Notes: generated by a model from the sequence alone, not told the origin. A stretch of DNA of 57,609 bases, filler included, from Sphacelaria rigidula (GCA_964200075.2; 3 parts of 3 records of this genome joined end to end with filler, not necessarily neighbours in it), one strand, 5' to 3'. Shown: positions 1 through 57,609, numbered from the whole stretch's first letter. Numbers and translations are program-made.

Positions 1-1574
1 AGGTACACAAGTGTGTTCATACTACACCTGTAGGAGCTGGATCGCATAGAAACTGATCAGTCCGACGTGTGAAAAGAAGTCGAGCCTCGCGCTAAATAAG
101 AGTTTGTCAACACCTGCTGCGCTCTGCAAACTCCATTGATCTTCCTCCACGTTGGTGGTCATTGGAACCCGGATGCACGTTCTAAACATGCGATCGTTGC
201 GCCACAATGGGCACCAGGCGCGTGTGGTACCTTTCTCTATCGAGCACACTACCCCCCGAATTACGCATTACCCACGGCCGCATGTCGCAACGTCGTGAAT
301 CTTGATGGCATCGTCACCACCGCCATCTACGTGCTACAGTAGTACTGCACACAGTGTTTCTTCTGCCAGCCGGCGCAGTTCACACCCGCGCATAACACTT
401 CATACTGTATAACACTCTGTGCTGCACTGCACTTCGTTGCAAGCAGTTGCGTTGCTCTGTGCTGCGCTGGGGGTGCATGGTACTGTACTGCGCGGGGATA
501 TACTGTACTGGCATGAACAGTTGGCACAACGGAAACGGGGCTCTCTGCAGCATCCATGTGCTGGTGCGGAGCAAGTTTCAAACTTTTCAAACTTTAGTCA
601 ACTCGTTTCATCTGCTACATGAATGGATTTCAGTAAACCATTTTGCAATGGAATTGCTGCATTGTATAGATGCTCAAACCATTCTGTGTGTCTCTGGCGG
701 TGGTGTTACGCGAGCGCAGTGCTTTCCCATAACACCGGAGGTCAGGTTTCACAGGGGGGGGGGGTGTTAACCCTGGGCGGCACGGATTCTGCCATAGATC
801 CTGGCATAGAGCACTATTGATATTACAATCTGCGAGAGGTTTTGCCTATCTATATATCAACATACCTTGGTCCTCCACGCGCATGCTGCCTCCGCCTGGG
901 CGATACTGTCTGCGCCGTTGCTGCATGCACAGCATATACCGGCCGTCCTGGCGAAATTCGGGCAATTGTCATCATCCACAGTTTTTGGCGGAGGCGTTTA
1001 CAAGGATATGTATATGAAAAGAAGGTCCCTGGTGTGACCGCCTTCTGATTTTGATTTTATGAAGTAAATTCTGTCCTGGTACTTACATCTTCATTTTGCC
1101 GATGACTTTTGGCGTATCTTGAGCCGTCCAAACCCATTATGTCGCCTCCGGAGGCTCCTAAATGGGGGTTGCTTTCCGGGGGGGCATATGCAGGGCACCA
1201 GTACACACGATGGCCACGGACTTCATCTGACCCTGGCACCCCCTTGAAGACTGTGTAGTACCCGTTTTTGAGCTAAAATTCTCGGAGGTATACCCGTTTT
1301 GTCCCACACCCGAAATATTATCCCACCTCTTCCGAAAGGGAACAGCGGGACGAAAAGCCTTTTTTCATCCCGCGGTTCACTCCGCTCACGGAACGCAAAC
1401 CGTCCCACTCGCCGTCAAAGCACAGCTGGACTCTCGCTTCATTTTAACGTTGTTTGTGACAGCAGGGCTACACGAACGACGTCAAAAATCCACCAAGACA
1501 CGAAAGGTGTACACAACGCACTTACGAAGTCGCCATTCATAGGGACATACTAATAAGGATCATAAACTGAAGTC

Positions 1575-4500
1575 ATGTCCTCCGCATCAGGCAAGCTGGC
1601 CGGCAAGGTGGCACTTGTAACCGGTGCGTCCACCGGGATAGGCAAGGTGACGGCGCTGGAATTTGCGAGGGAGGGTGCAAAGGTACGTGCGATCCATGCA
1701 CTATGTCGTGGCAGTAGCACTCCGCTCGTGTGTGCGTCCATACAACAGCGCAGTCAGTGTGTAGCAAGGTGTCTGTGCCGTTCGTTTGACTGCATGAATC
1801 TTTCGTGAGAAGAACAGCAATCGATTGGCCCGGTCGGAGCAGGATTCCATGTGCAGATCGCTCAACCGCCGAACAATTCGCGCCAATCGCTTCATTCAAG
1901 TCGCTGATTCGGGCTCGAACTTGTGTGTAGTTCACCACGTTCACAACAATGGTATACTACTGCATGCCCCACTTTGCTAGATGTTCAGGGCTCATGAACA
2001 TGTCGTGGAAGGTGAACACTAGTGCTGAAAATAAAAAATACCTGTTGGGATATGCCGGACCATCAAGCTCGTTCACAAGAATGACCGACCGTTTCCGCTC
2101 AACAGACCGCTTTTGCAGAAGCGAGATCGCGCCTTTGTCGCAAAAGACGAAACAACCCATACAAGAAGCCTTGGCCGGGACCTGCCGGGGGTTGTCTCGC
2201 AATTGGTAACGTAAGATAGCTCTGAGCCTGACGTCTTACTCAAATTATTTTATTTCGTCTCCCTTTATTTCTTCGCGGCTGGTGCTGACTGGTGTTCATT
2301 TTTCTCGCGATATGGCTGCGTTGTGACCGAGGGCTTCATTTGTAGCGAGTCCGTTGAAGCTTTGAAGAAGTTCGGCTTCCACCGACCAAACAAACATGTT
2401 CGAGGGCTGTGGTCATTAGTATCAGATTATACCTTGTAGTGACGGGAAATGGACAGGAAGCTGTATCCTCGGGGTGACACTCAGCACAGACAGTGCAGTA
2501 CAGACAGTAGTGTCTGCACTCGACGTGCATATGCAGTATACCATACAGACAGTAGTCCAGACAGTACAGCGTGTGGTTTCAGTTTCAGTGATCAATATCG
2601 CTGGCTATATCGCTGTGGTGGGGGCTTGAAAAGCGTCCCGACGAACACTGCCGAAAGCGGTCTTCTTTGCGGCGTTAGGGATAACCGTCCGTACTTCGAC
2701 TATCAGTGCACTAAGTTTGCAACCTTTTTTCTGGGTAGTGCTCGACATGGGAATGTTCAGGCAGGCGGTGCCAGGACACGACACACCTTCGCGCGAGTAT
2801 CCCGCGTTGCACTGCGAGAACAAGAGCCGATTTGGCATAATAGGGGCCTCTATTATCGACGAATTAAAAAAACGGGAAAAGGTCTGAAATTTCCGCAATC
2901 CACCAGGTGTGCTCGAAAAAAATGCGAGGTCCTACGCCGATTTTTTCAATCGTAGGTGTTTTCAGGGGGGGAGGGGTGGAGGTGTCACTAAATTCCATAC
3001 ATCAATAAAAAATAAAAATAAAAGGATAGGAAGAATGAAAATTCGGATTAATGAAGCTTTGAAGCTTTGATTCTTCGCATACCTTCGGAGCCAAGGTCCA
3101 GTTATATTCATGAGTTTCGGCACTACGTTGCACATCACACTTCCACGACAAGAACAAGACAAGACAAATACCACGATGATCTGCAATGCTGTTAAATATC
3201 TCTTACAGGTGGTGCTGATCTCGTCGTTTGCTTGCCTTCGCCGGCAAAATAAAGGACCGGGTTACGCTACCTGCCCGTGTATGGCGTTCACAACTGTGGT
3301 GAAATTTTTTATCACAACCTCTGTGTGAACTGAGGGGGGGGGGGGGGGGGAGTGGGACAAGAGAGGGGGTGAACGACCGGCTTTTTGGGGAGGTCGGGAG
3401 GGCCCCAAAAAATAAAAAAAAAAAACCTGGNNNNNNNNNNCCACCCCTACCCGTATGTGCGGCACACATCTGTGGGGAATGTTTTTCCCGCCAGCCACGT
3501 CTGACCCGGGGGGGGGGGGGGTAGTCGGACAGACGAGGGCGTGATCGACCAGCTTTCTCGGGATGCTGCAGCAGCTCACACAAGTAAAACAAAAACGACT
3601 GGAGAAAACCCCGTGGATAAATTGCTGCATGCTTGTTTTTTGTGAGTTGTATGCGCATATACACCCAATTAGACCGCCAGCTGAACACTTTTTAACCGAT
3701 GCGGGAGCGTACACACGTGGCAGCACCGCAGGCAAGTAGACAGCTACTGGATTGATTCTGCCCTTCACTTCGAAAGTGCGCATGTCTGCAAACGACACCC
3801 CCCGTGCTTGATCCCAACAGCTCCAACAACGCTGTCGGGGCACACACAGTCTAAATCGATGAATGCCGCCAAAACCCGCGGCGCTCTTTTCTTCACGACT
3901 TAGCCCAGGGCTTGGCAAGCAAGTTTCGTGATGATTTTCGCATGTTGGCGAGCGCCACGGCGTGCGCCAAGGGTAGCTCTGCGGAGTATTGCGCTGCGGT
4001 TCGAAATATTCGGCGTTCGCCAAACGTGAAGGCTTGGCGAAAAAAATCTAGCTGCTTTATGTTCGAAGAACGCCAAGCGCCAGGTGCAAAACCAAGGATG
4101 TCGATCACCTGCGCACCCGTAATTACCGGTAACACCTATGAGGGGTAGGTGATGCATATTTTGACGGTAATAAGGCCAACTACTACGGGAGCGTTTGAAA
4201 TCTCATTTTAACAATTTCAGAGGAGTTTTTTCTTTATCATCACGGTGAACGGACACAAAATGCACAGCTACGGCAAAGAAAAAGAAAAGGTCGTTCAAAT
4301 TTAATACAACATAAATTTTCGAACACTCCCATAAGAGTTGACGTAGACCTTAGGTCAACTCTTATGGGAGCGTTCGAAAAATTATTTTGCAACAACTTCA
4401 GAGGAGTTTTTTTTCCTCGTCATCACGGTGAACGGGCACAAAATACACAGCTACGGCAAAGAAGAAAACAAAGTCGTTTCAAATTGTTGCAGCACAAAAT

Positions 4501-7500
4501 TCTAAACGCTCCCATAAGAGTTGGCCTAAGGGTCCCAAATTTCGGTCGCATCTACGGGCCCCACATTTTTCTCGCAGTGTTGCGAAGCTGTGACGAGCAT
4601 GGCGAGGGCAGTATGATCCAGGAGACACTTGGTTACATGCCGGAATGGTTTCATTTTGTGCGTGTGTACAGAAGAGTGAGAGCGTCTTGCAATTTGTGCG
4701 CGATCGCTAGGTTCACCAGGCAGACAGCACGCTTCATCGGACTTACTCGCATTCATAAATTGAAAATAAACCGGCGGCATCAAGGCGACAACATGATAGC
4801 AGCGATACTGTAGAATGCGGTGGAATGATGGTGCGGAAGTGTAGTACTACAAAAAAGATGATTGGTACGACGAAGCGACGTGATGAAATGTACTCTAAGT
4901 ACTTGTACTTCGTACCTTGCGTACAAGTACATTCGCAATGTATGCGAAACAAGTGATGCGAAATAGTATACAGTAAACATATTAACATGCAACACACGTA
5001 ATACAAGCATCAACACAGGCATCCATACATGAAGATATACATGAGTCATACCTAGCACTACACCGGAATACATGTGTACTATACATACATGAGAAGTGCA
5101 TTACAAACGCTAAAAGTGCGATCAAAACTCCTCTGGCGTTAATATACTGATTTAAGTTTGGAACTGTGGAAACCCGGGGGTAAACTACGAATCATCCCCG
5201 TTTTGCGGTAATCAGAGGTGAGTTATTAAAACAGCTAATTTCAGGAAAGTACGGTAAGTTATTAATCTAATCTGGGGTAATCGACATGCTTGGCAAAACC
5301 GCCTAAAATCTCGGCGATCTCCGAAACAAATGTGTCGATAACAGCGGCACTACAGTAACTCAACTGTGAAGATCGTACCTACCCATGTAATCAAAACAGA
5401 CAAGACGAGAAGAGAACGATAAATAATTTTATAATTATAAATGGTCCACAACGCCATTATCGCGAAACATCACGCGCCATTCCCGGCGGAGGCCAACAAG
5501 AATGGTGATGACGATGTCATGTCTTTATAGCAATTCGCGAACAGACCCGGAATTCCCATCAAGCGGCGATCATGCTCAAGGTACATCGGCATGGTTGTAC
5601 AGTCGAAACACGGACCGTCCATTCGCATGAGGGAGAGAGACAGTAGCAGCAGCAGCAGGGTCGAAACCGGCTGATTCAGTCCCACCCCGACCATAAACCG
5701 TTTCTGCTGTTACTGCTTCTTTCCTTGTGCGAGAGACAGTCCGCGTTTCAACCGCGGGACAATGCACGTTGCGCATCGTCGCTGCCCTGCTTAGAATCCC
5801 TGTCCGTACGTACTACGCGCCGACGGGACTATGCTTGCTCGCTCGGTGAAGTGCCGGGAGACAGCTGTGCCCCTCACTCTTTCTTCCCGTGCATGCTGGG
5901 GGGTTGTCTCTTTCGTAACCCTGAGCCGTACCACACACACGTGGCAATCACTAATATTCAATTAACTCGAGGGCTTGTTGGGTGAGTATAAGCGGTACTC
6001 GGATATTTTGAAAAATAGTCGTACTCACAGTACTCAAAATGTGCAGTGGAGTATGGAGATCGTACCCAATCTACCCATAGCTGAGGAGCGTACGAGCTGG
6101 GCCAGCCTAGAGAAGGGTTGAAACTCTCAGAGCAATTTTCCATCGACACAGACGAGTTGGGCCGTAATCCCGGGTATCGCTGAGCGTACTTGGCCATGAC
6201 TATTCCACGTCATACCCAATTTATCCACAATTTGGGCAGCGTATAAGAGGTCGTACCCAAATGACGACCGATCAAACGGAATGTTGCGAGTGCAGGGGTG
6301 CGAACTGCTATGTACGGCAAACTTGGTCATCGCAGGAAAGTACTCCGTCATCAGCTTGGCGTGAGACACCAATGCGGTGTCTTGTGGCGCCCGATCATCG
6401 GACTGGAGAAACTGAGGTTGTATCGAACCCGTGACTAACGGACCCCAGAACCCCAGATAAAAAACTTTCAACGTGATCCCTCTGACTGCGCCCCCCCCCC
6501 GCTCCCACCCCCTGCACTTGGACTTCGTTCGATTGTCAAGTTAACCCGCTTTTCGGGTAACAGCATGCCTAATTCTCTTGGAACAACCGCGACGTGCGGC
6601 TTTTCTGTTGAACTGATCGCAGAAGAACTTCTGCAGGTTTTCGGCCAACTGGTCCGAGTTCATGGATGTCTTTCCCTTGCCGTGTTCCTTGCATGCATTT
6701 ATCCCTTCTCATCTTCGGTGTATTCAGCCTTCCAACTCTACTAACATCAGACGGATATTTCAACCATCTGTCTTTTTCTCGACCAGCTCGCGTAGTAGAC
6801 CCTCCTGTGCTTCTCTGCTCCGTGTGTGCTCACCGGTCAGGTGGTTCTAGTCGCAAGGAATGCAGACAAGCTGAAGCTGGTGGCTGACGAGATCAAGGCT
6901 GCCGGGGGGGAAGCTCTCGCTGTGGCCGGCGACGCTTCCAAGGTACGAAATCCTGTACAGCAGTAGCTTTTTGGGGTCCCCGAGGAGTACGAAGATCGCA
7001 TATTCCCATTGTAGCACTGCGTTCTTTGGTTTCCTGTATAGTTTCTTGCTGTTTACCCTCTTGTAATTGCCTTCTTGTCGTTGCCGGTACAGGAAGCCGA
7101 CTGCAAGAACATGGTGGACATGGCCGTGTCTACCTACGGCGGCCTGCACGTGGCGTTCAACAACCACGGCATCTTCCAGGGTAGTTCGTTCGCCGAGATG
7201 ACGGATGAGATGGCGACTTCCCTTCTGGACATCAACCTCAAGTCTCTCATCTTCTGCTTCAAGTACGAGGTATGGGCATGACAGGACCGATGTAAGATTC
7301 TGCATTTCCGAGGCCAGGCGTGGAGCTGGCACCCAACGCCTGTGAAACACAGCCGAGCACTGTTGCGAACTCTTTTGATCACCCAGGAATGTCTCAGCAT
7401 ACGCTGAACTTGCACAATGCTTTTGCTGAAAATGACTCAGATGTGGGTGTTCCCTCCACGATTGCCCCAAGTCTAACTGACGATCGAGCGAGTAATGACT

Positions 7501-10500
7501 CCAAGGCCACGACCGCGATAAGAGGACAGAGCCCTCCGTTGATATTTTATCTCGAGGATAGTTTATCGGTCGGACGCTCGGAATCATGCGCGCTTTTTGA
7601 ATGTGTTTGTATGTATGCCTTTTTCGCTGCGTACTCTGGTCCTTGCTTGTTTCCACTTCGTCCTCTTTTTTTACTGTGTTATTTTCGTCATTTTTATTTG
7701 CTGCACATTAAATCCCTCCCCCTCGGCACGACTCCGTGGTATCTCAAAATCAACTCATCTCTGCCCGGTACACGCCTCGGACCCCCTATGGGTTTGGCGT
7801 CGGTTGGCAATCACGCCGTGAAACACACCACTTACTCCGTGAGCTAGGAAACCAGCTACTACGGTTGGGTTTTTTTGCGGTAGCGATGATGGCGATGGAG
7901 CTACAGTAGGTCATACTGTGCGGGGTAGGAGAACCTCAATTCGGCGCAAAGTGGATAAGCGTACCACGTAATGTTGAAATGATGAGACTCACGATGCATG
8001 GTGTAGGCTGTGGCTGTATCCGGAAGTGGCGATACCAGGAATGAAGCAGCTCATTGTTGGCTAAAACGCAAGATGATCTGTTCGCTTCGGGCCGAACAGT
8101 CTTGGCAGGATGCACTCTCCCTTCATGCGACTCGCTGAAGACATCATGACGCTTCGCACTTGGTGACGGGGAGCCTGTCTGGTCCAGCGAATCCCGTCGT
8201 GCTCCGGCCCGGCTTTGAAGGGACCCTAGGTCAATGGTCACATGATTATGGCGTGCAAGATCATGAGAACACCGCCGACACGCCCGCGGAGGAGCCCCAA
8301 ACGGGAGGATCGCACGATGGCCCAGAACCGCCACCAGCGCCGGGTAGGCATCNNNNNNNNNNCGGGTTTTGAGGGGACCCTAGGTAAAGGGTACAATGTT
8401 TATGGGGGGCAAAACAAGGAAACCCCCCCCCCCCCCCCCCCCCGGTACACGCCTTAAACTTGAGTCTCGCGGATGGGGCCAGAGCATCCCCCCACGAAGC
8501 GTCAACTTTCTTCAACCATCCTTGTTCATTCTCTCCATCAATCTTGTAACGTGCAACATGCCACAGTCTTCACTTTTCTTATTGTGACCACGTTTCGTTG
8601 TGTACGCAGATCCCTGCTATGGCTAAGTCAGGAGACAAAGGATCCATCATCGTCAACAGCTCATCGATGGGCATCAGGGCAAGCGCGATGTTCAAAACCG
8701 CGGGGGTGTACTCGGCCAGTAAGGCGGGTGCAAACATGCTGGTTCAATATGCGGCGATGGAGGTCAGTTTATACTTTGCCAAAAACGAGCCAGATCCCCG
8801 TGTACAGTAGGCGGGTGTCCGATATTGTGCGGGTGAAATCGCTTGGCACAACTTGGACCCCTCTATAGTGCGGGTAACGCACTGTAGAAAGAGTGCCTCT
8901 ACAATGCGGGTTTGGTTCACTCCACGATCCTATATATAATGCGGGTCTGACGTCACCCCCGCCCTAAGTGCGATCAAACCGCCGCAAATACACGCGAAAA
9001 TCACGCATAAAACACAACCACCAATCGTACAGCACTGAGCGAGGGTTTCGGGGTTGTGTTGAAACGGCGTCCCGTGTAAGTTTCGTTTTTTTTGTAGTTG
9101 AGCTGTTTGGTGAACCCTGTGATAATTTTCGTACGTGACAAAAAAGTGGAACGGCGAAAACAAAATGAACCATCCACGGGACCTTGCACACACAGCCCGT
9201 TGGTACTCTCACGGTACGAAAATGTGATGAACCAAGTATTGTACGGCAGTACTGTCCTGCTGTACTGTAGTTACACCCGTGTTCAGGGTGCGGATACTGT
9301 ATTCACCGCTGCAATATGCTGTCCTCTCCGCATCTCGAAGAGGTGCAGGCTCCTATCGCGTAAACAACACATCCAACACACTTTATGCCTTCATACACCT
9401 CGCTGTACGGTGCCTCGTATGCTTTAAACTAGTACCACCGTCAATAGTGCGCCTTCCAGCACTTTTGTGGGTTCTTAGAACCCTGAATAGTGCGGGAAAG
9501 CGCACTGATCGGGCTGGTTTTTATATTGTGCGGGTGCCCGGTATAGTGCGGGTAAATCTTCGTGACATATACCCGCACTAAATAGGGCCGCCTACTGTAC
9601 ATGCGATGGGGGGGTATGGGGGAGGGTGATCAGGTTGGGGTTCCATGGATGCGCCTCCTTTCGCCTCCTTTTCAATAACATGGAGGCGGTATTTCTGGAT
9701 ATTGGGCGCCCTAACATGAGGCGCCCTAACGTAGGACACCTCGCGTACAATGATGCTTGAACTTGATGTCTGTGTCGCTTGAAGCCGCAGGTGGGTGTTG
9801 ACCCAGTAGTGTGTTATCTTCCCTTGGAGTGTCGATGACCCGAGGCGTTTTGTGGACCGCTTGGCTTCGAAGAATGGCAATGCAAGATGCCGCGGTGATT
9901 CCGAAAACTAGAGCACCTCGTAATGGTAACAGGGGGGGTCACGATATGAGATCTTCGAGGAGCCGCGGGTAGGTCTCGCCAGCCTTGATGTTAACGTCAA
10001 TCCCCTGTCGGTTGAGGCTGGCACAAAAATGGGAAATAACTACCAGTGAAGGCTTTCCATATGTTGAGGGGTCGATACCCTTGAGTTTTATACGTCATGT
10101 CGAGCAAAAAGAGGCAGCAAAGCGTGGCCAAAGAGAAGAGTGTGTTCAGCCGAGGACCACTGAGGACCTCTTGGGGCAGGAGGCAACGTCTCCCCCCTCA
10201 GGGGGCCAAAGTTCGATGGGCGGTTACCATAACCGTCTGAGAACGACAGGGGCGGTAGATGTAGTTTTTTTGTGTCACAATCAACTGGAGATTTTTCACG
10301 GCGCTTGCTCCCACGTCAAGATGGTGATCTCTCTGACGGGCGCTTGATCCGTCTTCTGCGGAGTGATTTGATATTCGGATTGGTTGGGTATAGGGCAGAG
10401 TGCAGGTTGCAATCTGATTTTTATTTCGCGGATGGATCGCGGATATTCTAGCCCTGCTGAGGCGTGGTGCGCATCGTCAATCAGTACTACGGTACTCGTT

Positions 10501-13500
10501 TCACTGCAGCTAGCAACACACAGTGTTGACTTTGTCGGGTATCGCCGTGGCGATATGCACATCGTGCAATAAACGCTTTTTTCTCCGCAGTAACATGCGT
10601 TCTATTCCATCCGGCGGCCAAATGTGATGACGCACGTCTGTAGCGCCAGGTATTCGTGTTGATGGGGGTAACTCTCTTCCGAAGACGCCCGCCCCTCTAG
10701 TCTCGGCATATTTCACGCCGTGGAGCGTACCTGTCTCCAATTAGCGCCGCGGATGATGAGGGACAATCGCTGTAAAATGACTCCATGATATTGGAAGGAA
10801 ACGATACTGTGTATCGTCGACGGGCAGTGAATCAGCCATTTCACGAAGACCTTCTGCACCCAAGGAAATGATGCATCATGGGAGTAACTGCAGATTCTCG
10901 TTTTTTTCCTGGACTTGTAACATCATCTGGTTTTTGCTGCAATTTCAAATCCCCACAACTTTCTTCGTTCTTTTTTACTTTGCTGCTCTTGTCATATTCC
11001 GCATGTCGATCGTAATGAGCTGCTGTCAAAATTCCAGCGTCCAACTCCCGAGTTGACGCTGTGGTGTGCGTATCGCCTACGCAAGAAAATTACCCACTGT
11101 TGGCTGGCTCAGCTCGTAATCCCTGGTGGCCTCCGTTCTTTTCTTCTCAACCCTCGCTCTTAACCTTTGGATACAAATCAGATTTGTGTTGATTGACGCG
11201 CTCGATGGTTGTTGTTGTTGTTGTTGTTTTCTTCAAAATGGGGAACCCGTTCCAGTATCTAAACAGTACCCTTTACTGAGCATCTGATGCGGACGCCTTT
11301 TGTGGTCACAGGCTGACTACCCGAAATGGGATATGACACAACAAAGAAGAAAAACGGACGCAAAAAAATTGACGCATACACGAAACGGAAGAAGTTCAAA
11401 TAGAAGCAAATGACGAATCAAATCAGGTGCGGTACTCATAGCTGATTGGGTAAACCCTCGACCAGTAGCGTCCGTTATCTGGGGAAGAAGCGAGGCGTCC
11501 GTGTGGTCCACAGTAGCGAAACCTGAAACAAAATGTGGTTCCCTCCGGACATGATGATCAGTGCTGGTACGATGATTCTTTGTACTGCCGTGGTTCGATA
11601 CCCGTCTTCCAAGCAGGTTTTCCGTGTATTTTCCACGACCGTCCACTCAGGAAGACGCATGCCACATGTGTTTCCCGTGGCCTCCGCGTCTGTGTTTCAG
11701 TTACATTTCACATTTGGTGTGTATGTGCACGTTGCCATGCCGAAAAACGTACTGCAGGGAGCGGAGAGCAATGTGCGCGTCAACGCTGTCGCGCCGGGAC
11801 ACGTGACCACCCCGATCTACGGAGATGTGCCCGACGAAGCCCTTGCCGGAATGAGCAAGGCGAACCACATTATCGAGCGCCCCCTCAAGCCAGAAGAGGT
11901 ATGGTGAAGCATAGCGGAACAATCGCAAAACGAAGTAGACATGTTCCTTACGAGCTGGTTCCCGCTTGTCAACCAAAATTCGCTCATCCGACACTGTCTA
12001 CACCGATTCTTGGAGTGAGGTTCAGCACCTAGCTTCGAGAATCAGCGTGATCATTTGCGTTTTTGTGCGATGAAGTGAGCTTGGAAGGTACAAATTCCTG
12101 GTGACGTACGTCAAAAGTATTGAAGCGTGTTTTAATGTTACAGCAAAAAAGATTTCACCAGGATTCCGAGCTCCGCAACGAAGTTTTGTACAACTATTGG
12201 TTACGCGCCTACCTCGAGAAGGGTACAATCTATGTTTTGCTTCACACAGCAATGCGCGGACTGAACTGAAATATTTTCCATGACATATTTTTCATTCGCA
12301 GCACCAGGATCTACCGAACTGACTGCCCAGTCAGTGGCGAATTTTGAAGGCGATTCGAACTTTTGTATGAGGGGCTTTGTGAGCATTTCGTGCACATCAG
12401 TGGAAGTCAGACACCAAAACCCCGTATCACCGGAACACCATGCTTTCGGGAATAACTCCATCGCGTAGTAACGGTTTACACTTTGTTTCTTGCAGTAAAT
12501 GCCTGATGTCGATTACTCCATGTCGGGTTGCATGTGGAGAAGGGATAAGCTGGGTTGGGAATTCGAACATTTCGTTCCAAAATAATTCGAAGGCCACCGA
12601 TTAGTCAGGGTGACGTCTCGCCCTCAGCGGCGTAGACATGGTGGTTGTGAAGAGTTCGGCTATGAGTCACCTTTAGTTGTGCACGGCGGTCAGTTTTACA
12701 CCGCATATGCGACTATTTGATAGATACTGCGGAAGGCGTTTAGAACGGACATACTTGTGGGTAGTACACGTGAACGGTCTCGTATCCATGTTGGTTTCCT
12801 GGAAAACGTAGACAACTTTCGGTTTCTGAGGAGACCATCGAGGTATGCTCTTGTTCTCCGTATGGCCTTCAAATTTTATCGTTCGCAGTGTATGTCCAGC
12901 CTGATCACACCCGAAACGGTCCACAAGAACCACTGTTTCCACCTGAGGGGGGCAACGGTAATTCAGTAAGGGTCCCGATTTAGCGGCATATACTGAAGTG
13001 GGGAAATTTTTAACTCGCCCTTCAGGGCATGCCGCTACTGCTGAATGGTGGGAGCGGCATACTTGCCGCTGTTGAGGATGGAGGCGACACGCATCTGATC
13101 AATGACAAGTACTAAAGTTCTCCATACACACCACGACTGGCAACACCATGTCTCTACCGAGTTCGAACGTGCGCATGAACTATTCCGCCCTGCGTGTGAA
13201 GAACCCATACTTGAAATTTTAAGGTGGTATGAACTTCGTGCCCGCATGTAGCCGTTCTCGCAGTTGCCATGTGAGTAAATCCGTTTCCCGCTCACCCGCG
13301 CTTGGGAGCAACATTGTAAGAGAACAAAAATAATGCTTCCGGCCTCACGCCCTTTGCCCTCTGCCGTCCATCCCGATTATTTTCCCGAAATACTTCGCCG
13401 GTCCCCGCGTGACACGCACACGGCGTCACTCCTCTTCAGATTTCTAAGGCGGCGTTATTCCTGGCCTCTGATGATGCTTCCGCCGTCACGGGATCCATCT

Positions 13501-13535
13501 GGACCGTCGATGGTGGATGGGCGAACAAAGCTTGA
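1575..13535 (+). CDS. Classical short-chain dehydrogenase/reductase (SDR, FabG/glucose-1-dehydrogenase-like), 6 exons, 258 aa
   Basis: Exons 1575-1682, 6841-6942, 7093-7269, 8610-8762, 11758-11898, 13440-13535, all bounded by GT..AG, all phase 0, joining into one ORF. Motifs: TGASTGIG (TGxxxGxG Rossmann), NNHG (NNAG-like), catalytic S in NSSS and YSASK (YxxxK), [10 protein letters not shown]-terminal [20 protein letters not shown]. Confidence 0.95.
4174..4526. mobile_element. Two head-to-tail copies of a ~172-bp MITE (Tourist/PIF-Harbinger-like)
   Basis: Copies 4174-4343 and 4353-4526 share internal sequence. Each has ~25-30-bp TIRs (GGYCAACTCTTATGGGAGCGTT...AACGCTCCCATAAGAGTTGGCC) with TAA/TTA-type flanks. 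Confidence 0.7.
7715..8280. repeat. Interspersed repeat, copy 1 (in SDR intron 3)
   Basis: Colinear similarity with 46010-46520 (e.g. GGAGAACCTCAA, GGAAGTGGCGA, CGCTTCGCACTTGGTGA, CCCGGCTTTG, AAGATCATGAG). A related fragment lies at ~47290-47400. Confidence 0.75.
8805..9597. mobile_element. Non-autonomous Tc1/mariner(pogo)-like DNA element in SDR intron 4
   Basis: TA|CAGTAGGCGG ... CCGCCTACTG|TA termini with TA target duplication. Multiple subterminal TAGTGCGGGT-like repeats near both ends. No transposase ORF. Confidence 0.7.
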
Positions 13536-15570
13536 GCTCTGGGCCACTGTTGCTCTGTTTTCCGATTTCCCCAACTCTACATCTACCCTTCAATCTCATG
13601 AAGACAGTGAAAGCGCGAAGAACAATAATACTACTTTCGTCGCAACGCTGAGGTGACACCAGGGTGTCGAGATACCTCAACAACTTCATGGGCCTACGGG
13701 AGCGGATGTAGCGGAGGTTCCTGTCGTCTACTTCAGTTTTCTGTTTTCTGGTTGGATGTGCGTGCCGGATAGGGCGATGCGATCTCGAACAGGAGTGGGT
13801 AGAAATATCTCCGACTTGAAGAGGGTGGGCTCCGGGGGTGGGTGGGTTATGGCTTCATATTTCCAATAGCGGGAGTACGGTTTGGACGTACACTCCTTGC
13901 CGTGAAACGCGTGCAGGATGTAGACCTCGAGCCCGTCCCTATCGACATAACAACTGGGGCGCATTGCCGAGCGGGAAACTACGCGATGTTTCGAAGCGTT
14001 TGTATGACCAGCCCGAGGAGGGTCGTCTGGTTCTTTTGGGATTGTCTTGAGGGGTGAAAGGGGCGGGGTCCTTCATTTTTGCGCTAGTTTCGTGGATGTT
14101 TCAAGACACGGTATACACAGACCATACCTGATGCTGACTTTTCGCTCAGCTTATTCTGAACAATTCCTGAGGTGTACGCATATTTTTCACCTGTTTATCG
14201 CCGAATATTTGTGCGATTGGATTGCAATTTTGATACGTGTTTATTGGCGCTTCCTTGAAGTCATGTCATGAATGTGTCGGCGAGCAACGATAATGATATA
14301 AACTATTCATCACGAAAATTTGAAGAACCCGCCGTGTACGCGGACGAGCAGTGGCGGGTGGCAGGTAGTATGGTATGGTACACTGTACGTTACCGTGTTG
14401 CGACAGCAAGGGCTCGCGTCTCGAACATGTGTGCCTGGTGGCATTCTTCCGTAACCGCGGTCTCGAGTCATCAGCCATGCGTCCCTCGGGACACTTTTCA
14501 TTTTGGTACCGTGAATTGGATCAGCGTTATCGCACCGCGTAGGCTTTATTTGTGTAAACGTTCGTTGCTACTCGCGTTTTACTCACGATGATGGGATTTC
14601 GGAGAAACAGTCCAAATCAACCTGTCGGAGATGGAACCTTCAGTTCTCTCGCTCCAACTGGCTCCTCGGCTACCCGCCCGCTCAGGTTCCCCCGAAGGAA
14701 ATCAGATGACTCATCGGAAAACAATATCCAGATGCACTGGCCGGAATTCGAGCTCTCAATCTATAGCCCTGAGTGTTTCAATTGTGCCATTTCACTGTAG
14801 ACCTGGGGAGCGGTGGCCGGAGGAGTGATTCTTCGTGTCTCTGGCATCTCGATGGCGTGTGGCCATTGCCCGTGCGGTATTCGTTGTTCCCTCAGACCTC
14901 GAGAAGAGACGACCGAATCTCTCCGCACGTGGATGTTCTGGCACATGGTGAATTGGGCACATGCTGGTGACATCGATGATGCCAGTTTCTCGAGAATTTA
15001 ATAATCGCCGAGCGGGGACACACAAATGACACGGGCGAGGAGCTTCCTCTCTGTCGCTCTTTCTCCGGTGATACCGTCATCGGCACGCGTGTACACCGCA
15101 TTCGTTAGGTGCACCTAGCCACAGCTGCTCAACTGCCGCGGACATTTGGGGGGAAAGATGGCTTCGCTCGGCCGCAGGTGCTTCGCGTCTCCCCTGCACA
15201 GGAGAAATGCCACGTCCAACCCCATTTTCTAGGATCCATTGTTGGGTGTAGATCATCATGTCACATCAAGCATCATCTGTTGATGCCGATTCAACAGACA
15301 ACCTGGGGTGGCCGCTGGAGGGTCAAGGTTCGGTATATATAATTGCGCAACAAAGATGCGAATCTGGATGCCGTCATTCAACCGTGGTGTTGCGTTCAAG
15401 TGAGCGGCACAAAACCTGAACTTAAACTTATCGGGTTTTCCCGTATATCGTGGACAGGTCACCTGTGTTTTTTGGATCACTGAAAACACGACCTAAGCGC
15501 TAGCATGACTTCCTAGCGGTATATTCGCGAGCTTTGAAAGCCGTAGAACCTACCCATGGCATGCCTTTGC

Positions 15571-15770
15571 AACACGGGATTTTATAAATTGGGGATAGAT
15601 TTTTTCATCGAGGATGAGAAACCCGGAGAGGGAAAATCTTTGTATCCACACCAAACCGTCGAAATATGGTTCCATTTCTTCACTTGCTGGTGGCTGTTGA
15701 CAACTACACGCCGTACAAACCTCTATCTCGATAACCGAAATGCTGGGGTGTTCAGTCAAATGATACCAAG
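15571..15770. mobile_element. Half copy (left arm) of the foldback MITE family
   Basis: Begins AACACGGGAT and matches the left arm of 41706-42142. It stops where LTR-like sequence begins. Confidence 0.7.
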
Positions 15771-18700
15771 CCGTAGGTTTCAGTATAATCGCATACATGA
15801 TTGGAGCAGTCGCAGGGGACAGGGAATCCTGGAATGGTGACCCGTATCTGTGTGGCTCCTTGCTGTCTGGCTCTTCATATGATCTGTTTCTGGACAATTC
15901 CGTGATAATAACAAGTGAGGAGAAAGGACTTGTCGAGCACAAGGCCAGTGCTACTGGAGGAGTCCCGCGTGGATAGTCTTCGTCCAGATCGTCTGGCAGA
16001 GGCTGCAATATCTAGATGCTCTTCCGGCACTCTGTAGGAGGAGTTTTGGCTGAGGAGAAAAGTTGGGCAGCAGCTAACAGTCAGTTTAACCCGCAGACAA
16101 GAGGAGACCAGCTTGAAGCCCACAGCAAAGGGGGACGGTCCGTGAGCTGGAGGAAGCACAAGTCAGGCAAGAGTCTCTCCGTGAAGTGTTTGAAGCATAG
16201 ACAACATGGCTCAAGCGGCGGCAGCGCCGCTGGTGTTAGGTGAGCCGTTAGAACCGCCAAAGTATGGTGAACTTTGGACAGAGAAGGCATCACGTTTTTT
16301 TTCGCAGCATATCTTGAATATATACAGCGTCTGAGTCTCGCTAATGGACAAGGAAGTATGGGGCATGAGAGAGTAAGCATAGAGCAACTCATTCCTGTCT
16401 ACATTCATCGCTGCTTCGAAGACATGTACAAGGACGGTCGGGCTATGACCCCCGATGGATTGCTTGGTGCTGTGAAGCAGCATGCCGGGTTTACTACAGC
16501 CGGTGGAAAGCATAACGCTGCGCGGGCTGCAGCAGACCTGCGTAGGGTACTTATGATGAAATAAAACGGGGGAAATCTTTCGGGGATCGTGCTATGATGG
16601 TCAGTTCAGAAATGGAACGCTTTCTTCCAGAAAATCTGACGGTGCAAGCCATGTACCGGGCGGAGGACAGGAGTTGGTTGCCTGGCCCGGCCGAGTCGGT
16701 TTCCATAGCTTTGGTGGACGGGATTTCGTCCCCGGAATTCAAGGCGTATGTCAGAAGTGTACTAACGTATGTTGACCGCTGGAAAGAGAACCCGACGGTT
16801 GTGTTCGAAAAAATATTTGAGGTGGCCGACCAGTGGAAGTTCGTTGAAGCACATGGCCGGCGCGACTCTGCAACAAGTGCAGGTGGTATGCGCTGCAAAC
16901 ACCAACAGCAACAGAAACAGCAGCCGTCTTCGCGAGAGTCGTCCACTCGCGCGCGTTACAACTGCAGCGACACCGGACATAAGATAAAGCACTGCCCCAA
17001 GCCTCGCGCTCGGGGCGCGGCGCAGGGCAGTGCACGAAATTTATCAGGATCTCGGGGCGGTCGTCACGGTGGACGGGGCCGTGCCAATCAGGGACGCGGG
17101 CGCAGCGGCCGCGGTAGCAAGCAAGCGGCGGAGGATGCTGGTTCCTCCGCTGCTGTTTCTTCCACTACGTCATCAGGTGGTGGCTCTGGATCTCATGGTT
17201 CGTCCGTAGCGGGGCGGACCATGTACGTGGGAAATGCGAATACTTTGATGTGGAGTGCTGTAGCCAATAGCTCGCAACCCCTCGGCGAGGCAGGATCCGG
17301 GACTGGTGCATTCCCTACAGCTGCAACGGCTGTAACAGCGTTGTCTGCATAGCCGGTGACTTGGTCTGGTTGGACCGACGATTCGCAGCTATCGATGTCA
17401 AGTGCTGGAGGGCAGCCTTGGCGTCAGGCGACTCTTGGTACAGAACAGGGTTTTTCGGCAGGCGTGGTACCTGTCGATCGCAAGGCTGAATGCTTACGTG
17501 CAGATTTATCCTTGCCTGGTTCTGTGGGTTCGTTCATAGCCCGCGTCATCCTGGATTCTGGGTCCGCGCTCACGTCGCTCGGTGTGGGGGTGCTAAAACA
17601 GATGCCTTCGCAGTTTGGCGGCGCTCAGTTTCAGATTCCGTTCGAAAACAGACCGCGAACGGCGCAGACCGCCACGGGTGCTCCCGTGAAGGTTACACGC
17701 AAAACGGTGCCAATTACTGTTCGCGTGCGTACGCCGTGGAGGGCTGTGCAGTTGCAGCCCATTACTTTCGCTGTCATGCCCGGTAGGGACAACGTGGTTC
17801 TATTCGGGATGGTGACAATGAAGGAACTCGGGATTGATCTAAATCCGCTCGCGTTGAAGAAGTTACGTCCGCGTGCTCTGCCAGTGCAAACAGGCGTGGA
17901 AAACCCCAGTTACCTTGCTGCAAGGCGTGTGATCGTATCCATACGGTCATTCCAGAGCGCCAACGAGGAGGAGGCTCCTGCTGATGAAGCGGTGGAGCGC
18001 TTGGATGATCGGGCGCCGGACATGTTCATGGACCCAGCAGAGGAGAGGAGTTCAAGAAAATGTGCGCTTAAGAATAGCGTGCGACAGGCCGAGCAGAAGG
18101 GCCTGAGCACCGATGGCGCACATTGTCTGCGCGATGTTTTGGCTCGTCGCGTAGATACATTTCGTCGTGCGCTGCGTGGTGATCCGCCAGCGCGCGTGGA
18201 GCCAATGAAAGAGGTTGTGAAGGCGAAGCCTCGCCGCTGCGATCCGGTGAAGACCGTGTGGCTTGCTTCATGCATCGCAGTGTTGGTGGCATCCGGCTTG
18301 TTGGTTGGGAACATTTAGGCTGTGTGGGTGAATCCGGCGATGGCGGTGCTGAAGAGGGACACATTACTTTTGGTCAGCGACTATCAGGCGGTGAACGCGC
18401 AAGTGGAATAGTCTCCGGGGGTGATGCCAAGCCAAGAAGACATGCGGGAGTTGCTGGGAGCCTAACAACAAAATCGGTATGCCAGTGAACACATTCCTGG
18501 AGAGCTCACGTTTTGGGGAGATTTACTGTCTCGCCGGGTGAAGGTTCCTGCCGTGTCTGTTCGTTCTGTTGCCGTGTACAGCTCTTGTGATGCCGATGAT
18601 TCGCTGCTCTCATTAGGCGTCATTCGTACCGCGCAGCGCAAAACAGTCGGCGATGGTGTTCATTCTTTTCCTGCGACTTTCGGTCAAGCTGCTTTGGGTG

Positions 18701-19139
18701 ACGATGGTTTGTTTCGCGTGCGTGTTGGCAGTAGTGATGTTTTGTGGATTCCGCCGGATGAAAACGCTCTACAAACTCGCTTGATAGTGTGCGCTCACAT
18801 GCGGTCGGCTGATCACCGTGGTGTGGCGCCGACTCTATTTCGTTTGAAAGAATACAGTGTGTGGCCTCACGTGGGTTCCTGCGTTCGCGAGTTTGTTCGC
18901 CAGTGTTTGCATTGTGTAGACACTCGTGCTGGTGAGATTGTACATCGTCCGTATGGCGATACTGTGCATGGCACTGCGCCAGGTAAAGTCGTTCACTTTG
19001 ATTTTCTGTACGTCGGAAATAGCGGGCCTGAAGGTGCTAATGGTTTGCCTGGGGAAGATGGTTTTCGGTACGTGTTGGTTATGATGGATGATTTGTCCAA
19101 TTTTCCTTTGCTTGGAGCCGACCGAGGCTTGCACCGCCG
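15771..19139 (+). mobile_element. Decayed Ty3/gypsy LTR retrotransposon (gag-protease-partial RT-integrase), internally deleted
   Basis: gag-like ORF 16594-17352 with degenerate knuckle YNCSDTGHKIKHCP. Aspartic protease ILDSGS in 17356-18318. RT start (DPPARVEPM, LVSDYQAVN) is followed directly by the RNase H end (HIPGELTFWGDLLSR). Integrase His/Cys finger (AH..ADHRG..CLHC) and HFDFLY..VMMDDLS in 18538-19139. Multiple stops; ends at an assembly linker. Confidence 0.9.
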
Positions 19140-19239
19140 NNNNNNNNNNNNNNNNNNNNNNNNNNNNNNNNNNNNNNNNNNNNTTAATTAATTAANNNNN
19201 NNNNNNNNNNNNNNNNNNNNNNNNNNNNNNNNNNNNNNN
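19140..19239. other. Artificial contig linker (N-TTAATTAATTAA-N)
   Basis: 100-bp N spacer with an all-frame stop palindrome; an identical construct is at 38376-38475. Confidence 0.95.
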
Positions 19240-19299
19240 GCGCGCCCCCGCGCACCCGCGCCTCCCCCCCCCTCCCGGGCCCCCCCCCCCCCCCCCCCC

Positions 19300-19745
19300 C
19301 CCTGCTGTTGCCAGGTGCTGATGTTTCCGTATGCATCCGAGTGTCATTGGGGTAGTCTTGTATCGCAGGTGCCTGATGCAGAAATGCAACAACGGTTGCC
19401 GGTTGAAGACATGACGCATGAACCGCTGGCTTTTCTGAGTGGTAATTTCAAAGGCTCACGGATGCGTTGGGCAACCATTGACAAGCAAGGTTTTGCTATC
19501 GTGAGCACTTTCGGTCGTGTCGAGCATCTATTGTGGAATGACGTACAAATTTTCACGGATCACCGAAATCTAGCGTACATTTTCAACCCGTAGGTATGCT
19601 TGACGTCTGTGTCGAGGGTGTTGGCACAGCGATTGGAGGGGTGGAAAGGAGTATTAGGACAGTATCGGTACACGATTATTTGTCATATTTCGGGTGAGCG
19701 TAACCGGGGGGTGAGTTGCTGTCGCGCTGGGTAAATCTTCCCACT
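19300..19745 (+). mobile_element. Gypsy RNase H fragment (second copy, other side of contig linker)
   Basis: HEPLAFLSGNFKGSRMRWATIDKQGFAIV...IFTDHRNLAYIF, then CHISGERN...LLSRWV with a stop and frameshifts. Confidence 0.85.
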
Positions 19746-19752
19746 TTGGGGG

Positions 19753-20274
19753 TGCTATGGCGAAATCACGCCGTCACGGTTGAGTATATAGTGGTTCCTG
19801 GATGATGACCAGGGGACAAGGGCATCCTGTGGATGATGACCCTTGCTGTGTAGCCCAGGTTTGATGGTACGGCGCTGCAGGTGTTGACTCCGGTAACGAC
19901 AAGGTGTTGTGAAGGCTGATAACTGAGACATTGAGGCCAGTGGAACTGGGGTGTCCCTCTACAGCATTAGACGCTGCAGTACTAGCAACCTGCTAGCGTC
20001 ACAGCACGCAATGAGCATTGCGTTTGGCATGTGGGTTATTCCTTGCCGAGGCTTGCAAGGCATCGTATGAAGTGTTCAGCAGTGGTCGAGTGCAGTAGGT
20101 GGCGAGTATTTCTCAGAGATCGTTTTGAGACCATGTTCTTCTGGACGGAGGGGTCACCGGCAGTTGCCTGTCCCATTGTTTCTGGCGTTTCGTCCTCAAG
20201 CGGTCAAGGTATCAGGACCCACAGTTGAAACACTTCATAGTCTTCTTCACAGGGTCACCGTTTACCCTGTAACA
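19753..20274 (+). mobile_element. Probable LTR (~520 bp)
   Basis: Starts TG after a G-run and ends ...TGTAACA. 19765-19860 resembles 15775-15860 (CAGGGGACA.GG.ATCCT..ATG.TGACCC) upstream of gag. Confidence 0.5.
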
Positions 20275-20358
20275 TACACGCGTGTCGATAACGATGTCAC
20301 GGGTCGGACGAGTCATTACTCGTTTGGACGAGTGCACTCGTGGGTGTTTTCCCAAAAC

Positions 20359-20700
20359 ACAACGAGCAATGACTCGAGCGCTCGCCCTATTCATATTTTC
20401 GACAACAAGCGATGAGTCGAGTGCTCGCCCTGCTCATTTTTTCCACAACGAGCGATGACTCGAGGGCTCGCCCTATTGTCTTTTTTTCACAACGAGCAAT
20501 GACTCGAGTGCTTGCCCTGTTCACTTTTAGCACAACGAGCAATGACTCGAGTGCTCGCCCTACTCATTTTTTCCACAACGAGTGATGACTCGAGTGCTCG
20601 CCCTATTGTTTTTTTCCACAACGAGCGATGACTCGAGTGCTCGCCCCATTGACTTCTTCCACAACGAGCGATGACTCGAGTGCTCGTCCTATTAATTCTC
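20359..20700. repeat. Minisatellite, 8 units of ~43 bp
   Basis: Conserved core ACAACGAGCGATGACTCGAGTGCTCGCCCT plus a ~13-nt variable T-rich linker. Confidence 0.9.
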
Positions 20701-22086
20701 ACGGCCAACGAGCAGCCCAACGGCGAGTGCCACGAGTCACACTCGTGCTCGTCTGATGTATGAAGTCTTCCTAGGTTGGTAAAGCCAGGATGCTCTGAGC
20801 ATGTCTTCTCGTATTTTTGCATTCGGTATATTGTTCCTGGGACTTCCCAGGAGTTTTTTGGGGTCGCCAGCCTATACTAAATCGTAGTAGTTACACTAAC
20901 ACAGACAGGGTGGAGTGGGAGAAACCGGAAAGTAGTGTACATGCCACAATGTGGTCACCATCACGAGGCACTAAACCCAGGTGCGCCGTTGAAATACAAA
21001 AGGAGCTACCGTCATGAATTTTGCTCATTCCTCTGCCGATGACTTCTTGCAGAATACTGTGAACATGAATGTAGTGGGCGGGGATCACCAAGCTGTGTAT
21101 AGGCAGCTGATCTCCGTCGCTGAGAACTGCCCAGAACGCGCAAGGGAGTATGCAGTGACAGCTGCTGCCGCATTCGGAGAGGCGCACTGCACTATTCTGC
21201 ACTGCTGTATGTACCGCAACGTCCATATCCTTCCGAGATATCTTGTCGATTGCAACAAGGAGGGAAATGGCGGCCCATCCCGACCACAAGGATGATGAGG
21301 AAAATAATACCATCCAAAGTCACGAGTGGCGGGCGGCCCGCCGGTCGCCGCATCCTGCTGTAAGTTCACTATTGTACGGCGACACGTTCACCACATGAGA
21401 TGCTCATGTTAGCTAATGCGCATCCTGAACCTGAAAATAGGTAGGTACATCTCTCCATCTTCGTCGTGACCCTGCCGTGACATACACGGATTTTCAGCAA
21501 CTTTCCCCTATGACGTGCAGACGCCAGTCACGCCAGTGATGGCTGGTCATGTTGGTCGTTCTGTAGGCCCAACGAGTGCGCGAGTGCCACGGGTCGCTCC
21601 TCGCCCGTATCTTGTGTATTCTCGATCAGTCGTCGGGAGACCAGCATCATGGATTTCACCAGCATGTACCGAATGGCAGGACATTTCACGGTTAGGACAA
21701 ATTATCACGACTCAAAATCACCAAATTCACGATTTCTTCGGCCCGATTGCTCAAAATGGAGAACAAAGTTGATCGCTGGTCCAAGGGGTACCCACGCAAG
21801 TCTCGCACCTTTCCACGGGTCCGAGCTGCGTGTACCTGGGTTGTAACGCTGAAATAAAGCCCAGGGATTGATTCGTCACGAGTCGACGCACACTAAAACC
21901 AAATATCTGACACAATTATTTGTCCGATGCTTGGAACATTTTGAAAATAGAGCGATGGTCACCTCGTCTTTCTTGTTGTCCGCCACACGTGCCAGGAAGA
22001 ACGGTTCTGCGGTAGTGACGGATCCAGTTTGAACCACGGCTTCTCCATCGTTGATACTACCCGATATGTCACTGCTAGGTGCGCGA

Positions 22087-22294
22087 CTGTAATGCGTGAG
22101 AGGACTGCGTGCTTAGAGGACCGCATCCGACTTTGAAAATACTCATGGTTGGGGTGGGGTCGGTGCTGGGGTTGTGGTTAGGGGCGTGGTTCCTGCAGGG
22201 ATGAGCCCGATTGGTTTTGAAAAACATCGGTGCTGAGGTGTTCTGAACTACGGCACGGTCTTCCAAGCACACGGTCCTCTCCCGCACATCACAG
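22087..22294. mobile_element. Telomere-repeat-bearing MITE, copy A
   Basis: CGA|CTGTAATGCGTGAGAGGAC...GTCCTCTCCCGCACATCACAG|CGA: ~35-bp TIRs, 3-bp TSD, internal GGGGTT/TTAGGG-like units. Confidence 0.8.
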
Positions 22295-23898
22295 CGACGA
22301 CAGAGCGTAACACACGTCAGTTGAGGGGGGGGAGATGTAGGCGAGATCGGACTCTTGTGGGTACCTCGCGAACACGAGGGGTGAAAAATAGTATCTTGGG
22401 TGGTGATCCACCTGTTGCTAGCGTGGTGGAGAGGGGTTGCGTGAACCCCGCGGTACAGTAGCTTTCCGGAACTAATGCCGATGTGTGGAGGATATGCATT
22501 ACAAGCAGGAAACTTCGACACGTTCCAAATCCACGTTCCAAATTCAATCCACCTCCCCACATATTCGCGCAACTGCTACATTCTACGTCAACCGATCGCC
22601 GTACATACAGTTATCCTGTGCGTGCATCATCAACGGCAGCCATGCAACCATGAGGTCGGACTCTCACACGGAGGTTCATGTCATGCTCCCGCTACTGTAC
22701 CCGCCCGAATGATTCGTCACCACATCGATCAGCAAGAAGTGCTCCACGAAACATAACATGTACACCCCATCTAGCACCATCCGCGGCGGACTTTCGTATA
22801 CACTACTTTCGACACCCGACACACCGCTCCCACGATCACCTGCTGTCCACTCCACGGACGTGCGGAAAACAAACCGATCATGGATCGGGACGATCAGCAA
22901 ACACTCCATCCTGTCTACGTCAGAAGCTCCCACAAGGCGGAGTCAAGTTCACTTGAAAATGAAGAGAGGAGCACCCCCCCCGCGTCAATCGCAACACACA
23001 CCAGTAACCTAACCAATATAACGGAAATGAGGAGGACGCACTCGCTTTCGCCTGCGCCACCCACGATGCAACTGCGCTCTTGCAACAAAAGCAACCAAAT
23101 CGTCGATTTGGCCGCGCCACGTGATGTATGACACAACCCGCACTACTTGACAATGGCCTCCACCCGAAGCTGCACAGAGTCGAGAGATGAAAACACTCTT
23201 TGCGATCAACAACCGCCTCGCCTCGTCTGAGGGCAGTTTCCGACGGTACGTTTTGGCCGAGTGAACCTGGAACGACGAACTCATCGCTTCGGTGCATGAC
23301 TCGAACGAGGATCACGTACACTACGTTGTTACAAGATCTAATGCCGAGGTGAAGCGTCTCGACAGTGCTGCTTCTTCTACGCGGGGGTAGCAGTTAACTT
23401 CCACCGCACCATCGCGAACGTCTTCGATGATTTCCGGCGCACCGCCGAGTCGCCCCCCGCATTCCTATCATACCATGCAATTGCCCTTCTGACTCTTGCA
23501 CCCACTACTTCGCCTCGACCGCATGCTCCGTGGCTCATGTTTTACGACAGTTTTTCCACGCCGATGTTTGTTCCTGGTTTGCAGCATGTAGTGATCGAAC
23601 GAGAGGGTCGGAGAGTCGGCAGCGAGAGGGGCGTTTGTTGCTCGAAGTATACTCGACAGCGAAGGATACCAGCTTACCACGACGGTGGAGACACGGTGCA
23701 TGAGATCCGGTGAGCAACGGGGAATTGACTTAGCAGACCCATGGCGGAGAGCACGCGGGGAACATGGACCGACAGTGCCTTGATTCGTCTACTGTCCTTC
23801 CTCTGTCGCGGTGCCGGCACCGGGCATCCCTTGCGACAGCAGCAGCAGTATGCCAGGCGACAGCTGTATGAAAAAATACGAATCGACACCGCACAGAA

Positions 23899-26800
23899 TC
23901 ACAATGCCCCATGGATACCAGAGTCGGACTCACAGTCATCCCTCTTCTTCCTGTCCTTGCCATCCTTGCTGTCGCTGTCATCCTTGCTGTCACTGTCATC
24001 CTTGCTGCCCTTGCCACCCCTCCTCCTCTTCCCGCCCCTCTTCTTGCAGCAGTCGCGCTTGTCGCAGTCCCCGTCGCATGTGATGTCACCTCCAACAGAC
24101 TCCCACCCCTTGGGACAACGGTAGTCGCGGCACTTCTTGTCATCTGTCGCAGCCAGACGGAACCACAGGTACACTCAATGTGAGGATATCAAGCTACCAA
24201 GTGTTTCCGACACAGCAGTCGTCGATCGCATCGTTTCGACGTCACATCTTGGGGGTACCGCCGACGGCAAGTCGTTCGCTCTTGTCGAGTACCCGTTCAA
24301 GTATAGTTCCGACCATACAATCGCGACCTGTTTGCAAGCATTTTGCGCTGGACGAACTCTCGGCGACAGATGTCGCCTGCTCCTAGTTTAGCTCGCGGCG
24401 GTGCCAACCGCGGCGAAGCGTCACCAGGTACTTAAACGAGTGATGACACGTGATCACCACATTCAAGACATCGACCGCGACTACAAGTGATGGTACTACA
24501 CTGCTTACCCTTCTCGCAACATTCGCGCTTGTCGCACTCGCCGCGGCACTCCTTGTTACCGACGTTAAGGAAGCCGCTGGGGCACGTGTAGTCGTCCTTG
24601 CACGTCTTCACCTCTGCGAATGACACGGGAGGTGGCAAGAGAGCGACATCGTCGCGTCAAGTAACAGCCGCACACTATGGAGGATTAGGCCAAGCGAGAA
24701 TGAAGCCTCATCTTGCCTCACATTTGCTCCCAGTGGGAACACTCAACATGTGTTTCTTTTCTTTCGTTCGCTGGTTGTAAAATGCGTACAAATCTGCGTT
24801 GCATGTGATTCGTGTTAAAGTCACAGCGAAGCCCCAGGTAGTCTGGTGAAGCCCGGTCGTTTGACGCCACGTAAAGGCCGCGACCGGGACGAATGGGTCA
24901 TCGAGATTGAGAGATACCCTGGCACCCACGCAATGGATGCACGACTCGCCATTCCACACTCGCAAACGACGAATAATGCCCCCAGTATCATGTATGTCAA
25001 CGTTCTTGGTCGCATCCACATCAAGTGTCGACTACGACTGCTTGCATCGGATCCTTCAAATACTCACCCTTCTCGCAACATTCGCGCTGGTCGCACTTGC
25101 CGCTGCACTCCTTGTTACCACGGTTCAGATATCCGCGGGGGCAGGTGAAGTCATCTTTGCATGTCTCCACCTCTGCGAAGAACACGGCGGTCGACGGATG
25201 GGTGTCACTGTGGCGTTCGGGCTACAGGGACATGTTGTGCATGAGTTCCGGAGATGTGCGGTGGACCGCTCCACTGTGCCCCTGTGCCGTGTACCGATAC
25301 GTTCGACGGGGACTATCGCACGGCACTGCTGCTGCGCTTCAGCCCCCCGACGGTCTACACCACAGTCACGGCATCAGACGCCGGATCCTACGATAGGGGC
25401 TGGAGGTCTCGCACGATCCTACCCCGTGGTGATGCACGTGCATAATGCTGGTATCGGGTTCTATTCGCATAAATGCTGCTTGCAACGACGTTGTAACGAG
25501 CGAGTGTACACGGGTGGCCACTGAGGTGCCTGCAACCTCAAATTTGGACGTTACAGACGTTGCACAAGGTCTACAACGTCCAATTCTTGAGGTTGCAGGC
25601 ACCCCAGTGGACACCCGTCTATCGTCACGGAGCTTCGGCGACACCGACAGCACAACGTGACGCATGTCCGATAACTCATCTCTGGGGAATCTCGTTTCGG
25701 TGTACCAGCGACAACGCCCGGGACAATCAGCGGTCACACAGCCATAGCGGCCGTCAGTCTACGACCTACGGAACCCGCCGTGTGTAGCGAGCATACTGTG
25801 CTGTGGAGAATACCGATAGCGAACGCCGGCCTCGAGTGTTGCGTTCTTCGTCTGGCTCACCCTTTTCGCAACATTCGCGCTTCTCGCATTCGTCGCGGCA
25901 CTTCTTGTCACCGACGTTTAGGAAGCCGCTGGGGCACGTGTAGTCGTCCTTGCACGTCTTCACCTCTGAGAATGACCACGGCAGTCGACGAACGCATCTC
26001 ATGTTAGCGTCTAGTATCAACTGTACACAACTACGAGAAAACGTCATGTCGGAGTAAGGCTTCATGTTGTTGTGCTTCTGATCATTCCGAGGGCATCCAG
26101 AACAATGTGCATACACCCATGTGTTGAGATGTGATTCGGAGCGGTATGGATGTGAAAGCCGAAGATCTCTCGCGATGCTCGGCTCTCCGCGTCAAAGTCA
26201 GCGTCGTGATCAGGGCGATTCATTCGCAGATAGTACGGCTCTCGCAGTTGAGAATCGAAGTTCAGGCCCGCTTTTGCCGACAGCCACGGAGGATGGCACG
26301 ACTTTGAACCGAGAAAACCTGCAGCTTGTTGACTTCGTCGTGATCTAGAAATGCATGTCGATATGTGTGTACGTGTACTTCCTGTCGCATGAGGGCTTGA
26401 AAAAAATTCCGCTTATTCCGCCTTGCTCAGTTCGAAATATTTCCCTGTTTTGCTCACGCGCGCCTTCATGTCGGCGAAGGGCCAACAATCAAGGGGCCCC
26501 GAAAATTATCGTATTTCGCCCGATTCCGGGCGGGAAAGCTACAAAGCCGGCCCATTTTACTTGTTGATCGCATTCCAATTACATGTTGATCACGACTGCA
26601 GATGTCGCGTCTACAAGACACTCACCCTTCTCACAACACTCGCGTTGGTCGCACTTTCCGCGGCACTCCTTCTCACCACGGTTCAGGAAGCCGCGGGGGC
26701 AGACGAAGTCATCCTTGCATGTCTTCACCTCTGCAACGGAAACGGTATCCAATGGCTGAGTGTCGTCGGGGCATTCGAGCAAGCACTGCACGCCATCCCC

Positions 26801-29800
26801 GACCTTCAATGATGTGATGTTGACTGTTCTTCACGGTATACCGATACGCTTCTGATATCCTCAAACTGATCATGTTATTTACTCCACCACGCTGTTTCGC
26901 CTTATTCATGACCTGCACGTTGAACCGAGCTCTACCGTCCCGGGGACTTTTTCATCCTCACTGAAACTTGTAACAGTACGTTTACGTGGGCCAGCTTCTT
27001 CGACCGTATCAGTGCCGATAACGATCAACTGGAGGGTTTGCTTCCCTCACTCACCCTTCTCGCAACATTCGCGCTTGTCGCACTCGCCGCTACACTTCTT
27101 GTCACCGCGGTTCAGGAACCCGCTCGGGCAGGTGTAGTCGTCCTTGCATGTCTTCACCTCTGAGGCGGACACGGCAGTAGTGACGTTCTCTTGAATGGGT
27201 TGCAGTAGCAGGTTTGATGCACGCGAGATTTGCGGTTTCCGTTCAGCTTGCTTCTTCGACCGCTCATGCTACACTATCCCGACTTCGCAGGCAATTTGAC
27301 CCACTCTTCGAGGTGCTTTACTACACTGTGATGACCAGCGTACTGGCGACGGTGACTAATGCATGACACGTAACGCACGGCACTACAGCGTCACGAGGAC
27401 ATTTCCAACGTATTTGCAGGGTGGCCCCGGCAAAAACACTCAATTCGCGAAGTTCGCGCCCGGCTAAGCAAGGATGATGACAGGGGGGTCCCTTCCATCA
27501 TCATGGTCGCTGTTGTAATGCGTGAGGGGACCGCGTGCTCGGAGGACCGCACCGGAGTTTTCGCATCCCCATGGTAGGGGGAAGGGTTAGGGTTGTAATC
27601 AGGGGCGTGGTACCTGCAAGGACTAGCCGATTGGGTTTGAAAAACGTTGATTCTGTGTATTGAACTGCGACGTCCTGCAAGTAGGCGGTCTTCTCACGCA
27701 TTCCGGCTGTGCTCCGTGTGTACCCTCAACATGATGGCAAGGTATTTCGGAATACTGACCAATCTCTTGCACCGTATCCAACCCGTTTGTTCACAACAGC
27801 TGCAGGTATTGCTCCTTTCAGCCACTCACCCTTCTCGCAGCATTCCTTCTGGTCGCACTTGCCGCGGCACTCCTTGTCACCGACGTTCAAGAAGCCGCGG
27901 GGGCACTTGAAGTCGTCTTTGCACGTTTCCTTCTCTGTAACGGCCAAACGACGTCAATGGATCAGCAACCGTTGCTTCGTTTCGCCGGACCTCCTACACA
28001 CGATAAGTGCGGCTTTTCACGACCAAAATCGTGGTCGACGGTTTGATGCGAGAGAGGGGCGCTTGCTCAGAGGACCGCGCCGTAGTTCATAACACCCCAC
28101 AATCGATGTTTTTCGAAACCAATCGGGCCAGTCCTTGCAGGTACCACGCCCCTGACCCGAACCACAACACTAACCCGAACCCGAACCCCAACCATGGGAA
28201 TGTTCAAATTCAGATGCGGTCCTCCAAGCACGCGGTCCTGTCACGCATTGCAGACGGCACAAACACGACTGGATTGTTGCACAGTCGGTTAGCGCGGGCG
28301 ATGCTTCTCCAACACGTTGCACCCCATCGACAACAGCGGGGCCATGTGTGTACCGTCAGTGAACTGCAATTCGAGGCAGTGCTTCCTGGAGACACTCACC
28401 CTTCTCGCAGCATTCCTTCTGGTCGCACTTGCCGCGGCACTCCTTGTCACCGACGTTCAAGAAGCCGCGGGGGCACTTGAAGTCGTCTTTACAAGTCTCC
28501 ACCTCTGCGACGGACACGGCAGCCAACGGGTGGGCGTCGTCGTCACGCCCAAGCAAGGTCCAAGCGTACTGGGTCACTTCCACAGCAGAGAGAATACCGG
28601 TGAAACCCAGGGTTCTCCATCTAGACACACTTCCAAATACTTTATAATGCGTGAGAGGACCGCGCCGTAGTTCAAAACACCCCAGGATCAACGTTTTCCA
28701 AAACCAATCGGGTCCGTCCCTCGAGGTACCACGCCCCTGACCGTAACCCCAATACTAAGCCTAACCCTACCGCCAACCATAGGAATGTTCAAATTCAGAT
28801 GCGGTCCTCCAAGCACGCGGTCCTCTCACGCATTACATACGTTCCTCTATCGGGATGAATCCGGCAGCTCAAGGAAACAACGCATGTCTCTACCGGTACA
28901 CCTGTAACACAGAAACACCTGTATATCGAATCGGACCAGTACACCTGCACCCCGTCAACTCGCACACGCGTTTACCGAAAACAGAACACGCAATCCTCGG
29001 GCCCAGCGGTGCCAGCTGTATACCATCAGGTTACCGGGTCGCCGAGAACCCCCCCTCATGGGTATGAATGCCCCGTACCCTCTCACGGGCATTGGGAGTC
29101 GTATTTGGTGAAATCTCACCAATGCCCTGCCGTATTGGTTGCGTCGAACGTACTGCGTCATGCACGCGGCCACCAGTTTTTTGTCAACAGCGAAAGCAAA
29201 CTTGTACCAGTTTGCCGTACCACTTGTACACCGAGGGCAAGTGATATCGACTGGAGTCGGGGGTAGACATTGCTCACCCTTTTCGCAACATTCGCGCTGA
29301 TCGCACTTGCCGCGGCACTCCTTGTCACCGCGGTTGAGGTAGCCGTTAGGGCACTTGAAGTCGTCCTTGCATGTTTCTTTCTCTGTGACGACCAAACAGG
29401 CGACGTCAAATAGATCCAGTAGGGAGAGCAAAAAGGGGTTGGCGGGAGGGAGTTGATTCCGGTCGGCAGATCTGTACACAGCACCTGATTCCAGCGCGGG
29501 TTCGCCAACTCCTCGAGCCTAGCACGAATTCCCCTCAAGCACCAACACGATCAGACACAAGCATCATGTTCGGAAGCGTTCGCGGGTCGAATACAACATG
29601 CGTACACTCCTCGGTCGGAGCCTCTGCTTTCGTGTAACCCGGACGTCGTAGTCGACAGAGGGTGGCCCCTTTTTTTTCAGAGGAACACCCTATACCGTCG
29701 AAATCGCCGATCCAATGACGTCAACCGCTTATCGAGAGCGGACCTCGACCAGTGCTGACGTGCGGAGTGGGCGGACTAGGCCAGCCTCACAATGCCCACC

Positions 29801-32800
29801 AAGAGCATGGATATTGCCTCTTCAAGACGTTCCACGTAAATGTCAGCGGAACCATGCACGTCCTACCCGTGCACTGGAACACGTGTTGCTCCTCTCGGAC
29901 ATTCTCACCCTTCTTGCAGCATTCGCGCTTGTCGCACTTGCCGCGGCACTCCTTGTTACCGACGTTGAGGAAGCCGCTGGGGCACGTGTAGTCGTCCTTG
30001 CAAGTCTTCACCTCTGCGGTGGACACGGCAGCCAAAGGGTGGGCGTCGTCATCGCGGTCCAGCGACGCTGACGCACTTTGTTACTGAATAGTGGCGAGCC
30101 GCTTCAAAGTACAGTGAATGTTGATCGCTATTGCTGGCATCAGAGGTGTGTACTCTAGTTCGTTGTTTTCGTCGTACTCCCAACCCTTCCTCTTACTCGG
30201 GACGAGTCCATGGTCTCGACGTCTGGTCAGACAGGCTTCACAGTACAATCTTCTCACACCGGCAGTAAATGCGTCCCTTGTTTTGTGCTGCTACATTCCC
30301 CCCTTCACGACCGTATGCGATATCCCTGCCCTCATCCGTCATATTCAGAGTGGATGCTGTGGACCGCAGCCAACCGCAGGTAGGTACTGTGATGCGTGAG
30401 AGGACCGCGTGCTTGGTTCAGAATACCACAGGATCGACATTTTTCGAACCAATCGGGTCAGTCCCTGCAGGTACCACGCCCCTGACCCCAACCCTAACCT
30501 CAACAATGGGGGTGTTCAAATTCCGACGCGGTACCCCAAGCACGCGGTCCTCTCACGCATTACAGGTAAAGAGTTGCTTCCTTTGACAACTCACCTTCCT
30601 CGCAGCATTCACGCTGGTCGCACTTGCCGCGGCACTCCTTGTCACCGCGGTTTAGGTAGCCGTCAGGGCACTTGAAGTCGTCCTTGCACGTTTCTTTCTC
30701 TGTGACGCACAAGTAACACCAGATCACGAAAAATGTCGCGCATGAGTATGTCATTCTCCAGCTTGCCTCATTCAGCAGGTCCTGTTTCGAAGCATCGTGG
30801 GTGGCCATAGCAAACTGGGTTTGGCACCGGCAGCATACGCGCGTCAGGTGTGCGCAATTCGTGCCCATGACCCAACCCTTAGCCATCCAGGACCGATCCA
30901 GTGGCTTCAACGCTGACGATCACGAGAGTTGCGCCGCCACTAACGTACTACTCGATATCCCCATGACAGCCACATGTTCATGATGTTGTTCCGACTCCCT
31001 TCAGGTCATTCTTCGCCACCAACAATCATGATAATATTGCCGTCTACGACCAACTGATTCGTCGCCGGTGTCCTGTCGTCGTGCAACTCTTGCACTGTTT
31101 CCCACCCAACTGCGATTATCAAACAATGCGTGGGAGGACCGCGTGCTCAGAGCATCGCATCGTAGTTCATGACACCCCAGGATCGACGCTGTTCAAAACC
31201 AATCGAGCGAGTCTACATAGGAACCACGCCTCTAATCCCAACCCCAACCTTTAACTCCGATGCAGCCTTCTGTGCACGCGGTTCTCTCACGAAATACGGG
31301 TTTTCTCGAATAACGTTCCGATAGGGTTTGGAAAGTGGTGGGCATCTCCAAACTGTTGTAACTGTCGATTCATGGTCCATCAGCAACACATGCAACCGTC
31401 CGGACACCGCTCACCCTTGAAGCAACAGTCGTTCTTGTCGCACTTGCCGCGGCACCTCTTGCGGTCGTCGCCGATTGGCTTCCAGTCACCCGGGCAAGAG
31501 AAATGCTTGCACTTGTCACGCTGCTTCGAGGTGAGTCAACCGGCACGCCGTGAAAAACGTGTACTAACGTGAAATGAATCGCGATGCCTCACCATGTGCC
31601 ACATCATGCGTACGGTGTGGTGGCAGTCTCCACACTACAGCTCTGCACCCCCGCGCCACGGGCACTCCTCGTTGCTACAGCGCACTGAGAAGGGCATGAA
31701 AAGCGACCGACCTGAAACCAAATGATCTGGGCGAAGCCACTCTTGTCCATTCTTTTTCCAGCATAGATTTGTGGCCATGGGCGCTAGATCTCCGGAACGG
31801 GTGAATGTGATGAAACAACATATTTCTGCTAACCCATGTTGAATGAAGCCATACCAGAGAAAAGAGACGTTGACCATACAGGGAGCTACGTAAATGAGAA
31901 TTTCAGGGCTCCCTCGCGAGAGATATTTCAACTTTTGCGTGCCAACATGTCTCCCGTACCCAGTCAGCATCATCCAAGCAAAAGGAAACAATGCAGGAAA
32001 ACAAACAATTACAGACGCGGGGGGGCAAGGAACGTCAGTTGTTCAACGCTGTTCCAAGTACAGCACACGCTTCGCCCCCCAATGATCTTAGTTCAAGTAC
32101 ACGACAAGTCTGGTACTTGCATCGCGTTTTCGCCGCACGCGACGCAAGCCAGCATGTGGCACTTTACAGCCACTCGCACACACATAGGCTGGGGGACTGT
32201 AGAATAAGTTAGCTCAGATCTCCGCAGAGGGCCCAAAAGACCCTTCAACAGCGCAAAGCAACAGTCATTTACGAGCTGGGTCAGCCTAGAGGCGGATTTG
32301 AAGTTTGCTGGCTCATGCTCCCGCCAGTATTTGGAGTTGGACCCTGAAATTGGGTAAGGACAATGGATAGGGCATGAAAAACAAAGTCACGCCGGTACCA
32401 AAAGTTTTCGTGAGTCGAAGGCATTTTACTGATACGTCAACTGATTACTGCCCATAACTGATGAAAAAAACTTGTGGTTCCGGCGTAATTCTCTTCTCCA
32501 TGCCCTACTCACTGTCCACACCAATATTCAGGGTCCAACTTTGAATACTGGCGGGAGCATGGACCTTAAAAAAACCGGGCCAGTGGAAATTCGAAATGGT
32601 GTTGCGCAGGCCACTTACCGGCCCGTGTTTGGTTCTTGTGTATTGAAATCTTTACCCCCATCCTTTTGCGGTGCTCGCTCCTTCTCTTCATCGCGGGAGG
32701 GGTTCAGCGGGCTCTTTCCCTCGCCCACCGTCGAGTCGAGTTTCGTGTACCCACGATACAGTCGCTCTCCACTGTTAGGCTTGGTGTTGAAAAAAATCCA

Positions 32801-35800
32801 GATCGCTCCGGGAATCGAGCCCCCTACTCAACTATCGGAAGGTTACGCGGTCTTCAACTGAGCCACCGGGGCGACCGGCTCCAAGAAATAAAGTGGGTCC
32901 GGTTGATTGTTTACATTTCTTCCACTGGTTCATGGCGTTCTACTGTGGTAAAGACCATGTCTTCACGAGAACGCCCCACCCTCCATGAGAAAGGAATGAG
33001 GGCCAATTTGTTGTTACTCAGCACTTTTTCTTTTGTTTGGTATCTCCGTCGGGTACAGAAATGACATGGGGTTTAATCAACGAGAAAATATGGGCTCAAA
33101 CTCTTGAGCAGATGGGCACCTTCCGCTTGATCAGACGATGAATTCGACGTGCGGATATGCGACCCAACTCGTCCGTGTCCATGAGGTATTGCTTCTAGAG
33201 CTCAACCCTTAGACCACGAGGTCAGTCTTAGGTATGCCTGATCCAGGAGGACTAATCTCGTGTATCAAGGGTTAAATCCGTCCCTACGCTGGCCCGGTTC
33301 GTAGGACGTCTGGTTTGCCGCGGCCGTTGTAACGCTTCCAGGCCCTAGTTTGGGTGCGCGGCAAGCGCACGCGAGAAACCGCAGTCCAATCCTTCGCTTG
33401 GTTGCCGAGAAATTTTCAGTTCAAGATTGGCACTCTGGGGTTCGTGATCAACAGCATACAAGAACATTTCCGGCTATTGCTGTGGTGTGTGGGGGGCCAC
33501 AACTTGTGCATATCTTCGTCTCGTGATATTCGCAAGGGCGGTGAACGTGGTGTGGTAGCTTGCGGGTATGTGCCTCTCGAGTGTTTCACCAACAAGCAGC
33601 AGTAGGACCCTAGTGCAACAAGGGCACAACAAGAGCAGCAGCTTCCTCCATCCTCCTGCTGCAGCATGTATCATTTTTTTAGTGCACTATAGATGTGCCA
33701 GGTCGTGATTTTGAGGCGACGCGTCCACTCGTGATTTTTACGGATCGACTCGTGAAGGCCTCATTTCTTCCAAAGAAGGGTGTCGATGCACACCATCCCG
33801 AAATTCAGTGCCTAAAATCAGAATCCTGGTTCCCCCCACATGACCGTTGTACATGATTCCGCCACAAGAAACGACTTTTAATATGGTGCCAAACTAAATC
33901 AATGTCAGTCGGCTTTTCGAACCCCCGCGTTGCTCATCTGTCAAATCGCCGAACATGGTCGTCGACTACCGCCGTGACCATTCAGCCCAGCGTATATACG
34001 TTCTACTGTACAAAAGACACCGTCCGATCCCCTCTGCACTACACTTGCAACATCGGCATGCCAATGTACGGCAGTGCGCGACATTTACACTACACGTTAC
34101 CTTGCGGCCACGGGAGCCGAGGTCGCGATGCGTGTCTGCTGGGTCAAAGTCCTCCTGATTGGCGATTCCGTGCTCCCCGCCTGCCGGCACGAGGCCGCAG
34201 CAGACACGTGATGGAGGCAAACGTCAGGGTTTGGTCAGCGCATGGGGCCACAAGTGTGATACACGGCGGAGAAGAGACCCTCCCTCACCATGTTGGTGTG
34301 TACCGTTCTAGTAGCCAGCTCAAAAGCTGAAATCCTCCCACCGAAAATATCGCGACAAGCGCAGCGACACATCACGAAGTTTTACATATCCTCGTGAGGG
34401 GAGAATCGCCATGCGTGTGATCCGATAGTTTTCCTGTACTCGAGGGTGTTCACACAAGGGACAATGTCGTGACTGCCCACATCAGGGGGAAGAGAACGTG
34501 GGTTGAGTTCCCACCAGATGCGTTCTTCCCTCTCAAAAGAGAGTATTTCCATCGTTGAACGTGGGAGGATGTGAAAAGAATGGGTTCATCTCTCGAGACC
34601 ACGGATTCGTCGTGAGGAAGGGGAGGGGTTTAGAATGTGACGAAAATATTCATGTGCCATTGAGATGTAAGACACGGGATTTTGCAAATCGGGGATGAAT
34701 CTTATACTGGGGATGAAGACCCGGGGGATTAAAATCTTCGTACGTAGCCACACCAAATTTTCGAAGTATGTTTCCATTTCTTCACTTGCTGGTAGCCATC
34801 AACAATCACTACACGCCACAGAAGTTTCGATTCCGATGACCGAAATGTCGGGGTCCCAGGTGAAGGACCATTTTTGGCGTCCGATCGGACGCCTAGAATC
34901 GCCCAAATTTGGAGGCTATGCGCGGCCCTCCCCTCCAGGGACAAAAATGAGTTTCCCGAGGCGTTCAATCTCTCTTGAGCAAACCAAATAATCTCCTCCG
35001 GAGGGTCGCACTTCTCCGGAGGCATTTAGTTCGTTTAGAGGCTCAAATCGTTTTCGCACCTGGAGGAAATTTGGAGTTCGCCAAATGGCCGCGTGTGCGA
35101 TGATGGTAGTTGCTGCGATATCACCCCCCCCCAAAAAAAAATGCCAAAAACTCGCTCGTGCAAAAATGAGCACATGAGCTGGCGCTTGAGCTAATAATGC
35201 GTGTGAGTGCTGGGTGTCTATGCGTCGGTTTCCGGGGTTCGATGTGTCATCTCGTTGCGTCCTATCCGCAGCGGTACACCGATTTCGGACTACCGGTAGG
35301 GAGATTTTGGGCTAACGGCCACTTCCGGAACCTCCGTATTTTCTACTCGTGTGCATGTCTGGGCTCTGATCTGGGCAAAACTGCTTGTCGATAACACACC
35401 CTGGACAAAAAATTACATTGCCAAAAAAGATACTGCGTGCATTATGGGATTTTCTGTCCATATATAATCCTTGTTTCAGAGTGTGGTCGACAACACGCAG
35501 CACCGGTCGCTGTGGGGGCAAACACTTCTCCAAAAGTGACTTTACGAAAAGCGGTTGTCACATCCGATAAGACCCCGCCTGACACGTACACGACAGCCAT
35601 GTCCTCAACCATCCAAGAAAATGATTAGTGCGGATAAATCAGAAACGAGCGATTTCGATCCGACCGCACGTTCTCGACACGAAAACAATTTGGTAACACA
35701 CGCGGTCTCAATGAAGCACGAAAAACACATCTCTGGGGGTTGGCTCAACCCCCAGACCCCGACATTATTAGTCTTACTGGACCATGCATAAACAGCGGAT

Positions 35801-37881
35801 CATCCATGTTGAGGATGGAGATTTTCATTGAGGATGAGAACCCGGAGGATTAAAATCTTCGTACCGACACTAAATCTTCGAAATATGGTTCCATTCCTTC
35901 ATTCACCTGCTGGTAGCTAATTACAACTGCTACATGTCCTAAAAATTTGGATGTCAATAAGCGGAATATTGGGATCCCAAATGATGAAACAATTTCACGG
36001 AGTTCAGGTGATCCGATCGGATCGCCGAAATTCCCCGAAATTGGGTTTTCCCGTAGGACCCCAACATTTCGGTCATTGAAACGCAAATTTGTGTGACGTG
36101 TAGTACTTGTCAACAGCTACGAAGGAATGGCACCGCATTTCGAAGATTTGGTGTCGATACGAAGATTTTAACCCTCCGGGTTCTCATCCTCAATGAAACT
36201 CTCCATCCTCAACATACATGATCCGCTGTTCGTACTTCTTTCACTTGAAATTGATGCCGATTCAGACCAATCTCGCGGTCCAAGGGTTACACGAAAGGAT
36301 TTCGCCAATCTTGGAAAAAAAACTGGCCTACTGATGTTTCTCTGCGGTCACACATTTCACCCCGAAATTCGAAATATGACGCCGCGAGTGACCTGTAGTC
36401 GGAGGCGACAGGGCCTTGGCCAGTAGGTTTCACCACCTGGTGAAGTGGCTGTCAATGATTCTACTTCGTGTCTGCCCCCCTCGCTCGAGGGTTCACGGTA
36501 TGTCTTGGGCTGGGATGATATTATATCGAGTGATGCTCATCACCTCGCCTTGGTGGGTCCAGCTTGTAGCGAGTACCCATGCATCCAAATGAAACTTGCG
36601 TTTTCGAACCTCAGGTGTACAGTACGGTCGACCCCATGGACTCCAACCGAGAGTGTGGAGTTCGTTGGGCGGGGCACATGTCCCATCCCTCTCGGGATGG
36701 CATTATTTGAAATTTCCGGCAGTCGTACTACACAAAGGGGATCAAAGCTTCAGGGGATAGACGTTGGGCAGAAGCCAGACACGGACGACACATTGGTACT
36801 CGTGGCACTGGCTCCACGCAATAACGTGACGTCAAGTCCGAGATGGGCATACTAACGCGCTACTCTATCTCGCGCAAGCTCGAGGCATGCATATGTATAC
36901 CGCAGCATGGTATCATATACCCTGCCACATGAATGAGCAGCAGCAACGCAGGAGCAACCCCACATATTATTATGTAGTCAGCTTGAAGTGTCGAGGATAT
37001 CGTGCTGCGCTGGGCAAACTCGTCTTCTGTACCGACATTTCGCCTTCACTTGCTGGCTCCAGCGTCCAATGTTCGGTCAAAGTGTGGCGTTTCAGGCCAT
37101 CGGTTTCCCTGTACCACTACGGTGAATGGTCTAGGCTGTGTGCGTGCGCCACTCGTTGTAAACTGCACGCTGTTCATGAGCACGGACAGCCCCGCAAGTC
37201 GGCAATCCGTGTCGACATACATACATGTATACATATATACATATATACACGTGTACCGGAATCGCTCAGCGCCCATTCGCGACGAAACTCCACCATCAAT
37301 CCATGAAAGGACAGTTTCATTCGAACAGTGGGCACCTGAAACGAGTGTAGGACGTCGATCGTCCAAAATACCGCCCTGGATGACAAGAGAGGTGTGCGGT
37401 GCTCAAGCCGCATCATCCGCGGGGTACACCAGCACGCTATAGACATGAGCTACCGAATGTGTGTGTCTTTTCATAACGATGCACTTCAACTGTCCCAAGC
37501 ATAACCTGAGGTTAGTCTGGCCAACTTGGTACAAATACAAGAGGTTCAATCTCGCTTCAAGTCGCCACGCGACCCCCGGTAAGTGATACTCTAAATGTCA
37601 GTGATCGGCTGCTCACTCTACATCTCTGCAGCGACACATAGTACGCGATGCGAGTACCAGCAAGCGGGTGCAACGAAAGCCTGCGCGTTGTCAACATCAT
37701 ACGATTGTATACTCGTTCGTATGATTTCAAGACCCTCATCCGCGCCATTACATCACCACCGCTCGGAACAAATCCCACCGCACTGTTCGCACTGACCTTC
37801 AGGTTCAACAACAGCGGTGGATCCCCATGCCATGCCCAGCAACAGCAAAAAAAAAGCCGTTTTCTCGCCTCTGATCTTCAT
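23899..37881 (-). CDS. Predicted secreted cysteine-rich tandem-module protein (~521 aa, 12 six-Cys modules), 14 exons
   Basis: Exons (5'->3'): 37797-37881 (MKIRGEKTAFFLLLLGMAWGSTAVVEPE), 34101-34180 (GGEHGIANQEDFDPADTHRDLGSRGRK), 31415-31520, then ten 105-nt exons 30595-30699, 29909-30013, 29278-29382, 28400-28504, 27830-27934, 27055-27159, 26626-26730, 25861-25965, 25068-25172, 24509-24613, and last 23899-24143. All have CAG acceptors and GT donors with compatible phases; total 1566 nt = 522 codons. Module exons are high confidence; the first two exons and the exact 3' end are less certain. Confidence 0.85.
27514..27703. mobile_element. Telomere-repeat-bearing MITE, copy B (intronic)
   Basis: TGTAATGCGTGAGGGGACCGCG...GCGGTCTTCTCACGCATT with internal AGGGTTAGGGTT. 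Confidence 0.8.
28043..28252. mobile_element. Telomere-repeat-bearing MITE, copy C (intronic, opposite orientation to A/B)
   Basis: Same TIRs; internal TAACCCGAACCCGAACCC. Confidence 0.8.
28643..28837. mobile_element. Telomere-repeat-bearing MITE, copy D (intronic)
   Basis: TAATGCGTGAGAGGACCGCG...CGCGGTCCTCTCACGCATTACA; internal CCTAACCCTA. Confidence 0.8.
30387..30565. mobile_element. Telomere-repeat-bearing MITE, copy E (intronic)
   Basis: GTA|CTGTGATGCGTGAGAGGACCGCG...CGCGGTCCTCTCACGCATTACAG|GTA, 3-bp TSD; internal AACCCTAACC. Confidence 0.85.
31125..31291. mobile_element. Telomere-repeat-bearing MITE, copy F (degenerate, intronic)
   Basis: AATGCGTGGGAGGACCGCGTGCTC...GCACGCGGTTCTCTCACG. 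Confidence 0.7.
32600..32878 (-). mobile_element. tRNA-derived SINE-like element (intron 2 of Cys gene)
   Basis: The minus strand begins CGCCCCGGTGGCTCAGTTGAAG...GGCTCGATTCCCGG (Pol III A- and B-box-like), followed by a ~200-bp unrelated body. No intact cloverleaf is evident. The 3' boundary is approximate. Confidence 0.55.
34671..34910. mobile_element. Half copy of foldback MITE family
   Basis: GACACGGGATTTTGCAAATCGGGGATG...ATTAAAATCTTCGTA... matches the left arm of 41706-42142. Confidence 0.7.
35791..36230. mobile_element. Foldback MITE, full copy (~440-bp imperfect palindrome)
   Basis: AACAGCGGATCAT...ATGATCCGCTGTT termini, arms complementary over ~200 bp, flanks CATA/CGTA. Confidence 0.8.
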
Positions 37882-38280
37882 GATTGCCCTTGCTCTCGAG
37901 AAGTGAAACTGCTAGGAGACGAAAGGTGTAAAATTGCTGTTGCGCACTACACCGGAAGGGGAGTAGTCTGGCGAATGAGAGAGGAGGGGGTTGTGGTGTG
38001 GGATGAGCGGATGGGTGGGGGGGACGGGGGGGGGGGGAGGCGGAAGGGGTAGGCACGACTGAGAGGCATATCTAAATTAGAATATTTCACCCGGTGCAGA
38101 GCGGAGTATACGTCTTGTATTCTGTCCGTTTTTTTCTCATATATGTGTCGGGGTATTCTGTGGTGCAGGTCTGAAAACCCGCACTGGAGTGCCGGAGAAG
38201 GCCCGAGTTTGAGGCGACCTGAAGTTGTGGGCGTAGATCTAAGGTTGATTTTTTTTTAGCAAACAAAAACAAAAACAACG

Positions 38281-38375
38281 CCAACCCTAACCCTAACCCC
38301 TGTAATGCGTGAGAGGACCGCGTGCTTAGAGGACCGCATCGGAATTTGAACATCCCTATGGTTAGGGTTAGAGAT
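38281..38375. mobile_element. Telomere-repeat-bearing MITE, copy G, truncated by assembly linker
   Basis: (AACCCT)2-3, then CTGTAATGCGTGAGAGGACCGCGTGCTTAGAGGACCGC...GGTTAGGGTTAG up to the N run. Confidence 0.75.
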
Positions 38376-38475
38376 NNNNNNNNNNNNNNNNNNNNNNNNN
38401 NNNNNNNNNNNNNNNNNNNTTAATTAATTAANNNNNNNNNNNNNNNNNNNNNNNNNNNNNNNNNNNNNNNNNNNN
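38376..38475. other. Artificial contig linker (N-TTAATTAATTAA-N)
   Basis: Same construct as 19140-19239. Confidence 0.95.
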
Positions 38476-39666
38476 AAGGCACACAACAAATCAGTACAAC
38501 CCCCCATCCCCCACCCCCCACCCACCCCCGCCGCCGCCTGCCCCCCTATTGTAAGATCACTCACCGCAAAATTTTCAGAGATGGTGCATCACGATGAAAA
38601 GGCACCAACGTGTAGGGAAATACCTCTTACATTACTCAGCTGGACCACCGGTTTTGTTGGAATCCTAACAGCACACAAAGGTAGCAGCTGTATGTAGGGT
38701 TAAAATGCATTGATTCACCTCAAGGTTATCGAGGGATTGTTCGTCCACACTGAACAAATGACAGACCACTGCCACTGCGTTGAGGCAGAACACCTAAGGG
38801 GCTTCGACGATACTTCGGAACGGAAAAATTAATCCTTGCCCCTTGATATTCCCATTGTTGCGCACCGCACGTAGTGGTACAAACACTGCTTGTACAGTAT
38901 CTATATCATCGCAACGTGACCGGATTTCCCCCCAAATAGTCTGGACATACATGGCCGTTTCGTGGGGGCTTTCTGTCTTCTTGACAAAAGAAGATACTAG
39001 GAAAATAGTGTAATGTCCACTCAGTATCAGAAGAGCCCAGAGCTAGCGGCTGGACGTTCCTCAGCCTAAGCAGATATTTGCAATTCGAATTTGTCGTCAG
39101 TAGGACGGATCATCGTTCGCTGAAACCAGAGAATCCATCGCTCGTGATCTGAAAAATCCACCTGCGTTAGGCCATCCAAACAAAAGGCAGAGTTTGGCGA
39201 CATGGAGTTGCACGAACCTAGAACGAGCATGATGTCTGCATCCCGAGGAAATTGACGTACATGAGGAGCTTCCGTTCAAGTCCATGTGGGACCTTCGACC
39301 CGTCCGAAGCGAAGCGGATACATTCATCAAGTTAAATCCGGGTCCGCGTGAGTGAGTATGTGCGTGTGCGAGGATCATGTGTGACCGCGTGCCATGCACC
39401 ATAATTACCATGATCTCGTGGAGATACGACGTTAAACCAGGTCGGCTGCTTATACCCGATGTGCAAGCCTTAGGTCTTGTGAATCCCAAGCTCTCACGGT
39501 CGCTGCGGCCACTGTCAAATCTAAACGTTGCCTGGCCTCGGCTACAGTTTGCGGGGATCGGTTGTCGAGTAGAGTGGATCATCAAGGGCCAGCAGTAAAG
39601 CAACATGCGGCCATGCGCATCATCACCTCCGACTACGATAAACATTGGCCCAGAGCTTCCTTAGCG

Positions 39667-42600
39667 TCATCCTGAGTTCCATGCGGCGGAGGCATCGTCT
39701 GAATCAAGTGGCGGCCTAGCCCTTGTATGTGACACGCTGGAAGAGGAAACGCGGCGTCGATTCGACGACGTTGATGTTGACGGCGCCGCCCCTCCTGTTC
39801 CTCCGCCATTTCTACCTGTGCTGCCGCCGCTGCCGCTGTTGCTGCTGTTACTATTCCGTGTTTGGTAGAGTTTCTCTTTCGCAGGCGCAGACTTCGGCGC
39901 GGTTAACGGTACCAATCGGGGATACTGTGTGGTAGAAAAAAATCGCACAAGATAGCACCATTAGCCAAGATCAGGATTTGTATCACTAATGATTGCAAGC
40001 GCACTCTTCGACCGGAACCACCGACATGGAGCTCCACGCAAAAAGTGCCCAAAAATTGGGTTTATGTCGCGGCTGTGTAAGTATGCCAACATCGGATTGG
40101 AATACAGTGACGTCAGTAGGGGTGACTATCAAGCATCTCGGTTTGACCATGGCCCTATGGATACATGAAGAGGAGGCCGTTGGACTGGCCCCACAAATAA
40201 AAATCAATATCACCATGGACTCGACATGAATCAGCCCAGAACGGAACCACCGCGACACACACATATCGCTCTCCTGAGTTATTGTAGTACAGCACGCACC
40301 TTGGATACGTTCACGCCACCGTCTGCTCCGGGTACGCCTCCCCCCCTCAACACTTTACCCTTCAACCCCTGAGTTGGAACCTCCGCATTTCCGCCTGCTC
40401 TCTCGAACAGAAGTGGGCCGCTCCTACCAGACGACGAAACAGGCCCATCGGGCATGATTTTCCCCGGCGTCATAACCGGTTGAGTTTGGCCCGGTGCCTT
40501 GGAAGTTCCTATGCCACCCCCTCCACCCCCTCCACCACCACCACTCCCTCCAGCAGTGCCGTTGCTGTGCGTTTCGTCGGTATTGCTCCCGCCGGTGTTG
40601 CTCCCGCCGGCGCTACCCCCCGTCGAGGGTATGGAGGGGCCCATGAACCGATCCCTAGGACCTGAATTGAAAAGTGAACACAAAAGAAAGGGGTAACCGC
40701 GGATGGCGAGGAGGACATGGACACTGAAACCATACTCGCAGAGCACGAAATAGTGCTTCCCGTCGAGGGCTGAGCGTATCCCTTCGTGCTCACCTGCACA
40801 AGCTTGAGGTAGTCGATACCACCATTTGCTTAGAGTATATCGTACTCACTTTACGTGGTACCCGAAGACCGGACGTGTCCGTCACTGTGCATGAGCAGCT
40901 CAGTGAGGGAAGTGCTCCTTTTTCTCAGTCGATTTCATGCGTGGGTGTACTTCTCAGCTTACAAGTGGGAGTGTGCTCACGTTTCGTAGGTGTTCTTGGC
41001 ATGAGATAGGAGATGGGACACGAGCGTAACATATGGCCGAAGGGGGAAAGTAGGTACGCTCTGACGTGCGCCAGCCTCCTCATACGAGTAGTCCTCCAAA
41101 GGAGTGCATCAGCCGCACCCTGGTCCCTTCCTGTATGCTCCTCTAACCGGTTATTACCAAAGAGTCACTGGGTATGCTGTACGCCCTGTCCACCCTGTTT
41201 CATCACGCAGCTCGCATTGGGTCTCTTCTCCTTTCCCCCCCAGTACCGAAGGATTTGCCACAAAGGCGGAATATATCCGTAATACTATACATTTGAACCA
41301 CGGGAAAGTGTGTGAATCCACGCCACCTAACGATTGTATATGCGCGATTTTGTTCGACTTGAAGACGAAACATCGACGTACATGCTATTTAGCACATGAG
41401 CATACTACGTCGCCGTATCCACCCCGCACCCCGTACCGCCCTGCCGCAGTCGTGGACGTCTTGAACTAGAACGCATTTCGAACTGCAGAGGATGGTCAGT
41501 GACACGAATGCATGCGAATTATGCCACATTTCAGTGCTCTCACATTACTACTAAATGTACTACTAAATGTGCCGCAAGATATTCAAAATCTAAAAACAAG
41601 TGCACAGTAAGAGGCACAATGATGTTCACATATAGTACACGAGAAAATGTGAATGTATGCAAAAACTCAATGCTCGAGAAGAAACTCATTGCTTAGACTT
41701 CAAAGAACACGGGATCTTACAAGTTGGGGACGGATTTTTTATTGGGGATGAGAAACCCGGAGGATTAAAATCTTCGTATCCACACCAAATCTTCGAAATA
41801 TGGTCCCATTTCTTCACCTACTGATAGCTATTGACAACTGCTACACGCAATAGGAATTTGGATTTTGATCACCGAAATGTTGGGGTTCTAGGTGAAAAAC
41901 CAGTTTCGGAACAATTTTGGTGTCCGTTCGGACACCCGAAATTCCCCAAAACTGGTTTTCACCCAGGACCTCAACATTTCGGTGATCGAAATCCAAATTC
42001 CTATGGCGTGTAGCAGTTGTCATAGCTATTAGTAGATGAAGAAAAGGAACCATATTTCGAAGATTTGGTGTGGATACGAAGATTTTAGTCCTCCGGGTTT
42101 CCCCAATAAAAGATCCGTCCCCAATTGGTAAGATCCCGTGTTAAAGGGTGGGCATATGCGAAACATGCAAGGTGGATGAAAAAACATAATGTGGAAGAGT
42201 CCTACTCTGCATGATTTCATCCTACCTCCTAGATTTCCCGCTCCCGTATACCATTCCTCCGGCGGCTTAGGGATCGGCTGCATTCCGAAGCCGCCTAGGG
42301 GGCGGTTACACGAGAGGCACTTCGATCCTATGAGCACCTCGTTGTTACTTGGGGCCATTGCGAGGACAGCGATGCTGCGAGCCTGTGGGTGGGTCAATAG
42401 GTGGGCGTTGGTGACGACGGAAGGTACAGCGAGCGAAGGGTTATCTGTCGGTGGTGAGGGTGAAGTAATTTGAATACTGGTTGGGCGGGAGACTTGCCAC
42501 CAGGTAGACCTTGTACACGAAATACATGGGTGTATTTTGCAAGACTCCTTTCAGGACGCGCATTTGAGGTTGGTAACGTATCCAGCCACCTCGGCAGTAT

Positions 42601-45600
42601 ATGGTAAATTTGGGGTGGTAACGGATCATTCTGGTACTCGTTGTTGCAGGAACCAGCCACCTTAGTAATGCAAGGTGATGGTACAGGCCACCCTGGTACT
42701 AATTGGCACAGGAACTAGCCGCCGTGGTAACGCGCATTTTGTTTTTGGGATGGTAGCAACCCACTGTGGTACACCTTGGTACGAGAACCAGCCACCACGG
42801 CAATGTACGGTGTCTTTGGGGTTTTGGGGGTATTTCTTCAGCATATCAACCCAGGGCTATAAGTTACGCCTAGACATCCGAACAACACGAATCGTACGTA
42901 AAGTTGTTGTTTACAAAACTCAAATGCAAGCTCAGCCTACTGAACATGGGCATATTCTCGCTGCAAAAAGGAGAAAGAAGACGAACTAAATCCAGAGATG
43001 CACCCAGCAATACCAACCACCTGTTCAGCAACCGGAAAACCGTGAAAGACACCGCCATTCTCTTCCAGGCAGGAAAACGAAGTACAAACTGAAAACTATG
43101 AAGATATAAAATCAAAGCTGATAAGATGCCGGTAGCGTACAGACTGCTGTCAGATAACAACTCAAACTCTAAAAATCAGCTATTGGTTCGATAATCCAAT
43201 AAGGATGGTTCAAAGAATCGAGTCTACGGGCGTGCCCGCTGACGCCTCCTCCAGAGCGACAACTTTGTCTTTGCACCGAGCTACGGCTGTTTCGTTGGCT
43301 TCGACGGCATCGTGGACGGCCTTGACCGTCATCCAAGAACAACACGCCAGACAAAAAGAAGAAAACAAGGGAAACAAACAAGTAAATATAAGAGGGGAGG
43401 AAGTCTAAAATATGGTCTGGTGGGATCTGAGCCCCACGACCCATCAACAAGAGGTTGGATACGGTTTGCCACTGTCCTACGGAAGTAAGGTGATGTTGAC
43501 TGAAATCGGGAGTTGTTTGCGTGACTGTACAGGTACTGGGAGCCGTACATTCGCGTGGTACAGTAGTGGGCGGTCCAACTGTTCAAGGGTGTTTGGGGGT
43601 TTTCCTCGCGAACTACACTTCAATAGAACTTGAAATTGCTAGCGTCGGTATATTTTGGTACAATAAACAGATTATCCTCGAAACACAGTGCCCAAGCAAG
43701 TGTTAGTTGGTGATATCGGGCGATACGAGTAAATACTCCGTTCATCAGGCAGGTGTTATTGACCGTGAAACACAGTTTCTCAGCTTTAGTACAATGAGTA
43801 GGTTGAACTTCGAAGAACTAAAACTGCACATTTCTTCACAAATATGATCGGGACACGCTTGATCGACCGAGAATACCGAAGAGTAAGAGTCTGGGCTGAA
43901 ACGTAGCAGGACCCCCGATGACCGGTCAGCCCGTAAGTCACTCAATATTTAGTACAAATGGTTTTATTTCTTCTTGGAATGTGGAGCAGATGTAAATATC
44001 TTCAGATCGCCAGTGGGACGAGCGGTGGTAAGCGAAAAGAGCCCGAGAAAACCGCCAACGACGAAAAAATCACAAAATGCCACAAAATGAATAGTCAAAC
44101 CGCCGACTACTGTAGTTGTTTGAGTGGTGACGAGAAACCACACGAATGCCAATATTTTCTTGGTGATCATTTGGACGAAAATGGGAGAATGTGCCTTGCT
44201 CGGTAGCGGTCTGGATGGGAACGGGACAAGGTCATCTGGTTGGTAACGGTTTGGATGGCATTGGGATTTCGATTCAAATGGATGACGTCCCATTTCCCGA
44301 TTACCATGATTTGACCGCGGTACATCTTACGTGGGGAAAATCTCGAAGTGCGCCCTGGAATTTCGTGATATTAAATAGATTCACTGGTCCAATAGTTGTG
44401 GTTTACCCAGGTCGCGGAAGGACGGCACGCTCGGGCTGATGACACCTTGCCTCTGGGTGGGTTATTTCTTGCGTAGTAGTTTGAAGATACCTTTCCTCAT
44501 GGCATCCCCGTTATTTGGACAACTGGCCACCATCTGATGGCAAGGTACGCGCACGGGTGTCATCGCCACGAACAATTGACCACGACAAGTTGTGAACTAA
44601 AAAATCAAAGTCTTCAGCGCGCGAAAGTTTTTCTCCGATGTACACTTAGCTTCGAAGCGTGTATGTATGCAGATTTGCAGTTTTTCTTGGCGAATGTCAG
44701 GGGGTTTACCTGCTCTAGTTCAATTTGCAGTCGTTTCATGGCAGCGGGGCTGTTTTTATCCTTGCCCAACGTGTGCGCCAACCTCTGGAGTCGGCTCCGG
44801 TGGTTGGCCGACTCCTGTATCTTGGATGTCATTTCCTCTAACGCCGTTTCGATCTCCGACGCGCTTGCCTTCGACTGAATCTCTCCGCGAACACGCCCGA
44901 AGAGAGTCTGTAGGTCCGTCACCTTACCGCCGAGTGCCTGAATAGAAACACGATATAGCGTGAAACGTTTTCACACGGCAGTTAACAATGAGCAAGCCGC
45001 TTCATTGACTCGCGACCCTCAAGCAAAGCACGCAGCAACAGCATACCAGCTGCCTGAAAAGGGATTTTGCTTGTGCAAGCCAGCCCACAAGAATCGCTGC
45101 TACGTTCGCACTTTTTACCGTCCAGGGGTACAGCGGAAGTGACAACGAGTTGCCCGCCGGAAATGTGGAAACGTTAGGAAGCCGAGCATGAGAAACTGAA
45201 GCGTAGACGCAGTCCAAGTATTTACCCGCTCGTGGTCGATCAGACATGCACAGCGTGCGCCCCTCTGGTACATTTGGAAATTACATGCTCGTTCCGATTA
45301 TTTTTGCTATCCTCGACCTATCCCCGAAATGTCCAACACCCCTAGCGTCCATAGGTGAATCCGTGGGGTAAAAGACAAAAGAAAGAGGCACGATAACGAT
45401 AAAGGGGGAAAAAATGCTGGGAAAAAACGAAGAGCAGCACCTGAAGATATACGGGACATTGAGAGAGGGGATAAGGATGAAAGTATATCTGCATGGCCCA
45501 ATGGACGCGGCGGAAAAATCGAAACTGCGATTTCGGGTGGGGGATCTGCTAGAAAAAAGGAAGAAGTATCCCCGTAGTCCAGTGAATCAGGAAGTAGCTA

Positions 45601-48600
45601 CACAAAACTGCCCCTGTGACAAAGAAATGTAGAGTAGGAGTCATAGAGTGGCAGAATGTGAAGTACACAAGGACGAACGGGACGTGTTAGAGGGGGGAAT
45701 GTGGTAAGTAAACGAAGGGGTATGAAATCGTTTGATACATTGGACAGCAGCGGAAGGGCTATGCTATACAAGGAGATATATGGTGGCCACAGACCGCGAA
45801 ACAGAAGGAGGGAGATTGATGTAAAAGGTTTCTGTGTGGCGTATAGAAGAAACGTAGTGAGTGCCCAAATGTTGGAGGTGTCTTTACTAGAAGGAGGAAC
45901 GGTGGTCTCTCTCGAAAGCGATGTGTGATCAATGGTCAAACGACGAAGGCAAACAACAAATGAATAAGCCCCCCACCCCCACCCCAGCCAGATCCGACGA
46001 AACTCCGGCGTGATCCGTCCCGGCTTTGCAGGGACGGACCCCCGATGGGGTTGGCGTCGGTTCGCGATGGCGCTGTCAAACACGCCACGCACTGTGTAAG
46101 CTAGGCAACCAGGTGATCGATGTTTTTGCGCGCTCGCGTTTTTTTGCGGTAACCATGATGGTTGTCGAGCTAGATCATGTTGTGCGGGGTGGGAGAACCT
46201 CAACTCTACGCAAAGGAGATGATCGCACTAGGCAGTGTATAAGTCGCGACTGTTTCTGGAAGTGGCGACACCAGAAAATTAAGCAGCTCCTTGTATGCTG
46301 TCATCCAAATGCAAGATAATCAGTACGCTTCGGGCGGAAAAATTTCAGCAAGATAAAGCTCACCCGCCATACGACTCGCCGAACACATCACGGCGCTTCG
46401 CACTTGGTGATTGAGTGCGAGCCTGGTCCGGCGGAAACCCGGCGTGCTCCGTCCCGGCTTTGTAGGGATGCGAGGTCAATGGGCATATGACTACGGCTTG
46501 TAAGATCATGAGTACACCCCCTCCCCTCCCCCCCCCTCTCCAAACCACCCGGTGACCCCAAACTCATTTAGAATAACTGGCAGTTGTATTGCTGTAATTT
46601 CAGGAAGCGTGGAACAGCTGGTGGTCATACATACCGGACCACAGTGGCAAGCCAGCAATTGCCCCGTGTTGAGTTCTTCGATATGTGACGTCAATATCCT
46701 ACTACGTGGAAAAGACGCCAAAGGTAGGGTACTGAAGCTACGACAATTACCCCCATATCGGGGTACCTCATGAGGAGAAACGTAGTATACCTTAATTGCA
46801 GTCGCTCGCTCCTTATCCGCTTCCACCTCTCCGAGGACCAAGTGCATCGTGCGTTGGAATCCTGACAGCAGTTCTTCCATTTCACTCAACTTCGACTTCG
46901 TGCCATCGATCGGTGCGCTGAGTTCTCGTATCATGGCTTCCCTCTCCTTGTCGGAGCGTTGTGCCACATACAGGGTGAGATCCTCCAGCGTGACGGACAA
47001 TCGTATCTGGGCGAGAGGGGAGCCACGGGCGGCATGGAGGTGGGCCATGTACTCGGAGATGCCAAGCACTTTTATTTCAACGACGGTAAAGATCTACAGC
47101 CTACTTGTTTAACTTCTTTCCTAGATGTAGAATCTAGTACGGAACTTGTCCAATGGGTTTGAGAAAACCTCAGTTCGAAAGCGTTGCAAACGAGCTTAAG
47201 ATTTTTCTCCTCTAGCTGTCTTCGGATACTGCCGTGCGCTCTTCAATGTCTCCTGGGTCTTCCGCAGTTTTTTTTTTCCCTCACACTTTGCACCCCTCCC
47301 CCTTCCTCGGGATGAGTCCGTGGTCTCAAAGTATCGACCCATCTCTCCCCCGGTACGTGCCTTTCATTTTGATCTCGCGGATTGGATCAGCACTCCCGCA
47401 CTGCGTCAGGTGCAGACGAGAACAATGAGTACCGTGAAATAGTTACGTCGAACATGGCCAATTGTGAAACCAATAATCGAAAAAATGGAACCGCGTAGTG
47501 GTCATAGCCTGTTGATGATGGAGGAAAATGTGGTTCCACTACGGGAGGGGAGGGAAATGCAACGTATCCCTTGCTACAGTCAACCTGGCGCCAGAAAGAG
47601 CCGAGAGATCGATCGCCAGGAATGCGGTGCAGGGAGGGTAGTACACTGCGCAACCGCGGCATATTCTGCTGGCCACGACACCCACACTTACCGCGAGATC
47701 TCCCGTAGCGACGCAGTGATTTAGCACATCTGATATAGCTTTCAGCAACCCTGCCAATCCCGCAGGGAACTGCACTTGTTCCCCCGTCGCATCCCTTGTG
47801 TATATCAGAGACGCCAGCTTCGCCCACGCTTCGGGCGGGGCACTTGTTCCTGCGCTACCATCGTCCTTACGGCGGTTCGCATTCCCGTCGATGTTCACTC
47901 CGTCAGAACTCCCTTGGGTTTTGGCCTGCAAGGGGTATGCAACAAAAACAAAGGAAGATGTTGGTGCAGGACCACGGCTGGAAAGTCGCTCCTCTGGTCA
48001 TCGGATGCTCGCGTTGGTTCTCCCGTTTTGGAGCCCTCAGTGGCTCACCATTTTCATCATCATATCGTCTCTACCTAAATGGAAAAAAAAAAAGGTCGTA
48101 CTGATGTAAAACCATAACGTCTCTACTTAGGTAAACAATATCGCACTGTTGTACAACTGATGTAAACTTACAAAGTGGAATTCCTTGCGATTTACGTTCA
48201 ACAACTCGGGTACCGTTGCGTATCGCTACTTCTGCGCGCCATCTTTTCCTGAAAACCCTTGGGGTTAGGGAATCTAGTAGAGTGCACGAACCCCCGGCAG
48301 ATTATAAGTTTAGTTCAGACATAAATGCGCCCCCTCCCCCGGCTACAGCGACATCACAAAATCACAGGGCGAATGAAACAGGGTAGGCCCCATCAACAAT
48401 ATGTATGTATGCTACGAATTGAAGCGCAAGACTACCGTTTACGTCAGGCGTGAAGACACTTTCGGCCTAATAGTGAAAGTCAACTTATTGTCCTCCGCGT
48501 CCGGTGGTTTAATACACTTCCACAAACGAGGGCTTTTGACAAACGTAAGTTGTGTTGTTCGATTCTCTGTCAACACCACCACTTTATGGGTTTCCCCCTC

Positions 48601-51600
48601 ATTTGCCAGCTGGACTCTATTCGAGGGGAAATATGTTTGTCGAGTTCATCCACGATCTGATACCCCCCTCATCCCGCCGTCTGCATAAAGTTCACCCCGT
48701 TCTCCACGTATGATTCTAGGGCCGTACTTGAAAGAGTACCGACAGCCCCATTCAGCGAGCGTTTGATGAAGCAGTGGAGCATACTTACTTGCAAGGTATG
48801 CAAGAGCACTCGCGTCGGAGGATAGGAGACACCGGAACAGCAGGTCTATCCGTCGTGCGGAGCGACATACCCGCACACTAGACGCCTGCCTTTTCATCAT
48901 CTGCATATGTTTCTGCTGGGCTCTAGGGTTCACCGACGATGAGGCGTATCGCTTCTGAGTTCGAATCTTGATGTGTCATAGAAGACGCATGAATGGGTGC
49001 TGGCGAGTGATACGCTCTCACTGGAAACTTCGTGAGACCACACTGCCAGCTTCCCGGAAATCCTGATATTCTGCGGCAAATTAGTGGCGTTACTTTCCTT
49101 TTCCCTATACCTCATGTGCCCGTTTTGCTTGCAAGACTTGGGCCTTGATCACCGCGTAGACAGTGGTGCCCAGTTCGGTCGCGTGATCGGCGAATCGCTG
49201 CAGGAACGCGTAAGGCAGGAGCGATGCGAGGGCGTCCCGCGATGAGTTGTTATGAAAGTGTTGGATCCGTTCCGCTTCTAGAGTGTCGAAGGCCAGCCCT
49301 CATCAATGTATTTACTTCGAGCATAAACTCGCTTCCCAACATGTTCGTTGTTATCGGTTACAGTATTCGCAAGGCTGAATTGTTCAGAGTACCTGTAGTA
49401 TTCTTCAGTACAGTTGCGCGCCTACAGCAATTTCGTGAACAATATACACGTGATTCGGGGACGCACCCTTGCTACCACATCGTCTGCCACAATCGACCGA
49501 GCCAGAGTCGCTGGGTCTCCGATCTGATCCTCGAGATCTCTGGCTCTCTCGGCAACGCTGGTCAACAGGTGACGGATGCCTTCCAGTCCCCTCAGGATGG
49601 ATGCTGAAACCTGGAAAGCTCGTTCAACGGTGGGAGAATCTCGTGAGAATACGGCAGCATCGCGATAAACCAAGCAAGTCTACAACAGCCACGTTAACGT
49701 CTGGACCTTAGTGCAATTGATCAGCATCTGCTTCTACCCCTGCAGTGCCATGTTTGGAGTAGTCAGTACTCCCGAGCAAACGGCGCCATTGAACATTGAT
49801 TATCGAACATTTACTGACGCGTTGAGAGCCGAGGGCTGTTACTGCGATCTCCCGTCATGTTATCAGACGCGTAGGTACCTCATTGCTGGAGATGGCCGCG
49901 AGAGAAGAGTACATCGAACGCAGCTCCAGCTTGAGAGACACCAAAGGCAGACGAACTACTTCGCACTTGTCCTTCAAGGCTTGATCCCCGACCTCTCTCA
50001 GTATCTTTGCGGGCGTTTCCCCCGCTCAACAGGCACAGACATTGTGAAGAAGAAGCATTCTTGAGAGGAGAAGCGTCTGTTGCCGTTCGATGTGTGTGAA
50101 ACCTAGGTCCCAGCTGTCGAGGTGAATGTGACGGCAACGTACATACCTCCGATAATGTGCGAAAACCCGAGAAGTATAGCAAGGTTACACCTACACGTTA
50201 CAGCAGTGCAGGACGCTTGGCGTTCTTCCTCTAGAGGTGTGATTGTAGCGTCAATTGTGCTGGGGTCTCGTATGTATCGTCGTTTTTCTAGCGTTATAGT
50301 GGTACACATTAGAACCAGCAGCTCGGCTTGAAGTTCGAGACTGCTCCTGGTTGGCGGTGGGGTGTGTATCGCAGGACAACACTACTGTCAGTTTTCTCCG
50401 GAGTATTTTTTTTTATCTTTGTACGCGACGAAAGAATGTACCAACCGACATAGCCTGTACTCCCTAGGTTTCTCCGAACGGGATCATGAGATCGTGTTTT
50501 CACCTTGTCGATCGCTGCACCGTTATCACTCGCTTGTGCGCGAATACTTCTCGCCGACTCTTCGCTCGCTTCGGCAATGAGCGCCTCGAGCGCTTCAAGC
50601 GATACCTCGTTTTTCCTGTCTCTTTCGTGCTCGCGCTCTCGTAGTAAGTGTAGTTCGCGCTGGAGCTCACCCATCTTCCGTCCCATCTCTTGAAGTTGTT
50701 CCGTTTGAGCCTGTAATTCTCGTTGGGCGACGAGCCGGTAGTACTTAGGCGAGGGCGTGGGAAGATATATGTTCCCCAGGCACTGCTGACCTCGTCCGTG
50801 TGGACTTGTTGGACAGGTGGGCGGAGCCACTACAGTCACGTTGGGATCAGGTTGAAATCGGCAGATGCTCGAGCAAAATGAAATATCACGATAAGAGAAA
50901 TACCGTGGCACGCTATCGTGCGGCAGCCCCATACTGCCCGCGGCATCCGGTCAACGGTAGCCGCAGAACACACACTGGCCTCAATCGAGTGCTCACCAGG
51001 CTGGCGTCACTTCCACTGTGTTCCTTTTGCTTTTCGTATCGTAGCTCCTCAAATTGCTGTTGCCTGTCCTTCTGGAGCTGAATTCGCATGGAGCTTTCCA
51101 CTTGCTGCTGCAGATTCTCGACCTCTGCCTCAAGGCTTCGGAGCTGACTGTCGGGACGTTTGTATTCATCAGCGAGAGTGGGGAAGGAGACAAGATTAGA
51201 GTATCCGTCGGGAAGCTATGGCCTCAACCCCTTGCCTCTCGACGTATTCGTATATTGTTCGTCCTCTAGCCATGCTCACGCGAACGATAGTTTTGTAACG
51301 TGTTTGATGGCGCAGTAGGAGTTGGATTGAACGGGAGAGAGATCGCAGTTGTCGGAAAGGGAAGCATGGTCTTCAAATAGCACCATATTGTGGCGAATGT
51401 ACCACATGCGGTGATACACCACACAGCTCCCCGTCGCTTTGCTGCCCCGTTAATCTTCACAGCGCGCAGAATCCGTTCCATCATAAACGTGGTGAGTTGA
51501 GCCAAGAGTCGAACCTAGGTTGAAAAACCCTCGTGAGCGTGAGGAAAAGTCAGTAAATCAGGCTTCAGAATGATGTCAGTGCTGTGTTGTGAAAGCCGTA

Positions 51601-54600
51601 GAAAGAGCCGGAATCTCAACCGTTTCCGCGTTTATTGTGGCACCTTGTTCCCATCGAAATTACCTACACATATCTCTCGAGGGGCCCTAAGTATCCCCCA
51701 CGTAAACTCACATTGCCATTGATGTCATCAACAGAACTGGGTTTCCCCCTACCACACCATCGAACATGTGCTGAAGCCCCCCGCCTCCCTCCGGTTCGTG
51801 TCGAGCGGTATGTCGTCCACCATGCTCTCGTACGTGACGCCAAGACGAACTTGGTGAACCCTGAACCGTAGCACACCGCGATTTTATCAAAGGTGGTACA
51901 CAAGCAAAGGTGCGGGTTGGGTTGAGATTGCGGTAAACTCAACAGAAACACGGAACAAGGAATGCTACTTGAGTTCGCGACGTGATCAGAAAGTGGAGAG
52001 AAAGCCATTGGAAGATGACCCACGGTACCTCATTTCCAACACCAAGTACATGGTCGGCGCGTGTCAGAATGCTAGAACGCTTGGAGAGTAGCGCAATATG
52101 AAGCGTTACATGTGCTCGGAGCAGCACGGGTTCTTTGTCACACTGCGTTCAGTACCCCCCATCATGTATTACCCACACACCATGAAGTGAAGGGAGGCAC
52201 TATGCCCGTGCTTGTGATGCGCCGGAGAAAGTTTAGTGCCCTGATTGCGATGTTCTTCGGTCTGATCCACCACATCATTGTCCAGTGTTTCTTCCGCCGC
52301 TTCCTCCTCCCCGCCGTTTCTCGCACGAGTGTTGCCTAATTTGACTTGCGATCGTTTTCGACGCACGGCCCTAGGAGCACCAGCAGAGCCCGCTGCGGTC
52401 CTCGGTGATGCAACACCGCCAGGGACCATAGAATATCGTTTTTGCGAACCGTTTCCCTTGATCCCGCTTTTGCCAGTCCTGGTCTCCATCGACTGACAGT
52501 GAATATTCCCTCGCTGATTTCTGCCGGAAGCTGCATCCTCATTGTCTGCCACCAAACCCCACGTTTTTGCGCGCCCGTGGGTATCTTTTCTGTTGCCCCT
52601 ACCACTACCATCTTCGGAAAATGACGTCCTCGCGACTGACGGATTGTTGCCAGTACTGTAGTTTGTACCCTGACTGAGAGCATGGGTCGTTTTTTCTTCG
52701 AATATACGAGGGTCCATATCTCGCAGGGCCGCACACTCCCCATTTGCGGAATTTTTGTCTTGACTTCGTACATCAAACTGATGTGTCAAATCTTTACTTT
52801 CTTCGACCGAACTTTCTCCGTGAGCTTCGTTATCGGGCCCGTGGTTGTCATCGGCGTTATTGTAGCTGTTCGGCGCCTCATTATCTGGAGGATCAGGCTG
52901 GCTTGCACTGCTGAACTCTTCAGTTCCCTCAGTGTAATGTTCTCCGTCAGCTTTGGTATGAGGCGGTTCGTCGTGGACGTTGTCGCAGCTGCTCGATGCC
53001 TCACTATACCGCTGTCCTTCGTAACCTTGTGGATTTCTCTTTGTCACAATTTCACAGAGTTGTCTCACCGTGGGCCGCCGTGAAACACTGCCGTACGTAG
53101 CGCGCGATAGCTCGGACAAATCATCGTTGCACGAATTCTCCAAACAGGCGTCACTAGAGTCGCCCTCTCTTTCAATAGAATCGGATACCAACTCGGGAGC
53201 GTTATTTCCCTCCGCGTCTGTGGGCGGGTGAAACGTGTTCATAGTCGACGATGAAGACGTTGACAAGTAGGGGGCAGGGGTGTGTCATTTTCACTTTCCG
53301 TATCTCGGAGCAACGTTTATCTCTTTCCTCCTGGGATCGGCGTTGTCCTCACTTTTCCAGCCATGGTATTGCACCTGTTCGCTACCAAAACATATCCCAT
53401 CAAACGCAGTGTGTCAAACTATACCTGGGATTCCCATTTTATTCGTCTGTTTATCTTTAGAAATAATTCCTTCCGATGAACAACTCGATGACGATAAACT
53501 ATTGTATTTTTCATTGTCCAGACTTCGTTCAGTTGATGAAATACGCAAGTTTCCAGAAATCTTGCTAGTAGTACACACGACTCGAGCGGGTGATGGAACA
53601 AATAGTCAACTATACACGTAGTGCTTGTAATAGAAGAATAACGCCTTTGCTAACATTGTCAATCGCAACTTTGTGGTGGTATAGTGGTGTTTATCGTACC
53701 AGTAGCGCTTCCCTCCGAATGCGTAGGGCTTGCTTTTGACGAAGAGCCGGAGGAACTTCCGCCGAACGAATTTTGAGGCATGTGTCTCCACCAATTCTGG
53801 AGAGTGACAATAGCACACTCCACCGGGTCATCGCTGTTAAAAACACCGGGCAGACGAAGCAGAGGTGTTACAATCCAGCACACGTCGTGCAATTGAGAGA
53901 TCGATTTACCCAAGTGCCGCTACTACTGCTAGGTTTCGAGCGAGTGGTTACGAGCTCACTACTGCATCACATAATTTGTTCTGAGGAAATTAACCATCTC
54001 GTATAATGGCAGAAATGGTCGGACGAGAGAAAACTATGCACTACATACATGATATGAGACACTTGACGACGAGAACGCCTTCCCGCATATGCGTACAGAC
54101 ATCAACAAGCATATGCCCCAGCGCTGTCAACTTATGTCACACACCTGAGATACCGGGACAGCTGATTTGTACGGTTTTCTAAGTGTTTCAAAGACTCCTG
54201 CCATCACAAGAGAGCACAGTAGGTAGGTACGAGCGGAGGTGAACCCACCAATCTAAAGGTTTGTAGCTCTTTTTGTTGAGAAGGCTCATCCATGCTTCAA
54301 TCACTCGCTGGCCCTTGTTGATATCCCACATTCCCTGCAGTTTCACCACATCTTTTTCTAGAGCTGCTACCCTGCACGCCATGAAATCCAGCCCCTGAGC
54401 TGACTCGTCACCACGGTTTCAGCGCGATGTAGGGAGACATCATCGAAGTCAGCACGGCGGCGAGGTTGGTTCACGGGCTATCAAGATAATATGCTCGACA
54501 GTTTGGCTTTCGCAGCCAAGAAACGGGCATGTTGATATGTGTTTCTGCGAAATCTGAAGGGTTGGACCAAGAGTGGTTCACCTATCTATCCAGTCAGAGG

Positions 54601-56023
54601 CATTTATGATGTCTTTAAAACGGTGTAGAACGTCGACCCGACGCTGTTTGTTCGGTGATTGCGACGTTTGCCACTCATGCCACTCTAGGATGTTGCTCGA
54701 CGCGATATTGACCATCATTCGTTCACCATCACCATAGCGTCACCAAATGCATCGATTTGATCCTGCAGCAGTGTACAGTACAGTGTGTACCATTTGCTGC
54801 GAACTCCGAGTTTCTTCAGCGTGCAAACCTTGGCTACAAGGCCGCAACGCGCTGCACAATAAGTAGACGCACCACCCATATATTGACTAATCCACTTTTC
54901 GAAGGAAATATCACTCTTTCACTGCCCCATACGTTAGGGCATCTGCGTTCACAATAAGATTTACCTCTACGGCGTGTGCGTACGACAATGAAGTTGGATT
55001 CGTTGGAACGATAAAGCGCAGGAGAAGCCAATGAAAAAAACAAGGAAAAACGAAGTTCTTTTTTGCTTCAAAATTCGGGTAAAAAATGGCCCAATTTTGG
55101 CCAATGTAGATTCGGGTGTGCCAAAATCGACCGCTTTTTTCACTTTCGTGCTGGACATGAGTGAAAACGCAACAACGTGGCTTCGGACAAGGAGGAGCTG
55201 GCCTTTGCACGAGAAGTAAGCTAAAATGAAGAGCTGTTGGCTTTTTTGCCATGTTTGCCACGTTCCCTTTTTTTCGCCCCCGGAAAAACGGCGAAATATG
55301 GCCACTTCCGAGTTGACTGATTTTTTTCCGCCTTCGGGCCGCGAGGGGCGGACGAAATCCGTTGGGAAAAGGTCGGTTTTAACACAAAACCCTCGAAGAA
55401 TGCATTACAAGAACATAGGCACAGTTAAGGGTCCGTAGAAACTCAAGCACCTTAACTTATTCGATAGAGGAAACATGGTTCTTCCTGGGGTGGTCTGCCG
55501 TACCTTGCTGCCACTGCTGCTCCTTATTCTCTGAAGGCGGTGGCTGATGGTTTTTTAATGTTTCCTGCGATGGTCCAGGTGCGCCACTCAATATTGAACC
55601 ATCGCCTGCTTCTTCTGTTACTATCATCTCATCCGTTATGTCACCGACATTGGCGAGCGTCATCTCGCCAATATGCTTGGCACCGGCTCCTTTCCCAATC
55701 TCGGCAACTCGAGCAGGGTCGGTTGCTTGCGCACCGGGAGCTGCAGCTACACGCTGTTGTGCTGCACGTGCGGTCTTCAAAGTCAGCGCCAATGCATCCA
55801 GGTCGCACCGCAATGCCGTGATGGACGACTGATGTTTCGCGGCGAGGGAAGCTACAACAGTTTCCAACGCACTAGCTTGCGCGAGATGGGCTGCTCTGAT
55901 GTCTTCGATACCCGGCAGCCAAGACGAAATACTACCATCGGGTCCGCTGTTCACGTCGGTGGAGGAGGACCCGTGATGGCTATCAGCTGAAATATCCACG
56001 GGGTTAACGCCGACGGTAGCCAT
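39667..56023 (-). CDS. Large multi-exon coiled-coil/low-complexity protein with KCLSCNRP motif (possibly DUF4795/QRICH2-like)
   Basis: Supported exons with GT/AG ends: 55504-56023 (ATG), large ORF ~52180-53260, 50997-51147 (QLRSLEAEVENLQQQVE), ~50504-50735, ~49878-50003, ~49466-49610, ~49110-49197, ~48871-48954, 47692-47925, ~46791-46947, 44710-44937, ~43240-43320, 42226-42382, 40300-40661, 39667-39924 (stop). Junctions between 53.2 and 55.5 kb are not resolved, so the 5' part could be a separate gene. Confidence 0.7.
41706..42142. mobile_element. Foldback MITE, full copy with 4-bp TSD
   Basis: AAAG|AACACGGGATCTTAC...GTAAGATCCCGTGTT|AAAG; arms are reverse-complementary almost to the centre (~41920). 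Confidence 0.85.
45405..45967 (+). mobile_element. 5'-truncated, decayed LINE 3' end (C-terminal Cys/His region)
   Basis: HLKIYGTLREGIRMKVYLHGPMDAAEKSKLRFRVGDL...CPC...SRSHRVAEC with stops and frameshifts. It resembles, from memory, the C-terminus of abundant brown-algal non-LTR elements. Antisense within an intron. Confidence 0.65.
46010..46520. repeat. Interspersed repeat, copy 2 (homologous to 7715-8280)
   Basis: Colinear similarity over ~500 bp with the SDR intron 3 repeat. Confidence 0.75.
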
Positions 56024-57127
56024 TGTTACTCAAGTGGATGCGAGTGATACCGTGTGATGCAGTTAGTATTTGATGGGTGTCTCGAACGTTGGTGGCCAGT
56101 CTACATCAAATATGAACTGGTAGGGAGTGTATGATCCTAGCGCTCACCAGGTGGCATGAGCGCTCGATTAGCGCGCGCACAAAATACTCGAAGCCAGCGA
56201 CACGCTATTTGAAGGGCAACGGTCGACACGCCCAGCTCGGAATACTTCACCCATCATTCGCATGTACATATGCTAACTGAAACACCGGCGATGAAATATT
56301 CATGTGCACTGAACCGGCTGGTCCTGTGAGTGCCTAAGGCTTTATGCACGCTGCAGGTCGAAATGCGGAAACGCCGTGCGGAGCGACGTCGAACCGATAC
56401 AAGTTCGGCCGCAATATTTGATCGCTGGTGTGAGCGCGCCACTGCGCGGCGCCGGAAGCCGCCTACAGCATGCACATATAGATGAGCAAACTGCGTGTAT
56501 CATCATGATCCAATGACAGGTGAGTGGTTCACTTGGGTGAACTGGCGCCACGATCGGTTGTCAGTGCAATGTGGGAAGTGAGTGTGACGTGCTTCAAAGC
56601 TGAGTTGACCTGTTATGTTTTCCACGATTACGCTTGTTTCTTCTCGTGTGGTCATACGAGCTGGGCTACCCTAGAAACGGGTTCAAGCTCTCAAAGCGAT
56701 ATTTCATCGATACACACGAGTTGGGCTGTGATCCGCATATCATACCAATCTTTTAATCAAGAGGAAGATGCCCATCTGCTCAAAAGTCTGGGCCAATAGT
56801 ATCTCGTTGAATAAACCCGGTGTCTAGTAATTCCTGTACCGTACGGAGATAGCGTCGATACTGAAACTCCGAATGATACATTCAGCGGATGACGAGTTCT
56901 GGTGTGGGCATTCCCTGGAGCACGGGGAGACGGCAGATACCCTCACCTTCACCTAACCCGTTATCTATCTCAAGATATATAGTAGTCAGCATCAGGAGTT
57001 TTCAGAATTCGTAGGTATCCTTTTTTCTGGGTTTTTCTGGAGTACCGTTCTTCACTACTTCTCGAAAGTGCTAGCGCCGGTAAATGTAGGGGGAAAGCGT
57101 AGGCCGCGCTCAACTACAGTGCTCACG

Positions 57128-57512
57128 TTGGTGTTCTGGGGGCGATGCGGACTTGATACCATGTTTATCAGGAGGGTATTATTGACCGTTTTTGGTCCTA
57201 TATGAGCAGTTTCCCCGCTCTTCCGCGACGAAGCGGTAAATATTCAGATAAATTAATACGTAAAAAATTATTCACAATAACGATCGGGATCGTGTTTCCC
57301 TGCTATACTGCACAGACCTCAGTCTAGCATTTTTTGCGGATGGCGTATTTTCGTTTTTTTTCGCATAACATTCTCCATGAGCACTCGATCGTGCTAGCGT
57401 CGAAAATTTTGGCGAAATAAGCAAACCGTGCACGAATCACAATCGCCCGAGTTGGTGTTGTGGGGGCGATACCTCCGTTTATCAGGAGGGTGTTATTGAC
57501 CGTAAATGGTCC
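57128..57512. repeat. Pair of ~65-75-bp direct repeats
   Basis: GTTGGTGTT.TGGGGGCGAT...TTTATCAGGAGGGT.TTATTGACCGT...TGGTCC at ~57128-57198 and ~57451-57512. Confidence 0.6.
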
Positions 57513-57609
57513 AAGAAACATAGTTCTTCTGCTTTAGCGCAGTGACTAGGTGAACATTTTGAAAAACAATCCTTTTTGAGTCTTTACTTATATGATCCGG
57601 ATCGGGTCG

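Follow-up and report, generated by a model that had tools for sequence, protein, structure and literature searches.

The question posed by this locus is whether a series of short, cysteine-rich exons on one strand of Sphacelaria rigidula DNA makes up a single gene and, if it does, what kind of protein the gene would specify. The twelve-module cysteine-rich gene is real and essentially unannotated: it is a minus-strand nuclear gene of at least 15 exons, extending from 38001 to at least 23400 in the window (the whole 57.6-kb stretch of DNA that was analyzed), and it is transcribed and spliced. On balance, we regard its product as probably an abundant secreted wall or matrix protein of beads-on-a-string type, built from a new disulfide-rich module.

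A six-frame scan for the strict pattern C-x5-C-x11-C-x3-C-x4-CC identified 10 modules, all on the minus strand (24516-30688). A looser Cys pattern identified exactly 12 modules in the entire window, every one of them within this gene, vs. none in each of 20 shuffled windows. The strict-module exons are all 105 nt exactly (10/10), each with AG before and GT after, phase 1 at both ends, and one whole repeat encoded. In transcript order they are M2 (exon 4, 30595..30699), M3 (exon 5, 29909..30013), M4 (exon 6, 29278..29382), M5 (exon 7, 28400..28504), M6 (exon 8, 27830..27934), M7 (exon 9, 27055..27159), M8 (exon 10, 26626..26730), M9 (exon 11, 25861..25965), M10 (exon 12, 25068..25172), and M11 (exon 13, 24509..24613). 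The array is bounded by two divergent cap modules: M1, which occupies exon 3 (31415..31520; 106 nt, phase 0 to 1) and has the spacing C-x4-C-x13-C-x3-C-x4-CC, and M12, which is encoded together with a highly charged K/R/D/S tail by exon 14 (23934..24143; 210 nt, phase 1/1). Introns 3-13 are 324-773 nt in length.

Upstream of the array, exon 1 (37797..37881; 85 nt, ending in phase 1) carries the start codon and a signal-peptide-like N-terminus, and exon 2 (34101..34180; 80 nt, phase 1 to 0) encodes an acidic spacer, or "pro-region", that ends in RGRK, with the following R supplied by exon 3. Exons 1, 2, and 3 connect in phases 0>1>0>1, and the reading frame is open across the joined exons. The 5' UTR covers at least 37882..38001, based on a contig of run X5 (record 23) that is unbroken over 37836-38001; visual inspection showed no ATG upstream of the start codon as far as 38001. 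Thus, the architecture given in the preliminary description, namely ten 105-nt phase-1/1 exons with this Cys spacing, a divergent cap module on either side, and signal-peptide and pro-region exons joined in the correct phases, was reproduced by the scan, the exon boundaries, and the shuffled controls, and the coordinates agree throughout except at the 3' end.

At that end, the preliminary description had continued the last coding exon to 23899, giving a protein of about 521 aa. Exon 14 instead ends at 23934: X5 record 17, which joins 23572/3 to 23933, uses the donor GT at 23933-23932, as do loose contig ends of runs X1 and X2, which lie at 23573 and 23933 and flank the last intron (23574..23933; 360 nt, GT..AG). 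Exon 15 (23400..23573) begins with the "GA" of a TGA stop codon split across this last junction (T|GA), and continues as 3' UTR, with the 3' end of the gene below 23400. The protein is therefore 510 aa in length, with the C-terminus ...RKKRDD; retention of the last intron would yield a protein with the 11-residue extension predicted earlier.

Runs X1 and X2 are considered RNA-like, based on their depth contrast and on spliced joints. In these two runs, summed word depths range from about 3e3 to 8e4 in exon-containing bins, vs. 0-41 in ten intron-only bins of unique sequence; run X6 shows a uniform depth of about 105-145 on unique sequence (records 24-31). Because the depths are sums over all matched contigs, paralogous modules included, and majority variant letters are present, they show an abundant family and not high expression of this gene.

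Among the contig matches listed, splicing is supported for at least 10 of the 14 introns, both long 5' introns included, as expected for the one spliced gene that had been proposed. Joints with CT..AC ends fall exactly at intron 3 (30699>31415, in X2), intron 4 (30013>30595, in X1 and X2), and intron 13 (24143>24509, three contigs in X1), such that M2 has a joint on both sides. Loose contig ends bridge introns 1, 2, 7, 9, 10, and 12, as well as the 3' terminal intron. These include ends at 34182 in X1 and X2, supporting intron 1 at the exon 1/exon 2 junction; at 34101 in X1, continuing into the start of exon 3; at 27935, continuing from M6 into the end of M5; at 26626, continuing from M8 into the start of M9 (6 in X1, 5 in X2); and at 27055 (M7) and 25068 (M10) in X5. 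M4, M5, and M9 are placed by the pattern scan and their exon boundaries. Run X5, which is labeled with a different organism and derives from a separate study, has spliced contigs that are 95-99% alike; its record 22 spans exactly 34101-34182 with foreign flanks on either side, in keeping with exon 2.

The predicted 510-aa protein contains 72 Cys (14% of residues). It begins with a hydrophobic leader and a brief acidic spacer whose last residues are RGRKR; twelve modules in tandem and the charged K/R/D/S tail follow. By Kyte-Doolittle analysis, residues 8-18 form its only and strongest hydrophobic stretch (the top 19-residue windows are all at residues 7-9), and neither a further hydrophobic stretch after the leader nor a transmembrane segment was found; the 510 residues also contain no N-glycosylation sequon. 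Read by hand, the leader has the features of a signal peptide: a charged n-region (basic residues at 2, 4, and 7), an h-region (the core at 8-18; 10-15 hydrophobic residues is typical), and small residues at -3/-1, with candidate cleavage sites A-x-G at 18-20 and S-x-A at 21-23. This heuristic reading agrees with the signal peptide originally proposed, and the leader is probably cleaved.

Each module is about 35 aa long with six Cys. Its invariant positions comprise all six Cys plus a Pro and a Gly; several K/D/G columns are nearly invariant, and variation is greatest in the loop from Cys2 to Cys3. The modules of the ten 105-nt exons are 62-94% identical to M2. An AF2 model of a single module (mean pLDDT 82.3; 33/34 residues at 70-90) shows a small beta-hairpin, with one turn of helix after it at the CDxxECC end, and each module is predicted to fold independently around three disulfides. 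The model of P0005, a related 2.5-module fragment whose terminal module is 63% identical to cap module M12, shows this strand-hairpin-helix-strand order twice, but with a pTM of only 0.35 it does not confidently define how the modules are oriented to one another.

From these features, the mature protein would be an extended chain of beads secreted into the wall or extracellular matrix, where, present in quantity, it would most likely have a structural or multivalent cross-linking function; in each bead, contacts to anionic wall polysaccharides would come from two conserved aromatic positions and from densely mixed charges. Judged from architecture, composition, and analogy, a structural role is the most likely one. 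The same chain could be imagined as a polyprotein precursor, cut after secretion into twelve three-disulfide peptides, each of about 35 aa, with defensin-like antimicrobial or signaling activity. Small cationic/anionic three-disulfide units are of the size of defense peptides, an RGRKR motif lies before the first module and clusters of K/R come after the last, and the family is very abundant in the RNA-like runs. Against such processing, neighboring modules are separated by linkers of only about 4-5 residues (CC-E-K-E-[VK]-[KE]-T-C) that lack dibasic sites, and the KR pairs of the array sit inside modules (CDKRECC) rather than between them. Typical multi-peptide precursors have spacer propeptides that separate the units, whereas here there are none, and a precursor role is unlikely.

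The history of the array bears on whether its modularity is put to use. The preliminary description had called the introns largely dissimilar, which is right, although five carry copies of a MITE-like element of ~190 nt and some exon pairs have 40-65 nt of flanking intron in common (65 nt downstream for M8 and M10, about 43 nt upstream for M3 and M5). The M5 and M6 exons are 95% identical at the DNA level, and identity between the MITE copies next to them is 87%, vs. 72-77% to other copies. The array thus expanded by tandem duplication of exon-plus-intron units and has remained under purifying selection since then. For the ten modules (45 pairs), dN is 0.13 and dS is 0.74 (dN/dS about 0.18), values that indicate old duplicates under purifying selection and not rapid diversification; on this measure, selection on the modules is purifying rather than diversifying.

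The phase-1/1 symmetry that had been pointed out is real (10/10 exons), and by its arithmetic would permit frame-neutral gain, loss, skipping, or shuffling of modules. It is from this that a variable recognition or defense molecule might be proposed, in which module exons are skipped, duplicated, or exchanged to give many isoforms or alleles. All module exons are symmetric and equal in length, contigs of X1 and X2 contain module-skipping joints of GT..AG type (25965>27055, 25172>29278, and 24140>27055), and Ectocarpus offers a precedent (PMC3341825; PMC11378527), such diversification having been proposed for brown-algal LRR-ROCO and NB-ARC-TPR genes. However, the short side of the skipping joints is only 20-28 letters, and it lies at exon ends that are identical between modules (the start of M9 equals that of M11, the end of M7 equals that of M11, and the ends of M5 and M6 are the same over 28 nt). 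Variant paralogous sequences are abundant in X1 and X2, and dominant at several positions. Because of these non-unique ends and abundant paralogues, the skipping joints are indistinguishable from paralogues or k-mer assembly ambiguity, which account for them equally well. Together with the low dN/dS, this makes a diversifying role quite unlikely.

The remaining question about the proposed structural bead protein is whether its module is new. No Pfam family exceeded its cut-off for the module in 25 sequences and 7 exon products, and no match was found among these to EsV-1-7, WSC, or metallothionein, or, at E<=10, to EGF-family profiles, consistent with the earlier remark that the module was not recognizable as any of these four. 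Nor did a strong match to a described domain emerge from PDB: sequence searches with the module profile and with P0005 returned nothing below E 0.02. Fold searches with the single-module and P0005 models gave no Foldseek match at E<=0.001 and no VIA match at Z>=2, blank results that with a 34-residue model are weak evidence for a new fold; Foldseek alignments of P0005 to EGF or TNFR arrays were at E 2.6-9.6, with TM about 0.2. Relatives of the module number 13 among 1.84 billion representatives, all of them fragments of 55-113 aa; the only two with names are "unnamed protein product, partial [Sphacelaria rigidula]", which fits a Sphacelaria-type brown alga as the host. That no other brown alga is represented carries little weight, as gene callers easily miss small-exon genes. 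Overall, by these searches the module matches no described family and occurs only in a few fragments that are unannotated or partial.

The module might instead belong, as a distant relative, to the Shisa-like cysteine-rich domain (CRD) superfamily. Shisa_N (PF13908) is the only recurrent Pfam match (8/25 sequences at E<=10, best E 0.0012), and an alignment of the 12-module profile to the Shisa-3 CRD (5m0w; E 0.35) has the CP, G, and C...C-x4-CC columns in register, over a stretch of the form C-P...G...C-x(2-3)-C-x4-CC. Yet all displayed scores are under the gathering cut-off (M2: 14.3 bits and E 0.044, vs. 22 bits), the match spans only positions 13-37 of the 50 in the profile, scores of this kind are raised by a Cys-rich composition, the 25 sequences are not independent, and Foldseek against PDB, 5m0w included, gave no match. 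Shisa proteins are animal single-pass membrane proteins, in which one CRD with eight Cys precedes a transmembrane helix and a Pro-rich tail; the brown-algal protein has six Cys per module, 12 tandem copies, and no transmembrane segment. Common origin with Shisa is therefore distinctly improbable. Least probable of all is a multi-headed inhibitor or binder, directed for example at proteases or wall-degrading enzymes from grazers or pathogens, with one binding loop per bead: secreted inhibitors are often built from small disulfide-rich domains in tandem and the Cys2-Cys3 loop is the most variable, but the module resembles no inhibitor family in Pfam or PDB, and ten near-identical heads offer little target diversity.

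The gene can be set beside three further known systems. Within brown algae, the Ectocarpus LRR-ROCO and NB-ARC-TPR genes also have equal-length symmetric exons that each encode one repeat, with shuffling reported (Zambounis et al., PMC3341825). The Ectocarpus repeats form intracellular LRR/TPR solenoids, whereas the present exons are phase 1/1 and encode a predicted-secreted Cys-knot module that is under purifying selection. Metazoan extracellular modules such as EGF and Sushi are likewise phase 1/1 (Patthy's 1-1 rule), and in both cases a signal-peptide exon ending in phase 1 precedes phase-1/1 exons for disulfide-rich modules. The algal module differs in having no Pfam match to EGF or Sushi and a Cys pattern that ends in CC, and its array arose in a multicellular lineage independent of metazoans.

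The closest parallels in architecture are CREMP (PDB 9pgb), octovafibrin, the DPY modules of DUMPY, and Chironomus Sp185, in which many disulfide-locked modules of 30-40 aa with a small beta-hairpin follow one another head to tail on short linkers. They also share with the algal protein a Cys content of 10-17%, an extracellular location (predicted for the algal protein), and an inter-module orientation that is not confidently predicted. Modules of these animal proteins have two disulfides (or an EGF fold) and other Cys spacings, that of CREMP being four Cys in C-x4-C-x5-C-x8-C (10.1101/2025.09.16.676614). Membership of the CREMP type was rejected on account of the six Cys and C-x5-C-x11-C-x3-C-x4-CC spacing of the algal module; 9pgb is the only PDB sequence match of P0005 (E 0.024), with no single stretch significant. 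The resemblance is thus analogy and not homology, the lineages being unrelated and without significant sequence or fold similarity. Since tough animal extracellular materials are made by proteins of tandem small disulfide modules, we propose that the twelve-module protein of S. rigidula may have an analogous role.

The minus-strand gene comprises at least 15 exons and encodes a protein in which a leader and an acidic spacer are followed by Cys-rich modules and a charged tail. A six-frame scan recovered 10 modules of the form C-x5-C-x(9-13)-C-x3-C-x4-CC on the minus strand (24516-30688); a looser pattern found exactly 12 modules (M1–M12) in the 57.6-kb window, all 12 of them inside the gene, with no instance in 20 shuffled versions of the window. 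Extension of the module cores to the nearest splice signals gave ten exons of exactly 105 nt with entry phase 1 (exons 4–13, encoding M2–M11), flanked by ...CAG before and GTGAG or GTAAG after, and the codon split at the module-exon joins is always G/AG (Glu). Upstream on the same (minus) strand are exon 1 (37797-37881, 85 nt), exon 2 (34101-34180, 80 nt), and exon 3 (31415-31520, 106 nt), which encodes the divergent first module; these join onto the array in phases 0>1>0>1. Introns 3-13 are 324-773 nt in length, intron 1 is 3616 nt, and intron 2 is 2580 nt. The preliminary description had proposed ten 105-nt phase-1/1 exons with two divergent modules, which the six-frame scan, splice signals, and shuffles bear out, and a signal-peptide exon and a pro-region exon joined in the correct phases, with which the phases of exons 1-3 agree. 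We regard the gene model as given here as almost certainly correct.

Ten open reading frames (ORFs) inside or beside the gene gave no Pfam family match, and no overlapping gene was detected; a tRNA-like stretch in intron 2, noticed by eye, was not called by ARAGORN. The N-runs at 19140-19239 and 38376-38475 each flank TTAATTAATTAA, a six-frame stop linker. The window looks like artificially joined separate contigs; the gene would belong to the one at 19240-38375, and what lies beyond the linkers is not its genomic neighbourhood. A retroelement fragment lies on a neighbouring piece, where the ORF at 18538-19137 (plus strand) encodes an Integrase_H2C2 zinc-binding domain (E 1.4e-7); this integrase was the sole Pfam match among 10 ORFs elsewhere in the window.

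The gene is transcribed, and its spliced mRNA encodes the leader and 12 Cys-rich modules. Nine public sequencing runs contain the stretch, and contigs of four (X1, X2, X5, and X6) were compared over 23400-38100. None is recorded as RNA; X1 and X2 bear the label 'RNA? (a guess)', and their RNA nature is deduced from depth contrast and spliced joints. Summed word depth (taken over every contig placed, paralogous modules included) in X1 and X2 was ~3e3 to 8e4 in exon-containing bins and 0-41 in ten intron-only unique bins, so that both behave as RNA; X6 behaves as DNA, its unique contigs being even at 105-145. At introns 13 (24143>24509), 4 (30013>30595), and 3 (30699>31415), joints with CT..AC ends, equivalent to GT..AG on the minus strand, match the intron boundaries exactly. 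Loose contig ends, reverse-complemented by hand, link exon 2 on one side with the start of exon 3 and on the other with the end of exon 1, and further loose ends connect M5 to M6, M7 to M8, M8 to M9, and M10 to M11. Among the joints and loose ends listed, at least 10 of the 14 introns have splice support, including the 3' terminal intron, and introns 5, 6, 8, and 11 have none. X5, which comes from another study and carries another organism label, also contains spliced contigs (95-99% alike).

These contigs also revise the 3' end. The preliminary description had placed the end of the last exon at 23899, giving a protein of ~521 amino acids. One X5 contig (record 17) connects 23572/3 straight to 23933, with loose ends at both sites in X1 and X2; the donor is ...GATGACT/GTGAGT (between 23934 and 23933) and the acceptor ...CCAG/GAACAAAC (between 23574 and 23573). 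From the joined contigs and the splice-site sequence, the exon previously taken as the last is really 23934-24143 (210 nt, phase 1/1), with a spliced donor at 23934. The stop codon is made only by splicing (T/GA; 23573-23934, minus strand) and is absent as such from genomic DNA, and the protein is 510 amino acids long, with the C-terminus ...RKKRDD. Retention of this last intron (360 nt) would add the 11 residues of the earlier model before an in-frame TGA. Low-depth unspliced contigs span its donor in X1 (record 1, 23637-23962) and X2 (record 9, 23544-23962).

The 510-aa protein contains 72 Cys (14.1%), 15.9% K, 12.7% D, 10.6% E, and 8.2% R, with a pI of ~7.6 and no N-x-S/T sequon. Basic residues lie before its sole hydrophobic stretch (residues 8-18) and small ones after it (18-23), and by hand rules the N-terminus appears to be a typical signal peptide. 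The acidic spacer ends in RGRKR directly before the first module, a possible kexin/furin-type site. The twelve modules are separated by linkers of ~4-5 residues and followed by a tail rich in K/R and KDDSDS-type repeats; six Cys, one Pro, and one Gly are invariant across the aligned modules. We propose that the leader would be cleaved in the ER, that three disulfides would lock each module, and that the protein would leave the cell as an extended string of rigid beads; in the wall or matrix it would be an abundant component with a structural or multivalent cross-linking role, and each bead could contact anionic polysaccharides via two conserved aromatic positions and dense mixed charge. In mode of action, its nearest analogues are the animal structural proteins CREMP, octovafibrin, DUMPY, and Chironomus Sp185, which consist of tandem small disulfide modules (10.1101/2025.09.16.676614). 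A secreted structural or cross-linking role is a realistic possibility, falling slightly short of an even chance. The gene might alternatively encode a polyprotein precursor of defence peptides; against this, the inter-module linkers are without dibasic sites.

DNA identity among the module exons is 76-95%, and the identity matrix reveals four groups, {M2, M4}, {M5, M6}, {M3, M7, M9, M11}, and {M8, M10}, which are interleaved along the gene in a manner that fits duplication of one- and two-module units. Averaged over all 45 module pairs, dN is 0.13 and dS 0.74 (ratio 0.18), and on these values the modules are old duplicates under purifying selection. The introns are mostly unalignable, yet M8 and M10 have 65 nt of downstream intron in common, and M3 and M5 ~43 nt of upstream intron. 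The M5 and M6 exons are 95% identical and their adjoining copies of a MITE-like element are 87% alike (vs. 72-77% for other copies), from which we infer that the latest duplication probably copied an exon-plus-intron unit of ~580 bp.

The MITE-like element is ~190 nt long; it has terminal inverted repeats of type AATGCGTGAGAGGACCGCGTGC and carries inside it a degenerate tract that resembles telomeric sequence (TTAGGG-like). Its copies occur in both orientations (72-88% alike) in introns 3 (31121-31320), 4 (30392-30566), 6 (28647-28841), 7 (28046-28256), and 8 (27513-27701), and outside introns 3-8 at 22084-22286 and 38299-38375. Introns 1 (35675-36240) and 2 (32238-33219) contain very high-copy repeats, with summed depths in X6 of ~5e5 and ~1e5, respectively, vs. 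~135 for unique sequence; those in intron 1 include an inverted repeat of 110 nt, 92% complementary (35791-35900 / 36121-36230). These high-copy repeats probably represent what is left of transposons and would have enlarged the two long introns. In addition, the introns before M3, M5, M8, and M10 share within their last 35-45 nt (e.g., 30014-30056, 28505-28547) a motif of type GACGACGCCCACCC-TTGGCTGCCGTGTCC that precedes the acceptor; over 60 nt before these four modules the stretch is 58-77% identical, and it is absent from the other introns. The motif may have been left behind by the duplicated unit, or it may serve as a conserved signal for splicing.

The preliminary description had further proposed diversification by exon skipping and swapping. 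Intron-type joints that skip modules do occur among those listed (25965>27055, 25172>29278, and 24140>27055), with a short side of only 20-28 letters, and there is one 'backward' junction (30697>29909). Over 28 nt, the start of M9 is identical to that of M11, the end of M7 to that of M11, and the end of M5 to that of M6. The majority of summed depth in X1, X2, and X6 differs from the window letter at 24070, 24102, 29967, 30653, and other positions, and exon-containing bins are several-fold deeper than unique sequence in the DNA-like X6, which together indicate that the genome contains additional near-identical modules or paralogous genes at other loci. The short overlaps, shared exon ends, and variant letters undermine the skipping joints, for which paralogues and ambiguous k-mer assembly are no worse an explanation than skipping. 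The diversification idea has the joints in its favour, and the short sides, non-unique exon ends, and purifying selection against it. A diversifying recognition molecule, an alternative to the structural role, is opposed by the purifying selection and by the ambiguity of the skipping joints.

In a Pfam scan of 25 sequences, no family exceeded its cut-off for the module. The only recurrent match was Shisa_N (14.3 bits for M2 vs. a cut-off of 22), found in 8 of the 25 at E<=10 (best E 0.0012). A module profile searched against PDB sequences gave best matches at E 0.2-0.35 (complement factor H, antifreeze protein, and Shisa-3 5m0w), the Shisa-3 alignment placing CP, G, and C...C-x4-CC in register. 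A remote Shisa-like domain is one alternative reading; every score listed is below threshold, and the architecture differs. A multi-headed inhibitor is disfavoured by the lack of any family match.

An AlphaFold2 model of one module (25 aligned sequences) had a mean pLDDT of 82.3 and a pTM of 0.42; it contains short strands, and a helix of a single turn at CDxxECC. The same order of elements was predicted in both modules of P0005, a 97-aa fragment relative of ~2.5 modules, at a pLDDT of 62.9 and a pTM of 0.35, values at which relative module orientation is not fixed by the model. The 34-aa model had no matches in PDB Foldseek, VIA wide, or BFVD; the 97-aa model gave 21 Foldseek matches at E 2.6-9.6 (EGF, TNFR, and CREMP arrays; TM ~0.2) and none in VIA. 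For P0005, the only PDB sequence match was the 4-module CREMP structure 9pgb (E 0.024, with no significant stretch), and the best ESM Atlas feature score (0.77) and TM (0.40) were both below the bars. Given how small or uncertain the models are, we take the fold searches as evidence neither way, and at such model size blank results are not proof of a new fold. No family, PDB-sequence, or fold search gave a significant match for the module, the recurrence of Shisa_N being weak and sub-threshold. The brown-algal literature searched contains no description of the module and no wall or matrix protein resembling this one; supplementary tables (e.g., PMC3341825 table 2, Phaeoexplorer orthogroups) could list such loci. 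EsV-1-7/IMM are the only brown-algal Cys-rich families named in the passages searched.

Searched exhaustively with phmmer, 1.84 billion representatives yielded 13 matches, all fragments of 55-113 aa. For ten of the 13, exact-sequence look-up gave a source: two correspond to NCBI entries ('unnamed protein product, partial [Sphacelaria rigidula]'), whose name identifies the host as a Sphacelaria-type brown alga, and the remaining eight, as also P0001 and P0008, are ENA fragments without a name, from contigs of 510-1355 bp. Several are read-through ORFs over one exon; P0002 and P0005 are spliced. P0005 retains a specialised terminal module (63% identical to M12) and a basic tail, which indicates that the capped architecture is conserved between loci. 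The search for long relatives returned one 113-aa fragment in one protein search and none among 15 candidates in another, weakly suggesting that a full-length relative is absent from annotation. Pattern matches in JGI metagenome contigs (81) and viral contigs (66) were not confirmed in any case by tblastn; a viral origin is unsupported, as no viral-contig match was confirmed. The family is essentially unannotated, and nearly invisible to annotation: it is abundantly represented in the RNA-like runs vs. two partial entries and about a dozen stray fragments in the protein databases searched. This serves as a warning that brown-algal annotations miss small-exon repeat genes.

The complex multicellularity of brown algae is independent of that of animals and plants, and to our knowledge little has been established about brown-algal wall and matrix proteins. 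We tentatively propose that an undescribed three-disulfide family, known so far from Sphacelaria-type brown algae alone, makes up secreted matrix proteins with abundant transcripts, encoded by a phase-1 signal-peptide exon and phase-1/1 module exons, with module number tuned by exon duplication and possibly skipping, as an independent reinvention of the exon architecture of the animal extracellular matrix; taken as a whole, this reading is somewhat improbable. If true, that architecture would have been reinvented in a second complex multicellular lineage. For Sphacelaria, the gene would be a strong candidate to encode a major component of the wall or of an adhesive, and the module a compact 35-aa disulfide scaffold useful for structural study. 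In Ectocarpus, one-repeat-per-exon arrays are known for LRR-ROCO and NB-ARC-TPR genes, and this layout was concluded to be confined to LRR/TPR immune-receptor candidates of that alga (PMC3341825). Unlike those arrays, the Sphacelaria gene is a putatively secreted Cys-module array in phase 1/1, and the one-repeat-one-exon layout of brown algae thus extends beyond such candidates. The gene parallels the phase-1/1 rule that applies to extracellular modules of animals, in which a phase-1 signal-peptide exon with 1-1 modules is reportedly a familiar arrangement, as described by Patthy. Tandem disulfide-module secreted proteins are already known; what we rate as new here is the module and the lineage.
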